In this document: in pieces, positions 1 through 64,000 of the stretch
Numbering within the stretch: the first letter of the stretch is position 1
How the letters are laid out: every line of letters starts with the position of its first letter
DNA from: Anaerovoracaceae bacterium
GTDB taxonomy: Bacteria > Bacillota > Clostridia > Peptostreptococcales > Anaerovoracaceae
Direction of reading: 5' to 3'
Length of the DNA: 64,000 bases
Assembly: GCA_045642105.1 (NCBI GenBank)
Contig: JAZUII010000013.1
Location: forward strand, 11,669 to 75,668
Translations under genes and position numbers: made by a program
The notes under the pieces: generated by a model
What the model was told of the DNA's origin: nothing
The model's database searches: none
The model's input: the letters and a program-made list of their open reading frames with translations, nothing else

Positions 1-22
1 GAGGCGGAATCTTTTTTCTTTG

Positions 23-1369
23 CTACGCTTCCTCTTCGAGCGTTTTGATTCTGATGGTCTTGAACATTATTATCGCCAGTGTCAGCGAGAAGACCTCGGT
101 GAGCAGCATCGAGAACCAAACGCCTTCCGGCCCGAAGAGTTTTGTTACTATCAGAGCACTCACGTACAGCAGGACTGTGCACCTTAACCCTGTGATTATA
201 ACTCCAGGCATAGGCTTCTCGAGCGCTGTGAAATATGTCGCTACGATGATTACGAAAGCATCTACTACGCAGAAGGTCAGGTAGAACCTCATCATATGCG
301 CTGTGTATCCAATCAGCTCCGGTGCGTCTTTCGACAGGAAGATTCCTGCGATTGGCTTCGACAGCAGGCAGATTACACAATAAACCACAACTTCCGCGAT
401 GAGGGCCGAGATGACCTCGTATCTGAAGAGCGTGCGGATAGACTTGCTGTCCCTCTTTCCATTGTAGTAGCTGAGCAGCGGCTGTGTACCCTGACCAATT
501 CCCACAGCAGCGATAATCAGAACGCCCGCGATGTATGCCATAGACGAGAAGCTGATAAGACCTTTTTCACCAAGGTTCGTGCTGATGAAGTGAACCAGTA
601 TCAAGGTGATGAAGCCCGGTGAAATCTCCATAGCTCCAGCAGGAAGTCCGCGGTAAATTGAGCTTACTACCTTCCTTAAATTCATTTTGAAAGGAGCGAA
701 TTTAATAGTTCCGAGCGGGCCGAAGAAGTGAAGGAGGTAGAGCCCCACAACTATTACCTGCGACAGCGCTGTCGCTAAAGCCGCACCCATGATTCCCCAG
801 TCGAACACGAAGATGAACAGGTAGTCCATGATGCAGTTCGAGACTACCCCAACCGTTACAATTTTGGTCGCTTTTGCCGGATAGCCATCGGTCGCCAGCA
901 GAATCTCGAAATTATACGAAACAATAAAGAAAATCGAGAAAGGCGCAATCCAGCTGATGTACTGAGCGATATAAGGCTTCGTATTCTCCGTAGCTCCAAG
1001 CATCTCGCACAGCGGGCTCATAAATATGAATACAGCCGCAGTGAAAATCAGCGAGAAAATCGCCAGTGCCGTCAGGTTCATCGAGAAGAAACTCGATGCA
1101 CCTTTATCATTGCCCTCGCCCTTGATTCTCGCCACGACAGTCGAAGTACCGACCGCCGAAGTAATCGAAATTCCGAAGAGCGCCGCGATAAAAGGTGACG
1201 AAATATTAACAGCTGCCAGCGCCGTAGAACTTACACCTCGAGCAACGAAAATGCTGTCCACCATCGAATAGGTGGTGAAGATAAGCTGCGAAGCAATCGA
1301 CGGAACGATGTAGCTGATGTATTCTTTTTTGAGTGCTTTTCCGGTGAATGTTGTCATGCATCCCCCCAT
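23..1369 (-). CDS. MATE family efflux transporter
   Basis: 448-aa ORF with about 12 hydrophobic segments and a MatE-type N-terminus (YIVPSIASQLIFTTYSMVDSIFVARGV). Alternative ATG at 1357. Confidence 0.8.
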   Translation of the reverse strand: MGGCMTTFTGKALKKEYISYIVPSIASQLIFTTYSMVDSIFVARGVSSTALAAVNISSPFIAALFGISITSAVGTSTVVARIKGEGNDKGASSFFSMNLTALAIFSLIFTAAVFIFMSPLCEMLGATENTKPYIAQYISWIAPFSIFFIVSYNFEILLATDGYPAKATKIVTVGVVSNCIMDYLFIFVFDWGIMGAALATALSQVIVVGLYLLHFFGPLGTIKFAPFKMNLRKVVSSIYRGLPAGAMEISPGFITLILVHFISTNLGEKGLISFSSMAYIAGVLIIAAVGIGQGTQPLLSYYNGKRDSKSIRTLFRYEVISALIAEVVVYCVICLLSKPIAGIFLSKDAPELIGYTAHMMRFYLTFCVVDAFVIIVATYFTALEKPMPGVIITGLRCTVLLYVSALIVTKLFGPEGVWFSMLLTEVFSLTLAIIMFKTIRIKTLEEEA

Positions 1370-1531
1370 GTTATACGTGTTAAAAGCGCGACCTTTCGAC
1401 GCGCTCTTTTCTACTTTAAATATTATATCCTATGCCGAGAATATTTTACACCCCGCCCAGTAATCGTGTATTATACATATAGACAGAAAGATTATGAAGA
1501 ATCAGCGGCCATCCGCCCGAAGGAGGAATAT

Positions 1532-2575
1532 ATGAGTCAGGTTAAACTCGGCAGCACCGGTATCGTTACCGACAAAAACGGCTTCGGTGCTCTGCCTATT
1601 CAGAGAATAAGCTTCGATGCTGCAGAAGAGCTCATCATGCATGCGTACAACAGCGGCATGACATATTTTGACACTGCAAGAGCATACTCTGACAGTGAGG
1701 AGAAGCTCGGCTATGCTTTTAGCAGAAACAACGTGCCTAGGGAAAATATTTATATCGCAAGCAAGACTATGGCGACTACAGCGGAAGAGCTGTGGAAGGA
1801 TCTCAACAAATCCCTTGAAATGCTTCAGACCGACTATATAGATGTGTATCAGCTGCACAACCCTGCCTTCTGCCCGGTTCCCGGCGGTGAGGACGGCCTG
1901 TATGATGCCTGCCTCGAGGCAAAGGCTCAGGGCAAGATTCGCCACATCGGAATCACCAACCACCGCGTAGCTGTGGCTGAGGAAGCGATTGAAAGCGGAC
2001 TCTACGAGCTCCTGCAATATCCCTTTAACTATCTTGTAACGGATAGAGAAATTCGCCTTGCGGAGAGATGCAAGGAACTCGACATAGGTTTTGTGGCAAT
2101 GAAGGGTCTCAGCGGAGGTCTTGTTACAAGAGCCGAGGTTGCCTACGCGTATATCAACCAGTTCGACAATGTTCTTCCAATCTGGGGCGTACAGCTGATG
2201 TCCCAGCTCGACCAGTTCCTTGAGTGCGGTCGCAGCGAGCCGGTATATGATGAGGAAATGCAGGCTTATGTTGCAAAAGAAAGAGAGGAGCTCTGCGGAG
2301 AGTTCTGCCGTGCATGCGGTTACTGTATGCCATGTCCTGCCGGCATCCTGATTAACGACTGTGCGAGAATGTCGCTCCTCGTAAGGCGCGGACCTCACTC
2401 GGTATATCTCAATGATCACTATCAGGCGGAGATGCAGAAAATCAAAGACTGCCTTCACTGTGGCCTCTGCAGCAGCAAGTGCCCTTACGGCCTTGACACT
2501 CCATCGCTGCTCGAACGCAACCTCGAAGATTACGAGAAAGTTGTTGCCGATCCGAGCCTCGCGTTGAATAGTTAA
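1532..2575 (+). CDS. aldo/keto reductase with C-terminal 4Fe-4S ferredoxin-type tail
   Basis: AGGAGG lies 6 nt before ATG 1532 (the ORF opens at 1466). AKR-like body (YIDVYQLHNP, HIGITNH). Two Cys clusters: CRACGYCMPCP and CLHCGLCSSKCP. Confidence 0.8.
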   Translation: MSQVKLGSTGIVTDKNGFGALPIQRISFDAAEELIMHAYNSGMTYFDTARAYSDSEEKLGYAFSRNNVPRENIYIASKTMATTAEELWKDLNKSLEMLQTDYIDVYQLHNPAFCPVPGGEDGLYDACLEAKAQGKIRHIGITNHRVAVAEEAIESGLYELLQYPFNYLVTDREIRLAERCKELDIGFVAMKGLSGGLVTRAEVAYAYINQFDNVLPIWGVQLMSQLDQFLECGRSEPVYDEEMQAYVAKEREELCGEFCRACGYCMPCPAGILINDCARMSLLVRRGPHSVYLNDHYQAEMQKIKDCLHCGLCSSKCPYGLDTPSLLERNLEDYEKVVADPSLALNS

Positions 2576-2581
2576 AACACG

Positions 2582-2608
2582 AAAAACAGCCGCTTCCGGC
2601 TGTTTTTT
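2582..2608. terminator. bidirectional intrinsic terminator
   Basis: aaaaacagccg-cttc-cggctgtttttt lies between the convergent AKR and EamA genes. Confidence 0.7.
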
Positions 2609-2615
2609 GCAATTC

Positions 2616-3536
2616 TTATTGCGTTACCTCGCGTTTCTCTTTCGGTTCCCATTGAACCAGCATATTGGCCGCAAAAATCAAAACGCATCCGGTCAGCTCG
2701 CGAAGCGTCATATGCTCACCAAGGAAGATTACCCCGAAGATTACGGCGAAAACTGATTCCAGACTCATCAGAAAGGCTGCTGCAGTTGCGTCAGTGTATT
2801 TCTGTCCGACAATCTGGAATGTGTATCCGATACCGGTTGGGAAAAGCGCCATATAGATGAGAACCGGCAGACATGCGAGGAAGCCCTCAAGTGTGTAGTT
2901 CTCGAAAATTGCGGACACAACTAACGAACTGATTCCTGTGAACAGCATCTGTATAACAGATAAAAGCAGATCATTGTCCTCATCAACGTATCTGTTTACA
3001 GAGATAATCTGCAAAGCAAAACATGCTGCGCAAGCCAGTGTCAGCCAGTCGCCGAAGGTTATTCCTGTACCGTTAAGATGCAGACTCAGCAGTGCAAATC
3101 CCGCAACAGCTATCACACAGGAGGCAACAACTTTCCTGCTTAGCTTCACTCTAAAGAAAGCCGAGAAAAGCGGCACCATCACGATATACAGAGCTGTGAT
3201 GAATCCGGATTTGCCCGCATCCACAGTTATCAGTCCAACCTGCTGAAGGTTCGTTCCAACAGATAGGAAAAAACCGCAGATTATTCCACCACGAATAGCA
3301 CGACTCTTGCGTTCTGCAATAACTGCCGCATCATTGCGGCTTCTGTCGAAATAGCCCGACTTTCTGAGTCCAATATATGCGATAGGCAGAAGCACCAGCC
3401 CTGCCAGAAACTGTCTTGTGCCGTTGAATCCGATGGCCGGCAGAGTCGCCATTCCTATCTTCTGTCCTATGAAACCCGTTCCCCACACAATCGCTGTGAT
3501 GAGGAGGGCGATATTACCTTTTGCTTTGTTCTTCAA
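2616..3536 (-). CDS. EamA/DMT family transporter
   Basis: 306-aa protein with 10 TM segments and two EamA-like halves. TTG start preceded by AAGGAG. Confidence 0.75.
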   Translation of the reverse strand: MKNKAKGNIALLITAIVWGTGFIGQKIGMATLPAIGFNGTRQFLAGLVLLPIAYIGLRKSGYFDRSRNDAAVIAERKSRAIRGGIICGFFLSVGTNLQQVGLITVDAGKSGFITALYIVMVPLFSAFFRVKLSRKVVASCVIAVAGFALLSLHLNGTGITFGDWLTLACAACFALQIISVNRYVDEDNDLLLSVIQMLFTGISSLVVSAIFENYTLEGFLACLPVLIYMALFPTGIGYTFQIVGQKYTDATAAAFLMSLESVFAVIFGVIFLGEHMTLRELTGCVLIFAANMLVQWEPKEKREVTQ

Positions 3537-3692
3537 TTGCCCCTACTCCTTAAGTGTTACCAGCATATTCTACTCGAAAGCCGCCAGTTTATCAAATTCT
3601 ACACGCAGTTTTCTCAGCAGTTTCACCATTCTTTCGCTTTACAACCCGCACATTTATAGGCTAAAATTAATCGTTCTAAGGAGGCATTAATT

Positions 3693-4640
3693 TTGGATTT
3701 ATTTATACAGTTTCTGTTGCTGATTCTCGGATTTGCACTTCTGGTAAAAGGAGCCGACTTCTTCGTTGATGGTTCTGCTTCAATAGCCACAAGATTCGGA
3801 ATCTCGCATCTTATCATAGGTCTGACAATTATCGCGATGGGCACCAGCGCCCCTGAGGCTGCTGTAAGTATTGCTGCTGCTCTTCAGGGAAGCGCAGAGC
3901 TTTCAATCGGTAATGTTGTCGGCAGTAACATAATGAATATTCTCGTCATCCTCGGTATCACAGCAATTGTACTGCCTCTGCCGATTGATGACGACTCGAG
4001 AAAAATAGGCATGCCTTTTATGATAGGCGTATCCATCATTCTCACAGTGCTCGGACTTGACGGAACGATTAACCTCGCAGATGCAATCATTCTGGTTATC
4101 TGCTTCCTCATTTACATCGGTTATCTCCTCTGGGATGCTTTATCAAATGAGGATCCTCTCGCAGGCCAGAATCTCGATGACGGAATCAACGAAGGAATGC
4201 CTGTTCTCAAGGCACTTTTCCTCGGTCTGCTTGGTGTCGCAATGATTATTATCGGCAGTGATGTTACAGTTGATGCTGCAGCTAATATCGCAGACGCACT
4301 TGGAATGAGTAAGCGAATTATCGGACTCACCGTAATTGCTTTTGGAACATCACTTCCTGAGCTCGTCACATCAATCACCGCCGCACGCAAAGGTAGCACT
4401 GCAATGGCTGTCGGCAATATTATTGGAAGCAATATCTTCAATATACTGTTTGTTATCGGACTTTCCGGTCTGATTATTCCTATTCCGTTCGACCGCGCAT
4501 TCCTCTTCGATGCTTGTGTAGCAATCGGTTCAGCAGTTCTTCTGTGGGCATTCTCGCTCAACTGGAAGCACACCATCAGACGCTGGATGGGTGTTGTTAT
4601 GCTTGCGGCATATGCAGCATATTTCGTAATGATAATGTAA
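3693..4640 (+). CDS. Ca2+/Na+ antiporter, CaCA (YrbG-like) family
   Basis: Two alpha-repeat motifs (GTSAPEAAVSI and GTSLPELVTSI; GNVVGSNIMNIL and GNIIGSNIFNIL). TTG start with AAGGAGG 8 nt upstream. Confidence 0.85.
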   Translation: MDLFIQFLLLILGFALLVKGADFFVDGSASIATRFGISHLIIGLTIIAMGTSAPEAAVSIAAALQGSAELSIGNVVGSNIMNILVILGITAIVLPLPIDDDSRKIGMPFMIGVSIILTVLGLDGTINLADAIILVICFLIYIGYLLWDALSNEDPLAGQNLDDGINEGMPVLKALFLGLLGVAMIIIGSDVTVDAAANIADALGMSKRIIGLTVIAFGTSLPELVTSITAARKGSTAMAVGNIIGSNIFNILFVIGLSGLIIPIPFDRAFLFDACVAIGSAVLLWAFSLNWKHTIRRWMGVVMLAAYAAYFVMIM

Positions 4641-4735
4641 TGTGTAGTCATTGTGAACAATATAGAATAGCTATTTCGATTGCGATATAATCAGCACGAA
4701 AAGATAACGTGTCAGTAATAAACGGAGGTCGATTT

Positions 4736-5278
4736 ATGGCAGAGAACAAGTACGCAGGTACAAAGACTGAGAAGAATCTCGAGGCAGCATTTGCCGGCGA
4801 GTCACAGGCCAGAAACAAATATACTTACTTTGCAAGTGTTGCAAAGAAGGAAGGGTATGAGCAGATCAGCGCTCTTTTCCTGAAGACAGCTGAGAATGAG
4901 AAAGAGCACGCTAAGATGTGGTTCAAGGAGCTCAATGGCATCGGCGACACAGCTGCTAACCTTGAGACTGCTGCAGATGGCGAGAACTATGAATGGACGG
5001 ATATGTACGAGACTTTCGCAAAGGAAGCTGAAGAAGAAGGTTTCACAGCTCTCGCGGCTAAGTTCAGAGCTGTTGGCGCTATCGAGAAGCACCACGAAGA
5101 GAGATACAGAGCACTTCTCAACAATGTTGAGACAGCTGCTGTATTCGAGAAGAGCGAGGTTAAGGTATGGGAGTGCCGTAACTGCGGTCACATCGTAGTC
5201 GGAACAAAGGCTCCTGCAACTTGCCCGGTATGCCTTCACCCACAGTCATACTTCGAGATTCACGAAGAGAACTATTAA
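4736..5278 (+). CDS. rbr: rubrerythrin
   Basis: Ferritin-like di-iron N-domain ([20 protein letters not shown]) plus a C-terminal rubredoxin knuckle pair (CRNCGH, CPVC). GGAGG lies 7 nt before the ATG. Confidence 0.9.
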
Positions 5279-5295
5279 TATTTACGCAAGCTAAA

Positions 5296-5322
5296 ACGAA
5301 CCTCTCGCGAGGGTCGTTTTTT
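5296..5322 (+). terminator. intrinsic terminator after rbr
   Basis: Imperfect GC hairpin cgaacctctcgcgagggtcg followed by T6. Confidence 0.6.
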
Positions 5323-5334
5323 CATATGCGTTAT

Positions 5335-5916
5335 CTATCCTCGATTCGCAATTATCAGCATTGCCAGCAGCACAGCCAGAACGAGCACTGCTATTCCGCA
5401 CACGATAGCGGCTGTTCGCTGATTCTGTTTCTGACGAGGCTCTTTGTTTCCGATGATTGCAACGATGTTTTTAGCTCCTGTAATCAGGAAGGCGAGTCCG
5501 CCCGCGAAGATGCATCCGAATCCCATCGGGATAAGGAAGAAATTCTCATGCAGCACGCCTGATGCATCGATATATTCTACAGACATTGCTTTTAGCGCAA
5601 TGAGCCCCATGCCTATGATGAGAAGCACAGCTCCTATTGCCATGCTGATGGTATTGAAACGTGCCTTGCGCACCTCACTCCCATCATTTATCAGCTTCGC
5701 TGTCATGTTATTCATATCTTTACCTCCTAGAATCAAATCGTCCAGAGAGACGTTGAAAGTCTCTGCAATTATTATCAGCATCTCGATATCCGGCAGGTTA
5801 CGCTCGTTCTCCCAGTTGGAGACCGCCTGTCTTGTGACAAGCAGTTTATCCGCGAACTGTTCCTGCGTCAGACCGTGATCTGTTCGTACTTTCTTAATCT
5901 GTTCGCCGAAATTCAT
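5335..5916 (-). CDS. membrane-tethered XRE-family HTH regulator
   Basis: AGGAGG precedes ATG 5916. HTH_3 motif (IKKVRTDHGLTQEQFADKLLVTRQAVSNWE) followed by about 3-4 TM segments. Confidence 0.75.
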   Translation of the reverse strand: MNFGEQIKKVRTDHGLTQEQFADKLLVTRQAVSNWENERNLPDIEMLIIIAETFNVSLDDLILGGKDMNNMTAKLINDGSEVRKARFNTISMAIGAVLLIIGMGLIALKAMSVEYIDASGVLHENFFLIPMGFGCIFAGGLAFLITGAKNIVAIIGNKEPRQKQNQRTAAIVCGIAVLVLAVLLAMLIIANRG

Positions 5917-6067
5917 TTCCGTCCTCCTTTCAGTTTTGATTCTATGGAGATTTTCATTATATAACAAGCAAGCAGCTCTTGCTATTCGTGATTACATGCG
6001 ATAAACATATCTTTCTTTACTTCAACTTCTCTTCATCACTATTTGTTCTTTTACCAATCCACGATTT

Positions 6068-6093
6068 GTAGCCGGCTTAAAAAAGCCGGCTAC
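6068..6093 (-). terminator. hairpin at the end of the 12-gene cluster (probable terminator)
   Basis: gtagccggc-ttaaaaaa-gccggctac, a 9-bp GC stem 42 nt after the HMA stop. The U-tract is weak. Confidence 0.4.
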
Positions 6094-6134
6094 TGTTATT
6101 ATCTTTCTTGAAATAAGAAATTGCTATTCTCTAC

Positions 6135-6329
6135 CTAGGCTTCCTCGCAGCCGTAGCCTGCATCGATAACTGCTTTGCATATTGATGCCGCATCCGCACT
6201 GCCCTCAACCTGCATTGATTTTGTAAGCAGACTTACAGCTACAGCCTCGACGCCCTCAAGCGCAGAAACTGCTGCCTCAACCTTTGCAGAACATGCTGAA
6301 CAGCCCATTCCACTAACTTTGAACTTCAT
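6135..6329 (-). CDS. heavy-metal-associated (HMA, CopZ-like) domain protein
   Basis: 64-aa protein with the MKFKVSGMGCSACSAKVE metal-binding loop (GMxCxxC type). It starts 2 nt after the XdhC-like stop. Confidence 0.8.
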   Translation of the reverse strand: MKFKVSGMGCSACSAKVEAAVSALEGVEAVAVSLLTKSMQVEGSADAASICKAVIDAGYGCEEA

Positions 6330-6331
6330 TA

Positions 6332-7351
6332 CTATTCTCCTATTCTCTCAACCAGAACATCAATTACTCCGCCGCAGACCATTCCCGAGTTCTGTGCGTC
6401 GCTCTCTCCTACTCTCACCATCTGACTCACAAAGGAATCCTCCGAGAGCTTCTCTACTGCAAATCTGATTGCCTGAGCCTCTGCAAGACCTCCACCGATT
6501 GTGCCTATTTTGCTTCCGTCGCTCTTTACTATCATCTTTGTTCCGGGATCGCGAGGTGATGCATTCTCTTTTCTGATAAGAGTTACAAGCATCATTGCTT
6601 CTTTGCCGTCGGCAATTGCATCAACCTGTTCATCTGAGAAAGCTTTGTTTCCTGAATGCTCTGCATTCTTGTTCTGAATTATCTGACCGATAATTGCAAT
6701 TGCAATCTCTTCAGGTGTCTGTGCATTAATATCGAGGCCGATTGGAGTATTCAGCTTGTCGAACAGACTGAGATCGAATCCTTTTGCGTCCAGATTTGTC
6801 TTGATTGCGTTGACCTTCTTTGGTGAGCCGAGCATTCCGATATATGCAGACTCGAGAGGAAGCAGCACCTCTAGATTCATCTGATCCAGTGCATGTGCTC
6901 TCATCATTGTAACGATGTACATGTCCGGGTCACTCTTAAGCGACTTGAGATTCTCTGCAACATTTCCCTCAATCACAACATCTGCACCGGCCGTTCTTGC
7001 CAGCTCTGCAAACTCAGGTCTGTCCTCATAGCAGTTTACCTTCATCTCGACAAGTTTACCTGCCTTAATGCATGCAAGACCTACATGTCCTGCTCCACAT
7101 ACAACGAGCTCAGGAACTGACTCCAGAACCTCGCAGAAAACCTGTCTGCCGTCCATCTCGTATACGCCTGTTCTGTTAATTCCGGCAAAAGCCTTAATAT
7201 GTGCTTTCATAAAAGCAAGCTCGCCCGCGCTGTGGACAATTTCTTCTCCGGATATGAGTGTCTTTGATGCGACACCATCCTCCAGAACAGAAGCTATTAC
7301 ATTGTGTGAATAGAGCTCTACGTCTCTGATGATTTTAAATATTTCTCTCAT
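6332..7351 (-). CDS. XdhC/CoxI-family accessory protein (YqeB-like)
   Basis: 339-aa protein. N-terminal XdhC_CoxI-like region plus Rossmann-like VVCGAGHVGLA, as in Mo-cofactor insertion chaperones. Confidence 0.7.
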   Translation of the reverse strand: MREIFKIIRDVELYSHNVIASVLEDGVASKTLISGEEIVHSAGELAFMKAHIKAFAGINRTGVYEMDGRQVFCEVLESVPELVVCGAGHVGLACIKAGKLVEMKVNCYEDRPEFAELARTAGADVVIEGNVAENLKSLKSDPDMYIVTMMRAHALDQMNLEVLLPLESAYIGMLGSPKKVNAIKTNLDAKGFDLSLFDKLNTPIGLDINAQTPEEIAIAIIGQIIQNKNAEHSGNKAFSDEQVDAIADGKEAMMLVTLIRKENASPRDPGTKMIVKSDGSKIGTIGGGLAEAQAIRFAVEKLSEDSFVSQMVRVGESDAQNSGMVCGGVIDVLVERIGE

Positions 7352-7367
7352 GATATTACCCTAGTAG

Positions 7368-8060
7368 TTACCTAAAACTGTTGCATATGCCATCGACTTC
7401 CTTAACTGCCGCTTCTACGGTTTCTGAATCAGATAACAAATCTGTTTTGTTCAGTATGAAATGAAAAGCTCTTCCGTTCACGCACTTACGAAGTCCCGAT
7501 TCCGATTGAGCGATTGTAATAATATCGTCCAGCGTTATAAAATCTTCCGGTTTTTTCCCAAGAAAGGCCGCGAAATCCTCCGGTCTGTAGGCTGTCGTCT
7601 CAATAATGCCGCCAATAGCGTCTGCACCAAGTACTCCAATAACAACATCAGTGCAGTCCCATATCACAGGTTCCCACGGTGCCGGAACCTTGACACATTT
7701 CATCTGAGCGCCATCTGCCTCAACAATCATTACATCGCACATTTCGTTCAGCTCTCGGACTGTCTCACTGTCCGGAGAAGCAATTTTCTGCAGACCGTTT
7801 CTGATTGGTTCAAGAACGCCTGTGTGTACAGCCCCTTCCATTTCAAGTATCTGCCGCACCTCACTTAAAGCAGTGCTTTCTCGGTAAACAACTTCCGGAA
7901 TCTGCAGCATATGCGTCGAAGTTGTCACTACTGTTTTTTTCCCAAGCGAACGGTATTCTTCACAAAGCCTGCGAACAACAGATGTTTTGCCACCTGCACC
8001 TACTACAGAAATCACTATGTGCCCATCGGTTTTCAAATGTAATCTTTCTATTAAGCTCAT
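7368..8060 (-). CDS. YqeC-family protein (putative selenium-dependent Mo-hydroxylase accessory)
   Basis: 230-aa protein with a P-loop-like VVGAGGKTS and the size and pattern I associate with the YqeC family. Its ATG overlaps the stop of the upstream giant gene (TAATG). Confidence 0.6.
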   Translation of the reverse strand: MSLIERLHLKTDGHIVISVVGAGGKTSVVRRLCEEYRSLGKKTVVTTSTHMLQIPEVVYRESTALSEVRQILEMEGAVHTGVLEPIRNGLQKIASPDSETVRELNEMCDVMIVEADGAQMKCVKVPAPWEPVIWDCTDVVIGVLGADAIGGIIETTAYRPEDFAAFLGKKPEDFITLDDIITIAQSESGLRKCVNGRAFHFILNKTDLLSDSETVEAAVKEVDGICNSFR

Positions 8061-11000
8061 TATCGTTTTGTTGTAATAGTTTTACTTGTCCACTTTGAAT
8101 AATAGGTTTTACCGTTCTTTTTCGTATAGGTTCTTATGCGGACATAGTACTTCTTTCCACCACTGAGCTTGCTGATTTTCTTGTATGAAGCAGACTTTTT
8201 CACGCTTACAGTCTTCGCACTCGCATATGAAGACTTGAGCGAGTACTGTATCTGATAACCCGAGAACTTCTTTTGTGTTGAAGTACTTTGTTTCGTCCAC
8301 TTTGCAGTAAAGCACTTTCTTCCTGCAACAAGTTTGTAGCCCTTTACATATGATGTACTGTATCCCTTAAGAACTGTCTTTTTTGTGAGTCCGCATCTGC
8401 AGGTGTACAGCTTATATCCATCTTTACAGTTTCCTGCACTTACTGTCTTGGTCAGCACATATACATGAACATGTCCTTTGTTTTCAGGATCCTGCCAAAG
8501 TAAGATCGGGCAGCCACCATTGATATTGTCAGTATCATTGTTATATGCATCTCCGAGTGTCGTTGTAAGAGTCTTCAATTTATCCTCATCAACAACAGTT
8601 CCGGCAATACCTGCCGTTTCGCCTACAGCCGCAACAGACTCCCTGGTGCAGAAAGAATTGCTTATTTTCGTACCGGTTCCAACGGCTGCGATTCCTCCGT
8701 ATCCATTTCCGCTGAAACGAGGTCCCACATTAACGTTTCCCCTGTTATAGCAGTTCTTTACCTCAGGATATCTGTTCGATGAAGCATTAAACAGTCCTGA
8801 TACATAAGGTTCACTGTATCTGCTGTTGCTTATAATTTCTCCAGCATTGTATGAATTGTAAAGTTTTGGAGTATTCACGGTCGTATATCCAACAAGACCG
8901 CCTGCATAAATTGTATATCCCTCAGCTGTAACTGATCCTGCATTCACGCAGGAATCGATTGTCAGCGCACCGGTAACAACTGCGGAAAGGCCTCCAACCG
9001 CACACAGCGGATCCTTGGATTCGGATGTCATGGTCGATGAAATATCTCCATAGTTTGCACAATTTATCACTGTCGCCTTCGACTCGCAGAGAGCTACAAG
9101 ACCGGCATTATTGCAGAATGTACCATCTACATTTCCGTAGTTATAGCAATTCTCGATGCGTACATCATTTGATTCACCAAGAGTAGTATCCAGCTTAGAG
9201 ACTTTGCTTACAATTCCACCCAGACTGTGTGTTCCTGTAATTGTTCCCTTATTATCACAATTCTTTATTACAGTTGTACCGCAGGCATCACCGACAATTG
9301 CGCCTGTTTCTTTACAATTTTCAAGCACAACTTTATTGCAGCAATTCTCAATGATTGTATTCTTCGCTTTTCCGGCAAAAACGCCTGTATCACCTGCTGT
9401 TGCCCAGAATCTGCCCTCGATAGTGAGGTTCTTTATTGTTGCGCCATCTGTAAATCCGAAGATTCCTCCGTGATTACCTGTAATATTACCTACAATTGGA
9501 ACTGCATGGCTTACATAAATATTACTGATGGTATATCCGCAGCCATTAAATACACCCTTAAATGTATCTCTGTTGTTTCCAACTGTTCTCCAGAGTCTGC
9601 GGCCGCCGTTCTCATCAGGATTTATCAGGTCGATATCATTTCCGAGTTTAATGGTTTTGCCTGCAAAATCTGAACCGCCTTCATCAACTCCATCGCAAAG
9701 GATCTTTGCCATTCCGGCAAGCTCTCGCGCATTCGTAAGAGTATATACAGTGTCGGACTCATGGCCGTAATACCAGGATGTGTCGGCATATGTAGCCCAG
9801 TCCTTAAGCTGAGTTTTGGGTTCTAATCTTACAAGAACATCTGCATTTCCTGTTACCTTTAACTGTTTCTGACTGGCAGGAACAGCTTCTGCTGAATCCG
9901 GATCAACTGCACTCGCCTTACCGAATCTGCCTGTATATTCATAGTTTACATCAGGTGGTGCAGCACCTTCTTTTAACTTACCAGACAGTTCCAGCACATC
10001 ATCTGCATATATAGTATCACCATCGGAAAGAGTCTCTCCCTTTCCAAGGCCGTCTATGGAGCTCTGGATACGCTTTACCTCAATAGTGTAATCACTGCTT
10101 TTTGCAATGGAAAGAATTGCAGTACCTCTCTCTACAAAAGCGCCGGATATTGTTACGTCCTCTGTAACGGTATAGAAATCATTGTTGACCGCCTCCCCGT
10201 TTGCGAGGTAATTTGCAAGTCTGTAACCGCTGTTTCCTGTATTGCTCAGGTTGATTGTAGTTCCATAAGGAACAGTGAATGCCGATGAATGACCATCTGC
10301 AGATACCGTACCGTTTTCAGCTGAAGCAATAGATACCGTACAGGAGGTAGCCTTTTTCTCCTTCTCAAAATACAGTAACGGATGCTCGCTTCCTTTTACA
10401 AAAATATTTCCATTTTTGTTCAACTGAGTAAGAACTCTGCTGTTCATCTCTTCCGCAGAAACAGCCTCCACGTTTCCTACATATGCATAGCTGTTATTTC
10501 CAAGATAAACACCCTGTGCTCTGACTGATGATGTGAAAGGATCTATATAGTAGCAGTTGTCAATCTCATATTCCGCAGCTGCATCGCCATCATAGCTGAT
10601 CTCGCCTCCGGCATAAGTGATATCGGTATCATTTTCCGGAGTTCCAGGACCAGCCTTTATAATTGATGCATTCTGAACATCCCCTACATTGAAACAATTG
10701 TAAATGTTCGCACCTACATTATTGCTGCCCCAGCCGTAACCGTTGCTTCCTACGATACCTCCAATTTCTGATTCGACACATCTGACCGTACCTGCATTGT
10801 AGCAGTTACGAATTATGCTTTTGCCCCAAGGAGCTCCCACGATACCGGCACAGCCAACCTTATCTGTACCTCTTACTGTTGCATAATTTGCACAGTTCTC
10901 AACGATGACTGTTCCGCTTGTCTGTCCGATACGTCCTACAATTCCGCCGGTTCCCCTGCGGCCTTTGATACTTCCTCTCAGAACAAGATTTCTTACTGCC

Positions 11001-12136
11001 GGTGCATATCCCTCATTGCTGTATACTTCAATCTTGTTATCTTTAGCTGAATTCTTTATTGTGTCAACTCCGCCTCCAAGATAACCGATCAGACCGACGT
11101 TCCATGTATATCCATAGCCTTTTGAGCTGAATCTGTTGCAGTTAACTGTAATAGTATGACCATGTCCGTCAAAAATACCCTGGAATCTTGTATCGATAAC
11201 TTTAACCTCATCGCCCTTCAGATTCTGATCATTCTTGACAATCATCGCATACTTTCCGCCAATAGGAATGTAGTTCTTTTCGGTGCCCATATCAATATCC
11301 GCAGTAATATTGATAGTACGATATCTCATATCGTTGTACAGGTCATCTTCTCCCAGTATTCCTGTTTCTCTAGCCTTTGGCTGTCTGTATGCTATATCAT
11401 CAACTCCGCCGCCCTGCTGCTCTAACAGCTGAACATGCCATGGCTCAGTCTGGATGTATTTATCTATATCCTCTCGTCTTAGGGCCTTTATCTGATCTTC
11501 AGTTGTTTCATTCGGATCGATCATTCCGTTTACTATGACAGCTACACCTGCAAGCTGTGCCGGAGTAGAAATATCATACGAGCTTTTCTCAGGATCATAC
11601 CAGCTGATATCTACTGCACCATCCCATACTTTTGTGTCAAAAAATGTTGCGTCAATTGTCAGCTCGCTGCTGTCAAGTTCAGTTATATCATAAGAAAAGG
11701 TATATCCTTCTGCAGGATTGCTACCCTCTTTGTATTCGAAATCAATGTATTTTTCGCTGTTGTCACCGTATAGAATTCGGATTGAAGCAAGATCATATCC
11801 TGCATCAGGCATTGCAACGCCTGAAACAATACCATCTTCACACTTGACTTCAACTGTTCCGTTCTGGAGCTCGTTAACTGAGACTGATTCATCATCATTT
11901 GATGCAGCCTCTTCCTCATCCGGTAACACTGTCCCTGATTCTTCATTAACGCTGTCATTCTCATCCTGGTTTGGAGAATCTTCATCAAGCGCTTCTGCCT
12001 TATCAAGAAACTCTGAACTAAGCTGTGTTTCTTCGTCTTCTGCATACGCAGCATTTACCTCAAATGGTGCATATGCTACGAGCATTGCTACCGAAAGAAC
12101 AATGCCCAGAATTTTCTTTTGCATTCTCATGTTCAT
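8060..12136 (-). CDS. giant secreted GLUG-motif repeat protein with C-terminal FN3-like module
   Basis: Signal peptide MNMRMQKKILGIVLSVAMLVAYAPFEVNA. Two tandem modules, each opening with D(I/T)SWY...LAG(V/M)A and followed by many NC.N.G.V...GGIVG repeats. C-terminal ...GYQIQYSL...KKYYVRIRTY...YYSKWT. Start chosen at 12136 (the ORF opens at 12259). Confidence 0.8.
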   Translation of the reverse strand: MNMRMQKKILGIVLSVAMLVAYAPFEVNAAYAEDEETQLSSEFLDKAEALDEDSPNQDENDSVNEESGTVLPDEEEAASNDDESVSVNELQNGTVEVKCEDGIVSGVAMPDAGYDLASIRILYGDNSEKYIDFEYKEGSNPAEGYTFSYDITELDSSELTIDATFFDTKVWDGAVDISWYDPEKSSYDISTPAQLAGVAVIVNGMIDPNETTEDQIKALRREDIDKYIQTEPWHVQLLEQQGGGVDDIAYRQPKARETGILGEDDLYNDMRYRTINITADIDMGTEKNYIPIGGKYAMIVKNDQNLKGDEVKVIDTRFQGIFDGHGHTITVNCNRFSSKGYGYTWNVGLIGYLGGGVDTIKNSAKDNKIEVYSNEGYAPAVRNLVLRGSIKGRRGTGGIVGRIGQTSGTVIVENCANYATVRGTDKVGCAGIVGAPWGKSIIRNCYNAGTVRCVESEIGGIVGSNGYGWGSNNVGANIYNCFNVGDVQNASIIKAGPGTPENDTDITYAGGEISYDGDAAAEYEIDNCYYIDPFTSSVRAQGVYLGNNSYAYVGNVEAVSAEEMNSRVLTQLNKNGNIFVKGSEHPLLYFEKEKKATSCTVSIASAENGTVSADGHSSAFTVPYGTTINLSNTGNSGYRLANYLANGEAVNNDFYTVTEDVTISGAFVERGTAILSIAKSSDYTIEVKRIQSSIDGLGKGETLSDGDTIYADDVLELSGKLKEGAAPPDVNYEYTGRFGKASAVDPDSAEAVPASQKQLKVTGNADVLVRLEPKTQLKDWATYADTSWYYGHESDTVYTLTNARELAGMAKILCDGVDEGGSDFAGKTIKLGNDIDLINPDENGGRRLWRTVGNNRDTFKGVFNGCGYTISNIYVSHAVPIVGNITGNHGGIFGFTDGATIKNLTIEGRFWATAGDTGVFAGKAKNTIIENCCNKVVLENCKETGAIVGDACGTTVIKNCDNKGTITGTHSLGGIVSKVSKLDTTLGESNDVRIENCYNYGNVDGTFCNNAGLVALCESKATVINCANYGDISSTMTSESKDPLCAVGGLSAVVTGALTIDSCVNAGSVTAEGYTIYAGGLVGYTTVNTPKLYNSYNAGEIISNSRYSEPYVSGLFNASSNRYPEVKNCYNRGNVNVGPRFSGNGYGGIAAVGTGTKISNSFCTRESVAAVGETAGIAGTVVDEDKLKTLTTTLGDAYNNDTDNINGGCPILLWQDPENKGHVHVYVLTKTVSAGNCKDGYKLYTCRCGLTKKTVLKGYSTSYVKGYKLVAGRKCFTAKWTKQSTSTQKKFSGYQIQYSLKSSYASAKTVSVKKSASYKKISKLSGGKKYYVRIRTYTKKNGKTYYSKWTSKTITTKR

Positions 12137-12158
12137 CTTTTTACCATCTAGTAAATCT

Positions 12159-12189
12159 CCGATGGATGCCGATTGACGGCATCCATCGG
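12159..12189 (-). terminator. 13-bp hairpin between surface-protein genes (attenuator or partial terminator)
   Basis: ccgatggatgccg-attga-cggcatccatcgg. No clear U-tract on the minus strand. Confidence 0.35.
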
Positions 12190-12215
12190 TCTGGGAATAA
12201 CTCGGACTTATACTA

Positions 12216-13502
12216 TTACTTCTTAATTGTAATAGTCTTGATTGCGCTGTATGCGCCATATACCTTCTTGCCGTTTACTGTTCTGTATGCTTTAACCTTA
12301 AAGCTGTACTTCTTTCCCTTTGTAAGGCTCTTTACACTGTATGCTGACTTTGTTGTAGCAGGCTTAACTGACCATGACTTTGCACCGCTCTTCTTGTATG
12401 CAACAACATATCCGCTTGCCTTGCTGACTTTTGTCCATGAAAGGCTTGCTGTTCTCGTGTACTTGTTCGAAGCCTTTAATCCGCTCACTCTTGCAGGTGT
12501 GAATGCTACTTTGTTAACTGTTACATCAACAGTCTCCTCAAGATCTCCGCAAGCTGCCTTAACTACGCAAGTTCCGATTCCGGTAGGTGTAACCTTACCA
12601 TTAGCATCAACTTTTGCAATCTTCTCATTATCGCTTGACCATACAACAGGCTCTGTGTATGCAGCACCTGCAGGATCAAATGATACGTTTACCTTCTGTG
12701 CTGCATCCTTGTTGAATGTAAGCTGGCTCTGATCGAGAGTCATTGACTCAGCCACAGGTGTAACTATGTTGATTCTTACAAAGTTGTTAATTGAGTATCT
12801 CGCATTACAGTCGATTGCAGACTTTGATCCTTTTGGATCATCAATCTGAGTAGGTGCTGCAGGATCCAGTCCTTCATAAGCATCTCCGCTGTTTCCAATT
12901 GCAAGAGATGTCTTTGTTGCTGACCAGAAACCCTCGTCGTCAATGCTGTCAAGAGCATCACAGGCAGCATCATATGTTAAATATGTGCTTGCTGATACAC
13001 GTGTGCACAGAATAGGTGTTACCTCTGCATATCTCTTTGATGATACCTTAATAAACTTTCTTCCATCTACACTGTTTTCTGTATCCCATGCGCCCTTCAT
13101 AACTCTAGTGGAGTCAATAAGGTGATCAACCGCAAGCGGATTCTTTCCTGTCATGCTGGTTCCCTCACAGAGATAAATAGTTGATCCGCCAAGCTGTTCT
13201 TCAGTATAACCAAAGAGCTCAAATACCTTATTCAGATCAACACCCTGCTTGATCATGTACTTTACTACACCGTACTCTTTCTTTGTTGCCTGAGGGAAAA
13301 CCTGTGCCTCATCCATTTCATTCTCGTTGAGCCACTCGCGTGAAATGTAACCTTTTACTTCACCGTTAACGCAGAACTCGATGTTATCAACTGAAGCTTC
13401 AGCATCTTCGGCAAATGCAGCTACCGATGCAAATGGAATCATTGTGAATACCATTGCAAGAGCAAGCATAAGTGCGCCGGTTTTCTTTAATAACTTACTC
13501 AT
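12216..13502 (-). CDS. secreted protein: unknown N-domain, Big_2-like Ig domain, C-terminal FN3-like module
   Basis: GGAGG RBS. Signal peptide MSKLLKKTGALMLALAMVFTMIPFASVAAFA. Big_2-like VVWSSDNEKIAKVDANGKVTPTGIGTCVVKA. Tail SLSWTKV..GYVVAYKK...KKYSFKVKAY. No sortase signal or TM anchor. Confidence 0.75.
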   Translation of the reverse strand: MSKLLKKTGALMLALAMVFTMIPFASVAAFAEDAEASVDNIEFCVNGEVKGYISREWLNENEMDEAQVFPQATKKEYGVVKYMIKQGVDLNKVFELFGYTEEQLGGSTIYLCEGTSMTGKNPLAVDHLIDSTRVMKGAWDTENSVDGRKFIKVSSKRYAEVTPILCTRVSASTYLTYDAACDALDSIDDEGFWSATKTSLAIGNSGDAYEGLDPAAPTQIDDPKGSKSAIDCNARYSINNFVRINIVTPVAESMTLDQSQLTFNKDAAQKVNVSFDPAGAAYTEPVVWSSDNEKIAKVDANGKVTPTGIGTCVVKAACGDLEETVDVTVNKVAFTPARVSGLKASNKYTRTASLSWTKVSKASGYVVAYKKSGAKSWSVKPATTKSAYSVKSLTKGKKYSFKVKAYRTVNGKKVYGAYSAIKTITIKK

Positions 13503-13617
13503 TCCTGTTCCTCCTTTTAATTTAGATTTAATTATTATATATAGCACAACGCTTCACAGAAGTTCGTTTGCATCATGCAACATACCGGTATTTTGCGAGG
13601 TTCCTTCATTCCCCGCT

Positions 13618-13974
13618 TTAGTTGCCAATCTCCATCTTGGAGCCATTCGAGGCAATGACATAGTACTGATCGGTTTCAGGGTCATAATATACAGTACCCT
13701 GTTTCTCAAGCTTACTTGAATTGTCTTCCTTCTTCTGAAGATCGTCGTCTGTGAAACTTGAAACAGCCTTGTCCTTATCTACCTTCTCTGTTACCTGCCC
13801 ATTCTCTGAAACATTGAGATTCCAGCTGATAATCAGGGCAAGCATTATTCCTACGGCCAGAACAAGCATTGCATCAACAAGATTGGCAACAGTTGCCATA
13901 GGATTCACTTCTTCTCTTGCTCTGCCTCCAGAATGACCACCTCTAAGTCGTCCACTTCCATTACGCCTCAGCAT
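13618..13974 (-). CDS. DUF2149-like single-pass protein (ExbD/TolR-like topology)
   Basis: Basic N-terminus, then NPMATVANLVDAMLVLAVGIMLALIISW (a TM helix with an embedded Asp), then an extracytoplasmic tail of about 70 aa. ATG 13974 overlaps the ExbB-like stop by 14 nt. Confidence 0.6.
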   Translation of the reverse strand: MLRRNGSGRLRGGHSGGRAREEVNPMATVANLVDAMLVLAVGIMLALIISWNLNVSENGQVTEKVDKDKAVSSFTDDDLQKKEDNSSKLEKQGTVYYDPETDQYYVIASNGSKMEIGN

Positions 13975-14608
13975 GCTTCTTCTCAACCTCCAGTACACAT
14001 TCCATTAAAGTCTCAAGGACCGACATGTAATCGTCGTACCATCTTCCTCTGATGGTGGAAATAACCATTGCTGTAGCTGCGGCAATCAGGCCCAGAATTG
14101 TAGTATCAAACGCTGTCAAAAGCGATGATGAAAGTGTTACTGTATCGCCCTGTCCTAACGCAATGATTCCCGGGCCAAGCGGAATCAATGTACCGAGAAG
14201 ACCCAGCATAGGTCCGATTTTAGCTATAATATCGGAAATATTTAATCGTCTGTCATAGAAGCTCTGTTCTTCCTGAATAAGTCTGACCGCAAGGGATTCT
14301 CTCATCAGAGGTGTAAGCTCAGGATGACTTGTTAATTCCATTAATGCCGCCTTCTGTCTCTTCAGCAACTTGCTTTTTCTGATGCATTCTCTTAATTCAT
14401 CAGTATTCATTGTCTCATTAAGTGAATCTACCAGCTTAGGCAGCTTAGCCTTGAGGTGTCTGTGCTCTGTGAACTGCTCAATAAATATCCATCCAATCAT
14501 GAAAACTGATATTGCAATCAGAACCAGCAGCAGTATAACTACCGGTGTTTGCATTGCTCCCGCAATGCCTCTCATCGCTTTACTTAAAATATTCATACTT
14601 TCTTCCAT
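13961..14608 (-). CDS. MotA/TolQ/ExbB-family proton channel protein
   Basis: 215-aa protein with 3 TM segments. Signature-like region IGPMLGLLGTLIPLGPGIIALGQGD...LLTAFDTTILGLIAAATAMV. Confidence 0.75.
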   Translation of the reverse strand: MEESMNILSKAMRGIAGAMQTPVVILLLVLIAISVFMIGWIFIEQFTEHRHLKAKLPKLVDSLNETMNTDELRECIRKSKLLKRQKAALMELTSHPELTPLMRESLAVRLIQEEQSFYDRRLNISDIIAKIGPMLGLLGTLIPLGPGIIALGQGDTVTLSSSLLTAFDTTILGLIAAATAMVISTIRGRWYDDYMSVLETLMECVLEVEKKHAEA

Positions 14609-14611
14609 GTT

Positions 14612-15964
14612 TTAACCCCATCTCTGTTTTCTGTATCTCAGAAAACCAAAGATACCTCCTTCTACTACAATTATTCCATTTACCAAAGCCATTGTTCCTA
14701 TGAGTCTGTTTTCTTCCTCTTTAACCTGAAGCTGCTCCGCGTCATTTGACATTTCTTCCTGATAAGTGCTCATCGAAGCCTGCTCTGCCGGTGCCTGCTT
14801 TGCAAGGGCATTCTTCAGCTGATTACCAGCATCCTCTGAAAGAACATACATATAGGCAGTATCATCAGACTCCTTAACTGTATCACTGTCACTCTTAGTC
14901 TTTCCTTTTCCGTCAGAAGAACCGTTGCCACTGTCACTGCTGCCTTTTCCCGAGCCGTTTCCCTTTCCTTTTCCCGAGCCGTTTTCCTTTCCTTTTTCTT
15001 TGTCTTTTTCCTTGTCTTCTTTACCGACATGAACGGAAATATCTACAGTCGAGTCTCCTGATTTTGCGGTGATAACGGCATCTCCTTTAGCATGAAAAGT
15101 AATGTTGCCGTTCGCATCAACGCTTGCAATGGATTCATCACTGCTGGAGTAAGTAACATCATTCAGCACCTTTGATTCAAACGCGTCATCAGCAACCGAA
15201 GCAGTGATTTTCACTGAGTGCGTGGATCCTACTTTACCGCTGATATTAGTTTCTTCAGCTCCTATGCTTGGTGAACCCGAGAACATAACATATATTGTCT
15301 CAACCATTTTTGCTGACTGATAGGTTCGGTAATCTAGCGGATTTGACTGTCCGAAGCAGAGTCTGAATCGGTTTTGCGTGTTAAGTCCTGTAGAAGAAGG
15401 TTCTGCACCTTCTGTCTCTGCGGGATACCATACCCATTTATCCTCATAAGCAAGTACAACTCCTACTTTGCTGGCCTCATTCCACAGGTTTCTTTTTGCA
15501 TCTCCGTCTATATACTGACCGTCTCTTCCTATGTTTTCTGCCAGATTAGGAAAATAGTATCTGTCTGTCAGAATCAGTTCCTGCATGGTAAAAGTAGCAA
15601 AAGCACCATTTCCGCTATCGGTTGTATAAAATGCCAGACTTGATATAGACCCCTTGTCTATTCCTGCATTGTTAAGCAGACTGTCAAGTGTTGCTCCGCG
15701 TGCTGAGTCAATTGCAATCCTGTGGCCGCTTCCATCATAATAGGTATATGCAAGAAGTTCTCCGCTGGATAAGCTTTTAATATCGCTCGCACTGTATACC
15801 TTCTTCTCAATATATTCCGATGTCGGCCAGCCAAAATATCCGATTTTGAAAGTCAGCGTATCTGTTGCATTAGCATGCACTTCTGAATAACCCATACCGC
15901 CGACAAACAGGACCAGCAAGCCCGTTACTGATAGTATTTTTTTAAGCAAATTGCGTTTTTTCAT
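14612..15964 (-). CDS. surface protein: signal peptide, N-domain, Big_2-like domain, charged spacer, C-terminal TM anchor
   Basis: MKKRNLLKKILSVTGLLVLFVGG signal. Big_2-like VTYSSSDESIASVDANGNITFHAKGDAVITA. Low-complexity KEDKEKDKEKGKENGSGKGKGNGSGKGSSDSGNGSSDGKGK. C-terminal LIGTMALVNGIIVVEGGIFGFLRYRKQRWG. Confidence 0.75.
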   Translation of the reverse strand: MKKRNLLKKILSVTGLLVLFVGGMGYSEVHANATDTLTFKIGYFGWPTSEYIEKKVYSASDIKSLSSGELLAYTYYDGSGHRIAIDSARGATLDSLLNNAGIDKGSISSLAFYTTDSGNGAFATFTMQELILTDRYYFPNLAENIGRDGQYIDGDAKRNLWNEASKVGVVLAYEDKWVWYPAETEGAEPSSTGLNTQNRFRLCFGQSNPLDYRTYQSAKMVETIYVMFSGSPSIGAEETNISGKVGSTHSVKITASVADDAFESKVLNDVTYSSSDESIASVDANGNITFHAKGDAVITAKSGDSTVDISVHVGKEDKEKDKEKGKENGSGKGKGNGSGKGSSDSGNGSSDGKGKTKSDSDTVKESDDTAYMYVLSEDAGNQLKNALAKQAPAEQASMSTYQEEMSNDAEQLQVKEEENRLIGTMALVNGIIVVEGGIFGFLRYRKQRWG

Positions 15965-15974
15965 TATTTCACTT

Positions 15975-17063
15975 CTACCTCTTTATCGATCTGCTAAACA
16001 TGTGCTTCAGCTCCTTGTCGCTCAGATCGTAGTTGTAAAAGAGCTTATAGAATTCCTTTGCATCTTTATAAATATCATTCTTGAAAACTTCAGGATATGT
16101 GATTTTGCCCAGCCATCTGATTCCGAGAATCTGGTTTACTGATGGAGGAGATGACATCCAGCTGTACGGTTCACCCGGACACTCATAGTAGTGATTGTTC
16201 TTCACTGCTCTCAGCTCACTCCATTGAGAATTCTTCTTAACCTCTGCATACGGACTGTCTGGGCCGAAAACAATAATATCCGGATCAGCTTTATAGACAA
16301 TCTCAAATCCGACAGGATTACCTCCATCACTTTCATTGATTTCATCATCAAGTGTTATTGCATTCTTTGCACCGATTTTATCGATAACCGCAGCCTGCAC
16401 ACTTCCGTTAACATTCGAATTCAGACCTGTTGTTGATACTCCAAAATAGATGCTCTTCTTTTCTTTTTCTCCAATTTCTGCAGCTGCTTTATCTGCATAT
16501 TCAGACGTTTTTCTACAGTACTCTGACAGCTTTTCTGCTTTTTCTTCTCTTCCCAGAAGTTTTCCAAGCTTTATGTACATTTCGTCATAGTTATCTAAGG
16601 TCGCCTCAAGATAGACAGTAGCTATTCCCGTCTCTGACTGAATGCTGTCCATATCCTTTTTTCCGTCTTCTTTGCGCTCACCGATATCTATTATGATGTC
16701 AGGGCTGACCTTGATAAGATTCTCGATATTCAGACTTGTCTTTGTTCCGTAGAACTGGCCAAGTGTAGGCATATCTTCAAATTCCGCCGGATAGTATTTT
16801 TCCTGCGCTGTAGATGGTGATGAATTCAGTCCTACCAGCATGTCAGCAGCAAGTGTACACAGTACGATCTGTGTATTTGGTCCGGAACCTACTATTGTCT
16901 CAATATATTTCTTTACTTCAACTTCTCTACCATAGTCATCTGTAAAAATATATGTTTCGGTTCCCTCTGGATAGCTGAGTTTTGTGCCTCCGCAGGAGGA
17001 AAAAGCAAAGCATGTACCAAGGGTCAAAACTATTAATAATGCAACTGCACTTTTCTTCATCAC
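15975..17063 (-). CDS. ABC transporter substrate-binding lipoprotein (FecB/BtuF class, siderophore/haem/B12 type)
   Basis: Lipobox LGTCFAFSSCGG. The size and layout fit a class III periplasmic binding protein. Its start overlaps the ATPase stop. Confidence 0.75.
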   Translation of the reverse strand: MMKKSAVALLIVLTLGTCFAFSSCGGTKLSYPEGTETYIFTDDYGREVEVKKYIETIVGSGPNTQIVLCTLAADMLVGLNSSPSTAQEKYYPAEFEDMPTLGQFYGTKTSLNIENLIKVSPDIIIDIGERKEDGKKDMDSIQSETGIATVYLEATLDNYDEMYIKLGKLLGREEKAEKLSEYCRKTSEYADKAAAEIGEKEKKSIYFGVSTTGLNSNVNGSVQAAVIDKIGAKNAITLDDEINESDGGNPVGFEIVYKADPDIIVFGPDSPYAEVKKNSQWSELRAVKNNHYYECPGEPYSWMSSPPSVNQILGIRWLGKITYPEVFKNDIYKDAKEFYKLFYNYDLSDKELKHMFSRSIKR

Positions 17064-17860
17064 TATTCGTTCTTTCCTTTTAATGTATTTCCCAAATTTA
17101 CAGGTTCAAAGTATCTGACTCTGTCATCCTCTGTGGCTATCGTCTTAGCGTCGATACCATAAAGACGATGTATCAGATGTGAGTCCATTATCTCAGCAGG
17201 TTTTCCCTGCTTATACACTTGTCCATCCAGTATGCTGATTATTCTGTCAGCGAAATAATATGTTTGCTCCGGATTGTGAGTTGACTGGATGATGGAATAA
17301 CCTTCCAGAGCAAGATTTTTAAGTTGCTGCTGGACCTTCATCTGATTTCCATAATCAAGATTAGATGTCGGTTCATCCATAATCAGAGTACGTGCACCCT
17401 GTGCAAGGGCTCTGGATATCAGAACCATCTGCTGCTCACCTCCGGACAGCTTCATATAGTCCCTGTTAATCAGTTGAGCAATGCCCATTTTGTCAAGCGC
17501 TGCCTCTGCAAGATCTCTCTCTTTTTTTCCGGGACTGGAGAAGCCTTTTAAATGAGAGGTAGTACCCATCATAACCATATCCAGAACTGAATATGCAAAG
17601 GTTGGTTTGGCTGCCTGCGGTATGTATGCAACCAGTGAAGCCTTCTCCGATGCGCTTAAATCAAGCATATTTCTACCAGCTATCGTAATGGAACCCTGAT
17701 AGCCCTTCAGCAATCCCAGAATGCACTTGAACAGAGTGCTTTTTCCGGCGCCGTTTGCTCCCAGTATGCAAAGAAGTTCTCCCTCCCTTGCTTCCATATT
17801 TATTCCTTTTAGCACCTGATGACTGCCATACGCATATCTCAGGTCTTCTGTCTTTATCAT
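17063..17860 (-). CDS. ABC transporter ATP-binding protein (FecE/BtuD type)
   Basis: Walker A GANGAGKST, signature LSGGEQQ, Walker B LIMDEPTS. Confidence 0.9.
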   Translation of the reverse strand: MIKTEDLRYAYGSHQVLKGINMEAREGELLCILGANGAGKSTLFKCILGLLKGYQGSITIAGRNMLDLSASEKASLVAYIPQAAKPTFAYSVLDMVMMGTTSHLKGFSSPGKKERDLAEAALDKMGIAQLINRDYMKLSGGEQQMVLISRALAQGARTLIMDEPTSNLDYGNQMKVQQQLKNLALEGYSIIQSTHNPEQTYYFADRIISILDGQVYKQGKPAEIMDSHLIHRLYGIDAKTIATEDDRVRYFEPVNLGNTLKGKNE

Positions 17861-18867
17861 TATTCTCCACCTCCTCTTGTTATAAGGTAAATGAAGAACG
17901 GTGCTCCTATCACTGCGGTAAGAATTCCAATTGGAATCTCTGCGGTAAAAGCTGTCCTTGACACATCATCAACCAGCAGCAGGAAAAGCGATCCTGTCAG
18001 TATTGATGCAGGCAGCAAATACTTGAAGTTATTTCCGACTATTTTTCGACAAAAATGAGGAACAACCAGTCCGACCCAGCCTATCATTCCGCTTACTGAA
18101 ACTGCGGTTGCTGTTATAAGTGTTGCTGCAACAAGCGAAATAATTCTCACTCTGCCTACATTGACTCCCATTGTCGTCGCTTCCTGTTCACCGATTGTCA
18201 GAACATTTATTTTCCATCCCATCACAGCAATCGGAACAATACCTATTGCAATAACAATTGCTGCAAAGCTAAGGTCATTTTGAGACGCAGAAGATAATGA
18301 TCCAAGAAGCCAGTATGTGATGGCCGGCAGTTCATTAGTCTGGTCGGCAACAAGTTTTATGAAGTTTGTTCCTGCCTGCGCAATCGAGCTTATCATCAAG
18401 CCGGCAAGAACAAGCCCTACAGTCTTGTTGCCCCTGGTTCTGTTTCCGAAGAAATATACCAGCAGAATGGTAGCCATGCTGAAAACAAATGCCAGAAGTG
18501 TAATCATTCCGCCTGACAATCCAAGAATAATAGCCAGTGCCGCTCCAAATGCAGCGCCAGAAGATGCACCAAGAAAATCAGGTGCTGCCATCGGGTTCTC
18601 AAATACGCTCTGATATACCGCTCCTGCTGTTGACAAAGCTGCTCCGACAAAACAAGCCAGTATTATTCTCGGAAAACGTATTGACCAGAACACATGCTCC
18701 TGCTGAACTGTCCAGAAAGGCTGGATATCCGTCACCTGAGAGATAAGTATTCCGAACAGTTCTTTTGGATTAATAGAAAACTGTCCAAGGAACACCGAAA
18801 TGATTATCCCGGCAAACAGGGCTGCCACCATTATTAATATTGCTCGTGAGTGTTTCTTTTCTTTCAA
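17860..18867 (-). CDS. FecCD-family ABC permease
   Basis: 335-aa protein with about 9-10 TM segments and the FecCD/BtuC pattern (RFPRIILA, GxxGWVGLVVPH). Confidence 0.85.
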   Translation of the reverse strand: MKEKKHSRAILIMVAALFAGIIISVFLGQFSINPKELFGILISQVTDIQPFWTVQQEHVFWSIRFPRIILACFVGAALSTAGAVYQSVFENPMAAPDFLGASSGAAFGAALAIILGLSGGMITLLAFVFSMATILLVYFFGNRTRGNKTVGLVLAGLMISSIAQAGTNFIKLVADQTNELPAITYWLLGSLSSASQNDLSFAAIVIAIGIVPIAVMGWKINVLTIGEQEATTMGVNVGRVRIISLVAATLITATAVSVSGMIGWVGLVVPHFCRKIVGNNFKYLLPASILTGSLFLLLVDDVSRTAFTAEIPIGILTAVIGAPFFIYLITRGGGE

Positions 18868-18882
18868 TTCCGTTCTCTGTTT

Positions 18883-20499
18883 CTAACTGTTTTTTCCAGT
18901 ATTCTCGTAGTATCTATATAAAACTTTAGTAAAAGGCGGGATGTTTGTTTCTCTTGCAGCATTCCACCTCTGCTCTTCGTATTCCTTCTCTGCCCTGATG
19001 CATTCGTGAGCCTGAATCAGAAGGTCCTCTCCTGATGTCTTGATCCCCGTCTTAAGCTCAAACATTCTGGCCATCATCTCAAAGGTTTCATCATTGTCGA
19101 GCAGTGCAAAGGCTGTGAAAATGCAGAATCCCAGATTCTCGAGTACAAAAACCTGCGCATACAGGATGTCCATCGCACTCATTCCCTTAAGTCTCGGATA
19201 TCTGCTGTCGACCTGAACATCGAAGAGGCTTTCATCCTGAATTGCTCTTCTGTCAACAAGAGATTCAGCAACCTTATCCGAGAAGAGGTCTCTTATCCCG
19301 TAGGTTCTCGAAGCAATGATTCTTCCTACAGGTGTTCCCTGCTCTATTTCATCAAGCCACTCAAGGAGATGCTCCTCGCCATGCTCGATTCCCACAGCTT
19401 CGGCATAGGCCTTTGCTGCAGTAACATACTCAACGCTGACAAGACTCATTTCGGTAGCTTTCACCTGAATATCACGAGACAGCTCATAGTCATCGATGCC
19501 GAAGCAGTTCTTTACCGCTGCCTCTACCTCTACCTGAGATGGGCTTTCGTACTTGCGTCCGTCACTGCTTGTATGTCTGTTCAGACAGCCTATTGCGCAC
19601 ATAGGGGCACATGTCTTGTTGTTCTTTCTGTTATCTCCAGAATCAGCGCACTTTTCGTTATTCTGCTTCTCGCCGAAGCTCTCAATTGCCTCAACCTTCT
19701 TTGCATCAGACTCTGCAAGCTCAGCGAGTGACGCCTTGCTTTTGAGTATTTTCATTATGGTGATCGAACCATATGTCGGAAGAGCTCCGCCGCAGACTTC
19801 ATCATTGATAATCTTCTGAACGAGCTGTTTGCTGCACTCCCAGAATTCTTCAGGATTTGCATTCTCTCTTGCAAAATAATCCTTTCCATCAATGACAAGT
19901 GCTCTCAGGTTCTTTGCGCCGAAGATATCGCCGAAGCCGCTTCGCGGGCTGTGATACTCCGGAATTCCGTGAGGATAGGTCAGGAACATAGATGACAGAG
20001 ACATCCTCATGTCACCGCACTTACCTGTTCCCAGTATTCCTATATCATCGTTGTATTCTTTCTTGAGTCCGCGAACGATTTCCCTGACACCTGCGCCATT
20101 GTATTCAGGCCTTGTTGTGAAGTCCACGCCATTGCTGTCAATATGAACAACGGTTCCTTTCTCTTCAGCAATGCCCTTGATTACGATTGCCGCAAGTCCG
20201 AGACTTCCGATTTTCTGAGGCAGATTGCCGGTCGTATTGCAGACCTGGATACCCTTACCTCTGCCCTCTGCGCTCGCCACGAACATGCGGCAGGCACTAG
20301 GCGCCTTATTGCCGGTGAAAAAGCCCGGAGCAATTACAAGTGCATTCTCTCTGCTATATCTGTCTGCATCGTCAGGCACATATTCTTTAATCAACTCAAG
20401 AACCAGGCGTCTGCCATAGAATCCGCAGTCGCTGTATGAATATGACAGTTCTTCATATGTCCTCGTATTTAAGTCAATAACAAGAATTCTTTCAGACAT
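18883..20499 (-). CDS. aldehyde:ferredoxin oxidoreductase (AOR)-family-like protein
   Basis: GGAGG precedes ATG 20499. AFOR_N-like N-terminus (ILVIDLNTRTYEE...GRRLVLELI...ALVIAPGFFTG...LGLAAIVIKG). Cys cluster CAPMCAIGC. About 60 aa shorter than canonical AORs. Confidence 0.6.
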   Translation of the reverse strand: MSERILVIDLNTRTYEELSYSYSDCGFYGRRLVLELIKEYVPDDADRYSRENALVIAPGFFTGNKAPSACRMFVASAEGRGKGIQVCNTTGNLPQKIGSLGLAAIVIKGIAEEKGTVVHIDSNGVDFTTRPEYNGAGVREIVRGLKKEYNDDIGILGTGKCGDMRMSLSSMFLTYPHGIPEYHSPRSGFGDIFGAKNLRALVIDGKDYFARENANPEEFWECSKQLVQKIINDEVCGGALPTYGSITIMKILKSKASLAELAESDAKKVEAIESFGEKQNNEKCADSGDNRKNNKTCAPMCAIGCLNRHTSSDGRKYESPSQVEVEAAVKNCFGIDDYELSRDIQVKATEMSLVSVEYVTAAKAYAEAVGIEHGEEHLLEWLDEIEQGTPVGRIIASRTYGIRDLFSDKVAESLVDRRAIQDESLFDVQVDSRYPRLKGMSAMDILYAQVFVLENLGFCIFTAFALLDNDETFEMMARMFELKTGIKTSGEDLLIQAHECIRAEKEYEEQRWNAARETNIPPFTKVLYRYYENTGKNS

Positions 20500-20569
20500 A
20501 AAAACCTCCATTAACAGCACGAAAAATATGGCGCTATGAAGCGTCAGTCGTACATGTATATTTTATTGC

Positions 20570-20601
20570 AAAAAAAAGACTCGGTCTAATAGACCGAGTC
20601 T
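20570..20601 (-). terminator. intrinsic terminator after the MATE gene
   Basis: agactcggtct-aat-agaccgagtct, an 11-bp stem followed by U7 on the minus strand. Confidence 0.8.
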
Positions 20602-20630
20602 ATACCAAGCAATGCATGTATATAATAAAC

Positions 20631-21980
20631 CTATAATTGTCTATCAGAATTTCTTTCGCTCTTTGCCAGCAGAAATACTATATCAATTACCACAACAACT
20701 GCCCATGACAGAGCTTCTCCATAAGGCAGTACATCTGCGCCAAGGCTTTTCCACGCAAAATATGCGAGCGCCACTCTTCCTGCCAGTCCTGCAATTGATG
20801 CCATTGATGTTACGAGAGTATGCTTTGCGCCGTTAAGATATCCGTTAAAAACAAACTGCAGACCGAAAATCCAGTAGAAAGGCATGCAGACCATAATATA
20901 TCTGTATCCGACATCCGCAGCATTTTTGCCCAGGTTGAAAAGCTCCAGAAGAGGATATCCAAGTAGCCACAGCGCAATAGCCATTATAGCTGTTATGCAC
21001 AGCGACATAATGACGCTTATCTTAAGAGTTTCTTTTACTCTGTCCGGCTTGCCCGCACCCATATTCTGTCCCGTAAAAACAGCAGTTGCCTGGCCGAGGC
21101 ACATCAGAGGGATAACAAGTATCGAATCCACCTTGAAGGCCACACTTACTCCAATAACTACCGCTGCTCCAAGGAGGTTGGTGATATTCTGAAGCAGAAT
21201 ATTACCTGTCGAGTTTGCAATGGACTGAATCATCTGCGGAACACTCAGGTTAATACACTCCCGAACCTGCGAAACGGGCGCCGCACCATTATCCGCAGCA
21301 AAAGCGCTGCGCTTCTCATTAAGCTTCCTTCTAAGATATGCAACTGACAGAATCTGAGACGCTACTGTAGCAACCGCAGCTCCGGCAATTCCGAACCTGA
21401 ACACAACGACAAAAATCAGATCCAGGCCTATATTGACACCGCTCGATACAGCCATTCCGCCAAGAGGTTTGCGGCTGTCACCCATTCCTCTGAGCACGCC
21501 CGACTGCAGATTGTACAGTGCGGTGAACGGAACACCCAGAAAGACAATTCTCAAATAGGTCAAGGCTCCGTCAAACAGGCGTTCAGGCGTATTGACAAGT
21601 CTGAGAAAGGCCGGTGCTCCGATGAAAACGATTCCGACTACAGCAAGTGATATCAGTATGAGAAGCCTGCTCATATCATCCATCAGTTTGTTAAGCTCTG
21701 CATATTTCTCAGCCCCAAAAAGATGCGATGCTATGATGGCCGTACCTCCTGCCAGCGCCACCTGCACGAGTGTGCAGGCATCTATAATAGGACCTACACT
21801 GTTGACAGAACCGATTGCGGCCTCACCAATCGCATTGCCGAGAATGAGTCCATCCACGATTACATAGGACTGCATCAGGCAGGCGGAAGCCATTAACGGA
21901 AGCATGAACATAACAAACGCAGGAAGGAGCTTCCCGTCTGTTGCACTGTTTTTTATCGCTATTCTTGTGTTTTCTTTCAT
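20631..21980 (-). CDS. MATE family efflux transporter
   Basis: 449-aa polytopic protein with a MatE-like duplicated architecture. Confidence 0.8.
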   Translation of the reverse strand: MKENTRIAIKNSATDGKLLPAFVMFMLPLMASACLMQSYVIVDGLILGNAIGEAAIGSVNSVGPIIDACTLVQVALAGGTAIIASHLFGAEKYAELNKLMDDMSRLLILISLAVVGIVFIGAPAFLRLVNTPERLFDGALTYLRIVFLGVPFTALYNLQSGVLRGMGDSRKPLGGMAVSSGVNIGLDLIFVVVFRFGIAGAAVATVASQILSVAYLRRKLNEKRSAFAADNGAAPVSQVRECINLSVPQMIQSIANSTGNILLQNITNLLGAAVVIGVSVAFKVDSILVIPLMCLGQATAVFTGQNMGAGKPDRVKETLKISVIMSLCITAIMAIALWLLGYPLLELFNLGKNAADVGYRYIMVCMPFYWIFGLQFVFNGYLNGAKHTLVTSMASIAGLAGRVALAYFAWKSLGADVLPYGEALSWAVVVVIDIVFLLAKSERNSDRQL

Positions 21981-21997
21981 TATATATTATCAGACTT

Positions 21998-23029
21998 TTA
22001 TCTCATCGGACAGGAATTGCTGAGCTTACCGAATCTCTCTCGGCGCTCTGCTCTTACAAGAATCATCTCTGCAGTAATACTGATGGCAATTTCCTCAGGT
22101 GTTGCCGCCTTGATATTGAGTCCAATCGGAGTATGTACCGAGCTGATTTTCTCTTCGCTGACTCCGGCTGCGCGAAGTCTCTCATTTACTGAAGCTGTCT
22201 TGCTTGCAGAACCGATAACGCCCACATATGCAGTTTCGCATCTGAGAGCCTGCTCTTCAGCCTCAAAATCATGTCTGTGTCCGTTAGTCATTATAACAAC
22301 ATAGTCATCCGAATTCAGATCAAACACTTCGTTCAGCTTTGCAAAATCTCCTGAAAGACGCTTTTCTGCCATCGGGAATCTTTCCTCTGTAACAAATTCC
22401 GCTCTATCATCCATGACAAGAATACGGAAGCCTACGCTGTGAAGCACAGGTGCCAGCGCTTTTGCCACATGTCCTCCACCGCAGAGTATAACTCTCTCTC
22501 CGACAGGAAGAGGCATGGAAAACAGATTATTGCTCAGCTTTGCACCGTCACCGAGTGCACAATCAGGAGCCGCAACCTCCGCAGGGTACGCGATGCTTTT
22601 ATCTGCATTAACAAGCACAGGAAGTGTTCCATCCAGATTAAGCACAAGCCAGCCCTTCTCTTTAGCATCGATTCGGCCAACAAGAGCCTGCGCAAGCTCA
22701 GCCCATTCTGCATCTTCATGATTAACGAACTGGAAGAAAGCGGTCACATCTCCGCCGCACTCCATTCCGATATCCTGCTCAACACCTGAACGAAGCTCAA
22801 ATTTGCGAGTTGCCGACTTCTTTTCGCCGAGAAGCTGCATCGCATATTCCTCCGAGCGCTTTTCAACAGCGCCGCCTCCAATTGTGCCGCAAATCTGACC
22901 ATTCGGACCTACCAGCATCTGCGAGCCCGTTCCTCTTGGACTTGAGCCGTCTTCATCAATGATTGTAATCAGGACAAGGTCCTGCGCCTCTGCAAGTAAT
23001 TCCTTTATTCTTGAGAAAATAGTATTCAT
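21998..23029 (-). CDS. XdhC/CoxI-family accessory protein (second copy)
   Basis: 343-aa protein with the same two-domain layout as 6332-7351 (ILCGGGHVAKALAP Rossmann-like). Confidence 0.7.
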   Translation of the reverse strand: MNTIFSRIKELLAEAQDLVLITIIDEDGSSPRGTGSQMLVGPNGQICGTIGGGAVEKRSEEYAMQLLGEKKSATRKFELRSGVEQDIGMECGGDVTAFFQFVNHEDAEWAELAQALVGRIDAKEKGWLVLNLDGTLPVLVNADKSIAYPAEVAAPDCALGDGAKLSNNLFSMPLPVGERVILCGGGHVAKALAPVLHSVGFRILVMDDRAEFVTEERFPMAEKRLSGDFAKLNEVFDLNSDDYVVIMTNGHRHDFEAEEQALRCETAYVGVIGSASKTASVNERLRAAGVSEEKISSVHTPIGLNIKAATPEEIAISITAEMILVRAERRERFGKLSNSCPMR

Positions 23030-23035
23030 ATATCT

Positions 23036-24172
23036 TTATCCTTTCAGAATCTTTTCTATCTCGTTTTCAATACATTTCGCTCTGTTAAAAACAGCGGTGT
23101 GCCTCTCAAGGCTCTCGGCTGTTGTGCATTTGCCTCTGCTTCGCGCAAATCTTGCTTCGACGCTCACCAGCTGATCTTCCTGCACACGCTTATCCGCATA
23201 GAACATTATATCTGAAGCACAGATCGGACAGCCGGTGTAATCCCGATCAGCAAGCATTCCCGCTCCGCAATCCTCAGGTGAATACGGGCTGTGATGATTT
23301 GACACTATATCTGCTACTTCCTGATAGCCCTGTCCCCTCAGATACAACGCGCCCTCACGAGCGTGCTTCGGTAAAAGTCTTTTGATATCATGCAGCAGTG
23401 CAGCCTTTCTCAGCACCTCTCTGTTAAAGAAGAGGTCATGTTCCTCGAGCGCATCCAGCAGCTCATCCTGATAATCCGCAACTGCTTGCATGTGTTTTAT
23501 TATGTGCGCAGGGACATCCTGTCTCCTGTACATTCTCTCGACCTGATTGTCATCAAGGAAAGCTGTCGGTTTCCATCCGATAAGTTCAGGTCCCTCATCT
23601 TTCATTATTGTAATGCCCGCGTATGGCATCGGAATGTCGAAAAGATTTTTCTCATCAACTATGTTGAAGCGTAGCAGGAAGCCTCTGAACACTCCCGCAT
23701 GAGCAACTATAACAAGATCTCCATCATATCTCTCCGCCAGATTGTCAAATGCAGCGCCAAAGCGCTCTCCAGCGTCGAGAAAATTCTCTCCTCCGGGAAT
23801 CCTGTAACCCGCGAGGTCTCTTCCTCTTTGTTCAAATTCTTCCGGATACTTCTCTTTGACTTCTGCGAAGGTCATTCCCTCCCAGTCTCCGCAGCTGATT
23901 TCTTTTATCCTGTCGTCAATTATTATGCGATCAGCAGAAACGCCCATAGCCTCTGCGATAAGCTCCGCAGTTCTTCTGCATCTTGCCAGCGGGCTGCTGA
24001 TAATCGTTGCACCGGAAACGAGCTGACTCTTCAGCCATGAAGCAGTCTGCCTTGCCTCTGTTTCTCCGTCAGTTGACAGCTTGTAGTCAGTTGCACTGTA
24101 GAAAAACTTTCCATATGTAGGCACATCCGGTTCGCCGTGCCTGATTAAATAAATTCTTCTTTCATTACTCAT
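23036..24172 (-). CDS. histidine phosphatase (CobC/PhoE-like) fused to an HD-domain phosphohydrolase
   Basis: N-terminal IYLIRHGEP (RHG motif) and ...VAHAGV. C-terminal LLHDIKR (HD motif). Confidence 0.7.
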   Translation of the reverse strand: MSNERRIYLIRHGEPDVPTYGKFFYSATDYKLSTDGETEARQTASWLKSQLVSGATIISSPLARCRRTAELIAEAMGVSADRIIIDDRIKEISCGDWEGMTFAEVKEKYPEEFEQRGRDLAGYRIPGGENFLDAGERFGAAFDNLAERYDGDLVIVAHAGVFRGFLLRFNIVDEKNLFDIPMPYAGITIMKDEGPELIGWKPTAFLDDNQVERMYRRQDVPAHIIKHMQAVADYQDELLDALEEHDLFFNREVLRKAALLHDIKRLLPKHAREGALYLRGQGYQEVADIVSNHHSPYSPEDCGAGMLADRDYTGCPICASDIMFYADKRVQEDQLVSVEARFARSRGKCTTAESLERHTAVFNRAKCIENEIEKILKG

Positions 24173-24324
24173 AATACAAAAAGTATTTTATCATGCGATT
24201 AAATGTAATTGCCTTTAAAATAGCACTATAGTTTTTTTCTATAAAGAAAGAGCTTAGCGCGCATATAAAAAGATGCAGGAACGAAGTGTTTCTGCATGCA
24301 TTGAAGCCGTAACCCTTCACAGCC

Positions 24325-24349
24325 AAAAACCGCCTAAGCGGCGGTTTTT
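24325..24349. terminator. bidirectional hairpin terminator
   Basis: aaaaaccgcc-taagc-ggcggttttt. Confidence 0.65.
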
Positions 24350-24470
24350 ATCGTATGCTATATATTATTCTACAGTCATCATACTCTCACAGAACTGAAA
24401 CACCTTGAAATTACTGGCTTTCTGATTTCAATATTGCAAGTGCGCTGATCTTTGATGCTGCCACTTAATT

Positions 24471-24935
24471 CTATTCAAGTATAACAGTCTTCTCTTCTTC
24501 GGATAATTCACTGACCTGATGAAATACTCCACCGCCTTCAGTTCCCAGTTCTGCCTTCTGGCCATCCAGATAAGTTAACTGAATAGTTTGATTTTTAAAT
24601 TCAATGCTGAGCTCATACTTATAATCTACGCTGTAGGAATCATCCTCTCTTGAACCGGCGCAAGCCATAGCAACTGAATTGTTTCCTAGCATTGCTCCTT
24701 CCCAATTCAAGCAAAGACGGTGTTCCGAATCTATACTCTCTTTGTATTCCAAGTCAATCGTATTCTTTTCTTCATCGTATTGTTTTACCGTTATGGAAAC
24801 TTTTTCATTCCATGGCGAAGTTCCCGTGTATGTGTTGCCTACGTATGACTCCATGCCGTTATTGTTATCATTAACACACGCACAAAGAAATACACCTAGC
24901 GTAAGCATCAACATAATACCAACCCTGTGTTTCAT
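24471..24935 (-). CDS. hypothetical lipoprotein
   Basis: GGAGG RBS. MKHRVGIMLMLTLGVFLCAC lipobox. No recognisable family. Confidence 0.6.
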   Translation of the reverse strand: MKHRVGIMLMLTLGVFLCACVNDNNNGMESYVGNTYTGTSPWNEKVSITVKQYDEEKNTIDLEYKESIDSEHRLCLNWEGAMLGNNSVAMACAGSREDDSYSVDYKYELSIEFKNQTIQLTYLDGQKAELGTEGGGVFHQVSELSEEEKTVILE

Positions 24936-24962
24936 GGCACACCTCCACATCAACCGTTTTTA

Positions 24963-25145
24963 TTATTTTAGCAGCTTCATAATATTTGAGATGCCTGTTG
25001 CCATTCCGACAATAGCCACTGCGAAGCAAACGAATATGTTCATACTTATCTCCTGCCCGGAGAAATATCTGATTACTTCTCCTGCAGCGAGCGAACCCAC
25101 GAATATAGGTAAAAGTATCATTAGAATTGTATATAAGTTTTTCAT
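24963..25145 (-). CDS. small two-TM membrane protein (hypothetical)
   Basis: 60-aa protein starting at MKNLYTILMILLPIFVG. AAGGAA RBS. Confidence 0.4.
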   Translation of the reverse strand: MKNLYTILMILLPIFVGSLAAGEVIRYFSGQEISMNIFVCFAVAIVGMATGISNIMKLLK

Positions 25146-25159
25146 TTTAAATTCCTTTA

Positions 25160-25420
25160 TTATTTTTCCAACTTCACCCAGACAACAAGCCCGATTAAAA
25201 AGGCCACCGCAAGATATACCCACAGCAAGCGGGGATATATATCCAGCACACCAGAAGAATCACCATTGCTCAAGCGAATTAATATATCGCCTAAAGCCGC
25301 AAGCAGAGACAACGCATATGTCCAGCTTCCGCCGACCATTATTCTTCTGCGGTTCTCACGCGCACCAATAAGAGTTAGCAATATGGACATTGTTAATAGC
25401 ACAAACATTAGAACATTCAC
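25160..25420 (-). CDS. small membrane protein (hypothetical)
   Basis: 86-aa protein with a GTG start overlapping the upstream stop. Three hydrophobic segments. Confidence 0.4.
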   Translation of the reverse strand: MNVLMFVLLTMSILLTLIGARENRRRIMVGGSWTYALSLLAALGDILIRLSNGDSSGVLDIYPRLLWVYLAVAFLIGLVVWVKLEK

Positions 25421-25770
25421 AATTTCATCCTCCCTGACTGATAGTTTTTAATTATCACATATCCAACTATTCCGCCCATAACGTTCATGACCGCATCATT
25501 TACATCTACTACTGCCGGAAAGTCTGCTAATCCGAAATAAGTTTCCAGCACCTCTACCACTTCAAGTAACACGGACACCACAAAGGAGGTTATCACGCTG
25601 TGCTTAAAAGTTTCACTAACAACGTCCTCTGCAAGATGACGATCTCCTACAATATCAAAAGCAATGTAGTACATCAGCTTCCTGTATTCATAATAAAGAA
25701 TCTCAAATTCCGACTTCGCTTCCGTTGTATCTATTAACTGTAAATAAATTGCTAGCATGTCCACATCCAC
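25417..25770 (-). pseudogene. chimeric remnant: ECF sigma-70 region-2 fragment joined to a VanZ-like C-terminus
   Basis: The first roughly 55 aa (EFEILYYEYRKLMYYIAFDIVGDRHLAEDVVSETF) look like sigma-70 r2. The rest (DVNDAVMNVMGGIVGY) looks like the VanZ C-terminal motif. Sigma region 4 is absent. Confidence 0.5.
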
Positions 25771-25854
25771 AGCTATTATACAAACAAATAACCGAAACCG
25801 AAACCATGCTGCTTGAAGAAGTTAACAAGCTTGAATGCTTTATCTGAGGGAACG

Positions 25855-25897
25855 AAAAAAGAGGTGCTTCCCTTGTTCGGGATGCACCTCTAAAAAA
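25855..25897. terminator. bidirectional terminator downstream of rpsI
   Basis: A6-gaggtgcttccc..gggatgcacctc-tA6. Confidence 0.75.
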
Positions 25898-26037
25898 TTA
25901 TCTTTTTTTAATTGGTTGCTGCAAGTACGTTGCAAGTGTGTTGCAAGTAGATATAAAATCTTAACTTTTCTGCAACTTCCATAACCTCCAAAACCCTGTA
26001 ATTCCAAGGTTTCGAACGTTCTGAGCAGTCGTGAAGA

Positions 26038-26436
26038 CTATCTCTTTGAGAACTGAGAAGCTCTTCTAGCCTTCTTCAGACCTGGCTTCTTTCTTTCCTT
26101 CATTCTTGAATCTCTTGTAAGGAATCCAGCAGCCTTGAGAACTGGTCTGTATGCTTCCTCATCGATCTCGCAGAGTGCTCTTGAGATACCGTGTCTGAGA
26201 GCTCCTGCCTGACCTGTGAATCCACCACCGTTAACAGTAGCGATTACGTCATACTTACCCATTGTCTCTGTGATCTGGAGAGGTCTCTTAACCTCGTTCT
26301 TTACGATGTCCTTGCCACCGAAGTACTCGTCAAGCTCTCTCTTGTTGATTACGATTCTTCCTGTTCCAGGGAGTAATCTGACTCTTGCAACTGAAGACTT
26401 TCTTCTTCCTGTTGCCTGATACATTGTCTTTGCCAT
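26038..26436 (-). CDS. rpsI: 30S ribosomal protein S9
   Basis: 132-aa protein ending in ...[14 protein letters not shown], the canonical S9 C-terminus. Confidence 0.97.
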
Positions 26437-26455
26437 TGTCTATTTCCCCCTTTCC

Positions 26456-26884
26456 TTAGAATGTCCACTCTTCTGGCTTCTGTGCAGCATGTGGATGCTC
26501 AGCTCCAGCATATACCTTCAGCTTCTTGTACATCTGTCTTCCGAGTCTGCCCTTAGGCATCATACCCTTAACAGCGTGACGGATAATCTCCTCTGGCTTC
26601 TTAGCTCTCATCTCCTTGAGTGATGTCTCTCTGAGACCACCTGGATAGCCAGTGTGTCTAACGTAGATCTTATCTGTCTCCTTCTTGCCTGTTACGTGAA
26701 CCTTCTCAGCGTTGATTACGATTACGTAGTCACCGCAGTCGATGTGAGGTGTGAAAATAGGCTTCTTCTTTCCTCTCAGGATAGCAGCTGTCTCAGCAGC
26801 GAGCTTACCGAGAGTCTTTCCTTCTGCGTCGATCACGTACCACTTACGCTCGATCTCTGCAGGCTTAGCAATGTAAGACTTCAT
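26456..26884 (-). CDS. rplM: 50S ribosomal protein L13
   Basis: [26 protein letters not shown]... is the canonical L13 N-terminus. It lies upstream of rpsI, as in the conserved operon. Confidence 0.97.
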
Positions 26885-27110
26885 CTTTTAAATCCTTTCT
26901 ACCTACTTAGTATCTAAGATACGTTTTCGGTCTGCCTACTGGGAACATATTGTTCGGATTCGGCATAACTATAATAACTAGTGTCGGAGCTGCCGGGCCT
27001 CGCCCTACTCCATTTGGCATCCGTCAGGCTCTATACTTGCGCACTTCGCCATTCAAAACGCATGCTCGATGATTATATTCTCCAAAGCCTTATAAGTCAA
27101 GGCTTTGACT
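26885..27110 (-). promoter_or_regulatory. long GC-rich 5' leader of rplM-rpsI (possible L13-type r-protein leader)
   Basis: About 225 nt without an ORF, with GC-rich paired-looking segments (ggcgaggcccggcagctccgac). Firmicutes are known to have an L13 autoregulatory leader, but I cannot align this region to it by eye. Confidence 0.3.
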
Positions 27111-27115
27111 CCGAT

Positions 27116-27445
27116 TTATTTAATTGAATACAGATCCTTGAAATGTATCTCCCTGCCGTCAACTACCAGCAGTCTACGCCGCGCATCTATGAGCTGCACT
27201 TCCCCGTTTACAGTCGCATACTGCCCCCTGTTATAGAAGGTAATCTCTGCGAATTCTCCAACGTAGAGCTCCGACAGCTTGGCATTAATACCTGCCGCCT
27301 CGTCTTCCATAATCTCTATACGTGCCTTGCGCGCATGCTCCTGTTCTTTTTTCGCAAGGGCCGCATCAAGGCCTCCGACAGCTGCAAAAGGAGCGAACTG
27401 CTTAGCCCTCTCTGAGATAGGCATCCTGCCTCTGGCTTTCTTCAT
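27116..27445 (-). CDS. YolD-like protein
   Basis: 109-aa protein (MKKARGRMPISERAKQFAPFAAV...) immediately downstream of a Y-family polymerase, the usual YolD/UvrX-type pairing. Confidence 0.7.
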   Translation of the reverse strand: MKKARGRMPISERAKQFAPFAAVGGLDAALAKKEQEHARKARIEIMEDEAAGINAKLSELYVGEFAEITFYNRGQYATVNGEVQLIDARRRLLVVDGREIHFKDLYSIK

Positions 27446-27455
27446 CTCTCCCTCC

Positions 27456-28736
27456 TTATCTGCGGTGTCCGCCAATCTGCTCATTCCTCTGAATTGCGGT
27501 GGCTGCATCTTCCAGGTCCATAGCCTTGAAAACCGCATTCTTTCCGAATTTGTCCTTAATCTGATTGAGTGTCTTCTGAACGCTCACATCCTTCTCATGG
27601 TCTTCAGTCATGTCAAGCAGAGACATCTGCCTCTCGCCGGTATCATCGGCGACATTATTGCAGTTGACCCACATGCGTCTAACAGGAACATTCGGATTAA
27701 CTACCTTCTCGTACGCCTTAACAATCGCAGGCACTATAACAGAAGCCGAATTGCTTGGTACAGTAAGCGGCACTCCGCTCTTGGCGTAAGGCAACTCGTA
27801 GGAATTGGAATATCCAACAATAATACTTAGCGACTTTGCCACCAGATTCCTTGCCGTCATATCAAGGCAGAGCGCATTGGTCATCTCCTTGATAATCAGC
27901 TTGCCCTCCTCGAAACTGTAGTCTCGCATCAGAACCTGTCCGCTGCTGAGCGAATTGCTCCTTGGCTTATATGCTTTGATATCTGCAATTGTGGTCGGTT
28001 CCCTGCCCCAGGCATGGTCTATCAGAAGCTCGGCGTCTATACCGAAAATCTTATATAGAACCGCTTCATCTGTTCTGGCAATTCCGCCCATAGTATCAAT
28101 TCCTATGCGCGCAAGTCTGCGTGCTGTTCCCGGTCCGATTCTCCAGAAATCAGTCAGAGGCCTATAATCCCACAAAGTATTGATATAGGTGTTCTCATCC
28201 AGATAGCCTATATAATCCGGCGAATGCTTGGCTGTGATATCGAGCGCAATCTTCGCAAGGTACATATTGGTTCCTATTCCGCAGGTCGCTCTCACACCAA
28301 CACGAGTCGCAACTTCGTTCATCAGGAAAAGAGCCATCTCTCTCGGTGTATATCCATATCTCTTGAGATAGGCTGTTACATCGATAAAAACCTCGTCAAT
28401 CGAATACACGTGCATGTCCTCTGCAGCAATATAGTCCAGATACACGCCGTATATCTCTGCCGCATAGTCAACATACAGCTGCATCCGCGGCACAGCCATT
28501 ATGTAATCCAGATGCTTGGGAATCTCGAAAACCCTGCATCTGTTCTTAACGCCCTTTGCCTTAAGAGACGGTGATACCGCCAGACAGATTGTCTTCTCAG
28601 AGCGGTCAGGGTCAGCCACCACCAGATCCGTTGTCATCGGATCCAGCCCCCTCTCAACACACTCAACGGAGGCATAGAAAGACTTCAGGTCAATGCAAAG
28701 ATATGTTCTGGCTCTTTGTCTGTCTATCTGAGTCAT
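27456..28736 (-). CDS. Y-family (UmuC/DinB-like) translesion DNA polymerase
   Basis: AGGAGG RBS. Catalytic N-terminus YLCIDLKSFYASVECVERGLDP. Later motif SIDEVFIDVT. Confidence 0.85.
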   Translation of the reverse strand: MTQIDRQRARTYLCIDLKSFYASVECVERGLDPMTTDLVVADPDRSEKTICLAVSPSLKAKGVKNRCRVFEIPKHLDYIMAVPRMQLYVDYAAEIYGVYLDYIAAEDMHVYSIDEVFIDVTAYLKRYGYTPREMALFLMNEVATRVGVRATCGIGTNMYLAKIALDITAKHSPDYIGYLDENTYINTLWDYRPLTDFWRIGPGTARRLARIGIDTMGGIARTDEAVLYKIFGIDAELLIDHAWGREPTTIADIKAYKPRSNSLSSGQVLMRDYSFEEGKLIIKEMTNALCLDMTARNLVAKSLSIIVGYSNSYELPYAKSGVPLTVPSNSASVIVPAIVKAYEKVVNPNVPVRRMWVNCNNVADDTGERQMSLLDMTEDHEKDVSVQKTLNQIKDKFGKNAVFKAMDLEDAATAIQRNEQIGGHRR

Positions 28737-28833
28737 CTCTTTCCTCCTTTCTCTTCCGCGGCCGGTCATCTTGCCAGTATTATATCCTCATTCGCCCGGC
28801 TATTCTAACATTATACAACATTATATTTAATAT

Positions 28834-28845
28834 GAACAGATGTTC
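28834..28845. promoter_or_regulatory. LexA (Cheo-type) SOS box GAACAGATGTTC
   Basis: Perfect GAAC-N4-GTTC palindrome 98 nt upstream of the polymerase ATG, next to TATAAT-like hexamers. Confidence 0.65.
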
Positions 28846-28890
28846 TTTCTATTGTTCTTGTTCTGGGTGTTTTTTACCCCAAAACTGCTA

Positions 28891-28934
28891 AAAAGGGCGG
28901 TCACTAAGCTTTTGCTAGTAACACGCCCTTTTTT
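28891..28934 (-). terminator. terminator after the COG0523 pair
   Basis: aagggcg...cgccctt stem flanked by A- and T-runs. Confidence 0.6.
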
Positions 28935-28943
28935 ATTCCCCTA

Positions 28944-29888
28944 TTAGAAGCTTGCAACTTCCGGATCAGCCGCCTCGCACTTCTCAAGAGACTTGACGTA
29001 GAGCACAGGTCCCTTTTCGCCGTATGCCTCCTCGAACTCAATGCGCACCTTTGCAGTAATCTTAATCCAGTCGCCAACCTCAAGCCCGCTTGTATCACTG
29101 TATATTGCCATAAGCGCCGCGAACTGAATATCGTCTGCGCAGCATGTCATGACATGTCTTCCGAAAGCGAATCTGCCATCCGGCAGCTCTTTGTTGATTG
29201 CAACTCTGCCCTTGAGGGTCAGCACCTTGCCATCATAGGCTTTCTCATTCTCATTGATGTCGCGATACCACTCTGCGTACCAGTCATCCTCGATTGTGAT
29301 GTTCTTCTGGTTGATGTCATATGGCAGCGGATCTTCTATTGTATCCGGCTCCATGTCGTTAGGCGCATACTCGTAGATGATGAGTGACTTTCTGTTAGCT
29401 ATGCGAACCTCTTTGTGAAAAGGCATTTTGTCTGCGGTCTTGTCCATGCGGTTGAAAACAACCATCTCGGCAGTCTTGAGTTTGTCGAAGCAAAGCTGAC
29501 GCATGTTCTGGTTGTATATCTGGAAAGTCGACGCATCAATCAGACACATCTCCTGTGCGATAACCCAGTTGAGCGGCATAGTCTGGAAAAGCGACTCGAG
29601 CATCCACATTCCGTTGTACTCGATTACAACCCTGTCGTAGAGGCAGCCTGCGCTGATTTTACGCAAAATGCCCTTCTTGAGATCTTCCTCCTCGCGGATG
29701 TATTTGACTGTAACGCCGGGACCGGCAAACTTCTCCGGCTCGTACTCGAGCTCTCCCTCTTCGCACACTATTAGCAGAGTTCTTCCGTCATTACCGAACT
29801 CAGGGTTCGACAGTGTGTCCTGTATAAATTCTGTTTTGCCTGCTCCGAAGAATCCGGTAAAAATAAAGACCGGTTTATCGTTCATCAT
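28944..29888 (-). CDS. divergent CobW/COG0523-related GTPase-like protein
   Basis: P-loop FTGFFGAGKTEF. Lacks the GCxCC motif. C-terminal VMTCCADD. Partner of the canonical COG0523 gene upstream. Confidence 0.55.
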   Translation of the reverse strand: MMNDKPVFIFTGFFGAGKTEFIQDTLSNPEFGNDGRTLLIVCEEGELEYEPEKFAGPGVTVKYIREEEDLKKGILRKISAGCLYDRVVIEYNGMWMLESLFQTMPLNWVIAQEMCLIDASTFQIYNQNMRQLCFDKLKTAEMVVFNRMDKTADKMPFHKEVRIANRKSLIIYEYAPNDMEPDTIEDPLPYDINQKNITIEDDWYAEWYRDINENEKAYDGKVLTLKGRVAINKELPDGRFAFGRHVMTCCADDIQFAALMAIYSDTSGLEVGDWIKITAKVRIEFEEAYGEKGPVLYVKSLEKCEAADPEVASF

Positions 29889-29949
29889 TCTATATCCCCT
29901 TTCGTACAATCAGAGCAAGCCTGCGACCTGCTCTGACGTCGTGCATTTT

Positions 29950-31053
29950 CTAAAGTGAGAACAGCTTCTTCAGCTTATCCTTCTTGAGGCCTGTTCCGAT
30001 TACGATTACGGTTCCTGTTGCCTCAGCCTCACCGTTTCTTACTTCGCCCTCACCTGGCACGTAGTCGAACTCCAGCCATCCGCCATTCTTGTTCTCTACG
30101 ATGCCCTTTGCTCTGAGTACTTCTCCGCACTCTTCGAGTGTATCCATAATCGCCTCGAGTTCCTCTGCAGTGTACTTGTTAGCTGTGTGCTGTGCCATCT
30201 CCTCGAATACCTCATCTGCGTGATGATGGTCGTGACCGCATCCGCAGCTACACTCTTCATCATGGTCGTGATGATGATGCTCATGTTCGTGGTCATGTCC
30301 GCAGCAGCATTCCTCATCGTCATCGTGGTGATGATGTTCATATTCGTGGTCATGTCCGCAGCAGCACTCCTCATCATGGTCGTGATGATGATGGTGTCCG
30401 TGCGCGTGAAGCTCATGATGGGCCTCTTCTCTTAAATGCTCAAGCTCTGCTGACAGAGTCTTGTTATCTTCCATAATCTTGAGAATCTTGGAACCTTCGA
30501 GCTCCGGCCAGTCAGTTGTTACGATTGATGCGCTAGGATTAAGCTCCTTGATCATATCTATAACCTCTGCAAGCTTCTCATCACTGAGCCCTGCCTGGTG
30601 GCTCAGAATAACTGAGCTTGCATGCTCAACCTGGTTCTTGTAGAACTCGCCAAAACTTCTCATCATAGCCTTTGCTCTTTTAGCATCAACTACTGTTGTG
30701 AAGCTGTTCAGCTCGATGTTCTCATTGTGCAGATCCTGCACTGCGATGATTACATCTGAAAGCTTGCCGACGCCTGATGGCTCTATAAGGATTCTGTCCG
30801 GATGATAAGTATCGATAACCTCATCCAGTGCCTTCGCAAAATCACCAACGAGGGTGCAGCAGATGCATCCTGCATTCATCTCGTTAATCTCAATACCTGT
30901 GTTCTTCAGGAAACCGCTATCAACGCCAATCTCTCCGAACTCATTCTCTATAAGAACAATCTTCTCCTCGCCGTATGCTTCAGCGACGAGCTTCTTGATA
31001 AGTGTTGTTTTACCTGCTCCCAGGAAACCTGAGAAAATATCAACTTTAGTCAT
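29950..31053 (-). CDS. COG0523/CobW-family metallochaperone GTPase with His/Cys-rich insert
   Basis: GGGAGG RBS. P-loop GFLGAGKTTLI. GCICC metal motif. Three HHHH-D(H/D)D-EEC(C/S)CG-HDHE cassettes. Confidence 0.85.
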   Translation of the reverse strand: MTKVDIFSGFLGAGKTTLIKKLVAEAYGEEKIVLIENEFGEIGVDSGFLKNTGIEINEMNAGCICCTLVGDFAKALDEVIDTYHPDRILIEPSGVGKLSDVIIAVQDLHNENIELNSFTTVVDAKRAKAMMRSFGEFYKNQVEHASSVILSHQAGLSDEKLAEVIDMIKELNPSASIVTTDWPELEGSKILKIMEDNKTLSAELEHLREEAHHELHAHGHHHHHDHDEECCCGHDHEYEHHHHDDDEECCCGHDHEHEHHHHDHDEECSCGCGHDHHHADEVFEEMAQHTANKYTAEELEAIMDTLEECGEVLRAKGIVENKNGGWLEFDYVPGEGEVRNGEAEATGTVIVIGTGLKKDKLKKLFSL

Positions 31054-31462
31054 GTTGAGCCTCCCTTTCTTACTACGTATAGCATTATAGCACATGGCAG
31101 CCTTCTCCGAAACATGCGACTAAGCTCATTGCCAGTCTTCGTTCTTAAGAATTCGGTTTTTCTCTGCAAAAATTTAGAATTTTTCGTTCGTCAGATAACA
31201 TTTAAAGCGAAGTTCTTTAGATAATACCTTCTGCTGCATTGCGAAATTTATCGATGTTTGTCGAAAGATGTCGAAAAAGCGCGAAATTTTCAAGCTTCTG
31301 GCAGCAGCGCTTCGACATCTTTCTTCCAATAAAGGCTGCAAAAGTAAGAAATCGGTCTTCCAAACGGCGGCGATACGCCGCCGTTCTAAAGTTTCGACCG
31401 ATTTCTTTCGATTCTTAAGAACAAGCAGTGGCAATGCCACTGCTTTCGCGTAAATGTCGAAA

Positions 31463-31483
31463 GAGCAGCGGGGACCGCTGCTC
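31463..31483 (-). terminator. hairpin terminator after the MFS gene
   Basis: gagcagcgg-gga-ccgctgctc, 10 nt after the stop at 31493. Confidence 0.6.
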
Positions 31484-31492
31484 TTGTCTGCG

Positions 31493-32869
31493 TTATTTTC
31501 TTTTCAGCGATATAAATATTCCTGCGAAGCACACTCCGCTGAAGACCATAAAGCACACATGCATTGTTCGCACTATCAGCTCAGGGCTCGCTTGATTGAG
31601 TCCGAGACTTCCCATCATTGCACCGATGATAATAGTAAGAACCGCCATTCCGGTTGTCTGTCCGGCATTACGCATGGTCGCTACTATGGATGAGGTTACG
31701 CCTCTGTCCTCCGGCCCTACCGCACTCATAATCACATTCGTGTTAGGCGACGAGAAGAGGGCGAACCCGCATCCCATTATCACAAGTATAGGAATGATAT
31801 GAGCAATCGGTGTATCAATGCCGATGGTGCAGATCAGCATCAGAGATGCCGCACAGAAGCCCATGCCTGCCGATGATAATTTATATGGTGAATACTTGTC
31901 GGACAGTCTTCCTGCGAGAGGAGAGAAAACTGCCTGAACAAGAGGTGTTGCAATCATTATGAGACCCGCAGTCTGCGATGGATATCCTTTTACCATCTGC
32001 AGATAGATAGACATGAAATATGAAAGAGCGAAAGTCGCTGCATAATTCAGGAAAGCTGCCAGGTTCGAGAATGCGAAACCTCGGTTCCTGAAAAGCGATA
32101 CTTTAAGCACCGGCTCCTCTGCAGAAATCTGAGTTCTTATGAAAACCACACCCAGCACCAGTCCGACAATCATAAGCGGATAACAGAGGAGACTGCTTCC
32201 TATCTCCGAGAGTCCATACAGGAATGACACGAGGCTGACAGAATAGAGCAGCGCCTCTTTACGATCGTACTTAGGTGCCCATTCGCTAAAAGCAGTTCGC
32301 GGTGCCGCTTTGATGGCAGTGAACGCCGATACGATAACCATCAGCGCAAAGAGCCCCGACACAAGCACTACCGCGCGCCAACCGAAACGGGTGTTGAGCA
32401 TGCCGCCGATTACCGGACCGGTTGACAATCCGATGTAGGTCGAGCAGACAGCAAGCCCGAGCATTCTGCCACGTTCTGATGCCGGAAATGCGCTTATGAG
32501 CACTGCATTATTTGTGGCGAAAATCATTGCCGCTCCCACGCCCTGCATGAAACGGCATGCGAGGAAGAACGCGAAATTCGGCGAAATAAGGCTCGCAAAA
32601 GTCGCGAGGCCGAAAACCACTATTCCGCTTCGCAGGACACGCACGCGGTCTGTGATATCTGCGATTTTACCGAAAGGAATCGAGAGTGCGACGCTGGCCA
32701 GAGCATAGATTGTAACAACCCAGCCGATGGTCTGCGCACTGACTCCGAACTCCGCCTCGATATTCGGAATTGAAAGATTTAATGAACTCGAATTAAACGT
32801 GGTCATAAATGATGTCACTATGACCACGAATAAAACATTTATTTGCTCTTTAGTATATTTCTTTGTCAC
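31493..32869 (-). CDS. MFS transporter (DHA2/EmrB-like, about 14 TM)
   Basis: 458-aa polytopic protein with the MFS motif-A-like GKIADITDRVRVL. Confidence 0.8.
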   Translation of the reverse strand: MTKKYTKEQINVLFVVIVTSFMTTFNSSSLNLSIPNIEAEFGVSAQTIGWVVTIYALASVALSIPFGKIADITDRVRVLRSGIVVFGLATFASLISPNFAFFLACRFMQGVGAAMIFATNNAVLISAFPASERGRMLGLAVCSTYIGLSTGPVIGGMLNTRFGWRAVVLVSGLFALMVIVSAFTAIKAAPRTAFSEWAPKYDRKEALLYSVSLVSFLYGLSEIGSSLLCYPLMIVGLVLGVVFIRTQISAEEPVLKVSLFRNRGFAFSNLAAFLNYAATFALSYFMSIYLQMVKGYPSQTAGLIMIATPLVQAVFSPLAGRLSDKYSPYKLSSAGMGFCAASLMLICTIGIDTPIAHIIPILVIMGCGFALFSSPNTNVIMSAVGPEDRGVTSSIVATMRNAGQTTGMAVLTIIIGAMMGSLGLNQASPELIVRTMHVCFMVFSGVCFAGIFISLKRK

Positions 32870-32870
32870 T

Positions 32871-33572
32871 TTAGAATTCGAATCTGTTGTTATCTGCGTC
32901 TACGATTGCTGTAGTAATCGTAACGTCTCCGAAGAATCCGGTCAGGAGAGCCTTGAAATCCTCGACTGCAGCTTCAACTTCTGCCATGTTGACGCTTTTG
33001 AATCCGTCAATCGGAAAAAGAACATTTGTGGTGTTCTCTGTAATCATTCCGTTGGCGCCTTGTCTCCAGGTCCATCTTCTGGTTCTAACTTCATGTCCGG
33101 TTACATATACAACCTCGCCTGCGTCAGGATTGTCTTCCTGTCCGTCGAAGGTGATAAAAACATCTCCCTCTGCCGCCGGTCTGACCTCAAGACCGCCATC
33201 GAAAGTGTCAATATCGTGAGCGCCGACAGGGAGCTTGTACTTGACCGAAATTGCATTTCCCAGATCAACTGCAGCGTTGATTGCTGGAAAATCTCTTCCT
33301 TTTGCGATTCTGTCCATAAGTGCTTCGATGGAGCACGAATATCTGTTAGGGTTGATGCCGAGTGCCTTGAATGCATCCCTGTAAGGAATTACCGCGTCAA
33401 GATTCTTTGGCTTCTGGTCGCCGATATAAGCAGCACAGTCTGCAACGCCTGTCGCAACCATCTCTGCAAGTTCAGGGATGACCTTAGTGTTGTCGATTCC
33501 CTTGACAGCTACCGCTCCGAAAACTGCATCTGGCAGTTTCTCGAATACTTCTTTTGATACTTCATAGAACAT
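32871..33572 (-). CDS. B3/B4 tRNA-binding-domain protein
   Basis: 233-aa protein. INPNRYSCSIEALMDRIAKGRDFPAINAAVDLGNAISVKYKLPVGAHD matches the PheT B3_4-like fold family. Confidence 0.65.
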   Translation of the reverse strand: MFYEVSKEVFEKLPDAVFGAVAVKGIDNTKVIPELAEMVATGVADCAAYIGDQKPKNLDAVIPYRDAFKALGINPNRYSCSIEALMDRIAKGRDFPAINAAVDLGNAISVKYKLPVGAHDIDTFDGGLEVRPAAEGDVFITFDGQEDNPDAGEVVYVTGHEVRTRRWTWRQGANGMITENTTNVLFPIDGFKSVNMAEVEAAVEDFKALLTGFFGDVTITTAIVDADNNRFEF

Positions 33573-33706
33573 AATCTACCTCCAATCCCTTTAATCCCCT
33601 TTATTTATACCGAATAGCAGAAAAGTTCCCGTGCATATGCAGGGGAACTTCTATTCGATATTATCAAATCTGTAGTTTGTATTATCCTAAACCCTTATAT
33701 CTCAGC

Positions 33707-33904
33707 TTATGCCTGAAGTGCCTCGTTAAGAGCTGCAACAAGCTGGTCTGCATCGAGTCCGTGTACAACAGATGCCTGCTCGATTGACTCACCCTGTGAA
33801 GATGGGCATCCGATGCACATCATGCCGTTAGCAAAGAATGTACGTACAAGCTCAGGATGCTCGTTGATAACTTCTCCAATAATCATGTCCTTTGTGATTG
33901 CCAT
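33707..33904 (-). CDS. DUF1858 (hybrid-cluster-protein-associated redox disulfide) domain protein
   Basis: 65-aa protein, MAITKDMIIGEVINEHPELVRTFFANGMMCIGCPSS. Confidence 0.7.
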   Translation of the reverse strand: MAITKDMIIGEVINEHPELVRTFFANGMMCIGCPSSQGESIEQASVVHGLDADQLVAALNEALQA

Positions 33905-34003
33905 TGGTATCACTTCCTTTCATTAATAGAACTTAATGTAAAAGTACCACTTTTGGACTTTTTGTCAAGGGGAATAAAAGTGTTATAATGGATTCAGGAG
34001 GAA

Positions 34004-34960
34004 ATGTCGATTATGATTCCATTTAGAGAAGTCACACTTTCGGACAAACCGCTGATTGACAGCCTGATTTGTGCCGACGGGTGCCATGGTGCTGATTACA
34101 ATTTCGCCAACATCTTTATCTGGCGAAAAATGTACAAACCGCTTATTCACATAACAGAAGGACTGCTGCTCGTTGCAATGCCCGAAAGCAATCTCTACTC
34201 GTACCCTATGGGCGACGGCGATATAAAGACCGCCATTGAGATGTACCGCGAAGACGCTCACGCCCGCGGCCACAGCCTCATCGTAAGAGGTCTGACAGAT
34301 GAGACAGTAAAGACTTTTCAGGCTATATACGGCGACAGCTTTGAATACATAGAAGATCGTGATACCGCAGACTATATCTACAGTGCAGAGAAGCTCCGCT
34401 ACCTCGCAGGACGCAAGCTGGCATCGAAGCGAAATCACATCAGGCACTTTGAGAAAAACGGAAACTGGGAACTTCGTCGTCTCGGCGGCGATTTTCTCGC
34501 AGAGGGTCTTGAGCTTGTTGACTCTGACGGCAAGCCTATCGGCATAACAGATTTCGATGACGCGCGCCGTGTCATCGACGCATTCTATAAAGAGAAGGAC
34601 GACCCTGATTTTGAAGATGAGGCCCTCGCAGTGGAAGAGATGTTCGCACACTTCGACGAGCTCGGCTTCATCGGCGCAGTGCTTTATCAGAACGGAAAAC
34701 CCGTTGGTTTTACCGCGGGAACGCACCTCAGCTCATGCGGTTACGATGTGCACTTCGAGAAAGCACTTGGCGGCGTGGATGGTGCATACACGATGATCAA
34801 CCGTGAATTTGTCAATATGCTCTGTCAGATATATCCGGGCCTTGAGATGATTAACCGCGAGGAGGATCTCGGTATCGAGGGACTTCGCAGGGCTAAGCTC
34901 AGCTACAAGCCGGACATTCTGCTGATGAAATATATCGCAAAGGAGAGAACTGATGGCTAG
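34004..34960 (+). CDS. DUF2156 (LPG-synthase-C-like) domain protein
   Basis: ADYNFANIFIWRKMY...GRKLASKRNHIRHFEKN pattern. ATG 34013 has better RBS spacing than 34004. Confidence 0.65.
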   Translation: MSIMIPFREVTLSDKPLIDSLICADGCHGADYNFANIFIWRKMYKPLIHITEGLLLVAMPESNLYSYPMGDGDIKTAIEMYREDAHARGHSLIVRGLTDETVKTFQAIYGDSFEYIEDRDTADYIYSAEKLRYLAGRKLASKRNHIRHFEKNGNWELRRLGGDFLAEGLELVDSDGKPIGITDFDDARRVIDAFYKEKDDPDFEDEALAVEEMFAHFDELGFIGAVLYQNGKPVGFTAGTHLSSCGYDVHFEKALGGVDGAYTMINREFVNMLCQIYPGLEMINREEDLGIEGLRRAKLSYKPDILLMKYIAKERTDG

Positions 34961-35855
34961 AGTCAGACCCGCGGGCGATGATTACAAGGCGCTTCGCACA
35001 CTCTGGGTGAACACATTCGGAGACAACGCTGATTTTGTCGATGATTTCTATAAAGCCTGGGGCGAGGATATTGAAGGATATGTGCTCGAAGAGGAAGGCA
35101 GCGTCTCAAGTGCGCTGACTATGTTCCTCATGGGCGAGCTCGTGATTCCGTCAGATTGTATTGTAACATCCGGCGTCGGTTCTGCACCGGCGGATATACG
35201 AAAGCCGGCATATGTCAGCTATGCAATATGCACTGATTCTTCAGCACGAGGTCAAGGCTTCGGTTCTCAGATTACGGAATATGCTCGCGATCTTGCGCTT
35301 TCACGCGGTGCTGTCTCACTGCTGTGTCCCGCCGAGCCATCACTGGTTCGTTTCTACCAGCCGCTGAGTTATGAACCTCGCTTCTATGCGACCGAAACGG
35401 AGCTTTCGATCGCTTCCTCTGCCGGCATCAGCACCGGAGCTTCTGATTCTGAAACTCCGGACATAGAGCTTCTTAGCGCCGAAGCATACGGCAGACTAAG
35501 GGAGGAACTTCTTAAAGATACTGTGCACATTGATCTCAGTTCCCGCGCACTCGAATATATTGCATCAACACACAGGCTTTACAGTATGCGCGGAGGCAGG
35601 ATTATCGCCGCTCTTGTAAAGGACACAGCTGATTTTGCGGAGGTAATATGCAATCCGCTGATTGAAGCCAGAGCGCTTGAATCCGTGCTCGCAGGTCTTG
35701 GCGCCGAACTCGGCCTTGAGACACTTACATACCGCACACCCGGCAACGAATATCTGCAGACGGGTACGCTCAGCACGGAATATGTCCAGGCAATGATCGC
35801 CAGCGATGGACGCCTGTATTTCAGCAACGGTTATTTTGGATTTCCGTTTGATTAG
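34953..35855 (+). CDS. GNAT-family acetyltransferase-like protein
   Basis: Overlaps the upstream gene by 8 nt. AcCoA-loop-like ARGQGFGSQITEYA. Confidence 0.6.
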   Translation: MARVRPAGDDYKALRTLWVNTFGDNADFVDDFYKAWGEDIEGYVLEEEGSVSSALTMFLMGELVIPSDCIVTSGVGSAPADIRKPAYVSYAICTDSSARGQGFGSQITEYARDLALSRGAVSLLCPAEPSLVRFYQPLSYEPRFYATETELSIASSAGISTGASDSETPDIELLSAEAYGRLREELLKDTVHIDLSSRALEYIASTHRLYSMRGGRIIAALVKDTADFAEVICNPLIEARALESVLAGLGAELGLETLTYRTPGNEYLQTGTLSTEYVQAMIASDGRLYFSNGYFGFPFD

Positions 35856-35950
35856 AGTAAGGCAATAGGATATACTCTTGTGTATTAGAATAGGAACATA
35901 TTCTAAACACGCTTAATTATGCAAATCAACTTTAGAAAGGAAGAATATAT

Positions 35951-36550
35951 ATGAATATTGTATGTCTCGATATGGAAGGTGTTCTCGTACCTGAGATTTG
36001 GATTGCTTTTGCAGAAGTAACAGGAATTCCCGAGTTCAAGAGAACAACAAGAGATGAGCCTGACTACAACAAGCTCATGAAGTACAGAATCGACCTGCTT
36101 GAGAAGCACGGCCTCGGTCTCAAGGAGATTCAGGATGTAATCGCTCAGATTGAGCCAATGGAAGGTGCCAAGGAGTTCCTCGATGAGCTTCGTGCAACAA
36201 CTCAGGTTATCATCCTCAGTGATACTTTCTCACAGTTCGCAGCGCCTCTTATGAAGAAGCTCGGATACCCAACAATTTTCTGCAACGAGCTTATTGTTGG
36301 TGACGACGGAATGATTAAGGATTTCAGAATGAGATGCGTTAAGTCAAAGCTGACTACAGTTAAGGGTCTTCAGGACATCGGTTATGACACAATCGCAGCA
36401 GGAGACAGCTTCAACGACCTCGGAATGATTCGTGCAAGTAAGGCAGGATTCCTCTTCAAGTCAACTGACGCAATCAAGGCTGACAACCCTAACATCCCTG
36501 CATTCGAGGAGTACGATGAGCTTCTCGCAGCAATCAAGGCTGCACTGTAG
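35951..36550 (+). CDS. thrH: phosphoserine phosphatase / homoserine phosphotransferase ThrH
   Basis: MNIVCLDMEGVLVPEIWIAFAEVTGI...TTRDEPDYNKLM closely parallels P. aeruginosa ThrH as I recall it (CLDLEGVLVPEIWIAFAEKTGI). Confidence 0.85.
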   Translation: MNIVCLDMEGVLVPEIWIAFAEVTGIPEFKRTTRDEPDYNKLMKYRIDLLEKHGLGLKEIQDVIAQIEPMEGAKEFLDELRATTQVIILSDTFSQFAAPLMKKLGYPTIFCNELIVGDDGMIKDFRMRCVKSKLTTVKGLQDIGYDTIAAGDSFNDLGMIRASKAGFLFKSTDAIKADNPNIPAFEEYDELLAAIKAAL

Positions 36551-36574
36551 AAGGCTCACGTTTCAATGCAAGCT

Positions 36575-36607
36575 AAAAGCATCCGCAATTGCGGATGCTT
36601 ATTTTTT
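36575..36607 (+). terminator. intrinsic terminator after thrH
   Basis: aagcatccgc-aatt-gcggatgctt followed by T6. Confidence 0.85.
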
Positions 36608-36651
36608 ACCACGATTATCGTGTCATTCCGACCTTGATAGTTCTCGTCGAA

Positions 36652-37089
36652 TTATTCTTCAGCAGCTTCCTTGTCCTCAACTGCCTCTTCTACCTCTTCA
36701 GCCTCTTCAGCTTTCTTCTCTGCCTTCTCTACGGCCTTTGCAGCCTTTGCAGCTTTTGCGGCTTCCTTCTTTGCAGCCTTCTCAGCCTTTGCAGCTGCAA
36801 GCTCTTCAGCGCTTACATAGTACGCAGGGTTCTGTGAACGCACTTCCTCAAGGATATAGCCTGCCATAAATACAAGAATCGCCATTACCAGTGGATTCAT
36901 TACTGCTGACAGAACATATGACATTGTGTCGCCCATATTCTGGCCCATTGTAGTTCCGTACTGACCGAACATGCTGCTCAGGTAAGTAAGTGTCGATACA
37001 AAAGTAAAGCATGTGTAGACCAGCAGCAGAGCTGCAACTACATAACATGCAATAGCAATACCGGATCTTCTGAATTTCTTTTCATTCAT
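36652..37089 (-). CDS. membrane protein with an Ala/Lys/Glu-rich C-terminal tail (hypothetical)
   Basis: 145-aa protein. About 3 TM segments, then AAAKAEKAAKKEAAKAAKAAKAVEKAEKKAEEAEE. Confidence 0.55.
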   Translation of the reverse strand: MNEKKFRRSGIAIACYVVAALLLVYTCFTFVSTLTYLSSMFGQYGTTMGQNMGDTMSYVLSAVMNPLVMAILVFMAGYILEEVRSQNPAYYVSAEELAAAKAEKAAKKEAAKAAKAAKAVEKAEKKAEEAEEVEEAVEDKEAAEE

Positions 37090-37187
37090 TGTTCTAACAT
37101 CTCCAATTTATATATTTTGTTCAAGTTAATGATAACACCATTATTCGATTTTTCTTTGTTTATTATGTGGTGCTTTAATGAAGAATC

Positions 37188-37916
37188 TTACGATTCTATT
37201 CGCCAGTCGATTGGTGTGCCGCCGTTGTCTTCGATAAAATAATTGGCTCTGTCGAAGTATCTTCCGCCGAAAAACCCTCTATATGCGGACAACGGACTTG
37301 GATGCGGTGCGGTGATAATCAGGTGTCTTGTGCCGACATCTTTTGCCGCCTCAAGGATAAGTTCTTTCTTCCTGCCGGCAGCTGCGCCCCACAAGATAAA
37401 AACAACGGGCTTTTCTCTTGCGGCGAGTTTCCTTATAACCGCATCAGTGAATTTCTCCCAGCCTTTGTCCCTGTGTGAGGCCGCCTCATGAGCTCTTACT
37501 GTAAGAACCGTATTAAGAAGCAGCACTCCCTGGCGTGCCCAAGGCACAAGAATGCCTTCCGATGAGTCATCATTTGAATTCAAAGTGCGGCTCTTTTGTT
37601 CATTTTCGTCACTAAGCTCCGTCCCCCTTAACTCAATAAGTATATTGCGCAGCGAAGGAGGCTGCGGTATATTTTTCGGCACAGAGAAAGCAAGCCCGTG
37701 CGCTTGCCCTGGTTCGTGATATGGATCCTGCCCAAGTATTACAACTTTTGTATCTGCAAATGAGGTATATTTGAAAGCATTGAATATATCCTCTGCAGGG
37801 GGGAATACAGTCGTGCGACTGTATTCCCCTTGCAGGAATTCCCTTAAGCTGATGTAGTAATCCTTTTCGAATTCTTCACTCAGGATTGCATCCCAATCGT
37901 TTCCTATCTTCTGCAT
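37188..37916 (-). CDS. ung: uracil-DNA glycosylase (family 1)
   Basis: GQDPYH, GLAFSV and HPSPLSA motifs. About 12 aa of low-complexity insertion before WARQGVLLLN. Confidence 0.92.
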   Translation of the reverse strand: MQKIGNDWDAILSEEFEKDYYISLREFLQGEYSRTTVFPPAEDIFNAFKYTSFADTKVVILGQDPYHEPGQAHGLAFSVPKNIPQPPSLRNILIELRGTELSDENEQKSRTLNSNDDSSEGILVPWARQGVLLLNTVLTVRAHEAASHRDKGWEKFTDAVIRKLAAREKPVVFILWGAAAGRKKELILEAAKDVGTRHLIITAPHPSPLSAYRGFFGGRYFDRANYFIEDNGGTPIDWRIES

Positions 37917-38290
37917 TATTTCTGCATCTCGTACTCATTACCATCTGCATCTGTGAAAGTAATGGTTTTATCATTTCTTACTGCTATACCTTGCTTACCA
38001 TCATTATAAGTAATTGTGGCAGTTTTGTTGGAATCATTAAATTCCCATGTACCCTCGTACTCATCTCCGAGCAGATTCACTACGCAGCTTCCGCTTTTGT
38101 TGAGCTTGAGGAAGCCGGCTGATACGAGGCCAAGTGCCTCGATTTCGTCCTCCTCCATAACGAGTGTACCTGCTTTCACTTCCGTCACATTCCAGCGTCC
38201 AATCATTTTAGTTCTATCAGAGCATGCTGTGAATACGAACATCATTGAAAGAATCATTGCGATAATAAGTAAGGTTTTGCGATTTCTCAT
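37916..38290 (-). CDS. hypothetical lipoprotein
   Basis: MRNRKTLLIIAMILSMMFVFTAC lipobox. 124 aa. Confidence 0.6.
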   Translation of the reverse strand: MRNRKTLLIIAMILSMMFVFTACSDRTKMIGRWNVTEVKAGTLVMEEDEIEALGLVSAGFLKLNKSGSCVVNLLGDEYEGTWEFNDSNKTATITYNDGKQGIAVRNDKTITFTDADGNEYEMQK

Positions 38291-38338
38291 TATGTCTATC
38301 TCCAGTTAATAATTTCTTTGTTCCCGGTATAACCTATA

Positions 38339-39010
38339 TTAATTTCCTGATGGGATGTAAGCTGCGATTGCGCCAGCAAGTGTTGCCAGTGGCATTGTCT
38401 GGAGCCATACTCTTCCCGGACCTGTAACTACAGTGTTGAAGAGACCCTCGCCTCCGCCAATAACATTAGCGAATCCTTTTATCACCTGAATATCCATTGA
38501 GCATGTAACATCCATAGCTGCGATGTAACCGCTGTCTACAACAAGCTTCTCGCCTGCTGCAAGCTCCTTAACCTCAACTTCTCCATCGAACTCGAGGAAA
38601 GCATAGCCTGCGCCTGAAAGCTTCTGCATGATGAAGCCCTCTCCGCCGAAGAATCCTGCGCCAATCTTCTTCTGCAGATAGATGTCCATCTGAACATTAG
38701 GAGTAGCTGCGAGGAAAGAACCCTTCTGCGCGATAATTGGTGCCTCTCCGATGTTGAAAGCCTTGATTGGGCCAGGAACTTTCTTTGCAAAAGCAATCTC
38801 TCCTGCCTGTGATGCTGTATATGTGTTCAAAAACAGTGACTCACCCATAAGAGCCTTCTTAAATGCTCCGCCGAGTCCGCCGGCCTTTGTCTCCATTGCA
38901 ATTCCCGGTGTCATCCATGCCATAGCTCCTGACTGACATTTGAGTGATTCTCCTGCCTCCATCTGGCAGACAAGAACTGTAAATGGCTCATGCTTAATCT
39001 GATATTTCAT
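38339..39010 (-). CDS. TIGR00266/AIM24 (DUF124) family protein
   Basis: AGGAG RBS before ATG 39010. MKYQIKHEPFTVLVCQMEAGESLKCQSGAMAWM. Confidence 0.7.
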   Translation of the reverse strand: MKYQIKHEPFTVLVCQMEAGESLKCQSGAMAWMTPGIAMETKAGGLGGAFKKALMGESLFLNTYTASQAGEIAFAKKVPGPIKAFNIGEAPIIAQKGSFLAATPNVQMDIYLQKKIGAGFFGGEGFIMQKLSGAGYAFLEFDGEVEVKELAAGEKLVVDSGYIAAMDVTCSMDIQVIKGFANVIGGGEGLFNTVVTGPGRVWLQTMPLATLAGAIAAYIPSGN

Positions 39011-39563
39011 TTGATAGTCTCCTTTCATGACATCTATTAATACAGTACACAACATATGCACTGCTTATTCCAACAATTATTCCTCCAAGAACATCCGAAG
39101 GAAAATGCATTCCGAGATAAAGTCTCGATAATCCTACAAGTGCTGCTAAGGTCACTGCCGCGATGCCGTATCTCCTTCTGAATCCGCAGATTCCGGAGTT
39201 AAGCAGTATCGCCGTCGCAGTTGCAAAAGAACTCGTTGTGTGTCCGGACGGGAACGACCAGTCGCCGGGATCCGGAGTAAGTCTTGTTACCTCGTCGAAA
39301 AGAGTCCATGGTCTCGGTCTCTCAACAAGTGGTTTTAGACATACATTGCATATCACAAAGCCGATAAAAAGCGATACCAGTGCCAGCACTCCAAGCTTGC
39401 GTGTTCTTCTGAAGCAGATGAGCACAATACACAGCCCCAGCCAGAATGCACCCCACTCTCCGAAAAAAGTTATGAACTTCATAACGGGGGTAAGTGCATC
39501 GCATACCAGCAGATTCTGAATCGCAATCAGAAGCTGCCCGTCTGCCTGAACAAACCCGCTCAT
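38994..39563 (-). CDS. PAP2-family phosphatase
   Basis: PSGHTTSSF and SRLYLGMHFPSDVLGG motifs. Confidence 0.8.
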   Translation of the reverse strand: MSGFVQADGQLLIAIQNLLVCDALTPVMKFITFFGEWGAFWLGLCIVLICFRRTRKLGVLALVSLFIGFVICNVCLKPLVERPRPWTLFDEVTRLTPDPGDWSFPSGHTTSSFATATAILLNSGICGFRRRYGIAAVTLAALVGLSRLYLGMHFPSDVLGGIIVGISSAYVVYCINRCHERRLSNEISD

Positions 39564-39565
39564 GC

Positions 39566-40741
39566 TTATGCCTCCTCGATAAGGCTTTCCGGACAGTTAA
39601 CGAAAACCTTTGGCAGTCTCTGTCCGAATCCGCAGGTAATCTCGTAGTTGATTGTACCTATAAGCTCTGCGAGCTCGTCCGCAGTTATCGCTTCTTCACC
39701 CTGCGTACCCATTATAACAGCTTCCTGGCCCTCGTATGCGTCCGGAATATCTGTCAGGTCAATCATGCACTGATCCATGCAGATATTTCCGATTACAGGA
39801 ACTCTCTTTCCGTCAACGAGCACGCATACCTTGCCGCTGAGAGCCCTCTTGTATCCGTCCGCATATCCAAGTGGAAGAGTTCCGATTACAGACTCCCTCT
39901 CACTTACGAAATTGCGGCCGTAGCTTACAGCTGTTCCTGCAGGAACCTTCTTTATATTTACAATATTCGCCTTAACTGACATAACCGGCTGAAGATCAAT
40001 TGCTTTATCCTTCAGGTATCCGGATGGATAGCATCCGTAGAGAATGATTCCCGGTCTTGTCGCATCAAAGTGCACTTCAGGGTGCACCATAACAGACGCA
40101 CTGTTGGCTGCAATTCTGTATATGTCCTCAATTCCGCGGGACTTAAGTTCTTCGCAGAAATTCATATAGTTCTCAGCCTGCTTCTCTGTGTAGCTTCTGT
40201 CCTCTTCATCGGCTGTCGAGAAGTGTGTGATAATTCCCTCAATGGAAAGATTATCCATCGCCATCATTCTCTCGTAATCATCAGCGGCCAGCTTAAGCTC
40301 CTCTTTGAACATTGTGCGGTAGCCGATTCTTCCCATTCCTGTGTCGATTGCAAAAAGTACTTTTGCCTTGCTTCCTGCTTCTGCGGCTGCATCATTAAGT
40401 GCTTCTGCAGCGGCGAGGCTTCCGATAACCGGTGTAAAATTCTCTTCAACAACGACATCTGCGTTCACTGCAGGTGTCAGTCCGAGAATGATAATATCCT
40501 CGTCTGCGCCCTCCTCTCGAAGCTCAAGTGCCTCGTCCAGAGTTGCAACAGCAAAACGCTTTGCCCCGTTTGCGGCAAGAACAGCCGCACACTCCGCAGC
40601 CCCGTGACCATAAGCGTCTGCTTTTATCACGCCTATCATTTCCTGCCCGTCAGCCAGATGCTCTCTTATTGCTTTTATATTGCTGTCAAGTGCGGCAAGA
40701 TCTATCTCGACCCATGCTGCTCTGAGTAATTCTTTATACAT
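39566..40741 (-). CDS. alr: alanine racemase
   Basis: AWVEIDLAALDSNI...VIKADAYGHGA (PLP-Lys motif). 391 aa. Confidence 0.92.
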   Translation of the reverse strand: MYKELLRAAWVEIDLAALDSNIKAIREHLADGQEMIGVIKADAYGHGAAECAAVLAANGAKRFAVATLDEALELREEGADEDIIILGLTPAVNADVVVEENFTPVIGSLAAAEALNDAAAEAGSKAKVLFAIDTGMGRIGYRTMFKEELKLAADDYERMMAMDNLSIEGIITHFSTADEEDRSYTEKQAENYMNFCEELKSRGIEDIYRIAANSASVMVHPEVHFDATRPGIILYGCYPSGYLKDKAIDLQPVMSVKANIVNIKKVPAGTAVSYGRNFVSERESVIGTLPLGYADGYKRALSGKVCVLVDGKRVPVIGNICMDQCMIDLTDIPDAYEGQEAVIMGTQGEEAITADELAELIGTINYEITCGFGQRLPKVFVNCPESLIEEA

Positions 40742-42111
40742 TAGAGGTATTCTCCCTTACTTGTCCTTCTCCAGATACCCATCTTCTCGGCTTCTTTGAT
40801 GAGTTCTTCTCTGCACTCAGGATGTGCGATGCTTATAATCTGCTCAGCCCTCTGCCATGTTGATTTGCCCTTAAGATTAACTCCTCCGAACTCGGTTACC
40901 ACGTAGTGCACTGCCGCACGAGGTGTAGTTACGATTGATCCACGTGGCAGTGTCGGATGAATCAGTGAATGTTTGTTGCCATCCTTGTCCTCTCTCGCGG
41001 ATTTTGTGCAGATAAAACTCTTTCCGCCGTTCGAAAGAAATGCGCCGAGAACGAAATCGAGCTGTCCTCCTGTTCCGCTTACATGACGGAAGCCTACACT
41101 CTCAGAACATACCTGTCCGTAGAGATCGATTCCAATGCATCCGTTAATCGAGATAAAATTATCGAATTCGGCAATTGTATGCACGTTGTTAACATAATCA
41201 ACTGGTGCACTGCAGCAGATAGGGTTGTCATCGATAAAATCGTATACCCTGCTGCTTCCTCCGGCAAAGGTGTATACCGAAAGGCCCTTGTCTCTTGGTT
41301 TTCTGTTGGTGAGCTTACCTGCGTTATAGAGATCTACATAACCGTCAACGAACATCTCACTGTGAGCCGACAAGTCTCTTATATCTGAGTCAGCCAGCAT
41401 TGTTCCAACTGAGTTTGGAACGGCTCCGATTCCAAGCTGAAGTGTGCTGAAGTTGTTAACCTTGCCAACGATGAATTCAGCAATTCTCTTGTCTTCGTCA
41501 GATGCAGCCTTTGGCTTCATCTCCGGCAGAGATGGATTGTCTCCCTCGATTATGTAGCTTACTTCTGCGATATTGATATGTGAGTCATAGCCAAGTGCAA
41601 TAGGCATGCTCTCATTTACTTCGACAATTACAGTCTTTGAATGTCTGATAATGCCCCAGAGATCTGCGTTTACAGGTCCGAAGTTGAAGTTGCCGTATTT
41701 GTCCATTGGCGCAACCTGAAAGCAGCAGATATCGAAACCGTTTCCCTCCTGTGCCCAGTAGAGAGGCTCCTCGTTAAAAAGCTGCGGTACGAACCAGGTG
41801 TTACCCTCACGCTGCATCATTCTGTCATGCATACCGAAGTGTGTTGTGTAGAATCTCGCCTGCTCAACAGACTGGGTTGCTTTATATGTCTCCATGAGAT
41901 CTTTTCTGATTGCGATTTCGGTCTGAATTTCAAGCCCACGAAGCAGTGTATCGTTCTTAAGTCTCGAGGCAAGCGCCCTGTCCATATATACAGAGGTTCC
42001 TGTTCCGATTCCAAAGTGAAGGCGGTAATTACTTTTGACAAGATTTGCCGCATAGTCCGCCGTAATCAGCTTTGACATGTACTCACTCTGAACCTGCTTG
42101 ATATTATACAT
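40741..42111 (-). CDS. acetyl-CoA hydrolase/transferase family protein (butyryl-CoA:acetate CoA-transferase-like)
   Basis: 456-aa protein with AcetylCoA_hydro/transf layout and GGQLDF motif. Substrate not assignable. Confidence 0.7.
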   Translation of the reverse strand: MYNIKQVQSEYMSKLITADYAANLVKSNYRLHFGIGTGTSVYMDRALASRLKNDTLLRGLEIQTEIAIRKDLMETYKATQSVEQARFYTTHFGMHDRMMQREGNTWFVPQLFNEEPLYWAQEGNGFDICCFQVAPMDKYGNFNFGPVNADLWGIIRHSKTVIVEVNESMPIALGYDSHINIAEVSYIIEGDNPSLPEMKPKAASDEDKRIAEFIVGKVNNFSTLQLGIGAVPNSVGTMLADSDIRDLSAHSEMFVDGYVDLYNAGKLTNRKPRDKGLSVYTFAGGSSRVYDFIDDNPICCSAPVDYVNNVHTIAEFDNFISINGCIGIDLYGQVCSESVGFRHVSGTGGQLDFVLGAFLSNGGKSFICTKSAREDKDGNKHSLIHPTLPRGSIVTTPRAAVHYVVTEFGGVNLKGKSTWQRAEQIISIAHPECREELIKEAEKMGIWRRTSKGEYL

Positions 42112-42305
42112 ACTCTTTCCCCTTTCTACGCCCTCTCCGGAAGCCCCGGGAGAACACGCCTATGTGAACATATAGACCCTCGTATTTTACCGCATACAAG
42201 ACATTCATTCAAGCAGAGCACCTGATAATTATGTGCCTGCCCAGCTGCTGGCTATGTTGAAAGAGACCGGTCCCTGTGGTATTATTCTCTTTGTTAAAAC
42301 AAAAT

Positions 42306-42381
42306 GTCTCAGTAGCTCAGGGGACAGAGCACCGCTCTCCTAAAGCGGGTGTCGGAGGTTCGAATCCTCTCTGGGACACCA
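42306..42381 (+). tRNA. tRNA-Arg (anticodon CCT)
   Basis: Folded by hand into a 76-nt cloverleaf. Acceptor GTCTCAG/CTGGGAC, D arm GCTC/GAGC, anticodon stem CCGCT/AGCGG with loop CTCCTAA, T arm GGAGG-TTCGAAT-CCTCT. CCA is encoded. Confidence 0.9.
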
Positions 42382-42433
42382 CACTTGCAATATTCGAACT
42401 TTTACTTCTACCCCGGCGGATTCGCTGTAGAAG

Positions 42434-42480
42434 TCTGGTTCAAATAAGGTACACAAAAAACGGCTTAACGCCGTTTTTTG
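42434..42480. repeat. copy A of the 45-nt terminator-like repeat (putative attL)
   Basis: tctggttcaaataaggtacacaaaaaacggcttaacgccgttttttg. Shares its left flank with copy C. Confidence 0.7.
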
Positions 42481-42530
42481 TGTTTCAATTGAGGTTAAAT
42501 CACTTAATTACTTCCTATAATACATCCTCA

Positions 42531-43652
42531 TTATTGTGAAACTTTTATTCCGATCACATTCATCACATAATCGAAATATGTTATCTTGTCATAAACTATT
42601 CTGGCTTCTACTGCCATTCCATTAGTTACAGTTACATTGTCCCCATTCTTTGTATTGAGAACTGTTGATTCCGGTTTAATCTTTATCTTAAAGAATGATT
42701 GCTGACCGTCTTCACTGATTGAGATGTCAGAATCGATTTCTGTTACTTCCCCTTTCAATGTTCCATAAACGTTCGGCTGCAAGCCTGAGACTGCAACAGT
42801 TACAGCATTTCCGACATCAATTCGACTGCGATCTGACGCCGAAACAGTAGCCTCGATTATAGCTTTATCTCCATCTGTGTCTGAGAGGCTTGCAATCGGA
42901 CTGCCGGCCTGTATCACCACACCGTCTTTATACTCCCCTAGCAGATGCAGCTTTCCAGAGGCATTTGCTGTAACTGTAAAGTTTGCCTCTTCGGATTTTA
43001 ACGCACTGATCTGACTGTCTATTGCATCTACTTCCTGCTGATTCTGTTTCTGCGAAGCAGCTGCCGTATTCATAGCTTCATATTTCGTTTGCTGTCTTGC
43101 TGCTTCATTGCTTTTTACTGCTGCAGCTATTTCTTTATCCGAGTAGTCCAACTTTTTCAGTGCGCCCTTATCTATAACCTGTTGCTCGAGCTGTTTCTCA
43201 TACGCTTTATATTGGCTGTAATATAAGCTATCCGATTTATCACTGGATGAAAAATAATTCTTCGAATCTTTAATAGACTTTACCAGCTGAGCATATTTTG
43301 AAGCTGTCACTGCGTATGATGCGCGCTGCGCTTCGAGTTGCTTAATCTGCATATCTATATCATTGCTTTTTACCTTGAAAAGTTCCTGTCCTTTTCTAAT
43401 GTCCTGCCCCTCATGCATGCTGACATCATAAATCTCTCCGCCATACTCGCTCATTACATAGTTCTTGTCCACCCCTTGAATTGTACCGTTTGCCATTACA
43501 ATATACGGTCTCTTCGCATGCGTTGACCAGATAGACACAACAATAATAATCGCAAACACAATTATGAGAAGAAAATAACCGAAACCTGGCACATCCTTCT
43601 CATATAATAATCTACTGTCTTTTAATTCATCTAATGTCGTTGGCTTATTCAT
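42531..43652 (-). CDS. HlyD/ComB-type bacteriocin secretion accessory protein
   Basis: N-terminal TM, long coiled-coil region and beta-barrel tail. Overlaps the upstream gene by 8 nt. Confidence 0.75.
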   Translation of the reverse strand: MNKPTTLDELKDSRLLYEKDVPGFGYFLLIIVFAIIIVVSIWSTHAKRPYIVMANGTIQGVDKNYVMSEYGGEIYDVSMHEGQDIRKGQELFKVKSNDIDMQIKQLEAQRASYAVTASKYAQLVKSIKDSKNYFSSSDKSDSLYYSQYKAYEKQLEQQVIDKGALKKLDYSDKEIAAAVKSNEAARQQTKYEAMNTAAASQKQNQQEVDAIDSQISALKSEEANFTVTANASGKLHLLGEYKDGVVIQAGSPIASLSDTDGDKAIIEATVSASDRSRIDVGNAVTVAVSGLQPNVYGTLKGEVTEIDSDISISEDGQQSFFKIKIKPESTVLNTKNGDNVTVTNGMAVEARIVYDKITYFDYVMNVIGIKVSQ

Positions 43653-44430
43653 TTGTTTTGTGTAAATCGATGCTTAAATCTTTTTTATATATTATTAACG
43701 TAATCGTTACCGCAATTGCTATATATACTACCAGCAATAATATCGATAAAAAAGTTTTATCCGGGAGAACAGTAATTCTCGAATTATCTGACAATAGAAA
43801 AACAAGTAAATTGTTAGCACTGTGCACAATCATGCTCACGACCAAATTTCCTGTTGCTTCATATGCAAGACATAAACATATTCCAATTAATAGTGCATTT
43901 ATATCCGCATATGCACTTCCATGTGTGAACGCAAAAATGGTACTTGAAACAATTGCCGCCCCAAAGAAGGAATTGTTCTTACGCAATCTGCCAAATATTG
44001 CACCTCTAAATATTAACTCTTCTGCTATAGGAGCCAAAACTACAAGAACTACAAACACAAGAGGTCCATTATTGCTTGTCGTAGTATCCCATGGCCTTGT
44101 CTGATCCATTTTTAACAGTAGCAATAAAGTTTCTAATGCACTTGAAAATGCAAGGACTGCAATGTATACAAGTATGATTATTTTCGCATTTTTTAAAATT
44201 CCCTTATTACTAAAATTAATGATTTTTTCTGATCTCAAAATATAACCAGTTGCAGCTATCTGAATCAATGAACCAAATGCTGTAACGAGCAATCTTCTGT
44301 TATTATATTCAATTCCTTCGTATCCATGTGTTGCTATGCTTAAACCCAATGATGCCATCACTAAGGCAAAAATATATAAAAACATTATTTTAATGCAAAA
44401 ATTAACATCTTCGTGTGTAGGTTTTATCAT
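43645..44430 (-). CDS. CPBP (Abi) family intramembrane protease, putative immunity or maturation protein
   Basis: Motifs APIAEELIFRG, FAFTHG and HSANN. Confidence 0.8.
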   Translation of the reverse strand: MIKPTHEDVNFCIKIMFLYIFALVMASLGLSIATHGYEGIEYNNRRLLVTAFGSLIQIAATGYILRSEKIINFSNKGILKNAKIIILVYIAVLAFSSALETLLLLLKMDQTRPWDTTTSNNGPLVFVVLVVLAPIAEELIFRGAIFGRLRKNNSFFGAAIVSSTIFAFTHGSAYADINALLIGICLCLAYEATGNLVVSMIVHSANNLLVFLLSDNSRITVLPDKTFLSILLLVVYIAIAVTITLIIYKKDLSIDLHKTNE

Positions 44431-44502
44431 GTATTCTCTCCTTAACTCACAGAGACGGGATAGCCACTAAAAGGCAACTATCCCGTCATACCTGCCAATT
44501 GA

Positions 44503-44697
44503 TTATTTCTGCATACTCTTAGGGCTAAAACCTTTTGGCGTTTTGTACTTTTTTCCAGAAATGCAATCATCAATAAACTTCGATGCGCAGTATCCAGCTG
44601 CGAATGTCAAAAGCTGACTTACTCCACCTTCAACTTGCATCATCTCGCTACTGCTTAATGCCATAGCTGAATTTGGTAAAACCATATTATTGTGCAT
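44503..44697 (-). CDS. double-glycine-leader class II bacteriocin precursor
   Basis: AGGAG RBS. Leader MHNNMVLPNSAMALSSSEMMQVEGG fits LSxxELxxIxGG. Predicted 39-aa mature peptide VSQLLTFAAGYCASKFIDDCISGKKYKTPKGFSPKSMQK has 2 Cys. Confidence 0.75.
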   Translation of the reverse strand: MHNNMVLPNSAMALSSSEMMQVEGGVSQLLTFAAGYCASKFIDDCISGKKYKTPKGFSPKSMQK

Positions 44698-44771
44698 ATC
44701 ATTCTCCTTTCTTTTCTATATAGTATTCTAAACAACGACACCATATGTACACTCTAATGTCATGTGTTTAT

Positions 44772-45434
44772 TCAGAAAAACACAAGCACATTGTGTATGC
44801 AATGCGCTATGATAGCCGCATCAATAGAACCTGTGCACTTATAAACTAAGGCATAACAAACTCCTGAAATAATATATGGTATGGAAGTTGCGCTAAATAG
44901 ATTATGCATTAATCCAAATGCAACACTTGATATTATAACGGCAATAAAAACAGCCACTTTTTCGTTGCTGATTTTCCTTTTAAGTCCTTTTTCAAACCAG
45001 CACATTATCACTCTTCGAAAAAACAGTAATCCTAATACGAGTACCTGAGCCAAGAATAACCGTTGCAAAAACTACCCGGACAATACTTGCTGTTTTAAAT
45101 TGCTCATCAAGCATAGCCTGATTCCCCGAAGCCAGTACCTCTTCCCCGAAAATTCTGCAGTAGATATAGAACATCAATGTATCAGAAGCAACAGCCGCAA
45201 CAATTATTATCAGTTTTTTAAACATTTTCTTTTTTCGGAGCGACAAAACATCTCATTCTTAAAGCAATATATACCAAGAACGCCTACGATACACACGCCC
45301 ATAAGAGATGCATTACTTGAAAAGACTTCTCTAAATTTAAATAAATATTCAAGCATGCCATATACAAAACGAATGCCTATATATGCTAATAAATATAATT
45401 CTTCTTTTCTTAAATTGCTCTGATTTTCCATCAT
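44772..45434 (-). pseudogene. second CPBP-family gene split over three frames (probable frameshifted pseudogene)
   Basis: Three contiguous overlapping ORFs in three frames. The last carries FGLMHN and IAHCIHN motifs. The EExxxR motif region is degenerate (LGLLFFRR). Confidence 0.5.
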
Positions 45435-45532
45435 TGTTTACGCCCTAGCGACCAGACTTCTAATTCATTGATTTTGCTTACGAAAATTGTAGCCGCGCTC
45501 AAAATTCCAATAAGCTCAAAAAACGTCAGCAT
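45431..45532 (-). CDS. unannotated 33-aa hydrophobic peptide ORF (speculative)
   Basis: MLTFFELIGILSAATIFVSKINELEVWSLGRKQ. Its TGA overlaps the next ATG (ATGA). Weak RBS. Confidence 0.25.
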   Translation of the reverse strand: MLTFFELIGILSAATIFVSKINELEVWSLGRKQ

Positions 45533-45614
45533 CTACACTTACAATACGTAATATATAGCCCGACCAGATTATCAACTATGTATACACGGTTACATCTGTG
45601 TCATTTGATGGAAT

Positions 45615-47813
45615 TTATTCGCTCTTTGCGTGCTTATCTACATATTCTTTCACGATGTTGCCTTGTTGCATTTCCCACAAGCAGTAATACCTACCCTGCT
45701 TTGCTATCAACTCATCGTGAGTACCCGTTTCAATCACTTTGCCTTCGTCTAGAACAATTATCTTATCGCAATGTCTTATAGTGCTTAATCTGTGTGCTAC
45801 TATTAGCATTGTTTTGTTCGGCAGCTTGTTATAGATAGTGTCGAAAATCACATTCTCCGTTCCGAAGTCAAGGTTACTGGTGGATTCATCGAGAATGAAC
45901 AAATCCGCATCTTTAAGAAAAGCTCTTGCAAGTGCTAGCCTTTGCCGCTCTCCTCCACTTAATCCCTGCCCTGCTTCTTCAAGATATGTGTTCATCTGCA
46001 ATGGCTGTTTTCTTATAAAGTCCTGAGCATCTGCCATAGCCAGAGCTCTTGTTATCTCAGATTCTGTTGCATTTGGTTTTACCATTGCAACATTTTCGTA
46101 GATACTCTTGGAGAAAAGTTGGATATTCTGCGGAACAAGCGAAATGTTCTTCCTCAAACACTGCGGAGATATCTCATTCAAGTTGATTCCGTCAATTGTA
46201 ATCTTGCCATTTTCTATTTCATAATATTTGAGTAGCAATTTAACTATCGTGGATTTACCGCTTCCACTTGCACCAACTAGTGCAGTTTTCTTGCCGTGTT
46301 CAATCATGAAAGATACATTCTCAAGTGCAAGATTTCTGTTTCCATATCTAAAAGATACATTGTCAAGTTTAATATCGCCGTTTAAACTGCACTTATCTCC
46401 AGACTCGCTTGGAGTAGTCTCTTTTTCATATTCCAGAATTTCTGCAATTCTCTTCATCGAAATCTGTGCTTCCTGGATATCCAGCTGTAATCCCACCAAG
46501 CTTCCAACAGGCTCCATGAAATAGCTTGTTAGGGTCATAAATGCCATAAGTGAACCTATCGTTAGGTTTCCATCTAGTACCTGTTTAATGCCAAAGTACA
46601 TGATGAACAGGTTGCCGATTGTTCCGATGATATCGGAGATTGCACCCTGTATCGTGGATAGCCAGCCTTCCTTATATGCTATTCTTAGAGACCTTATGTA
46701 TTCTCTTTCAATGCCGTCAAGTTCTCTTCCCTCTGATGCATTGCCTTTGATGGTTTCTACTGCTTCAAGGCCCTCTATTATCTGTGAATTCAGAACAGAA
46801 GCTTGCTGCATCTGTTCCTGATTGATCTTCTTGTATGGCTGTTTGAAGATGAATACTAATACAATGCTTAAGAGTGTGAGTAGTGCTATTATTGCGAATA
46901 ATCCACTGTTCATTCTAAACAGGATCACGCCTGTTATAACTGCCATAGATACATCCATAATTAGCGTCAAGGCTATGTTGGTAAATATATCCTTTATGGT
47001 AAATGCATCCGAGAATCTTGTTATTATGTCTCCCGTCTTCCTTGTTGCAAAGAACCTCATCGGCAGCGAATAGATATTCTTGAAATATCCGAGCATTAAC
47101 GGAATATCTATTCTCTGTGACAGATGCAACATTATCCAGCTACGGATAAAGCCTATGAGTGTCTGTGTGAATGCGACCAACGAGAAAATTATCAGGCTGG
47201 ATAGCAGAAGTTTATCCAGTCCGTATGGGAGAACCTCATCCATTATTATCTTGTTAAACAATGACGATACTATCCCAAGAACAGTCATCATCAGCGATGC
47301 CAATATTGCAAAGATAAATAGTTTCTTTTGAGGTATGAGTAGCGCTACAAATCTCTGAAATGTTGACTGTCCGTCTATCTTACCTGTTTTAAATCCGTCA
47401 TTAGGGCTTAATATGAGAAGTGCGCCGGTAAATCTCTTGAGAAAATCTCCTACTGCTATTTTCTCTATTACTTCTTTTCCCGGATCTCCTACAGTAACTT
47501 TGTCGTTCTTGATCTTATAGATAACAACGAAATGGCTTAGACCTTCTTTGGTAATGATGTTCGCTATACATGGAAGCGTGTATTTACTGAGAAAGCCTTC
47601 TTTATCTACTCGTACTGCCTGATTGTCAAAGCCGAGCTTTTCTGCACACTTACTGAGCCCGATAAGGTTAGTCCCTTTTAAATCTGTTCCCATCATGTCT
47701 CGTAGCTTTGTGATGGTAGTCTCTTTCTTATAGTACAGACATACCATCGCCAAACATGCTGCTGCGCAATCTGTCATGTCATGTTGTTTAACTAACCTAT
47801 ATTTTCTATTCAA
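45615..47813 (-). CDS. peptidase C39 domain-containing bacteriocin ABC transporter
   Basis: N-terminal VKQHDMTDCAAACLAMVCLYY (C39 Cys), 6-TM domain, Walker A GASGSGKST, signature LSGGERQ. TTG start with GAGGA RBS. Confidence 0.9.
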   Translation of the reverse strand: MNRKYRLVKQHDMTDCAAACLAMVCLYYKKETTITKLRDMMGTDLKGTNLIGLSKCAEKLGFDNQAVRVDKEGFLSKYTLPCIANIITKEGLSHFVVIYKIKNDKVTVGDPGKEVIEKIAVGDFLKRFTGALLILSPNDGFKTGKIDGQSTFQRFVALLIPQKKLFIFAILASLMMTVLGIVSSLFNKIIMDEVLPYGLDKLLLSSLIIFSLVAFTQTLIGFIRSWIMLHLSQRIDIPLMLGYFKNIYSLPMRFFATRKTGDIITRFSDAFTIKDIFTNIALTLIMDVSMAVITGVILFRMNSGLFAIIALLTLLSIVLVFIFKQPYKKINQEQMQQASVLNSQIIEGLEAVETIKGNASEGRELDGIEREYIRSLRIAYKEGWLSTIQGAISDIIGTIGNLFIMYFGIKQVLDGNLTIGSLMAFMTLTSYFMEPVGSLVGLQLDIQEAQISMKRIAEILEYEKETTPSESGDKCSLNGDIKLDNVSFRYGNRNLALENVSFMIEHGKKTALVGASGSGKSTIVKLLLKYYEIENGKITIDGINLNEISPQCLRKNISLVPQNIQLFSKSIYENVAMVKPNATESEITRALAMADAQDFIRKQPLQMNTYLEEAGQGLSGGERQRLALARAFLKDADLFILDESTSNLDFGTENVIFDTIYNKLPNKTMLIVAHRLSTIRHCDKIIVLDEGKVIETGTHDELIAKQGRYYCLWEMQQGNIVKEYVDKHAKSE

Positions 47814-47826
47814 CTGCTATTTCCTC

Positions 47827-47865
47827 AAAAAAAATCTTTCAGCAATAATATGTTATGCCGAAAGA
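47827..47865 (-). terminator. intrinsic terminator (riboswitch expression platform)
   Basis: UCUUUCGGC-13 nt-GCUGAAAGA (9 bp including one G-U) followed by U8. It abuts the RBS of the ABC transporter gene. Confidence 0.8.
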
Positions 47866-47962
47866 CCGCTTATTCCCATATTAGCGGCCAGGCTGTCATA
47901 CGCTGTTAGCGCTAAGACCCTATGACTTTGCGTCCCTGACTTTCATCAGGTTTGCCCAATGT
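47866..47962 (-). promoter_or_regulatory. c-di-GMP-I (GEMM-I) riboswitch aptamer candidate
   Basis: GGGCAAACC, then CUGAU-GAAA-GUCAG, then GGGACGCAAAG, then helix GUCAUA...UAUGAC, then AGCCUGGCCGC. Order and core sequence match the GEMM-I consensus as I recall it. Confidence 0.75.
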
Positions 47963-47978
47963 TTACTTTTATATATTT

Positions 47979-48008
47979 ATTGTACCATGTTGAATTAACT
48001 ATAATCAA
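47979..48008 (-). promoter_or_regulatory. sigma-A-type promoter for the riboswitch and bacteriocin operon
   Basis: TTGATT-18 nt-TACAAT on the minus strand, about 15 nt upstream of the aptamer. Confidence 0.5.
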
Positions 48009-48037
48009 TGATAGCAAGCAATCTTTAATATTGCTGT

Positions 48038-48070
48038 AAAAAACAGCTGGTAGTCTTTTGACCACCAGCT
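48038..48070 (-). terminator. intrinsic terminator after the relaxase gene
   Basis: agctggt-12 nt-accagct followed by U6 on the minus strand, 5 nt after the TAG stop. Confidence 0.7.
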
Positions 48071-48075
48071 TCCAA

Positions 48076-49035
48076 CTAACGCTCCAAGTCTATTTCTTTC
48101 GCGCGGATTTCTGCAAAAATCTCCTTCGGAATTTTTCTGAGAAGTTTATCCTGTTCTCTCACTTGCCTCTCAAGTTTTCTGATCGTTACTTTATCCTCTC
48201 CGGCATTTTGTCTTTCATCATACAGCTCATCACGAGCATGTCTATATGCGTTATTGGCATCGTGAAGACTTTCAGAGAGATAGTCAATATGCTCCGATAC
48301 CTTATGAACTTCAGCGTGAAATCTATCCATTTCCGGTATCAGTGCAGCAAGTTTTTCGATTAACTCGTCTCTCTTTTTCCCAACGTTCATGAAATTCATA
48401 TCACCAAGTTCATTCAATATTTCCTGACACTGACGATCAAGAGCGTCTCCCTTTTTGAACAGCCAGGTCGGAATATGCTTGCGATGAGTCTCGATTGCGG
48501 AGCGTCCGCGTTCAAGGTCAGGCCACCGCTCCGACATGCAGTCGTGGAATTCTGTCTGCCATTCCGACAGCTTTTTCTGATTGCCGAGGATATCTTTTGC
48601 AGACAATCTGCCGTCAGAAGTAATCGGACAGAACGACAGATGCATGTGCGGAGTCTTCTCGTCCATGTGCACGATTGCAGAAATAATATTGTCTTTTCCG
48701 ATCCGTTCACTGATGAAGCCGAGTGCTCTTTCAAAGAATTCTTTCTTCTCTTCAGCGGGTAATTCATTCATGAATTCGGGTGATGCAGTGATCAAAGTCT
48801 CGATCATTATCACAGAATCTTTTCTCTTTCTGCAGCCTGCGTCTTTGATTTTCTGATTCAGTTCTTTAGTGTAAGTGTACTTCGGCGGATCGACCAGATG
48901 ATAATTCAGGTCAGCTTTTTCTATATCAATATCAGGATTGCTCTTGTAAGCTGCCTTCTTTCTTTCGTTGTGTCTCTCGCACGAAGCGACTGATCCACCT
49001 TTCCTTTTCTTAAATCTTAATATCGCAAAAGCCAT
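48076..49035 (-). CDS. MobV (Mob_Pre) family relaxase
   Basis: AGGAG RBS. MAFAILRFKKRKGGSVASCERHNERK N-terminus and HMDEKTPHMH (HxDExxPHxH) motif. Confidence 0.85.
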   Translation of the reverse strand: MAFAILRFKKRKGGSVASCERHNERKKAAYKSNPDIDIEKADLNYHLVDPPKYTYTKELNQKIKDAGCRKRKDSVIMIETLITASPEFMNELPAEEKKEFFERALGFISERIGKDNIISAIVHMDEKTPHMHLSFCPITSDGRLSAKDILGNQKKLSEWQTEFHDCMSERWPDLERGRSAIETHRKHIPTWLFKKGDALDRQCQEILNELGDMNFMNVGKKRDELIEKLAALIPEMDRFHAEVHKVSEHIDYLSESLHDANNAYRHARDELYDERQNAGEDKVTIRKLERQVREQDKLLRKIPKEIFAEIRAKEIDLER

Positions 49036-49077
49036 TATGATGACTCCTTTCTTCATTTATATTTACGTCGCCATCAG

Positions 49078-49170
49078 CCTCGATGGGTATGGTCAATGAC
49101 GCAAAATGACGCAAATGACGCTAATATATACCACGGGCAAAACCTTTAAGTTGCGTCATCCCCATCGAGG
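49078..49170. repeat. 10-bp inverted repeat enclosing ATGACGC iterons (candidate oriT or origin)
   Basis: cctcgatggg (49078-87) pairs with cccatcgagg (49161-70). ATGACGC occurs at 49096, 49106 and 49115, and inverted at 49153. Confidence 0.5.
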
Positions 49171-49391
49171 AAAACACCCGTAAAAGCTGCGGAGTGCCGC
49201 CGATAAAAATTGAAAGCGACATCTCCAGTTCGGCACCTGTATATGAGATCTGTGCCGAAGCTTTTATAACGGGTGTAACACACTAGACTTTGCAAGCAAA
49301 ATCCGTGTGCCGAGGGATACTCCCTCCGGACTCCCTGTAGCCTCAAGCTGTCGCTCAGGCTGGCATAAGTGCCTTTTATCAGTATGCGCAC

Positions 49392-50516
49392 TTATGCTTC
49401 GGGCAGTAGACAACTACTGCCCGTGATACCATCTGAAGAGAATGACGCCGATTTCTTTAAATAACCGCTATTTGAATTTGCGTCATTGCCGTCATTTGCG
49501 TCACCGCGCCTCTTCTGATCAGGCAAGCGTCTCAGCGTTATCAACCGCGCTTCACTGGTTCTTCTCATCATCAGCTCGACATTATAGTCATGTTTGATTT
49601 TGTCAACATTCGGATTAAGTCTTCTTGTAAAAGAACTTGGCATCATGCTATCTTCACCGAGCACTCTCATCATCTCAGTTGCAGTTCCTTCCCAGTAGGT
49701 TCTGTCACCCAGTACGTCTTCCATTATTTTATCGAGGAATGGATCCTTAGGTTCATCCCACAATTCTCTTTCAATCGACTCAAGTTCCCAGTTTAGATTC
49801 TGTCTGTTGAATTTCATGTTGAGCCTCATATCCTGGATATCTCGGCTCACGACATTAAGAACGCCGTCGTCTCCGTGACGTTTTTCTTTTGTAAGAATAA
49901 AAGCCCCATCCGCCGAGCCGACCAATCCATTAGTTCCTGAGAGTTTGTCCAGAATATCCTCTGCGTCCATCTTCCTCGTATGGTGAACTATAAGTATGCT
50001 CACGTTCCTCCAGTCCGTTATCTTCTTGATAGATGATATAACTGCATAGTCATCTGCATATGACCCTCCGTCCGATGGTCTTGCCTTCTGTAAGGTGTCA
50101 ATGATGACAAGCGCCGTGTCAGGATGATCGTCAATAAACGCTTTAATCTGCTCCTCTAATCCTTCAGATATTTTCTCAGCACAAGTTGCAAAATGCAGAT
50201 TCTTTGTTGTTTCTATTCCGAACATTTTGTTCATTCTCTGCTGAATCCTCTGTTCATTGTCTTCGAGCGCCAGATACAGGACTGTACCCCGTCTTACTGG
50301 AAATCCCCATAAAGGAATTCCCATGCTTACATGGTACGCAATCTTCATTGCCATAAAAGATTTGCCGGTCTTAGGTGCCCCTGCGAGGAAGTTAGTTCCT
50401 CCATGTATCAGCCCATCAATCACCGGATATCTCGGGAAAAAGAAAGTGTCCATTATCTCTGCCGCTGTTCTTGTTTCGAGCGTGTTACTCGATGCTAAAA
50501 ATGTTTCGTAATCCAT
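49392..50516 (-). CDS. RepA-like/AAA_25 RecA-fold ATPase (element replication or processing)
   Basis: Walker A GAPKTGKS, Walker B LVIIDTLQ. The last roughly 40 codons run through hairpin and iteron DNA. Confidence 0.7.
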   Translation of the reverse strand: MDYETFLASSNTLETRTAAEIMDTFFFPRYPVIDGLIHGGTNFLAGAPKTGKSFMAMKIAYHVSMGIPLWGFPVRRGTVLYLALEDNEQRIQQRMNKMFGIETTKNLHFATCAEKISEGLEEQIKAFIDDHPDTALVIIDTLQKARPSDGGSYADDYAVISSIKKITDWRNVSILIVHHTRKMDAEDILDKLSGTNGLVGSADGAFILTKEKRHGDDGVLNVVSRDIQDMRLNMKFNRQNLNWELESIERELWDEPKDPFLDKIMEDVLGDRTYWEGTATEMMRVLGEDSMMPSSFTRRLNPNVDKIKHDYNVELMMRRTSEARLITLRRLPDQKRRGDANDGNDANSNSGYLKKSASFSSDGITGSSCLLPEA

Positions 50517-50526
50517 TGTGCCCTCC

Positions 50527-50727
50527 TTAATTGTTTTCTTTGATGTTTCTTGTCTTATACCAGTTGATTCTTGGTGAACTCAGTCCATGCCCTCTTTGAT
50601 GCTGCTGATTGTAAGGCTTCTTCTCATCATTCGCTCTGAGCCAATCTGTAACCGCTTGAATTTGATAGAGTTCTGGCATAATCGCCCTTACAAACATATT
50701 GATCTGCTTTTTACTTAGATTATTCAT
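50527..50727 (-). CDS. small hypothetical protein (possible excision or regulatory factor)
   Basis: 66-aa protein with AGGAGG RBS, the first gene after the leader terminator. No family recognised. Confidence 0.45.
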   Translation of the reverse strand: MNNLSKKQINMFVRAIMPELYQIQAVTDWLRANDEKKPYNQQHQRGHGLSSPRINWYKTRNIKENN

Positions 50728-50794
50728 GCTTACATCCTCCTTTCTGCTCTTGATCCTTGTTGCACTAACGAATCAGGCAGGCTTTGGAAGCAAT

Positions 50795-50819
50795 AAAAAA
50801 GCCGGCCTACATGACCGGT
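50795..50819 (-). terminator. intrinsic terminator at the end of the long leader or ncRNA
   Basis: CCGGUC-AUGUA-GGCCGG followed by CU6 on the minus strand, 68 nt upstream of ATG 50727. Confidence 0.6.
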
Positions 50820-51253
50820 TTGATTGCACAACAAATAAGGTGTATCAAAATGTCATGTAAGCCGACTACGGTTAACTACCATTAGTTGGATGATAAGTAT
50901 TCCTTCCTCCCCTTATCCGGGCGTCCGGACCCATTTCCGGAATCATTATCAGGAGGGAGTGTGCATCACTCCTCCACAGGAATTTAACCTCCCGAAGGAT
51001 CTCCTCGGGCCGCCCCATGTAGTATGTCAAGACGGGAGTATCATTGTCTTCCGGAGTTGTCATCGCACTTGAAGTTGCTAGCCTTCATTTTGGATATACT
51101 GTATTATCGCTCGTCCGCAAAACGGAGTCTCTGCGTACAGATCGCTCATGCTCACAGCGTTAACTGCATAGTCCGGAGAATGTTCCTGATAACGGCGTAT
51201 TCATAATTACACATCTGCTGAATTCTGTAACAGAAAAAACAGAACAAATGTTC
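50820..51253 (-). ncRNA. candidate structured leader or ncRNA (about 430 nt), unclassified
   Basis: No ORF longer than 63 aa. GC looks higher than the surrounding element. Several local hairpins (ggagggagtg/cactcctcc, cccgaagga/tcctcggg, ccgg.../ccgg). Bounded by a promoter with LexA box and a terminator. Confidence 0.35.
51242..51253. promoter_or_regulatory. LexA (Cheo-type) box GAACAAATGTTC
   Basis: GAAC-N4-GTTC immediately downstream of the minus-strand -10 hexamer. Flanks resemble the box at 28834. Confidence 0.55.
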
Positions 51254-51259
51254 TTTTTT

Positions 51260-51288
51260 ATAATAAACCTATGCATTAATCAAGTCAA
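51260..51288 (-). promoter_or_regulatory. sigma-A-type promoter (TTGACT-17-TATTAT) for the element's mobilization operon
   Basis: Hexamers at 51288-51283 and 51265-51260 with a 17-nt spacer. Confidence 0.55.
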
Positions 51289-51328
51289 GTACTTTCCCGA
51301 ACAAATTTTCTTTTTTGATATAATTGCC

Positions 51329-51357
51329 TTGACGATAATAAACAGAAAAGATATTAT
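51329..51357 (+). promoter_or_regulatory. sigma-A-type promoter (TTGACG-17-TATTAT) for the TA-recombinase operon
   Basis: Hexamers at 51329-34 and 51352-57. Confidence 0.55.
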
Positions 51358-51360
51358 TTG

Positions 51361-51376
51361 TGTGGGTTATCCCACA
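51361..51376 (+). promoter_or_regulatory. palindromic operator candidate TGTGGG-TTAT-CCCACA
   Basis: Lies between the -10 hexamer and the RBS of the antitoxin gene. A third half-site, CCCACA, follows at 51381. Confidence 0.45.
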
Positions 51377-51400
51377 TTCCCACACAAGGAGGATAAAGAA

Positions 51401-51649
51401 ATGGAAAATGCAATCAGGGAATACGACGCTAAGGTTGATTCAAAGAAAAGACTGACCTTGCGTGAAACACCTTTTGAATATTACCACGTTGAACACTACC
51501 CGGATGGAAGGATCCTTCTTCAGCCAAGACAGTTAGTCGAGCCTTTCAGCGTGTCTGAAAACACGCTCAATATGATGGATCAGTCAATGGAAAACCTCAA
51601 GAGCGGTATGTCAGGGGCTGCTGTAGATCTTTCGAAATTCGAGGAGTAA
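51401..51649 (+). CDS. AbrB/MazE/SpoVT-fold antitoxin-like protein
   Basis: AAGGAGG RBS. 82-aa protein. The VDSKKRLTL pattern is typical of the looped-hinge-helix fold. Confidence 0.55.
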   Translation: MENAIREYDAKVDSKKRLTLRETPFEYYHVEHYPDGRILLQPRQLVEPFSVSENTLNMMDQSMENLKSGMSGAAVDLSKFEE

Positions 51650-51652
51650 TCT

Positions 51653-52030
51653 ATGTACACTATCAGAATGGGTATTCCAGAAATGGATGCTTTCTGGTCA
51701 TCTCTTGAAAGCAAAATTGCTAACGAGACTGCTTCAAAAGATGAACTGAAACTATATAAGAAAATTGGTAAAGCATTGGTCCTCTTGGCAAATAATCCTC
51801 GTCATCCAGGACTTAATTCGCACGAGATAACATCTCTTTCTCGCAGATATGGGCAAAAAGTATGGGAATCTTATCTGGAGAATCAAACGCCTGCCGCAGG
51901 TAGATTGTTCTGGACCTATGGTCCGGGACAGGGCGAGATTACAATAATTGCTATTGAACCACATCCTAATGACAAATCGAACGCATATAAGAAGATAACG
52001 CTATCATCGATGGGAGAAATATTACAATAA
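51653..52030 (+). CDS. RelE/ParE-superfamily toxin-like protein
   Basis: 125-aa protein, 3 nt after the antitoxin stop. C-terminal ...RLFWTYGPGQGEITIIAIEPHP resembles the RelE/ParE core. Confidence 0.45.
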   Translation: MYTIRMGIPEMDAFWSSLESKIANETASKDELKLYKKIGKALVLLANNPRHPGLNSHEITSLSRRYGQKVWESYLENQTPAAGRLFWTYGPGQGEITIIAIEPHPNDKSNAYKKITLSSMGEILQ

Positions 52031-53553
52031 TGAAAAATGCTGTTATTTACGCAAGATACAGTTCTGAAAAACAAAATGAAATGTCTATTGAAGGTCAGCT
52101 TGCAGAATGTCATCGCTACGCTGCTGAAAATGACCTTCTTGTTGTGCGTGAATATATCGACCGTGCTCAAAGTGCCAAAACCGACAGACGACCTGAGTTT
52201 CTTCATATGATAGCAGACAGTGACTGGGGTAATTTCGAAGTAATTCTTGTTTATCAGCTAGACCGTTTTGCAAGAAGCATGAATGATTCCGGATACTACA
52301 GGAAGATTCTTGCTGGAAATGGTGTTAGGGTTGTTTCAGCAAAAGAAAACATTGCAACCGATAGTTCAGGAGTAATGACCGAGGGAATGCTGATTACAAT
52401 GGGGCAATGGTTCAGCGCTCAATTATCTGAGAAGGTTACCCGTGGAATGCTGCAGCGAGCAGAGCAGTGTAAATACAACGGGGGTCATATGCCTTTCGGA
52501 TATGCAGTTGACAGCAATCAGCATTACATACTAGATGAAGTAAACGCCCCAATAGCTCGAGAAATATTTGAACGAGTATCCGAAAGGGAGCCGATAACTT
52601 CAATTATGAAGGATCTCAACGAGCGAGGAGTTAAGACTTCTCGCGGGAATGAATTCCATCGCGGCTCACTACAAAATTTGCTACGTAATGAAATCTATAA
52701 AGGCGTTTATAGCTATGCCGATATACGCATTCCCGATGGCGTTCCTCGAATTGTAAGTGATGAACTATTTGATGAAGTTCAGCAAATTATAGTAAAACGC
52801 CAACATACTCGGCGACCGGCAATTGAGGACTATATTCTTTCAGGAAAACTATATTGTGGTCACTGCAACAGTTTGATGGATGGTGTATCAGGAACATCCA
52901 GCACCGGGAAAACTTACAGATACTACAAGTGCATGACTAAATCTTGTAAAAAGAAAAACATACGAAAAGATTTGCTCGAACAAAATGTTCTGACAGTTTG
53001 CAGGGAACTGCTATCGGATGAAGCAATTTCTATGATAATCAAAGGAGTTGAAGAGCAGAACCGCAAGGATCAGGAAAGTGCTTCCATCATCAATATTCGC
53101 AAAGACATAAAAGAAACCGAAAAGAAAATCGAAGTACTGCTCGACCAGCTTGAAACAGGATATAACTCCTCTAGTATTGCGGAGCGATTAAATAAAAGGG
53201 AAAAAGAACTGGAGGAACTTAATAGACAATTGCGGAAAGAGCAAGCGAAACAGAAGACTATAGACCCTGCAGTTACCAAAAGTTTCCTTCTTTCTATCAG
53301 AGATGGAAGCATAAAAGATCTCGACTATCAAAAGCTTTTAATAAATACTCTGATTGATAGGATTTATCTGTATGATGATCATTTCAGAATACAGCTTACA
53401 CATTCCGGACGGAAAGGGGAAACTTCAAATCGGGGCGCATTAGAAATTGAACGCTATTTCTCAAACACACCTGAAGTCCGTTCTAAATTGCAAAATTTTG
53501 GGACACCAAAAAGAAATCGACATCCTCGATGTCGGTTTCTTTTTTTGTCTTGA
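52030..53553 (+). CDS. large serine recombinase (integrase)
   Basis: Resolvase N-domain AVIYARYSSEKQ...LVYQLDRFARS, recombinase domain, zinc ribbon CGHCNS...YYKCMTKSC, coiled coil. The ATG overlaps the toxin stop (TAATG). Confidence 0.9.
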   Translation: MKNAVIYARYSSEKQNEMSIEGQLAECHRYAAENDLLVVREYIDRAQSAKTDRRPEFLHMIADSDWGNFEVILVYQLDRFARSMNDSGYYRKILAGNGVRVVSAKENIATDSSGVMTEGMLITMGQWFSAQLSEKVTRGMLQRAEQCKYNGGHMPFGYAVDSNQHYILDEVNAPIAREIFERVSEREPITSIMKDLNERGVKTSRGNEFHRGSLQNLLRNEIYKGVYSYADIRIPDGVPRIVSDELFDEVQQIIVKRQHTRRPAIEDYILSGKLYCGHCNSLMDGVSGTSSTGKTYRYYKCMTKSCKKKNIRKDLLEQNVLTVCRELLSDEAISMIIKGVEEQNRKDQESASIINIRKDIKETEKKIEVLLDQLETGYNSSSIAERLNKREKELEELNRQLRKEQAKQKTIDPAVTKSFLLSIRDGSIKDLDYQKLLINTLIDRIYLYDDHFRIQLTHSGRKGETSNRGALEIERYFSNTPEVRSKLQNFGTPKRNRHPRCRFLFLS

Positions 53554-53560
53554 TAAGGAA

Positions 53561-53606
53561 GGCACACAAAAAACGGCTTAACGCCGTTTTTTGCTTCTCA
53601 AAGCAG
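53561..53606. repeat. copy B of the 45-nt repeat (putative attR)
   Basis: ggcacacaaaaaacggcttaacgccgttttttgcttctcaaagcag. Shares its right flank (caaagcag) with copy C. Confidence 0.7.
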
Positions 53607-53751
53607 ATTATGCTATCTTTGATCCGCGTTGGGTTTGAGGTTCTATAATTGGGAACGTCCGGCACAATCGCTAAGATTCTTAACACCTGCGCCATACAAG
53701 GAATATATCTGTAATCTAAATCCTTATCCTATGCTGGCTGACTTTTTAATG

Positions 53752-55365
53752 TTATCTGGTCTTGATAGCTTTCTTATCCGACCATGAACTATAGTATTTC
53801 TTGCCATCAAGCTTCTTTACTGTTCTTACCTGAACGTAGTAAGTCCTGCCCTGCTTAAGATTCTTTACTGTCTTTTTTACAGCTGAGCTTTTTGAACTGA
53901 TTGTTACGGTCTTAGGTGAAGACATGCTCTTCATCAGGCTGTATCTTACCTGATAGCCTGATGAATATGTTGAAGTCAGCGCTGCTGCTTTTACTGTAAA
54001 TGCCTTAGTGCCCTTAGTAAGTGATGCTACTTTTGTAGGCTTAACCTTGATTGTGTAGCTCTTTGACAGGGTTCCGGTATAGTTCCCCTTGCCCTTTACT
54101 GTAATTTTATATGTGCCTGGCTTTGCAGCCTTTTTTGTACCGCTTACTGTATAGTTTGCTGAGCTTACAGTTTTTCCATTGACATCCTTTACTGTTATTG
54201 AAGGGCCCTGTGACTTTCCTGTGCAGTAATATGAAGTCTTGCTGAGCGAAAGGCTCTTCAACGCTACAGTTTCAGGCTTATATATATGCATATACTTATA
54301 TACATTCATATAGTCAGCAGGCTTGAAGGTCTCCGTATTGCTTCCGTCCATATTTCTGCTTGCAACGATTTTCATATCTGAAGAAATATCTGTTCCCAGT
54401 ACAAGTTCTTCGAATACATCTTCACCTACTGCTTTAAGCATTGGAGCAAACATGTCTTCAGTTCCAGACACTTTTAAAGTAATGTCGCCGCCCTTAATAT
54501 TATAATTGCCCAGCACCATTATGCCCAGAATATCTGTTTCACTGGTGAGGGTACCTCCTGTTACATTTAAGGTGCCATTAATCTGCATTCCGCTGAAACC
54601 GCCGTTAATATTCATCTTGCCGCCTGAAATATTAAATACACCAGGTTCAGCCTCTTCGTCTAAGTCAGAAAAGATTGCCAAACCATATTCACCAGTTGAT
54701 GTAAAATTGATAATTCCTCCGCTGATGTCAAAGTTCTTACATTCAATACCACAGTTACGGTATGCGATGCTTAATGTTCCTGACTTCTGCATGAATGATT
54801 CTGTTTTAATACCGCCATCACAGCCTTCGATTGTTAATGAACCGGAGTTTGTAAATTCTTTTGTAGCGAAAAGAACATCATTTGGACGGGCATAAGCCTT
54901 GATTGATATATTTCCGCTATTTGTGATATAGTCACCATAAATTACAGGATCGTCAGTTTCAGACTCAATTGAAAGCGTTCCGTCACCTGTGATAGTAAGG
55001 CGTGAATTGCTGTCGTTGCTATCAACTGCAATCCCCAGCTCTCTTTTTACTGTGATTTTACTATCACTCTTTACATTAATTGTTAATGGAGTGGCATCTC
55101 GTGACTGATCACACCATACTGCCATATCGTTGTCATCGGATAGATCAGCACCGTCAAGAGTAAGCACATTTGCCTCCTTATCATATGCTACTGTTCCATC
55201 ACCCAGAACATCATTGTAATTAGTACTATTAATTTCAATTCCTTCTACAAAGATGTCTGAGTTCCACTCCTGTTCTGTATCTGCAAATGCTACTGTACCT
55301 GCAGCAGGTATCACTGATATTGTTACAGCAGCAGAAAGCAGAACGCTTAATAATTTTGTTCTCAT
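53752..55365 (-). CDS. secreted repeat protein with Ig-like GNYTG module and C-terminal FN3-like module
   Basis: GGAGGG RBS before ATG 55365. Signal peptide MRTKLLSVLLSAAVTISVIPAAGTVAFA. Repetitive beta-rich middle. ...KGKGNYTGTLSKSYTIKV... GYQVRYSL...RTYYVQVRTV...YYSSWS. Confidence 0.75.
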   Translation of the reverse strand: MRTKLLSVLLSAAVTISVIPAAGTVAFADTEQEWNSDIFVEGIEINSTNYNDVLGDGTVAYDKEANVLTLDGADLSDDNDMAVWCDQSRDATPLTINVKSDSKITVKRELGIAVDSNDSNSRLTITGDGTLSIESETDDPVIYGDYITNSGNISIKAYARPNDVLFATKEFTNSGSLTIEGCDGGIKTESFMQKSGTLSIAYRNCGIECKNFDISGGIINFTSTGEYGLAIFSDLDEEAEPGVFNISGGKMNINGGFSGMQINGTLNVTGGTLTSETDILGIMVLGNYNIKGGDITLKVSGTEDMFAPMLKAVGEDVFEELVLGTDISSDMKIVASRNMDGSNTETFKPADYMNVYKYMHIYKPETVALKSLSLSKTSYYCTGKSQGPSITVKDVNGKTVSSANYTVSGTKKAAKPGTYKITVKGKGNYTGTLSKSYTIKVKPTKVASLTKGTKAFTVKAAALTSTYSSGYQVRYSLMKSMSSPKTVTISSKSSAVKKTVKNLKQGRTYYVQVRTVKKLDGKKYYSSWSDKKAIKTR

Positions 55366-55470
55366 TCTGTATCCCTCCATAAATAATTAATACATTTTCA
55401 ATTAAATTAATCGTATCAAACGGAGGGGGACAAGAAGGGGACAAGCAGGGAAGGCATAAGAAAGTGGAAT

Positions 55471-55536
55471 TCTGGTTCAAATAAGGCACACAAAAACGGC
55501 TTAACGCCGTTTTTGTTTTTTCCTTTTCAAAGCAGC
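55471..55536. repeat. copy C of the 45-nt repeat (unoccupied attB-like paralogue and terminator)
   Basis: tctggttcaaataaggcacacaaaaacggcttaacgccgtttttg...ttcaaagcag combines the left flank of A with the right flank of B. Confidence 0.65.
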
Positions 55537-55561
55537 TTCTGCTTTCTTTAATACTTTGAGC

Positions 55562-58500
55562 TTAGTCAAGCTTCTTTCTTCTGCTGCCTACCAGAATTCC
55601 AGCAAGCGCACCACCACTTACAAGCATCAGCATCAAGTATAATGCCGGGTTACTGTTATCTCCAGTATCAGATCCTGAAGGTTTCGATGGGTCGTCCTGC
55701 CCACCGGATATCTTCGTCCACTTTGCATAAATTGTTGTATCTTCTGTGATTGCAGTGTTGAAGTCAAATATGGTCGACAGCTTCTCGTCTGCATACCAAC
55801 CATCAAAACGCCAGCCTTTTTCAACAGGATCGCTCGGTCTCTTTACTCTGCATCCTTCTTTTACAGTCTGATTTTCGATCTTCTTTCCGTGATCATTCAT
55901 GTTGAAATCAACTTTGTGTTTTTCCGGAACCGGATCGCTGTGAGTAATCTTAAATGGTGCCTTGATTCTATCAAAGGCTTGTCCATCCTTGTCTTTCAAC
56001 TCACCAAGTATCAGCTCTGCCTCGTATTCACCCACTTTCACAGGTGGGTCAATTTCTTCGCCATCCTGCAAATAGATGATATCGTTCCTTTTAAGGCCAG
56101 TTGCTTTAAAGAATTCCTCTGCACCTTCCAGCGATGCCCCATTATATGGTTTGCCTGTATATTTGCTGTTTTCGGCTTTGATAGTCATAGACACGCTATG
56201 CGCAGGGTCAGTGCAGCCCTTGATTCCACATGCCGCTGTTATTGTTCTTCCGTCATCAGACAGCGTGTACTTCCAGTCGCCGTGTTCTTTAGCATTGTTC
56301 ACTATTGCTGTGCCACAATTGATCATCTCGTAGTGATCTGGCTCATCTGCTTCGATGCTGTAGCTGTAGTCGCTTTGAACGGCAACAGATGGAACGGTGA
56401 ATTTGTAGATCCACTTTCCATTTTTATCCGGCTTGACTACAACTCTATCCTTAACAACCGGGTCTTCACCCTCTGCTGTCTCAAGTAAGCGAACCTCCAT
56501 GCTGTCAGGACGGCTGCAGGCTTTTCCATTATTGTCGTTCCATTCGATCTCACCCTGCAGCGTCTGAGTAAGGCCGTAGTATGTATTGAAGAATGTAAAT
56601 TCCGGAGTTATGTCAGTTTTTGCGGTCAGCTTCGCTTTTTCGTTCTCTGTAACTGTAACGGTAAGCTTATACTCCTCATCATCATAGACCCAGCCATTTG
56701 CATTTGCAGGGCGTTGTGAAATGCTGTAGTGATAGATTCCCGCCTTGTCGAACTTCAAATGGAATGTATCATTACCGTCATCAATAATCTCTACCTGCTG
56801 TTTATCATCACCTGTAATGTCATATATGAAGTGCATGTCTTTTGGAACTGTCGACTCTTCACTGAGATTAACAACTTCTGATACAACCTTGACATCACAG
56901 CTTGTAGGTTCGGGAACGTAATTATATGTTTCATGCAGAACCGTTTCTTCAATCTTACCGCAGGTCAGTTCGCTTGCTACATCATCCCATGTAACATCTA
57001 TTCTTACCTCATGGCCTTTGGTATCATACTCCCAGTCAGCACCGTCTCCAGCCTTCTGATGCAGCGTATATGTATATGAGCCGGCACGATCAAAATTCAG
57101 GTCAATCGTCTGCACATCACTTTCTGCTGAGCCGGCAGGCATCGTGCATTTCGCTGTATCAATTGTCTTGCCTGAATCATCTTTCAGTTCGACTTCAAAA
57201 ATCTCGTCAGGATGATATTTGCCCGAATCAATCTTGATGCTGAATGGCACCTTTACCTTCGCAGTTGAATTTAATGTGTTTCTAACATTCTGCTCCCATA
57301 CACCACCATCACTGATATACTGTGGATCATTCACAGTTTGGGTTTTGAAGCCGGCCAGCTTTTCCTGGTCTACGCCATAGTACATAATATTATTCGTTGG
57401 CAGACCATTTTTAAATGCCACATACGGCATATCCTCAAATACGAAGTTTTCTCCATCCCACACCGGTTCAACTGATGTCGGCATGTATGTTCTGCCGCTG
57501 TCAGAAGATTGCATCAGTGTCAGCTTAGGATGGTCGGTTATCCAGTCCGGACGATCCATTGTTTTATCGTTCTTCGTCTTCCAGCTTACCGTTCCCGAGA
57601 GACTCGTTATCGGATATACATAAATATCATTGCCATCCATGATAGCAGCATAGGTATTCTTGTCTAACGGATTCTCCATCTTGTTGGAAACAGTTACTGT
57701 GTATTCATACGGTTCATTGTTCTCATCATATGGTTCCAGATCCGTAAATTCATAAGTTCTACGAGCCTTTGAAATCTCTTCTCTGTCGAATTCTTCTCCG
57801 TTTCGAAGAAGAACAGCTTCGACCTTAGGCAGTTTTCGTCCCAGTGACGAATAATACCAGGTCACATTGCCTGAAATGCTTGTCTCTGAATTAGAGAAAA
57901 TATCAATAACCAGTGAAGATCCGTCACCGGAAAGCTTTGCTGCGGACGCCTTGTATCCGAGTGGAACATTCACAACAGCAGCCGTGAAGCTATCCTTTTT
58001 CTGAGTTCCTTCACCCGCTGACTCTGGTGCAAATTTAACATGCCAGTTCCGTCTTGCAGATGTCATCTCGCTCTGCACAACTGTCCTTGCGCCTGTATCT
58101 CCATTTATCCTAAGCAGCTGCACCCTTGCCGTTTCAGGTCTTTGATCCTCGGTATCGCCAATCCAGTTGAGCTGCACGTCCATGTATGCACTGCGTGTCA
58201 GCACAGCATTCATGCCATCAACTTCTACATCGTATCCCTTTATCTCAGGAATGCTTAAAGTCCAGTCTATCTTTTCACCGGATTCGTAGACCGGCACCTT
58301 TCCGCCGTATACATCAACGACGCCATCGTCCCACCAGTGTGAATAGTCATATTTCAGTTCAGCATAGTCAGCACCCGGGCTGCCCTCAATTACAGCCTGC
58401 GCTATCATTTCCTGCCAGAACTTACTATTCTCACTTGGTCTGTCCGCGCCATCTCCGTCTACAAACTTAACAGATCCTATCAGTTCTTTCAGTTCTCCTG

Positions 58501-60160
58501 CAGAATGGAATGTTATCTCCCAGCTGTCCGTGCCGGTTCTTTTGATATCCTTGTCAGGGTCAAAACTGATGTCATCAGGAATGCACTCAGGGTCAACCGT
58601 AAGGGTATAATCCATCGGCTGTAGTCTGTCTGCAAAATATGAAACGACCTGCGACGTTGTAGTTCTATCGGAATTAACTACTACTTCCTGTCCTTTTAAC
58701 GTATACGGTTCACCATCCTCAGGTGTTAAATCGTATACAAGCTTCAGCCATCTCGGATATTTATGGTATGGCAGGTGGTCCCAGTTTATTGTTATATTAA
58801 CCTTTCTTGAAGGTGGTTTAACCTTGATTTCAAAGTCAGTATCTCCGCGTTTGGTCACCTCTGCATGAATGCCCTTTTGCTGTTCGTCAATAACAACCTT
58901 GTATTGCGTATCAAACAGCTCGTAGAACGGAACTTCATGTATAGTAACCGTGTCGCCCTTTATCTCTACATCTTTTTTCTCCGGAGTATACTCCGCCCAG
59001 TTGGTATGATCGTCCATGCTCTCCACATGATACTTTACTGTATCCGGATCAAACTCTCCGCCACCCAGCCAAGTATATTTAATTGTAAGGTCCTTTTTCG
59101 CATTGTCCGCATCAAAAATATTGGTCTGGATTACTTTGTCTATCATTTTCTCTGTCGGGAAATCCATCAGAATCCAGCCATATCTGTTGCCGCGAACGAA
59201 TGGATAGTTCTCGACCCATGGATTAATGGCTTCAGCAACCGCAGACGGACGTCCTCTAGGGTCAGGCGCCGTGTTACTGCTGGTATGAACCAGCTTAACA
59301 CGTGGCTCATCCCATGAGTCATCGTTGTCTTTGTCTGCACCAAAGGTAGTCTTGTATGGTAAAAGCTTCTGCTTGGTATAGCTGCGATCAAAGGTTTCCG
59401 AAAGCCAGATTTTCTTCCAGCTAGCCATGACATCGCAATGATCCTCGAATTTTGTGTAAGTTTTCTGGTCTGTACCGTGATCCTTTTCGTTAGTCAGGAA
59501 GACGATTCTGCCCCGTACATCGTGCAGTGTTGGAATTTTATCTCCCTGCGCATAGAAAACGTACGGCACGTCGCCGTGATTTCTCTCATATTCCTCTTTA
59601 CAGTGTTTGCGGAAATCAGATAATGCGTCCATGGTTGCCTGGTCCCACGGTCCCGGCAATCCGCCTTCTTCCTGGAGCTTTATTACAACGACCTCCTTAT
59701 CATGATCCTTTAGAAAGTCCGTCGTCCATTCAATGATATCCGCAAGACTCATGTTTTCCGCAGTAATCATAGATCTCGAATCCGATTTAAGCATTACAAT
59801 CGGGCCGTGGTAAACATACAGCCTTTCCCATGTTGAAGTGGTTCCTGTATTCCTTTCATTCCATACATCTAATGGAATATTAAGTCTTACATCCAGTACA
59901 CGTATTCCATTCTCAAGCTGTTCCTTGATTGTCCAATCCTGTGCACGTGCAAAAGGCTCACTTGCAAGTGAGCTGCAATACCTCGTTCCACTATCATGCG
60001 TTCCCGGCATGTTGATTTCGTTAATCAGCATATCGTCCGGGAGATAACTCATCCAGTTTCCATAGTCATATGGCGGCACATCTGCAAATACAGCAGTGCT
60101 GCCACCTGCTATTAACAGGCATGCCATTACTATGGTCATCAATGTCAGTTTCTTTCTCAT
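55562..60160 (-). CDS. wall-anchored multidomain protein: PI-PLC-like phosphodiesterase, CnaB and pilin-isopeptide domains, Listeria-Bacteroides repeat, sorting signal
   Basis: Signal peptide. NWMSYLPDDMLINEINMPGTHDSGT...GIRVLDVRL...YHGP parallels Bacillus PI-PLC. Several CnaB-like (W..RP..v.v.L) and FctA-like (YTYTLHQKAGDGADWEYD) modules. GWRFDGWYAD repeat. C-terminal SDTGD, then TM, then SRRKKLD. Confidence 0.8.
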   Translation of the reverse strand: MRKKLTLMTIVMACLLIAGGSTAVFADVPPYDYGNWMSYLPDDMLINEINMPGTHDSGTRYCSSLASEPFARAQDWTIKEQLENGIRVLDVRLNIPLDVWNERNTGTTSTWERLYVYHGPIVMLKSDSRSMITAENMSLADIIEWTTDFLKDHDKEVVVIKLQEEGGLPGPWDQATMDALSDFRKHCKEEYERNHGDVPYVFYAQGDKIPTLHDVRGRIVFLTNEKDHGTDQKTYTKFEDHCDVMASWKKIWLSETFDRSYTKQKLLPYKTTFGADKDNDDSWDEPRVKLVHTSSNTAPDPRGRPSAVAEAINPWVENYPFVRGNRYGWILMDFPTEKMIDKVIQTNIFDADNAKKDLTIKYTWLGGGEFDPDTVKYHVESMDDHTNWAEYTPEKKDVEIKGDTVTIHEVPFYELFDTQYKVVIDEQQKGIHAEVTKRGDTDFEIKVKPPSRKVNITINWDHLPYHKYPRWLKLVYDLTPEDGEPYTLKGQEVVVNSDRTTTSQVVSYFADRLQPMDYTLTVDPECIPDDISFDPDKDIKRTGTDSWEITFHSAGELKELIGSVKFVDGDGADRPSENSKFWQEMIAQAVIEGSPGADYAELKYDYSHWWDDGVVDVYGGKVPVYESGEKIDWTLSIPEIKGYDVEVDGMNAVLTRSAYMDVQLNWIGDTEDQRPETARVQLLRINGDTGARTVVQSEMTSARRNWHVKFAPESAGEGTQKKDSFTAAVVNVPLGYKASAAKLSGDGSSLVIDIFSNSETSISGNVTWYYSSLGRKLPKVEAVLLRNGEEFDREEISKARRTYEFTDLEPYDENNEPYEYTVTVSNKMENPLDKNTYAAIMDGNDIYVYPITSLSGTVSWKTKNDKTMDRPDWITDHPKLTLMQSSDSGRTYMPTSVEPVWDGENFVFEDMPYVAFKNGLPTNNIMYYGVDQEKLAGFKTQTVNDPQYISDGGVWEQNVRNTLNSTAKVKVPFSIKIDSGKYHPDEIFEVELKDDSGKTIDTAKCTMPAGSAESDVQTIDLNFDRAGSYTYTLHQKAGDGADWEYDTKGHEVRIDVTWDDVASELTCGKIEETVLHETYNYVPEPTSCDVKVVSEVVNLSEESTVPKDMHFIYDITGDDKQQVEIIDDGNDTFHLKFDKAGIYHYSISQRPANANGWVYDDEEYKLTVTVTENEKAKLTAKTDITPEFTFFNTYYGLTQTLQGEIEWNDNNGKACSRPDSMEVRLLETAEGEDPVVKDRVVVKPDKNGKWIYKFTVPSVAVQSDYSYSIEADEPDHYEMINCGTAIVNNAKEHGDWKYTLSDDGRTITAACGIKGCTDPAHSVSMTIKAENSKYTGKPYNGASLEGAEEFFKATGLKRNDIIYLQDGEEIDPPVKVGEYEAELILGELKDKDGQAFDRIKAPFKITHSDPVPEKHKVDFNMNDHGKKIENQTVKEGCRVKRPSDPVEKGWRFDGWYADEKLSTIFDFNTAITEDTTIYAKWTKISGGQDDPSKPSGSDTGDNSNPALYLMLMLVSGGALAGILVGSRRKKLD

Positions 60161-60273
60161 AGCATCTCTTTTCTACCGCTAAAATACATATCTTTTTTCA
60201 AGACGCAGTTTTTCCAATAGTAACTTTCATGCTATTCTATCTTATCAAGGGTGACAAAAAGGGCCCACATCCC

Positions 60274-61026
60274 CTATAGCAATTCACTCCAGGTGTATTG
60301 CTTCATATACTCTCCTTCGTATCTCCCCTTATTATTTCTGCACCATTCATAGTAATCGCACTCAGCTCCATTCACCTGAATGCTTAAACCTGCACGGTGT
60401 CTCAGAACTATGTCGGGACAGCCGTATTTATCCAGTGTTTCAAGCAGGTCTTTTCTCAGCTTCTTTAAATAGGAATCATGATCCATATCATCTTCCCACA
60501 AATATGCAATTAATTCTCTGTTCGAACACACAGCACCTTTTGCATGGACCAGATATGCAAGGAGTTCTTTTGTTTTGCTTCTTTTAAACTCAATCGGCTT
60601 CCCATCCACAAATGCTTCAAAGTAACCAAAGCACTGGAAAAATATTTTTTTCTCGCTCTCGCTGCTTATCGGGCGGCGCAGATGCTGCAGTTCTCTTGTT
60701 ATCTGTTCCGCATCGACAGGTTTTGTGATATAGCCGTTGCACCTCACTTCTCTGAATGCTTCGGATATGTAATCATCATATCCGGTACAGAAAATAACGT
60801 TGACTTCCGGTTGAATCTTCATTAATTCTTTTGCGAGCTCCAGCCCATCCATGCCTCTCATTCTTATATCAAGAAATGCAGCATCAAGCTTATTATCCTG
60901 CGCAAATTCAAGCGCCTCCGAGCCTTTTCGAAAGCTGTATATCTCTGCATTCGGTGATGCTTCCTCAATTGCACTTACAAGAGCTCCAAGCATCAGCTTT
61001 TCATCATCTACTGCCAGTATTTTCAT
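60274..61026 (-). CDS. response regulator: REC domain plus SARP/OmpR-like winged-helix domain
   Basis: KILAVDDE...AAFLDIRMRGMDG receiver. C-terminal FFQCFGYFEAFVDGKPIEFKRSKTKELLAYLV. ATG 61026 has better RBS spacing than 61032. Confidence 0.75.
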   Translation of the reverse strand: MKILAVDDEKLMLGALVSAIEEASPNAEIYSFRKGSEALEFAQDNKLDAAFLDIRMRGMDGLELAKELMKIQPEVNVIFCTGYDDYISEAFREVRCNGYITKPVDAEQITRELQHLRRPISSESEKKIFFQCFGYFEAFVDGKPIEFKRSKTKELLAYLVHAKGAVCSNRELIAYLWEDDMDHDSYLKKLRKDLLETLDKYGCPDIVLRHRAGLSIQVNGAECDYYEWCRNNKGRYEGEYMKQYTWSELL

Positions 61027-61031
61027 CTGCA

Positions 61032-62447
61032 TTAATCCTCATTCATGTCTCTCGGAATTCTGATAGTGACCTGTGTTCCCTTATTCAGTTCACTTTTGAT
61101 AACGACTGTTCCTTTTACCATTTGTTTCAGACTGTCTCTGACATTCTGTATGCCGATATGGCTTCTTCCATCGGCTTTTTCAAGACCAACGTCAAAACCG
61201 CTGCCATTATCCTCAATCACTATCTCATAAAAGTCTTCAATAACCCTCGTTTTGAGCTGAACACGAAGCACACCTTCTGCTTTCCCCATCATTCCATGCT
61301 TTATTGCATTCTCTACCAGCGGCTGTACAGACAGCGGAGGCAGATAAAAATCTTCTGCTTCTATGTTTTCTTCGTATTTCAGGTCATCTTCAAAACGCAT
61401 TTGCTCCAGCCACACATAATTTCGAATATGTTCAAGCTCCTGTGAAAAAGCAATCAGCGGCTGTTCATTCATTGCATCCATATTTACCCGCAGATATTTC
61501 GCGAATCGATGAATTGCCGTTCTCGCTGCATCTGCATCAGTTCTGCACAGCTGCTCAATGCTTCCAAGACAGTTGAAAATGAAATGCGGTCTGATCTGCG
61601 AACGGGTCAGCTGATTCCTCTGCCATGCAATCTCCGCATCCTTTCTTGCATTTTCAATTGCTGACAATTGTATTTCTCTGCCCTGTCTTATGTATATGTT
61701 GCCATAAATAATCATAAGAGAAATGAAGGCTCCCATAAACAGTGTTGGCGGCAGGCCTGTAGTGTTATACCACATACTTATGACAACCGGAACGATTGCA
61801 TATACCATATAATTGATTTTCATCCATAAAGAAATTTTCTGTCTGGCCACAATGAAACAGCTGTATCCAAACAGGCAAACGAAAGGAATATATCCAATTA
61901 CAATTCCCGGCATATTGCTTATATAAGTGCCATCCTCATCAATAACATAAAAGTATCCACCCAAGCAGTTCAGTAGCTCTGCAATTATGCCAATAGCTAT
62001 TACGATGTTTACCCCCAGCTTCTTTGCAGCTTCTCCCTGCTCTCTAATATTCAGCGAAGTCCACATGTATTTAATATAGCCACCGGTGCTGATGAGCATT
62101 AATGAATTGCTTGTGATATTACATAGGTAGTTTACAACCCTCAGCTCTTTTATTCCGTCTACGCTCCATGTTCCCACCTCAAAGAACAGGATAAAGAATA
62201 TCATGATACTGAGGTTCATGAAGCTGACACTGCCTTTTGTCTTTCCACCGCGAATGCAGCTGTTAAGCATAATAATCAGGATAAACATTGCTATCCAGTC
62301 AAAAGAAATGTTTACAACGCTTATAGCTTCAAGTCTGTTTATATCCATTATCACTGAGAGCAGTATATTAAGCAGAAGCAGAAAAACTTCTATCCACATC
62401 CACTTGATATACTTGCCATCAATGGTTTGTGCTGTTTCTCTTTTCAC
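61032..62447 (-). CDS. LytS/YehU-type sensor histidine kinase with polytopic N-terminal sensor
   Basis: AAGGAGG lies 6 nt before GTG 62447 (the ORF opens at 62543, inside a terminator). RSQIRPHFIFNCLGSI H-box. HATPase VENAIKHG...IEDNGSGF. Confidence 0.8.
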   Translation of the reverse strand: MKRETAQTIDGKYIKWMWIEVFLLLLNILLSVIMDINRLEAISVVNISFDWIAMFILIIMLNSCIRGGKTKGSVSFMNLSIMIFFILFFEVGTWSVDGIKELRVVNYLCNITSNSLMLISTGGYIKYMWTSLNIREQGEAAKKLGVNIVIAIGIIAELLNCLGGYFYVIDEDGTYISNMPGIVIGYIPFVCLFGYSCFIVARQKISLWMKINYMVYAIVPVVISMWYNTTGLPPTLFMGAFISLMIIYGNIYIRQGREIQLSAIENARKDAEIAWQRNQLTRSQIRPHFIFNCLGSIEQLCRTDADAARTAIHRFAKYLRVNMDAMNEQPLIAFSQELEHIRNYVWLEQMRFEDDLKYEENIEAEDFYLPPLSVQPLVENAIKHGMMGKAEGVLRVQLKTRVIEDFYEIVIEDNGSGFDVGLEKADGRSHIGIQNVRDSLKQMVKGTVVIKSELNKGTQVTIRIPRDMNED

Positions 62448-62526
62448 AGATTGCCTCCTTAAATAATAGAAGTTTATCATAATAATGGCGACAGAATAGT
62501 TACATATCAAATTTGTGCCTGCGATG

Positions 62527-62578
62527 AAAAAAGGGGGCTGCACTCCTAACGAAATTTATTCGTTAGTGCGACAGCCCC
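62527..62578 (-). terminator. intrinsic terminator after the adhesin gene
   Basis: ggggctg..ctaacga..tcgttag..cagcccc compound hairpin followed by U6 on the minus strand. Confidence 0.7.
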
Positions 62579-62588
62579 AGGTATCATG

Positions 62589-64000
62589 CTATATTCTCTT
62601 TCTCTTGTAGCATACAGTTCCTGTCAGTATTACACCACTTGCTGCAAGCAACATCATCCAGATTAGAATATTGCTGCTGTCTCCAGTCTGCGGAGCCGCA
62701 GGGGCTTCATTCTGCGAATCTGTTGAACCGTTCGCAGGCTTTACTGTAAAGTTTGTAGAAGCACTGCCATCGGTGGAAGCAATTTCTATAGAATGCTTAC
62801 CCAGCTTCAGTGTTTCTAAGTAGGAAGGTTTAAGTTCGATTATTGTAGATCCTTCCTTCGCAGTATAGTTTGTTTCAGCAATAGTCTTGCCGTCCACCTT
62901 TACACTGTCGAATTTTGCAAATGCAGCATTGGATCTGAACTGAAGTCCGTTGTCACTGCCCTTTGTCCATGTGCTGTTAGCTCCATTAATGATAATGTAC
63001 TTCACAGGGTCTTGGGAACCGTTTTTAGCATCCTCAATTGCTTTGAGTCCATCTTTCTTTGCTGCTTCAACGCCTTCAATGGTAGTTGCTGCATCAATGG
63101 CCTTCTTCGCTTTATCCGCAGCAGCCTTTACTGCATCGGAAGCACCTGCAGGTACTGCATCATCGATTGCTTTCTTTGCTTCTTCCTTTGCAGGAGCAAG
63201 CTCCTTTTCCAGCTGAAGCTGTGCTGCTACAGCCTTGCTTGCATTTTCGATAATCTCATCATACTGATCAGGATTATCATTTTTCTGGATTGCATCGCAG
63301 GCATCATTGATAATCTTCTTTACTGCATTAGAAGCATTTTCAGGAAGAAGCTCCTTAACCTCTTTGCGTGCATCATCCTTTGCAAGCTGCACATCAAGCT
63401 TTAACATATATTCCTTAGTAATCTTAGTAACTTCTTCTGTACTCTCAGCTTTTAAAAGCTTTTCAACTGCTTCTTCTGCTATATCTTTAATATCATCCGA
63501 GTATTTGTCGGAATCGATATATTTATTAAATCCGTCGATGCTCTTATCCCTATTGATGCAAACACTGATTTTATCTTTATTGGTATTATAGATTTCGTCA
63601 ATCTTTGCAATGGATGTTGCTTCATTAAGAGCCTTTAGCATCTCAGACACAAAGGCTTTTGTTTCATCAGTAGCAACATCTGTAAGTGCAGATTTGAATG
63701 CATTCGTATAGCCCGAGAGCATACCTGTAAATGCGCTATCTTTACTCATAGCCTGACCCTGTGCATTATAGAATATACTGTTCACCTGGTCGAGGGTTTC
63801 AGCATCATTAAGGTCTGTAACAGCTTTGTTCAAAATTGCCTTTGCTTCGTCACACTTTGCGGCAGGCAGAAGTTCATTCTTAATCTTATCCTGAAACTCA
63901 ACTTTCTTTTCAGCTGCCTGCATTTTTGAAAGTGCCTTCCCATAAATGTCATTTAACTCTTCAATGGATTTTGCGTTCTTGATATCTTCAATAGCTGCAT
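62589..64000 (-). CDS. wall-anchored alpha-helical repeat surface protein (5' end outside the window)
   Basis: The reading frame stays open to the window edge. Repeated helical A/K/E-rich units, a C-terminal beta domain, then a sortase-type signal PQTGD, TM and KRKRI. Confidence 0.75.
   Translation of the reverse strand, partial: AAIEDIKNAKSIEELNDIYGKALSKMQAAEKKVEFQDKIKNELLPAAKCDEAKAILNKAVTDLNDAETLDQVNSIFYNAQGQAMSKDSAFTGMLSGYTNAFKSALTDVATDETKAFVSEMLKALNEATSIAKIDEIYNTNKDKISVCINRDKSIDGFNKYIDSDKYSDDIKDIAEEAVEKLLKAESTEEVTKITKEYMLKLDVQLAKDDARKEVKELLPENASNAVKKIINDACDAIQKNDNPDQYDEIIENASKAVAAQLQLEKELAPAKEEAKKAIDDAVPAGASDAVKAAADKAKKAIDAATTIEGVEAAKKDGLKAIEDAKNGSQDPVKYIIINGANSTWTKGSDNGLQFRSNAAFAKFDSVKVDGKTIAETNYTAKEGSTIIELKPSYLETLKLGKHSIEIASTDGSASTNFTVKPANGSTDSQNEAPAAPQTGDSSNILIWMMLLAASGVILTGTVCYKRKRI

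Follow-up and report, generated by a model that had tools for sequence, protein, structure and literature searches.

An ExbB-like/DUF2149 pair and a C-terminally anchored surface protein in an ABC importer operon of monoderm Clostridia: a candidate uptake system powered by the proton motive force

The window, a 64,000-nucleotide stretch of DNA from a Gram-positive, gut-type Anaerovoracaceae bacterium, carries an operon in which a vitamin/metal-type importer is combined with an ExbBD-like proton-channel pair and a C-terminally anchored protein, here called X. The original prediction's claim that the pair and X are fused into the importer operon is upheld by Pfam matches and gene overlaps, confirming this combination in a Clostridial monoderm, and all of the open reading frames (ORFs) that it named are present on the minus strand. 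The parts of the locus are:

20577..20601, minus: intrinsic-terminator-like hairpin and T-run, 3' of the upstream MATE gene (11-bp stem with 6 GC pairs, then TTTTTTTT)
18883..20520, minus: AFOR-like (aldehyde:ferredoxin oxidoreductase) protein, 545 aa, first gene of the unit (Pfam AFOR_N, E=2.3e-33)
17860..18867, minus: FecCD/BtuC-type permease of a type II ABC importer (Pfam FecCD, E=1.9e-88)
17063..17860, minus: ABC importer ATPase (Pfam ABC_tran, E=6.9e-29)
15975..17063, minus: substrate-binding lipoprotein (SBP), lipobox ...AFSSC (Pfam Peripla_BP_2, E=2.6e-19)
14612..15964, minus: X, 450 aa, with Sec signal peptide, SUOX-like domain, Big_2, disordered spacer and C-terminal anchor module
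15257..15868, minus: X ectodomain, aa 33-236, predicted Cys-less sulfite-oxidase-like, molybdopterin-binding fold (AF2 model, pLDDT 90)
15023..15247, minus: X Big_2 Ig-like domain, about aa 240-314 (Pfam, Foldseek and PDB Ig matches)
14705..15016, minus: X spacer, aa 317-420, disordered and K/E/D/G/S-rich, then two conserved motifs
14615..14704, minus: X transmembrane (TM) helix, aa 421-442 (E435, invariant G436), and basic tail RYRKQRWG
13961..14608, minus: MotA/TolQ/ExbB-family 3-TM channel protein, 215 aa (PF01618 MotA_ExbB, E=4.9e-11)
13618..13974, minus: DUF2149 single-pass protein, 118 aa (PF09919 DUF2149, E=3.8e-9)
12216..13502, minus: secreted 428-aa protein with unknown N-domain, Big_2 and basic C-terminal fn3 (Pfam Big_2, fn3)
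8060..12136, minus: giant secreted protein, about 1358 aa: 'WDG-VD-SWYDP...' module (two copies), repeats of beta-helix type, basic C-terminal fn3
7368..8060, minus: YqeC-family protein, accessory of selenium-dependent molybdenum hydroxylases (Pfam YqeC, E=6.1e-35)
6332..7351, minus: XdhC-family Moco-insertion chaperone, last co-directional gene (Pfam XdhC_C, XdhC_CoxI)

The hairpin at 20577..20601 is the probable upstream boundary of the transcription unit, and no comparable minus-strand terminator was found between it and about 7.2 kb. The unit very probably extends from the AFOR-like gene to the XdhC gene and includes both secreted wall proteins, an extent that had previously been missed. 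The AFOR-like gene, whose product has a degenerate C-terminal part (AFOR_C match of just 26.7 bits, Pfam), ends 15 nt upstream of the permease gene; this position is retained in the closest relatives (L010-L021), as is that of the 428-aa protein gene, which follows DUF2149. Overlaps of 1 nt join the permease and ATPase genes, the ATPase and SBP genes, and the giant-gene stop and YqeC start, while 3 nt separate the X stop from the MotA_ExbB start, and the MotA_ExbB stop overlaps the DUF2149 start by 14 nt, as had been claimed.

Both members of the pair fall into the families originally proposed, scoring above the Pfam cut-offs (42.9 bits against 22.9 for PF01618; 37.2 against 27.1 for PF09919). 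The larger protein aligns to residues 28-217 of E. coli ExbB, keeping counterparts of T148 and T181, and its core (GTLIPLGPG...AF-TT-GL) is invariant among 80 homologues. The smaller one consists of a basic N-terminal tail, a TM helix containing D34, and an external part of about 65 aa with the terminal motif G-x-V-Y-x-D-x-x-T-x-x-Y-Y; D34, the membrane-embedded aspartate of the original prediction, is invariant in 82 of 82 homologues. D34 sits on D25 of E. coli ExbD when aligned with hhalign (TM helix alone, E=0.015, probability 2.9%), and the protein matched neither the ExbD Pfam family nor ExbD/TolR structures. The description of an ExbB/ExbD-like pair stands with respect to the ExbB family and the membrane aspartate, but homology of DUF2149 to ExbD is statistically not established. 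The TM aspartate and the two TM threonines conserved in the pair correspond to the proton-path residues of rotary stator units. ZorA and ZorB are MotA/MotB-like, and the channel protein yields a marginal PADLOC match to ZorA (E=0.0063, 13.6 bits); a Zorya-like anti-phage system is nevertheless disfavoured as exceedingly unlikely, given a protein of 215 aa against a 505-position ZorA model, the failure to find ZorB, ZorC or ZorD, and a genomic context of transport.

Pfam and AlphaFold2 bear out the architecture that had been claimed for X (signal peptide, globular domain, Big_2, spacer, C-terminal TM helix). The analysis adds a predicted SUOX-like fold for the globular domain, which the original prediction had missed, along with its recurrence in other proteins, a conserved C-terminal module, and neighbouring Mo/W genes. 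The best 23 PDB matches of the modelled ectodomain (Foldseek on the AF2 model) are all SUOX-family Moco domains, and sister proteins of X match Pfam Oxidored_molyb above its cut-off; the ectodomain contains no conserved Cys, and the Mo-ligand Cys is missing from X_N. The Big_2 match covers aa 258-305 (E=2e-7; 31.3 bits against a cut-off of 22.8), after which AlphaFold2 leaves aa 317-421 disordered (pLDDT<50). Within the spacer lie a strand motif, Y373-x-L375-S376, and an acidic motif, E-E-M405-x-x-D-A-E-Q-L412, in which L375, M405 and L412 are nearly invariant; Y-x-L-S and M-x-D-A-E-Q-L are retained across 75 loci. The C-terminus runs from a low-complexity stretch into LIGTMALVNGIIVVEGGIFGFL-RYRKQRWG, with G436 invariant in the family alignment and Gly at that position in 73 of the 75 loci. 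The two spacer motifs, the TM helix and the basic tail together make up the conserved C-terminal module.

At 50% identity the X family falls into 781 clusters; of 142 representatives, most have a C-terminal TM helix followed by a basic tail. In L008, L086 and L100 the C-terminal module persists under unrelated ectodomains, beside a sugar-type ABC system or an ECF riboflavin-type S-component, and X relatives that carry an SLH-domain anchor in place of the TM module lack MotA/DUF2149 neighbours. The SUOX-like domain itself recurs in giant wall proteins, where it is repeated, in lipoproteins of about 200 aa, and as a fusion with the S-component of an ECF transporter, next to which CbiQ is fused to a purple acid phosphatase; this distribution points to it as the cargo-binding module.

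At least 441 metagenome stretches and 147 GTDB species genomes, the latter spread over several Clostridial families, carry relatives of the DUF2149 gene. The order X-MotA_ExbB-DUF2149 (hereafter the triad) is found in nearly all related loci (80 Clostridial species genomes) and on most metagenome contigs: where there is room to judge, the gene immediately preceding MotA is an X-family member in at least 65 of 71 loci from genomes and 38 of 46 from metagenomes, and DUF2149 is adjacent in 72 of 77. The X-to-MotA gap has a median of 3 nt, and MotA and DUF2149 almost always overlap. Because the same gene order recurs across these genomes and metagenomes, sequence comparison rules out chance as the origin of the arrangement, and the triad is near-invariant across Clostridial loci. 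The closest loci (Mogibacterium/Anaerovoracaceae, 74% identity, same synteny) belong to monoderm Clostridia, and TonB, TonB-dependent receptors and outer-membrane families are not among the window ORFs scanned, both in agreement with the setting initially described.

A 2025 survey considers the Ton components of monoderm lineages likely non-functional (PMC12204202), in line with which the pair could be a vestigial Ton remnant, derived from a diderm ancestor or by transfer. That reading is disfavoured as highly unlikely: key residues are invariant across at least 80 divergent homologues, start and stop codons overlap, the system is spread over many species and families, and neither TonB nor a receptor is involved.

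The triad is usually accompanied by a binding protein, a permease, an ATPase and a giant secreted protein, and its importer linkage survives three different gene orders, one of which, common among these loci, places the pair inside the importer operon (SBP-X-MotA-DUF2149-FecCD-ATPase). Of 44 well-flanked loci, 41 have a relative of the giant protein (p1399-like) beside the triad, more than the 36 in which FecCD is present; since the giant accompanies the triad no less consistently than the importer does, the motor could instead serve the giant wall protein(s), with X as adaptor and the importer a merely co-regulated neighbour. The pair would then control the secretion, retention, release or conformation of a surface protein of 1000-2400 aa, much as SiiA/SiiB of Salmonella control the giant adhesin SiiE. 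Loci of the L007 type (X-MotA-DUF2149-giant) have no importer nearby, and X-family proteins are fused to the giant-protein N-module in P0047, P0051 and P0068. In most loci, however, the SBP gene is immediately upstream of X, one common order sets the pair between SBP-X and FecCD-ATPase, and no giant accompanies the triad in L008, L086 and L100. In sister loci, moreover, an ECF transporter substitutes for the ABC importer and the SUOX-like domain is fused to its S-component, which ties the domain family to transport. We regard the giant-centred explanation as unlikely.

We instead favour, at about an even chance of being right, a reading in which the locus forms the heart of a cell-envelope uptake system that is conserved in Clostridia, with a PMF-driven motor acting on X. 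Directly observed are the families to which the proteins belong and how they are built, the close coupling of their genes, and the fact that the triad and the X C-terminal module are conserved. X would be a Sec-exported, type-I (C-terminally) anchored receptor, its SUOX-like and Ig domains borne on a disordered spacer whose roughly 100 residues would suffice to extend into the wall. The ExbB-like/DUF2149 pair, with its ExbD/TolR-type membrane Asp, would form a stator-type motor driven by protons; the C-terminal module would dock on it, and the motor would use the PMF to pull on or re-orient X. Ligand in the wall would be captured by the SUOX-like domains of X, joined in many relatives by those of the giant protein, then released to the binding protein and on to the permease, the secreted wall proteins completing the uptake set. 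In Gram-negative bacteria a similar proton-channel pair powers uptake through the outer membrane; as the pair here adjoins an anchored, long-stalked receptor, single-membrane bacteria may likewise exploit membrane voltage to capture nutrients.

The original prediction's interpretation of X as a TonB analogue with inverted topology is partly supported. The triad is near-invariant and translationally coupled, the C-terminal module is kept under unrelated ectodomains, and SLH-anchored relatives lack the pair; on the other side, DUF2149-ExbD homology lacks statistical support, X and DUF2149 show no covariation in linker length (rho=-0.05), and the coupling itself is something that we still infer. 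Whereas the TonB spacer is a rigid Pro-rich rod, that of X is flexible and G/S/K/D/E-rich, making force transmission less obvious. The flexible spacer and the negative covariation test would also suit a pair that conducts ions or acts as a sensor but performs no mechanical work, for instance by gating or regulating the importer or signalling envelope state. X would then be just a binding protein tethered to the membrane, its C-terminus conserved for insertion or oligomerisation. We consider this quite improbable, as the pair conserves the stator proton-path residues, and the strict three-gene linkage and the conserved non-ectodomain module of X resemble motor-adaptor pairs (TonB/TolA, GldM and MotB).

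The MotA_ExbB/DUF2149 pair is also homologous to HmuU/HmuV of Bacteroidota, overlooked in the original prediction; HmuV (DUF2149) and HmuU (MotA_ExbB) belong to the iron-regulated heme operons hmuYRSTUV. HmuS, encoded alongside them, is reported to have a C-terminal TM helix (PMC10100974), a precedent for a C-terminally anchored partner such as X. In the literature, only the uncharacterised HmuU/HmuV of Bacteroidota and a TolQ-linked family of methanogens were found. The pair might accordingly be a tetrapyrrole-specific module, a Gram-positive Hmu counterpart importing heme or corrinoids, with coincidental Mo/W neighbours. The best NCBIfam matches of the ATPase are heme and corrinoid importer ATPases, and the best partial match of the SBP is IsdE, but all of these scores lie far under their cut-offs; the top match of the permease, a partial one to BtuC (PRK09535), is likewise under its cut-off. 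CobN/HmuS, HmuY, NEAT and other known heme-binding domains were found in none of the loci, and searches of the window and of 21 loci turned up no riboswitch, whether for Moco, cobalamin or another ligand. The fold predicted for the receptor domain is of the molybdopterin-binding type, and the triad also lies beside sugar-type and riboflavin-type transport genes. We judge a heme- or corrinoid-specific module improbable.

For the uptake system that we favour, the best-supported guess at a ligand is a Mo/W species, either a pyranopterin cofactor or an oxyanion, the alternative being heme or a corrinoid. Genes for Mo/W-cofactor handling (XdhC, AFOR, MobB-FdhD) are neighbours of the system in no fewer than five distinct layouts: the present unit has the AFOR-like gene at its head and XdhC/YqeC at its end; XdhC follows the giant gene in L034/35 and forms an operon with FecCD and the ATPase in L113/115/138 (FecCD-ATPase-XdhC); AFOR, MobB-FdhD and DUF364 occur in L039/L046; and among ECF-type loci, L105 includes XdhC and L026/L040 include MobB/FdhD. 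Mo/W genes lie within +/-10 kb in only about a fifth of loci.

Several observations speak against a Mo/W ligand, among them this low share of loci and the lack of riboswitches in the window and the 21 loci. The solved structures nearest to the SBP are the uncharacterised binding proteins 4pag and 4ovk, with IsdE, FeuA and MolA weaker, and its closest characterised relatives, which bind heme, siderophores or Ni, score no worse than MolA; X_N lacks the Mo-ligand Cys; and heme uptake is the sole studied context of DUF2149.

The sortase-type signals originally ascribed to other surface proteins of the window were not recovered, as no ORF tail contains an LPXTG-like motif; the 1532-aa Cna_B protein ends in SDTGDNS, a TM helix and RRKKLD.

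The open reading frames (ORFs) of the original prediction are all present on the minus strand, and the predicted fusion of a proton-channel pair into an importer operon is borne out by Pfam matches to FecCD, ABC_tran and Peripla_BP_2 (E=1.9e-88, 6.9e-29 and 2.6e-19, respectively), the permease, ATPase and substrate-binding protein (SBP) of a type II ABC importer (BtuCD-F / FecBCDE / HmuTUV class) being encoded in a single operon. The feature is larger than the interval originally described, since a co-directional run of genes spans an AFOR-like gene to an XdhC gene. Upstream lies a MATE transporter gene, followed by a strong terminator-like hairpin at 20601-20577; from there the system genes run co-directionally with minimal gaps (importer genes overlapping by 1 nt, 3 nt between the gene for the 450-aa protein, here X, and the MotA_ExbB gene, and a 14-nt overlap between the MotA_ExbB and DUF2149 genes), and we infer that the entire run is co-transcribed.

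Genes of the unit, in order (the first seven as assigned by Pfam)
18883-20520, minus strand: AFOR-like gene, first gene of the unit
17860-18867, minus strand: FecCD permease
17063-17860, minus strand: ATPase (ABC_tran)
15975-17063, minus strand: SBP, a Peripla_BP_2 lipoprotein
14612-15964, minus strand: X, with Big_2 as the sole domain found
13961-14608, minus strand: MotA_ExbB protein
13618-13974, minus strand: DUF2149 protein
12216-13502, minus strand: secreted Big_2/fn3 protein
8060-12136, minus strand: giant secreted protein (p1399)
7368-8060, minus strand: YqeC
6332-7351, minus strand: XdhC, last gene of the run

The setting is monoderm, as had been proposed: the nearest loci, in Mogibacterium and Anaerovoracaceae MAGs (Peptostreptococcales, monoderm Clostridia), share 62-74% DUF2149 identity and a gene order identical to that of the window, and no TonB, TonB-dependent receptor or outer-membrane family was found among the window ORFs scanned. 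The sortase-type signals ascribed to the other surface proteins were not confirmed: a regular-expression search for LPXTG over the tails of the window ORFs returned none. A 1532-aa surface protein (55562-60160, minus strand) with PI-PLC-X-like, FctA, Cna_B and Flg_new domains ends in SDTGDNS, a hydrophobic segment and RRKKLD, a tail with the shape of a sorting signal that lacks LPXTG. In PDB sequence searches the giant protein gave no match, and p443, another window protein, gave Ig and fn3 domains only.

Conservation of the neighborhood was examined by scanning a DUF2149 alignment against one genome per GTDB species, and by mapping related loci through our own ORF calling and jackhmmer. Relatives of DUF2149 were found in 147 species genomes, from which 80 loci were retained, in Clostridia of several families (Anaerovoracaceae, Oscillospiraceae, Lachnospiraceae, Christensenellaceae, Eubacteriaceae, Peptococcaceae); a single retained locus is labelled Succinivibrio, probably through mis-binning. 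A metagenome scan added at least 441 further stretches, and a profile search for distant DUF2149 proteins gave 3984 matches, all Clostridial among the 120 matches listed; a tblastn search against plasmids found none. A gene of the X family lies directly 5' of MotA in at least 65 of the 71 genome loci with room to judge, most of the loci scored otherwise being failures of the gap threshold, and in 38 of 46 metagenome contigs. DUF2149 adjoins MotA in 72 of 77 loci, and X is directly preceded by a Peripla_BP_2 gene in at least 46 of 61; of 44 loci with broad flanking sequence, 36 contain FecCD and 41 a giant p1399-like protein.

Three gene orders surround the triad (FecCD-ATPase-SBP-X-MotA-DUF; SBP-X-MotA-DUF-FecCD-ATPase-giant; and an arrangement with divergent FecCD-ATPase), while the order within the triad stays constant, with a median gap of 3 nt between X and MotA and an almost invariable overlap between MotA and DUF2149. 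Such constancy and tight coupling are as expected for subunits of one machine. To our knowledge, homologs of such motors in organisms with a single membrane have either gone unexplained or been set aside as vestiges, and a 2025 survey judged Ton parts in monoderms to be probably non-functional (PMC12204202). A vestigial Ton remnant is effectively excluded here by the invariant residues of the pair (described below), by the constancy of the triad and by the coupling of X, MotA and DUF2149; Zorya-type defense is likewise effectively excluded, PADLOC having given only a marginal match to ZorA. Searches of the literature on DUF2149, monoderm ExbB and Moco salvage found no description of this system for Clostridia.

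The 13961-14608 product belongs to the MotA/TolQ/ExbB family (PF01618, 42.9 bits against a cut-off of 22.9, E=4.9e-11), and a hydropathy scan counts the three transmembrane (TM) helices claimed for it. It aligns to residues 28-217 of E. coli ExbB and has the layout of a 3-TM channel protein in which a helical cytoplasmic domain separates TM1 from TM2, with a threonine in each of TM2 and TM3: GLLGT falls on GLFGT148 (TM2) and FDTT on LLAT181 (TM3) of E. coli ExbB. The core GTLIPLGPG...AF-TT-GL is invariant in 80 homologs. Scores against the NCBIfam equivalogs are far below threshold (exbB TIGR02797, 25.1 bits against 206; tolQ TIGR02796, 18.7 against 221), and by these cut-offs the protein is a member of the MotA/TolQ/ExbB family that is orthologous to neither ExbB nor TolQ.

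Its partner (13618-13974) was correctly recognized as DUF2149 (PF09919, 37.2 bits against a cut-off of 27.1, E=3.8e-9), a domain present in all close homologs. The protein consists of a basic N-terminal tail, one TM helix and a short external part of about 65 aa that ends in the invariant motif G-x-V-Y-x-D-x-x-T-x-x-Y-Y; the membrane-embedded aspartate noted previously, Asp34, is invariant in 82 of 82 homologs. In hhalign, VANLVD34AMLVL is paired with ExbD VTPFID25VMLVL, an alignment that lacks statistical significance (E=0.015, probability 2.9%). Membership of the ExbD family itself failed, the protein giving no match to PF02472, and a PDB profile search with DUF2149 found neither ExbD nor TolR. 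As far as sequence can tell, the retained channel threonines and the invariant Asp34 suggest that the pair works in the manner of ExbB/ExbD, with a small subunit that belongs to a distinct family and matches no ExbD or TolR profile or structure.

AlphaFold2 recovers the architecture proposed for X: a signal helix is followed by a globular domain modelled with confidence, an Ig domain, a disordered stretch of about 100 residues and, at the C-terminus, a further helix. Clustering at 50% identity divides the X family into 781 clusters, and most full-length members end in a TM helix and basic tail. Across 75 loci, the conserved module is the last ∼80 residues, containing an h-Y-x-L-S strand (Y373-L375-S376), an acidic M405-x-x-D-A-E-Q-L412 motif, and a TM helix with Gly436 (73 of 75) followed by an R-[FY]-[RK] tail. 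The plan of this module is kept in three loci with an unrelated ectodomain: L008 and L100, next to SBP and permease genes of sugar type, and L086, whose neighbors are an ECF riboflavin-type S-component and an FMN_bind protein. All three counterparts have a signal peptide, a spacer rich in G/S and, at the C-terminus, a Gly-containing TM helix.

Counterparts of X with unrelated ectodomains, each 5' of MotA-DUF2149
L008:8013-9353
L086:7948-9300
L100: the ORF upstream of 9321-10007

A variable head joined to a conserved membrane module that is strictly linked to the pair is the main support for X as a motor adaptor. Against this reading count the flexibility of the X spacer, the undemonstrated homology of DUF2149 and ExbD, and the lack of length covariation between the linkers of the two proteins (X motif to TM versus DUF2149 TM to hairpin; rho=-0.05, p=0.67). 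One main rival is that the pair could be a channel or sensor with no mechanical role.

The original prediction saw in X a possible TonB analog of inverted topology. The conserved C-terminal module tied to the pair speaks for the analogy, and membership of the TonB family did not hold up: homology to TonB was rejected on the cleavable signal peptide, the C-terminal TM helix, the G/S/K/D/E-rich spacer and the missing TonB_C match, so that X can only be an analog at most. The system resembles TonB-ExbB-ExbD in its 3-TM protein with both channel threonines, in its small single-pass partner, which is predicted to be N-in and has a TM aspartate that may correspond to ExbD D25, in the third single-pass, long-spacer protein encoded alongside, and in the link to uptake of scarce nutrients via a BtuCD/FecCD-class importer. 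In contrast to that system, the Clostridial one has no outer membrane, TonB-dependent receptor, TonB_C domain or Pro-rich rod; X is anchored C-terminally (type I, with its signal peptide cleaved) and carries a ligand-binding-type domain; and the small partner is a DUF2149 protein with ∼65 external residues, outside the ExbD Pfam family. X was also rejected as a sortase substrate, as its tail lacks LPXTG and the residues preceding the TM helix vary across the 75 loci while the TM Gly is conserved.

Relatives of X anchored by SLH domains have a binding-protein neighbor and lack MotA/DUF2149 neighbors. In the X-family proteins P0047, P0051 and P0068 (loci L004-L006), fusion has joined X-type sequence to SLH domains and to the N-terminal module of the giant protein ('WDGTVDISWYDP...'); their genes adjoin an SBP gene, with MotA/DUF2149 and FecCD absent nearby, and they connect X with the giant protein in the manner of a Rosetta stone. 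An X-family representative, P0247 (415 aa), resembles at its C-terminus the final part of the MotA-like protein (...RRRWYREYGSVLEALCTEVLELTKKGEAR), and may be an X-MotA fusion or a frameshifted assembly. L008 additionally harbors URO-D and HGD-D family genes and encodes a 943-aa SBP_bac_1 protein.

A PDB sequence search with X returned Ig domains only and nothing credible for its head (X_N, aa 33-236), and Foldseek with full-length X was dominated by Big_2 matches. When X_N was modelled separately (pLDDT 90), its top 23 Foldseek matches in the PDB were all molybdenum-cofactor domains of the sulfite oxidase (SUOX) family, including SorA, chicken SO, SoxC, SorT, YedY (MsrP) and nitrate reductase (best E-value 7.6e-4; TM-scores 0.40-0.46; probability 0.72-1.0, and ≥0.90 for the top 22). 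Pfam PF00174 (Oxidored_molyb) has no match in X, and relatives in other loci found with an X_N profile score 27-54 bits against its cut-off of 24; hhalign of X_N against p443 and p1399 of the window gave no significant match (E about 0.4), and no SUOX-like domain is assigned to these two proteins. Unlike members of the SUOX family, X_N lacks the Mo-ligand cysteine, none being invariant or near-invariant in X-family alignments A1 and A3, and its signal peptide (MKKRNLLKK...) is of the Sec type, lacking the twin-arginine motif of Tat export; X was therefore rejected as an active Mo enzyme.

The settings of the SUOX-like domain also differ from those of the SUOX enzymes: giant wall proteins carry two to three tandem copies, lipoproteins of ∼200 aa a single one, and in a further setting the domain is joined to an ECF S-component (PF09819). 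From these sequence features, X_N-type domains appear to behave as binding modules rather than enzymes. Because the domain is repeated on wall proteins, present on membrane-proximal X and fused to a substrate-capture subunit, it would most simply be a cargo-binding relay module, by analogy with NEAT domains. At the ECF-fusion loci, the T-component is fused to a purple acid phosphatase and FecBCD genes are absent. Such variants, combining the fusion of PF09819 S-component with Oxidored_molyb and that of CbiQ T-component with purple acid phosphatase, occur at L024:11763-12926 and L024:14257-16251, and also in L022, L103, L026 and L040; the phosphatase fusion suggests that cargo may be dephosphorylated outside the cell.

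A precedent for the pair is found in Bacteroidota, in whose hmuYRSTUV heme operons HmuU is annotated as a MotA/TolQ/ExbB protein and HmuV as a DUF2149 protein. HmuS is a large extracytoplasmic protein with a reported C-terminal TM helix (PMC10100974). HmuU and HmuV have been assumed rather than shown to energize HmuR, and HmuT/U/V are functionally uncharacterized. A second main rival is that the Clostridial locus is a heme or tetrapyrrole system of the Hmu type. As judged from published descriptions, both pair families occur in the same order within a nutrient-acquisition operon; the Clostridial system lacks the HmuY hemophore, the TonB-dependent receptor HmuR, the CobN-like dechelatase HmuS and the polytopic HmuT, whereas Hmu has no ABC importer, SUOX-like receptor or giant wall protein, and no Bacteroidota Hmu family beyond those of HmuU and HmuV was found in the window or the related loci scanned. 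In methanogens, a TolQ-linked DUF2149 protein (COG4744/arCOG03208) forms a conserved uncharacterized pair (PMC9425974), likewise in organisms that lack an outer membrane; by that paper's description the two families are linked, and it reports neither an X-type partner nor a link to an importer.

For the relay, the nearest parallels are the Isd NEAT system and the HtaA/HtaB-HmuTUV system of Corynebacterium, in which one kind of binding domain occurs repeatedly in large wall proteins, is present again in a protein close to the membrane, and supplies a Peripla_BP_2 lipoprotein and FecCD permease. HtaA, too, is held by a C-terminal TM segment. Both relays are thought to be passive affinity cascades that carry heme and have no motor, and their NEAT and CR domains are unrelated to the SUOX-like fold. 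MolBC-A (HI1470-72), the type II ABC importer for molybdate/tungstate, is likewise of the FecCD class, and differs in having no motor, X or wall proteins; MolA (3psa, E=3e-6) is one of the SBP relatives of known structure and not the closest of them, 4pag matching at E=2.9e-34, with IsdE and FeuA scoring similarly to MolA.

A third main rival would have the motor serve the giant surface protein, as SiiAB serves SiiE. In Salmonella SiiA/SiiB-SiiE and in GldL/GldM of Bacteroidota gliding and T9SS, a small proton-channel pair performs a non-flagellar envelope task, and these tasks involve very large Ig-domain surface proteins; a giant protein is likewise a frequent neighbor here. Those systems belong to diderms with T1SS or T9SS, whereas the Clostridial locus has no secretion system and is tightly linked to an importer.

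Clues to the cargo come from neighboring genes. In the window and its closest relatives the unit is headed by the AFOR-like gene and ended by the XdhC gene; the YqeC gene was found in this window only. Just upstream of the unit, the window carries a second XdhC gene, and the region at 21998-24172 and 20631-21980 (both minus strand) contains this XdhC-family gene, a histidine-phosphatase/HD fusion with a partial match to the DVU_1551 family, and the MATE transporter; the model nearest to the XdhC-family gene is 'aldehyde oxidoreductase maturation factor', with 286 bits against a cut-off of 350, and in close relatives a MATE gene also lies 5' of the AFOR-like gene. The AFOR-like protein (18883-20520) has a good N-domain and barely matched cofactor/cluster-binding domains 2 and 3 (26.7 bits), a pattern that could point to a pterin-binding protein or a carrier instead of an enzyme.

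Elsewhere, a second AFOR-like copy follows the giant gene in L010 and L011, a divergent giant gene is followed by XdhC in L034/35, XdhC is the third gene of a FecCD-ATPase-XdhC operon in L113/115/138, and XdhC lies near the ECF-type locus L105. L039 has a full-length AFOR with DUF364 and shares a MobB-FdhD fusion with L046, and the ECF-type loci L026 and L040 contain MobB/FdhD homologs and DUF364. Genes for Mo/W-cofactor proteins are thus present near the system in at least five arrangements and, within ±10 kb, in about a fifth of loci; all are late cofactor-handling genes and none early biosynthesis genes, and no early Moco biosynthesis gene was found in the window, which at 64 kb is too short to show absence. 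Genes for DUF364/DUF4213 ('putative heavy-metal chelation') occur in nine genome loci and two metagenome loci (e.g., L039:5210-5971), either close to the triad or immediately 5' of the SBP gene.

These recurring late-cofactor neighbors, together with the molybdopterin-binding fold of X_N, make a Mo/W species, either pyranopterin cofactor or oxyanion, our best single guess for the cargo, held tentatively and short of an even chance. The importer proteins show only generic likeness to the heme/corrinoid/siderophore class; by analogy with the Hmu precedent, the cargo may instead be heme or a corrinoid. No riboswitch, and in particular neither a cobalamin nor a Moco riboswitch, was found upstream of the system at the gathering threshold in the window and 21 loci, or in a permissive scan of the operon leader.

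Alongside the observed families of the components, their tight gene coupling and the conservation of the triad and of the X C-terminal module, the best-supported explanation is a mechanism in which the ExbB-like/DUF2149 pair would be a proton-driven, stator-type motor that engages the C-terminal module of X. The proton motive force (PMF) would then move or strain X, such that wall-bound cargo is released to the lipoprotein SBP and imported. An extended version, which we regard as rather unlikely, is a PMF-powered machine spanning the Gram-positive wall to salvage a molybdenum or tungsten pyranopterin cofactor, or one of its near precursors: the cofactor would be caught by Cys-less SUOX-like domains of X and of the giant wall proteins, the motor would pull on the C-terminal module of X to force hand-off to a BtuCD-class or ECF importer, and co-encoded XdhC, FdhD or AFOR-like proteins would accept the cofactor in the cytoplasm. 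No transporter for Mo/W cofactors was found in the literature searched; if true, cofactor salvage of this kind would provide the first bacterial Moco/W-co importer and the first Ton-like energized uptake in monoderms. A further implication would be that motors of the DUF2149 type generally work on C-terminally anchored extracytoplasmic partners, with Bacteroidota HmuU/HmuV acting on HmuS rather than TonB, and this would likewise cover the methanogen TolQ-DUF2149 pair.

The motors ExbBD, TolQR and MotAB carry inner-membrane energy to the outer membrane, the flagellum or a gliding track. The component families, and the concept of a MotA/ExbB-type motor with a single-pass adaptor, are already known; new are the setting in monoderm Clostridia, the C-terminally anchored adaptor with a SUOX-like binding domain, and the partners, namely BtuCD-class or ECF importers, giant wall proteins and Mo/W-cofactor chaperones. 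This locus and the >140 species genomes of the same plan offer a concrete, testable case in which strict linkage joins a motor pair to a stalked receptor with type-I anchoring and to importers of the ABC or ECF kind. If the motor-adaptor reading is confirmed, monoderm bacteria would spend PMF on capturing nutrients through the wall, using a new class of adaptor whose topology is inverted relative to TonB, and there would be a role for a widespread Cys-less sulfite-oxidase-like domain as well as a handle on HmuT/U/V of abundant gut Bacteroidota and on the methanogen-conserved pair. The recurrent XdhC, MobB-FdhD and AFOR neighbors raise the possibility of Mo/W cofactor salvage in gut and rumen anaerobes.

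Several other features of the window were noted. Two neighboring genes at 28944-31095 (minus strand) encode CobW/HypB/UreG-family GTPases, one with a DUF1980 C-terminal domain; both are putative metallochaperones, and nothing obvious connects them to the system. The region at ∼42300-53600, of lower GC (0.36-0.40), is a probable integrated mobile element, with a tRNA gene (42306-42378), a Mob_Pre relaxase (48076-49056), an AAA_25 protein (49392-50516), a pemK RNA motif (50974-51047) and a large serine recombinase (52030-53553). A c-di-GMP-I riboswitch (47880-47966, minus strand, 64.4 bits) immediately precedes a Peptidase_C39/ABC_membrane/ABC_tran bacteriocin-type exporter gene (45615-47813, minus strand), downstream of which are an HlyD-family gene (42531-43652) and an Rce1-like CAAX protease gene (43645-44430); a bacteriocin-type exporter is an unusual cargo for c-di-GMP control.

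What the first reader, a model, noticed from the sequence alone, without database searches (positions are those of the whole stretch)
47827..48008. A c-di-GMP-I (GEMM-I) riboswitch plus terminator gates a mobile-element bacteriocin operon
Seen: the minus strand from 47962 to 47827 reads AUUGGGCAAACCUGAUGAAAGUCAGGGACGCAAAGUCAUAGGGUCUUAGCGCUAACAGCGUAUGACAGCCUGGCCGCUAAUAUGGGAAUAAGCGGUCUUUCGGCAUAACAUAUUAUUGCUGAAAGAUUUUUUUU. The 5' half reproduces the GEMM-I hallmark: GGCAAACC, a 6-bp helix capped by a GAAA tetraloop (CCUGAU-GAAA-GUCAGG), then GGGACGCAAAG. For comparison, I recall the V. cholerae Vc2 aptamer as ...GGGCAAACCAUUCGAAAGAGUGGGACGCAAAGCC... A second helix (GUCAUA...UAUGAC) and an AGCC.GG..GC closing segment follow in the expected order. 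A TTGATT-18-TACAAT promoter lies just upstream. A 9-bp stem plus U8 terminator abuts the GAGGA RBS and the TTG start of the C39 transporter. The 3' aptamer strand (GCCGCU) can alternatively pair with the downstream AGCGG, which suggests a switching element. I cannot tell from the sequence whether the switch is ON or OFF with ligand. Established: c-di-GMP-I riboswitches control flagella, pili, adhesins and proteases in Clostridia and Vibrio. Inference: second-messenger (sessile versus motile state) control of bacteriocin export, immunity and probably precursor. This would replace the usual peptide-pheromone circuit and would be carried on a transferable element. I am not aware of a described bacteriocin locus under c-di-GMP riboswitch control.
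Basis: partly seen in the sequence, partly recalled or inferred. Interest (0 to 1): 0.85.

Follow-up and report, generated by a model that had tools for sequence, protein, structure and literature searches.

The report
c-di-GMP riboswitch before a bacteriocin exporter
A genuine c-di-GMP-sensing RNA switch with a terminator sits directly before a peptide-bacteriocin export and immunity operon carried by a small integrated mobile element, a gene pairing I found in no paper and in only one other place among about 157 related loci; which way the switch works is still untested.

Summary
Rfam's c-di-GMP-I model (RF01051) matches window 47966-47880 (minus strand) over its full length at 64.4 bits, against a gathering score of 35. 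The c-di-GMP-II control gives nothing. A promoter, a competitor hairpin, a 10-bp terminator with U8, a GAGGA ribosome site and a TTG start follow in order. Downstream lie a C39-peptidase ABC exporter, a broken CPBP gene, a 64-aa double-glycine precursor, a CPBP immunity-type gene and a HlyD adaptor.

The operon is cargo of an 11.1-kb integrative mobilizable element. That element has 52-nt direct repeats, a tRNA-Arg flank, a serine recombinase and a MobV relaxase.

The pairing is rare. Among about 157 related exporter loci, only one other (L002) has a GEMM-I riboswitch. Its platform is a different, ON-type design.

In this window the terminator folds whether or not the aptamer is formed. The competitor hairpin contests only the base of the terminator. 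This resembles the Clostridioides difficile Cd1 layout, so I predict, weakly, an OFF switch.

It is a new member of a known riboswitch class with an undescribed target. Interest is moderate (0.42), not 0.85.

The parts
47979..48008 (-). Promoter-like site TTGATT-18-TACAAT with a TG extension. The predicted transcription start is about 47972, 5-6 nt before the aptamer.
   Evidence: It lies between the mob terminator (48070-48045) and the aptamer. The consensus scan as a whole is not enriched over shuffles.
47880..47966 (-). c-di-GMP-I (GEMM-I) aptamer. P2 is CCUGAU-GAAA-GUCAGG. P3 carries a tetraloop-receptor-like CUUAG...UAUG. The G20 equivalent is at 47956, the A47 equivalent at 47929 and the candidate C92 equivalent at 47884.
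   Evidence: RF01051, 64.4 bits (gathering score 35), full length, one non-canonical pair.
47864..47889 (-). Competitor hairpin H1: GGCCGCU-AA-UAU-GGGA-AUA-AGCGGUC. Its 5' arm is the 3' strand of aptamer P3 plus the ligand-contact GC. Its 3' arm shares GGUC with the base of the terminator.
   Evidence: -9.7 kcal/mol alone, present in the unconstrained minimum-free-energy fold, excluded when the aptamer is enforced.
47827..47865 (-). Intrinsic terminator T. The stem is UCUUUCGGCA/UGCUGAAAGA (10 bp, extendable to 12 with G-U pairs), the loop is 11 nt, and U8 follows.
   Evidence: -11.8 kcal/mol (10 bp) to -13.7 (12 bp). With H1 fully formed the stem is cut to 8 bp (-7.3) and stands 2 nt off the U tract.
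47811..47826 (-). GAGGA ribosome-binding site (47826-47822) and TTG start codon (47813-47811) of the exporter.
   Evidence: Relatives with N-termini MNRKFKLVKQ and MNRKYHLVKQ support this start. The database copy P0001 is annotated from M13.
45615..47813 (-). Peptide cleavage/export ABC transporter with an N-terminal C39 peptidase domain (732 aa). The catalytic residues Q10, C16, H94 and D110 are present.
   Evidence: Peptidase_C39, ABC_membrane, ABC_tran; TIGR01193, 594 bits against a 523.85 cut-off.
44772..45434 (-). Three ORF fragments of a frameshifted second CPBP/Rce1-like gene, a probable pseudogene.
   Evidence: the last fragment hits PF02517 at 6e-12.
44503..44697 (-). 64-aa precursor with a double-glycine leader (…LSSSEMMQVEGG|VSQLL…). 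The mature peptide is 39 aa, cationic, with two cysteines. It has its own GGAG ribosome site.
   Evidence: It has no Pfam or NCBIfam family, and the leader motif was read directly from the sequence.
43645..44430 (-). CPBP (Rce1-like) intramembrane protease, the type of gene that serves as immunity in class II bacteriocin loci.
   Evidence: PF02517, 77 bits.
42531..43652 (-). HlyD-family accessory/adaptor protein (373 aa). It is the last gene of the operon.
   Evidence: HlyD_3. TIGR01843 and TIGR01000 hit below their cut-offs.
42446..42497 (+). Left direct repeat of the mobile element. It is a terminator-like hairpin 65 nt after tRNA-Arg(CCT) at 42306-42381.
53559..53610 (+). Right direct repeat (85% identical over 52 nt, with an identical 31-nt core), just after the recombinase stop codon.
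   Evidence: spacing 11,113 bp.
48076..49056 (-). MobV relaxase of the element. Its own terminator is at 48070-48045.
   Evidence: Mob_Pre, 187 bits; NF041497, 172.9 bits against a cut-off of 100.
49392..51047 (-). Element backbone: pemK RNA motif (51047-50974), a 66-aa ORF and an AAA_25 ATPase (49392-50516).
52030..53553 (+). Large serine recombinase (Resolvase + Recombinase + Zn_ribbon_recom).

Best explanation
The leader is a functional c-di-GMP-I riboswitch that controls, by transcription attenuation, a five-gene double-glycine bacteriocin operon: C39-ABC exporter, a decayed CPBP gene, precursor, CPBP immunity gene and HlyD adaptor. The operon is cargo of an 11.1-kb integrative mobilizable element.

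Transcription starts about 5 nt before the aptamer. Without ligand, the 3' strand of the aptamer (GGCCGCU) is captured by AGCGGUC to form hairpin H1. H1 occupies the lowest nucleotides of the terminator's 5' arm. The terminator is then left as an 8-9 bp stem standing off the U tract, so more polymerases read through. With c-di-GMP bound, GGCCGCU is locked in P3/P1 and H1 cannot form. The terminator then closes as a 10-12 bp stem flush with U8.

The layout is therefore that of the C. difficile Cd1 riboswitch, in which aptamer and terminator can coexist and a competing hairpin acts as antiterminator. On that basis I predict an OFF switch: a high c-di-GMP (sessile) state lowers exporter, immunity and precursor expression.

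What is shown: aptamer identity, hairpin H1, the terminator, the gene content and the mobile element. What is inferred: ligand binding, gating of the terminator and the sign. I put identity as a c-di-GMP-I riboswitch leader of this operon at about 0.9. The figure below is for the whole statement including the OFF direction.
For: - Aptamer: RF01051 at 64.4 bits against a gathering score of 35, full length. It has a GAAA tetraloop and a receptor-like motif. The position aligned to Vc2 G20 is G, not the A of cGAMP-sensing variants (alignment; PMC6140456).
- Order of parts: promoter, aptamer, H1, terminator with U8, ribosome site, TTG, with no intervening ORF.
- H1 is mutually exclusive with the aptamer. 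It has pair probability 0.9-1.0 in unconstrained folds and 0 when the aptamer is enforced.
- The bottom terminator pair U110-A140 rises from 0.18-0.33 without the aptamer to 0.69-0.99 with it.
- Terminator stability is -7.3 kcal/mol (8 bp, H1 full) against -11.8 to -13.7 (10-12 bp, no H1).
- Aptamer and terminator are compatible. That is the hallmark of the Cd1 OFF design, as opposed to the pilM ON design (PMC9262584).
- All functional class I c-di-GMP riboswitches tested in C. difficile act as OFF switches (PMC6200980).
- Operon identity. Element identity.
Against: - At equilibrium the terminator forms in both states, and only one or two base pairs differ.
- The three H1/terminator registers are isoenergetic at -19.2 to -19.8 kcal/mol, so the terminator could displace H1 by branch migration and any effect could be small.
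- The only other riboswitch-linked exporter locus (L002) has a clear ON design, with a 13-bp terminator built from the aptamer's 3' strand. A shared biological logic would therefore argue for ON here.
- No homologous leader exists to test covariation of H1 or the terminator.
- One operon gene is already a pseudogene, so decay is possible.
- No GGDEF or EAL gene was found among the 36 window ORFs scanned against Pfam (29 distinct ORFs outside the element), so the host's capacity to make c-di-GMP is unverified.
Confidence: 0.5

Rival explanations
1. Same riboswitch and same operon, but an ON switch: c-di-GMP raises bacteriocin export, so that a sessile or biofilm state arms the cell. The mechanism would be one not captured by nearest-neighbour folding. 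Examples are H1 followed by UCUUUC acting as the regulated pause or terminator, or the liganded aptamer interfering kinetically with nucleation of the terminator.
For: The one independent parallel, L002, is built as an ON switch. Window H1 sits where the L002 terminator sits and is followed by a U-rich UCUUUC. Bacteriocin production at high density or in biofilm is biologically sensible (inference).
Against: With the aptamer enforced the full terminator still forms, and is longer. No alternative pairing was found that would sequester either terminator arm. The best candidate, UAAUAUG with the terminator loop CAUAUUA, costs about 12 kcal/mol relative to the minimum-free-energy fold. Class I switches in C. 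difficile are OFF.
Confidence: 0.22
2. The aptamer is intact and may bind ligand, but it no longer gates expression, or gates it only trivially. On this view the terminator is a constitutive leaky attenuator and the leader is a relic in a decaying cargo module, or control acts at another level such as RNA stability.
For: The terminator is predicted in both states. The second CPBP gene is frameshifted. Every element protein that could be looked up (five of the six submitted) is a singleton or near-singleton in a collection of 15 billion proteins; the MobV sequence was not found. The host's c-di-GMP enzymes have not been seen.
Against: The aptamer scores almost 30 bits above threshold with all core nucleotides intact. 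H1 is a well-formed GNRA-capped hairpin placed exactly so as to compete with both the aptamer and the terminator base, which is unlikely without selection. The exporter, precursor, immunity and HlyD ORFs are all intact.
Confidence: 0.2
3. The aptamer senses another cyclic dinucleotide (3',3'-cGAMP, as GEMM-Ib does) rather than c-di-GMP.
For: GEMM-I and GEMM-Ib share the same fold and were long confused (PMC9262584).
Against: The position equivalent to Vc2 G20 is G (47956). cGAMP-selective variants carry A there (PMC6140456). RF01051 outscored the other members of its Rfam clan at this site.
Confidence: 0.04

Closest known systems
Cd1 (Cdi-1-3) c-di-GMP-I riboswitch upstream of flgB in Clostridioides difficile
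   Same: Same aptamer class. It acts at the level of transcription. Aptamer and terminator can coexist, and a hairpin using the aptamer's 3' strand competes with the terminator. It is an OFF switch (PMC9262584; PMC6200980).
   Different: Here the overlap between the competitor hairpin and the terminator is only 2-4 nt at the stem base. The target is a bacteriocin exporter operon rather than flagella. The locus is on an integrative mobilizable element. Nothing has been tested experimentally.
L002: GEMM-I riboswitch upstream of a 68%-identical C39 ABC exporter in an uncultured Eubacterium MAG (CAZQRO010000118.1)
   Same: RF01051 at 61.7 bits, directly upstream of the same exporter family. It has a G at the G20 position and a further hairpin between the riboswitch and the gene.
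   Different: The 13-bp terminator is built from the aptamer's own 3' strand, which is the pilM-like ON design. P3 carries a 43-nt insertion. The distance to the start codon is about 245 nt. No mobile-element genes are visible on the 5-kb contig. P2 differs from the window's by compensatory changes, which suggests separate recruitment rather than a shared leader.
Classical class II (double-glycine) bacteriocin loci, such as blp, plantaricin and sakacin, regulated by a peptide pheromone, a histidine kinase and a LytTR response regulator
   Same: C39-ABC exporter, HlyD-type accessory protein, GG-leader precursor and an Abi/CPBP-type immunity gene. Relative L071 keeps a LytTR regulator and kinase next to the exporter.
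   Different: There is no kinase, regulator or pheromone gene in the element. A second-messenger riboswitch occupies the regulatory position.
c-di-GMP-I riboswitches on mobile elements of C. difficile (prophage and element-borne type I toxin-antitoxin antisense RNAs and small ORFs)
   Same: A GEMM-I aptamer carried by horizontally mobile DNA, so that element genes read the host's c-di-GMP level (PMC11477304).
   Different: The targets there are antitoxin RNAs or small hypothetical proteins, not a bacteriocin export and immunity operon.
Closest exporter relatives (82-83% identity; L013, L064-L070)
   Same: Same operon order (ABC, small ORFs, CPBP, HlyD) and a terminator-containing leader directly before the exporter.
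   Different: Their leader is a short ORF containing a hypervariable (CAGA)n repeat plus a terminator, not a riboswitch. Other relatives (L079, L080, L082) have a plain promoter.

Membership tests
Rfam RF01051 c-di-GMP-I (GEMM-I) riboswitch aptamer | Covariance-model score at or above the curated gathering score (35 bits), full-length match | tested here: met
   64.4 bits, model positions 1-87 of 87, E = 2.6e-10 for the window; E = 1.7e-12 in the local rescan.
Rfam RF01051 c-di-GMP-I (GEMM-I) riboswitch aptamer | Two adjacent hairpins: P2 capped by a GNRA tetraloop, and P3 carrying the tetraloop receptor | tested here: met
   alignment. P2 is a 6-bp helix with a GAAA loop. P3 has CUUAG...UAUG where the consensus has CUAAG...UAUG, one substitution. 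There is one non-canonical pair at the P3 base.
Rfam RF01051 c-di-GMP-I (GEMM-I) riboswitch aptamer | Ligand-contact nucleotides G20, A47 and C92 (Vc2 numbering) | tested here: met
   G at 47956, A at 47929 and C at 47884 in the alignment. The roles of G20 and C92 come from PMC6140456. The role of A47, and the mapping of model columns to Vc2 numbers, is my own inference; the mapping is least certain for C92.
Rfam RF01051 c-di-GMP-I (GEMM-I) riboswitch aptamer | Closing helix P1 formed by the 5' and 3' flanks | tested here: inconclusive
   Only a weak AU-rich P1 is possible: G-U, U-A, U-A, A-U, a C.A mismatch, then A-U, between 47962-47957 and 47883-47878. This was read from the sequence. The Rfam model does not score P1.
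Rfam RF01051 c-di-GMP-I (GEMM-I) riboswitch aptamer | Binds c-di-GMP and changes downstream expression | not testable with these tools
   Needs in-line probing or ITC, plus termination or reporter assays.
Rfam RF01051 c-di-GMP-I (GEMM-I) riboswitch aptamer | Compensatory changes in homologous leaders | tested here: inconclusive
   No homologue of this leader was found. Against L002, P2 differs at several positions while every pair is kept, but that is a comparison of only two sequences.
GEMM-Ib (3',3'-cGAMP riboswitch) | Adenine at the position equivalent to Vc2 G20 | tested here: not met
   G at 47956; criterion from PMC6140456.
Rfam RF01786 c-di-GMP-II | Any covariance-model match in the leader | tested here: not met
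   No match at E up to 10 in 47700-48100.
Double-glycine (class II type) bacteriocin export locus | ABC exporter with an N-terminal C39 peptidase domain and catalytic Cys, His and Asp | tested here: met
   PF03412, 115 bits. TIGR01193, 594 bits against 523.85. Q10, C16, H94 and D110 are present and invariant against L002.
Double-glycine (class II type) bacteriocin export locus | Precursor peptide with an LSxxELxxIxGG-type leader | tested here: met
   44503-44697 encodes a 64-aa peptide with L-12, E-8, M-7, V-4, G-2 and G-1 before VSQLL. This was read by eye and no profile matches.
Double-glycine (class II type) bacteriocin export locus | HlyD-type accessory protein | tested here: inconclusive
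   Pfam HlyD_3 is met at 53 bits. TIGR01000 (bacteriocin_acc) scores 80 bits against 258.85, and TIGR01843 scores 123.7 against 208.65, both below cut-off.
Double-glycine (class II type) bacteriocin export locus | Immunity gene next to the precursor | tested here: inconclusive
   A CPBP/Rce1-like gene lies directly after the precursor (PF02517, 77 bits). The immunity function is assumed from what is known of Abi/CPBP proteins.
Double-glycine (class II type) bacteriocin export locus | Dedicated pheromone, histidine kinase and LytTR regulator circuit | tested here: not met
   No such genes lie between the element's repeats. They are present next to relative L071.
Double-glycine (class II type) bacteriocin export locus | Antimicrobial activity of the mature peptide | not testable with these tools
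   Requires peptide synthesis or expression and inhibition assays.
Integrative mobilizable element (IME) | Site-specific recombinase, a relaxase, no conjugation machinery, flanking direct repeats, and insertion beside a tRNA | tested here: met
   Large serine recombinase. MobV, 172.9 bits against 100. 52-nt repeats 11,113 bp apart. tRNA-Arg at 42306-42381. G+C of 36-44% inside the element, lowest over the bacteriocin operon, against 45-50% in the flank on the tRNA side; the other flank is itself 40-46%. A 96%-identical MobV on a matching backbone continues into unrelated DNA after mob.
Integrative mobilizable element (IME) | Excision and transfer | not testable with these tools
   No empty-site sequence or circular form was available.

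The most novel reading that the evidence does not exclude
A small mobilizable element wires its bacteriocin weapon, together with its immunity gene, directly into the host's c-di-GMP lifestyle signal through a riboswitch, in place of the usual self-contained pheromone circuit. The same solution has arisen at least twice in this exporter family with opposite expression-platform logic: Cd1-like in this window and pilM-like ON in L002. On this reading, leaders of the exporter family are interchangeable regulatory cassettes (riboswitch, hypervariable repeat attenuator, plain promoter, or two-component system).
Probability: 0.35. Interest if true: 0.6.

Novelty: new member of a known kind. Interest (0 to 1): 0.42.

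Why it matters
If the switch works, it gives a direct cis-acting link between the second messenger that sets motile versus sessile behaviour and interbacterial killing in anaerobic Firmicutes. No dedicated protein regulator would be involved, and the link is carried on DNA that can move between hosts.

This adds a new functional class, peptide bacteriocin export and immunity, to the c-di-GMP-I regulon. It would also show that a mobile element can borrow host signalling to time a competitive trait.

The leader is a compact, testable case in which a competitor hairpin clips only the base of a terminator. That makes it useful for understanding how small an antiterminator overlap can be.

The practical weight is limited. 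The arrangement is rare (two loci), it comes from uncultured genomes, and the riboswitch class itself is well known.

Tried and rejected
1. Covariation in homologous leaders could not be done.
   - The exporter's closest relatives lack the leader (82-83% identity: L013, L064-L070; 72-77%: L078-L080).
   - A 96%-identical MobV backbone (L158) continues into unrelated DNA.
   - blastn of the leader against plasmids and phages finds only the generic aptamer core of unrelated GEMM-I riboswitches.

2. Recurrence of the pairing was tested and found to be low.
   - Rfam was run on 33 of them. A core-motif-plus-hairpin filter was run on all of them, and it recovers the window, L002 and two plasmid positive controls.
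   - Only L002 is positive.
   - A direct pattern (ACGCARAG, 65-95 nt, TTTTT, 20-50 nt, C39 motif) gave zero hits in metagenome contigs and in viral contigs.

3. An antiterminator formed by UAAUAUG (47883-47877) pairing with the terminator loop CAUAUUA (47852-47846) was rejected. Enforcing it gives -31.2 kcal/mol against -43.0 for the minimum-free-energy fold. Both strands are already engaged in H1 or P1.

4. Pairing of the P2 GAAAG with the terminator's CUUUC gives only 6 bp and cannot compete with P2. This was judged by inspection.

5. Sequestration of the ribosome site by the U tract or by the terminator's 3' arm: no convincing pairing was found.

6. Host identification and c-di-GMP enzymes.
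   - Exact-sequence look-ups show only one NCBI contig of 75,738 bp, with no name.
   - The 29 distinct ORFs outside the element that were scanned contain no GGDEF or EAL domain.

7. The precursor peptide has no family, and it does not align with the small ORFs of relatives.
Full report
**Observation**

A scan of the whole window against Rfam 15 gives three hits above gathering score. One is c-di-GMP-I (RF01051) at 47966-47880 (-). It scores 64.4 bits against a threshold of 35, covers model positions 1-87 of 87, and has E = 2.6e-10. A permissive rescan of 47700-48100 confirms this as the only significant family.

The alignment shows the hallmark GGCAAAC, a 6-bp P2 with a GAAA loop, GGGACGCAAAG, and P3 with a receptor-like CUUAG...UAUG. 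Only one pair is non-canonical. The nucleotide aligned to Vc2 G20 is G (47956). cGAMP-selective variants carry A there (PMC6140456).

**Anatomy of the leader**

- A terminator at 48070-48045 ends the upstream mob gene.
- TTGATT-18-TACAAT with a TG extension lies at 48008-47979. This places the transcription start about 5 nt before the aptamer.
- After the aptamer comes hairpin H1 at 47889-47864: GGCCGCU-AA-UAU-GGGA-AUA-AGCGGUC, -9.7 kcal/mol. Its 5' arm is the 3' strand of P3 plus the ligand-contact GC.
- Next is terminator T at 47865-47835: a 10-bp stem, an 11-nt loop and -11.8 kcal/mol, followed by U8 at 47834-47827.
- Then come GAGGA and TTG at 47813.
- The TTG start is supported by relatives whose proteins begin MNRKFKLVKQ or MNRKYHLVKQ. 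The single database copy is annotated from M13.

**The operon**

- The first gene encodes a 732-aa exporter with Peptidase_C39, ABC_membrane and ABC_tran domains. It passes NCBIfam TIGR01193, 'peptide cleavage/export ABC transporter', at 594 bits against 523.85. Residues Q10, C16, H94 and D110 are intact.
- Three fragments of a frameshifted CPBP gene follow.
- Next is a 64-aa ORF with its own ribosome site and a canonical double-glycine leader (LSSSEMMQVEGG|VSQLL). The mature peptide is 39 aa and cationic with two cysteines.
- Then come an intact CPBP/Rce1-like gene and a HlyD-family gene.
- No kinase, response regulator or pheromone gene is present.

**The mobile element**

- A 52-nt direct repeat with an identical 31-nt core occurs at 42446-42497 and again at 53559-53610, 11,113 bp apart.
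- The left copy lies 65 nt after tRNA-Arg(CCT). The right copy lies 6 nt after the stop codon of a large serine recombinase.
- Between the repeats lie the operon, a MobV relaxase (172.9 bits against 100), an AAA_25 ATPase and a pemK RNA motif.
- G+C falls to 36-40% over the bacteriocin operon and is 40-44% over the rest of the element. The flank on the tRNA side is 45-50%; the other flank is 40-46%.
- A 96%-identical MobV on a matching backbone (L158) is followed by unrelated DNA. The riboswitch-bacteriocin module is therefore cargo, not backbone.

**How common is the pairing?**

Related exporters were collected from species-representative genomes (63 loci), from metagenomes (80 loci) and from Logan/ENA contigs. 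Rfam was run on the 13 closest genome loci and the 20 closest metagenome loci. It found one further RF01051 hit: L002, an uncultured Eubacterium MAG, at 61.7 bits, directly upstream of a 68%-identical exporter.

A direct DNA pattern joining the aptamer core, a T run and the C39 motif returned nothing from metagenome or viral contigs.

The closest relatives use other leaders:
- a short ORF with a hypervariable (CAGA)n repeat plus a terminator;
- a plain promoter;
- a neighbouring LytTR two-component system.

The association is therefore real but rare, and it appears to have arisen separately in the two loci.

**Mechanism**

Two transcriptional designs are documented for this aptamer class (PMC9262584). 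In the pilM-type ON switch, aptamer and terminator are mutually exclusive. In the Cd1-type OFF switch they coexist, and a competing antiterminator uses the aptamer's 3' strand.

L002 is plainly the first type. Its 13-bp terminator starts with GGCUGC, which belongs to the aptamer.

The window is of the second type. With the aptamer enforced the terminator still forms. The only structure that excludes the aptamer is H1 (pair probabilities 0.9-1.0 in the unconstrained fold and 0 with the aptamer enforced). H1 shares GGUC with the foot of the terminator.
- With H1 complete, the terminator is an 8-bp stem of -7.3 kcal/mol, set 2 nt back from the U tract.
- Without H1 it is 10-12 bp (-11.8 to -13.7 kcal/mol) and flush with U8.
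- The probability of the bottom pair rises from 0.18-0.33 to 0.69-0.99.

I therefore commit to an OFF switch, in which c-di-GMP strengthens termination. This agrees with the uniform OFF behaviour of class I switches in C. difficile (PMC6200980).

The prediction is weak. The H1/terminator registers are isoenergetic, the equilibrium difference is one or two pairs, and L002 points the other way. An antiterminator between UAAUAUG and the terminator loop was examined and rejected.

**Comparison with what is known**

The RNA is a member of RF01051: the score, the architecture and the contact nucleotides are all met, while binding is untestable here. It is not GEMM-Ib and not class II.

The operon meets the defining features of a double-glycine bacteriocin export locus, except that it lacks the usual three-component regulatory circuit.

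Known c-di-GMP-I targets in C. difficile are flagella, adhesins, a protease, small ORFs and element-borne antitoxin RNAs (PMC11477304). Riboswitches on mobile DNA are thus not new in themselves. Full-text searches found no paper that links a c-di-GMP riboswitch to a bacteriocin or C39 exporter. c-di-GMP has been tied to bacteriocin production only through a diguanylate cyclase in Pectobacterium (PMC9144310, listed).

**Verdict**

The finding is correct as an observation and largely correct as an interpretation. It is a new member of a well-known riboswitch class with an undescribed target class, on a mobile element, and it is seen in two independent loci. Ligand response and the sign of regulation remain inferences. 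Interest is moderate (0.42).

Noticed in passing
L013 5812-5998; L064 3813-4000; L065 3845-4000; L066 378-589; L067 1677-1816: The exporter's closest relatives (82-83% identity) have a different leader in place of a riboswitch. It is a short ORF, ATG CTC AGR (CAGA)n, followed by a terminator hairpin just before the ABC start. The repeat number is 2, 18, 22, 24 and 6, even though L064-L067 encode the identical exporter protein. This looks like phase-variable attenuation driven by a tetranucleotide repeat.
   Followed up: partly
window 44772-45434 (-): Three consecutive ORF fragments (74, 84 and 98 aa), of which the last matches Rce1-like/CPBP. This is a second CPBP gene between the exporter and the precursor, broken by frameshifts.
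   Followed up: partly
window 50974-51047 (-): A pemK RNA motif (RF02913, 61.1 bits against 34.8) lies upstream of a 66-aa ORF and the AAA_25 gene in the element backbone.
   Followed up: no
L158 1-5145 (ENA ERZ27247179 k141_508850): This contig carries a 96%-identical MobV and a matching backbone (an AAA_25 gene plus 66-aa and 125-aa ORFs of the same sizes and order as in the window), but unrelated DNA after mob. Related mobilizable elements therefore swap cargo at this position.
   Followed up: partly
L002 2400-2625: Between the L002 riboswitch terminator and the exporter start lie about 220 nt with several very stable hairpins. One is GUGUCCGC-GAG-GGCGGACAC followed by UUUGUU, a possible second terminator. 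The whole leader folds with z = -5.9, and no Rfam family matches.
   Followed up: no
window 42446-42497 and 53559-53610: The element's direct repeats are themselves a terminator-like hairpin (AAAAAACGGCUUAACGCCGUUUUUU) downstream of tRNA-Arg(CCT). Repeats this long are unusual for an element whose only recombinase is a large serine recombinase.
   Followed up: no
window 45615-47813 (-) versus protein P0001: The only database copy of the exporter is annotated from the internal Met13 (720 aa). Homologues and the GAGGA site support the upstream TTG start at 47813, giving 732 aa.
   Followed up: yes
window 53752-60160 (-): Immediately outside the element lie two large surface-protein genes (542 aa with Cthe_2159 and Big_3 domains; 1532 aa with Cna_B, FctA and List_Bact_rpt domains). 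Proteins of this kind are often c-di-GMP-regulated in Clostridia, but no riboswitch was detected there.
   Followed up: no
L071 649-2663: One relative of the L002-type exporter has a LytTR response regulator and a HATPase_c_5 kinase directly upstream, with a small ORF in the leader. This is the classical quorum-sensing arrangement that the riboswitch loci lack.
   Followed up: no
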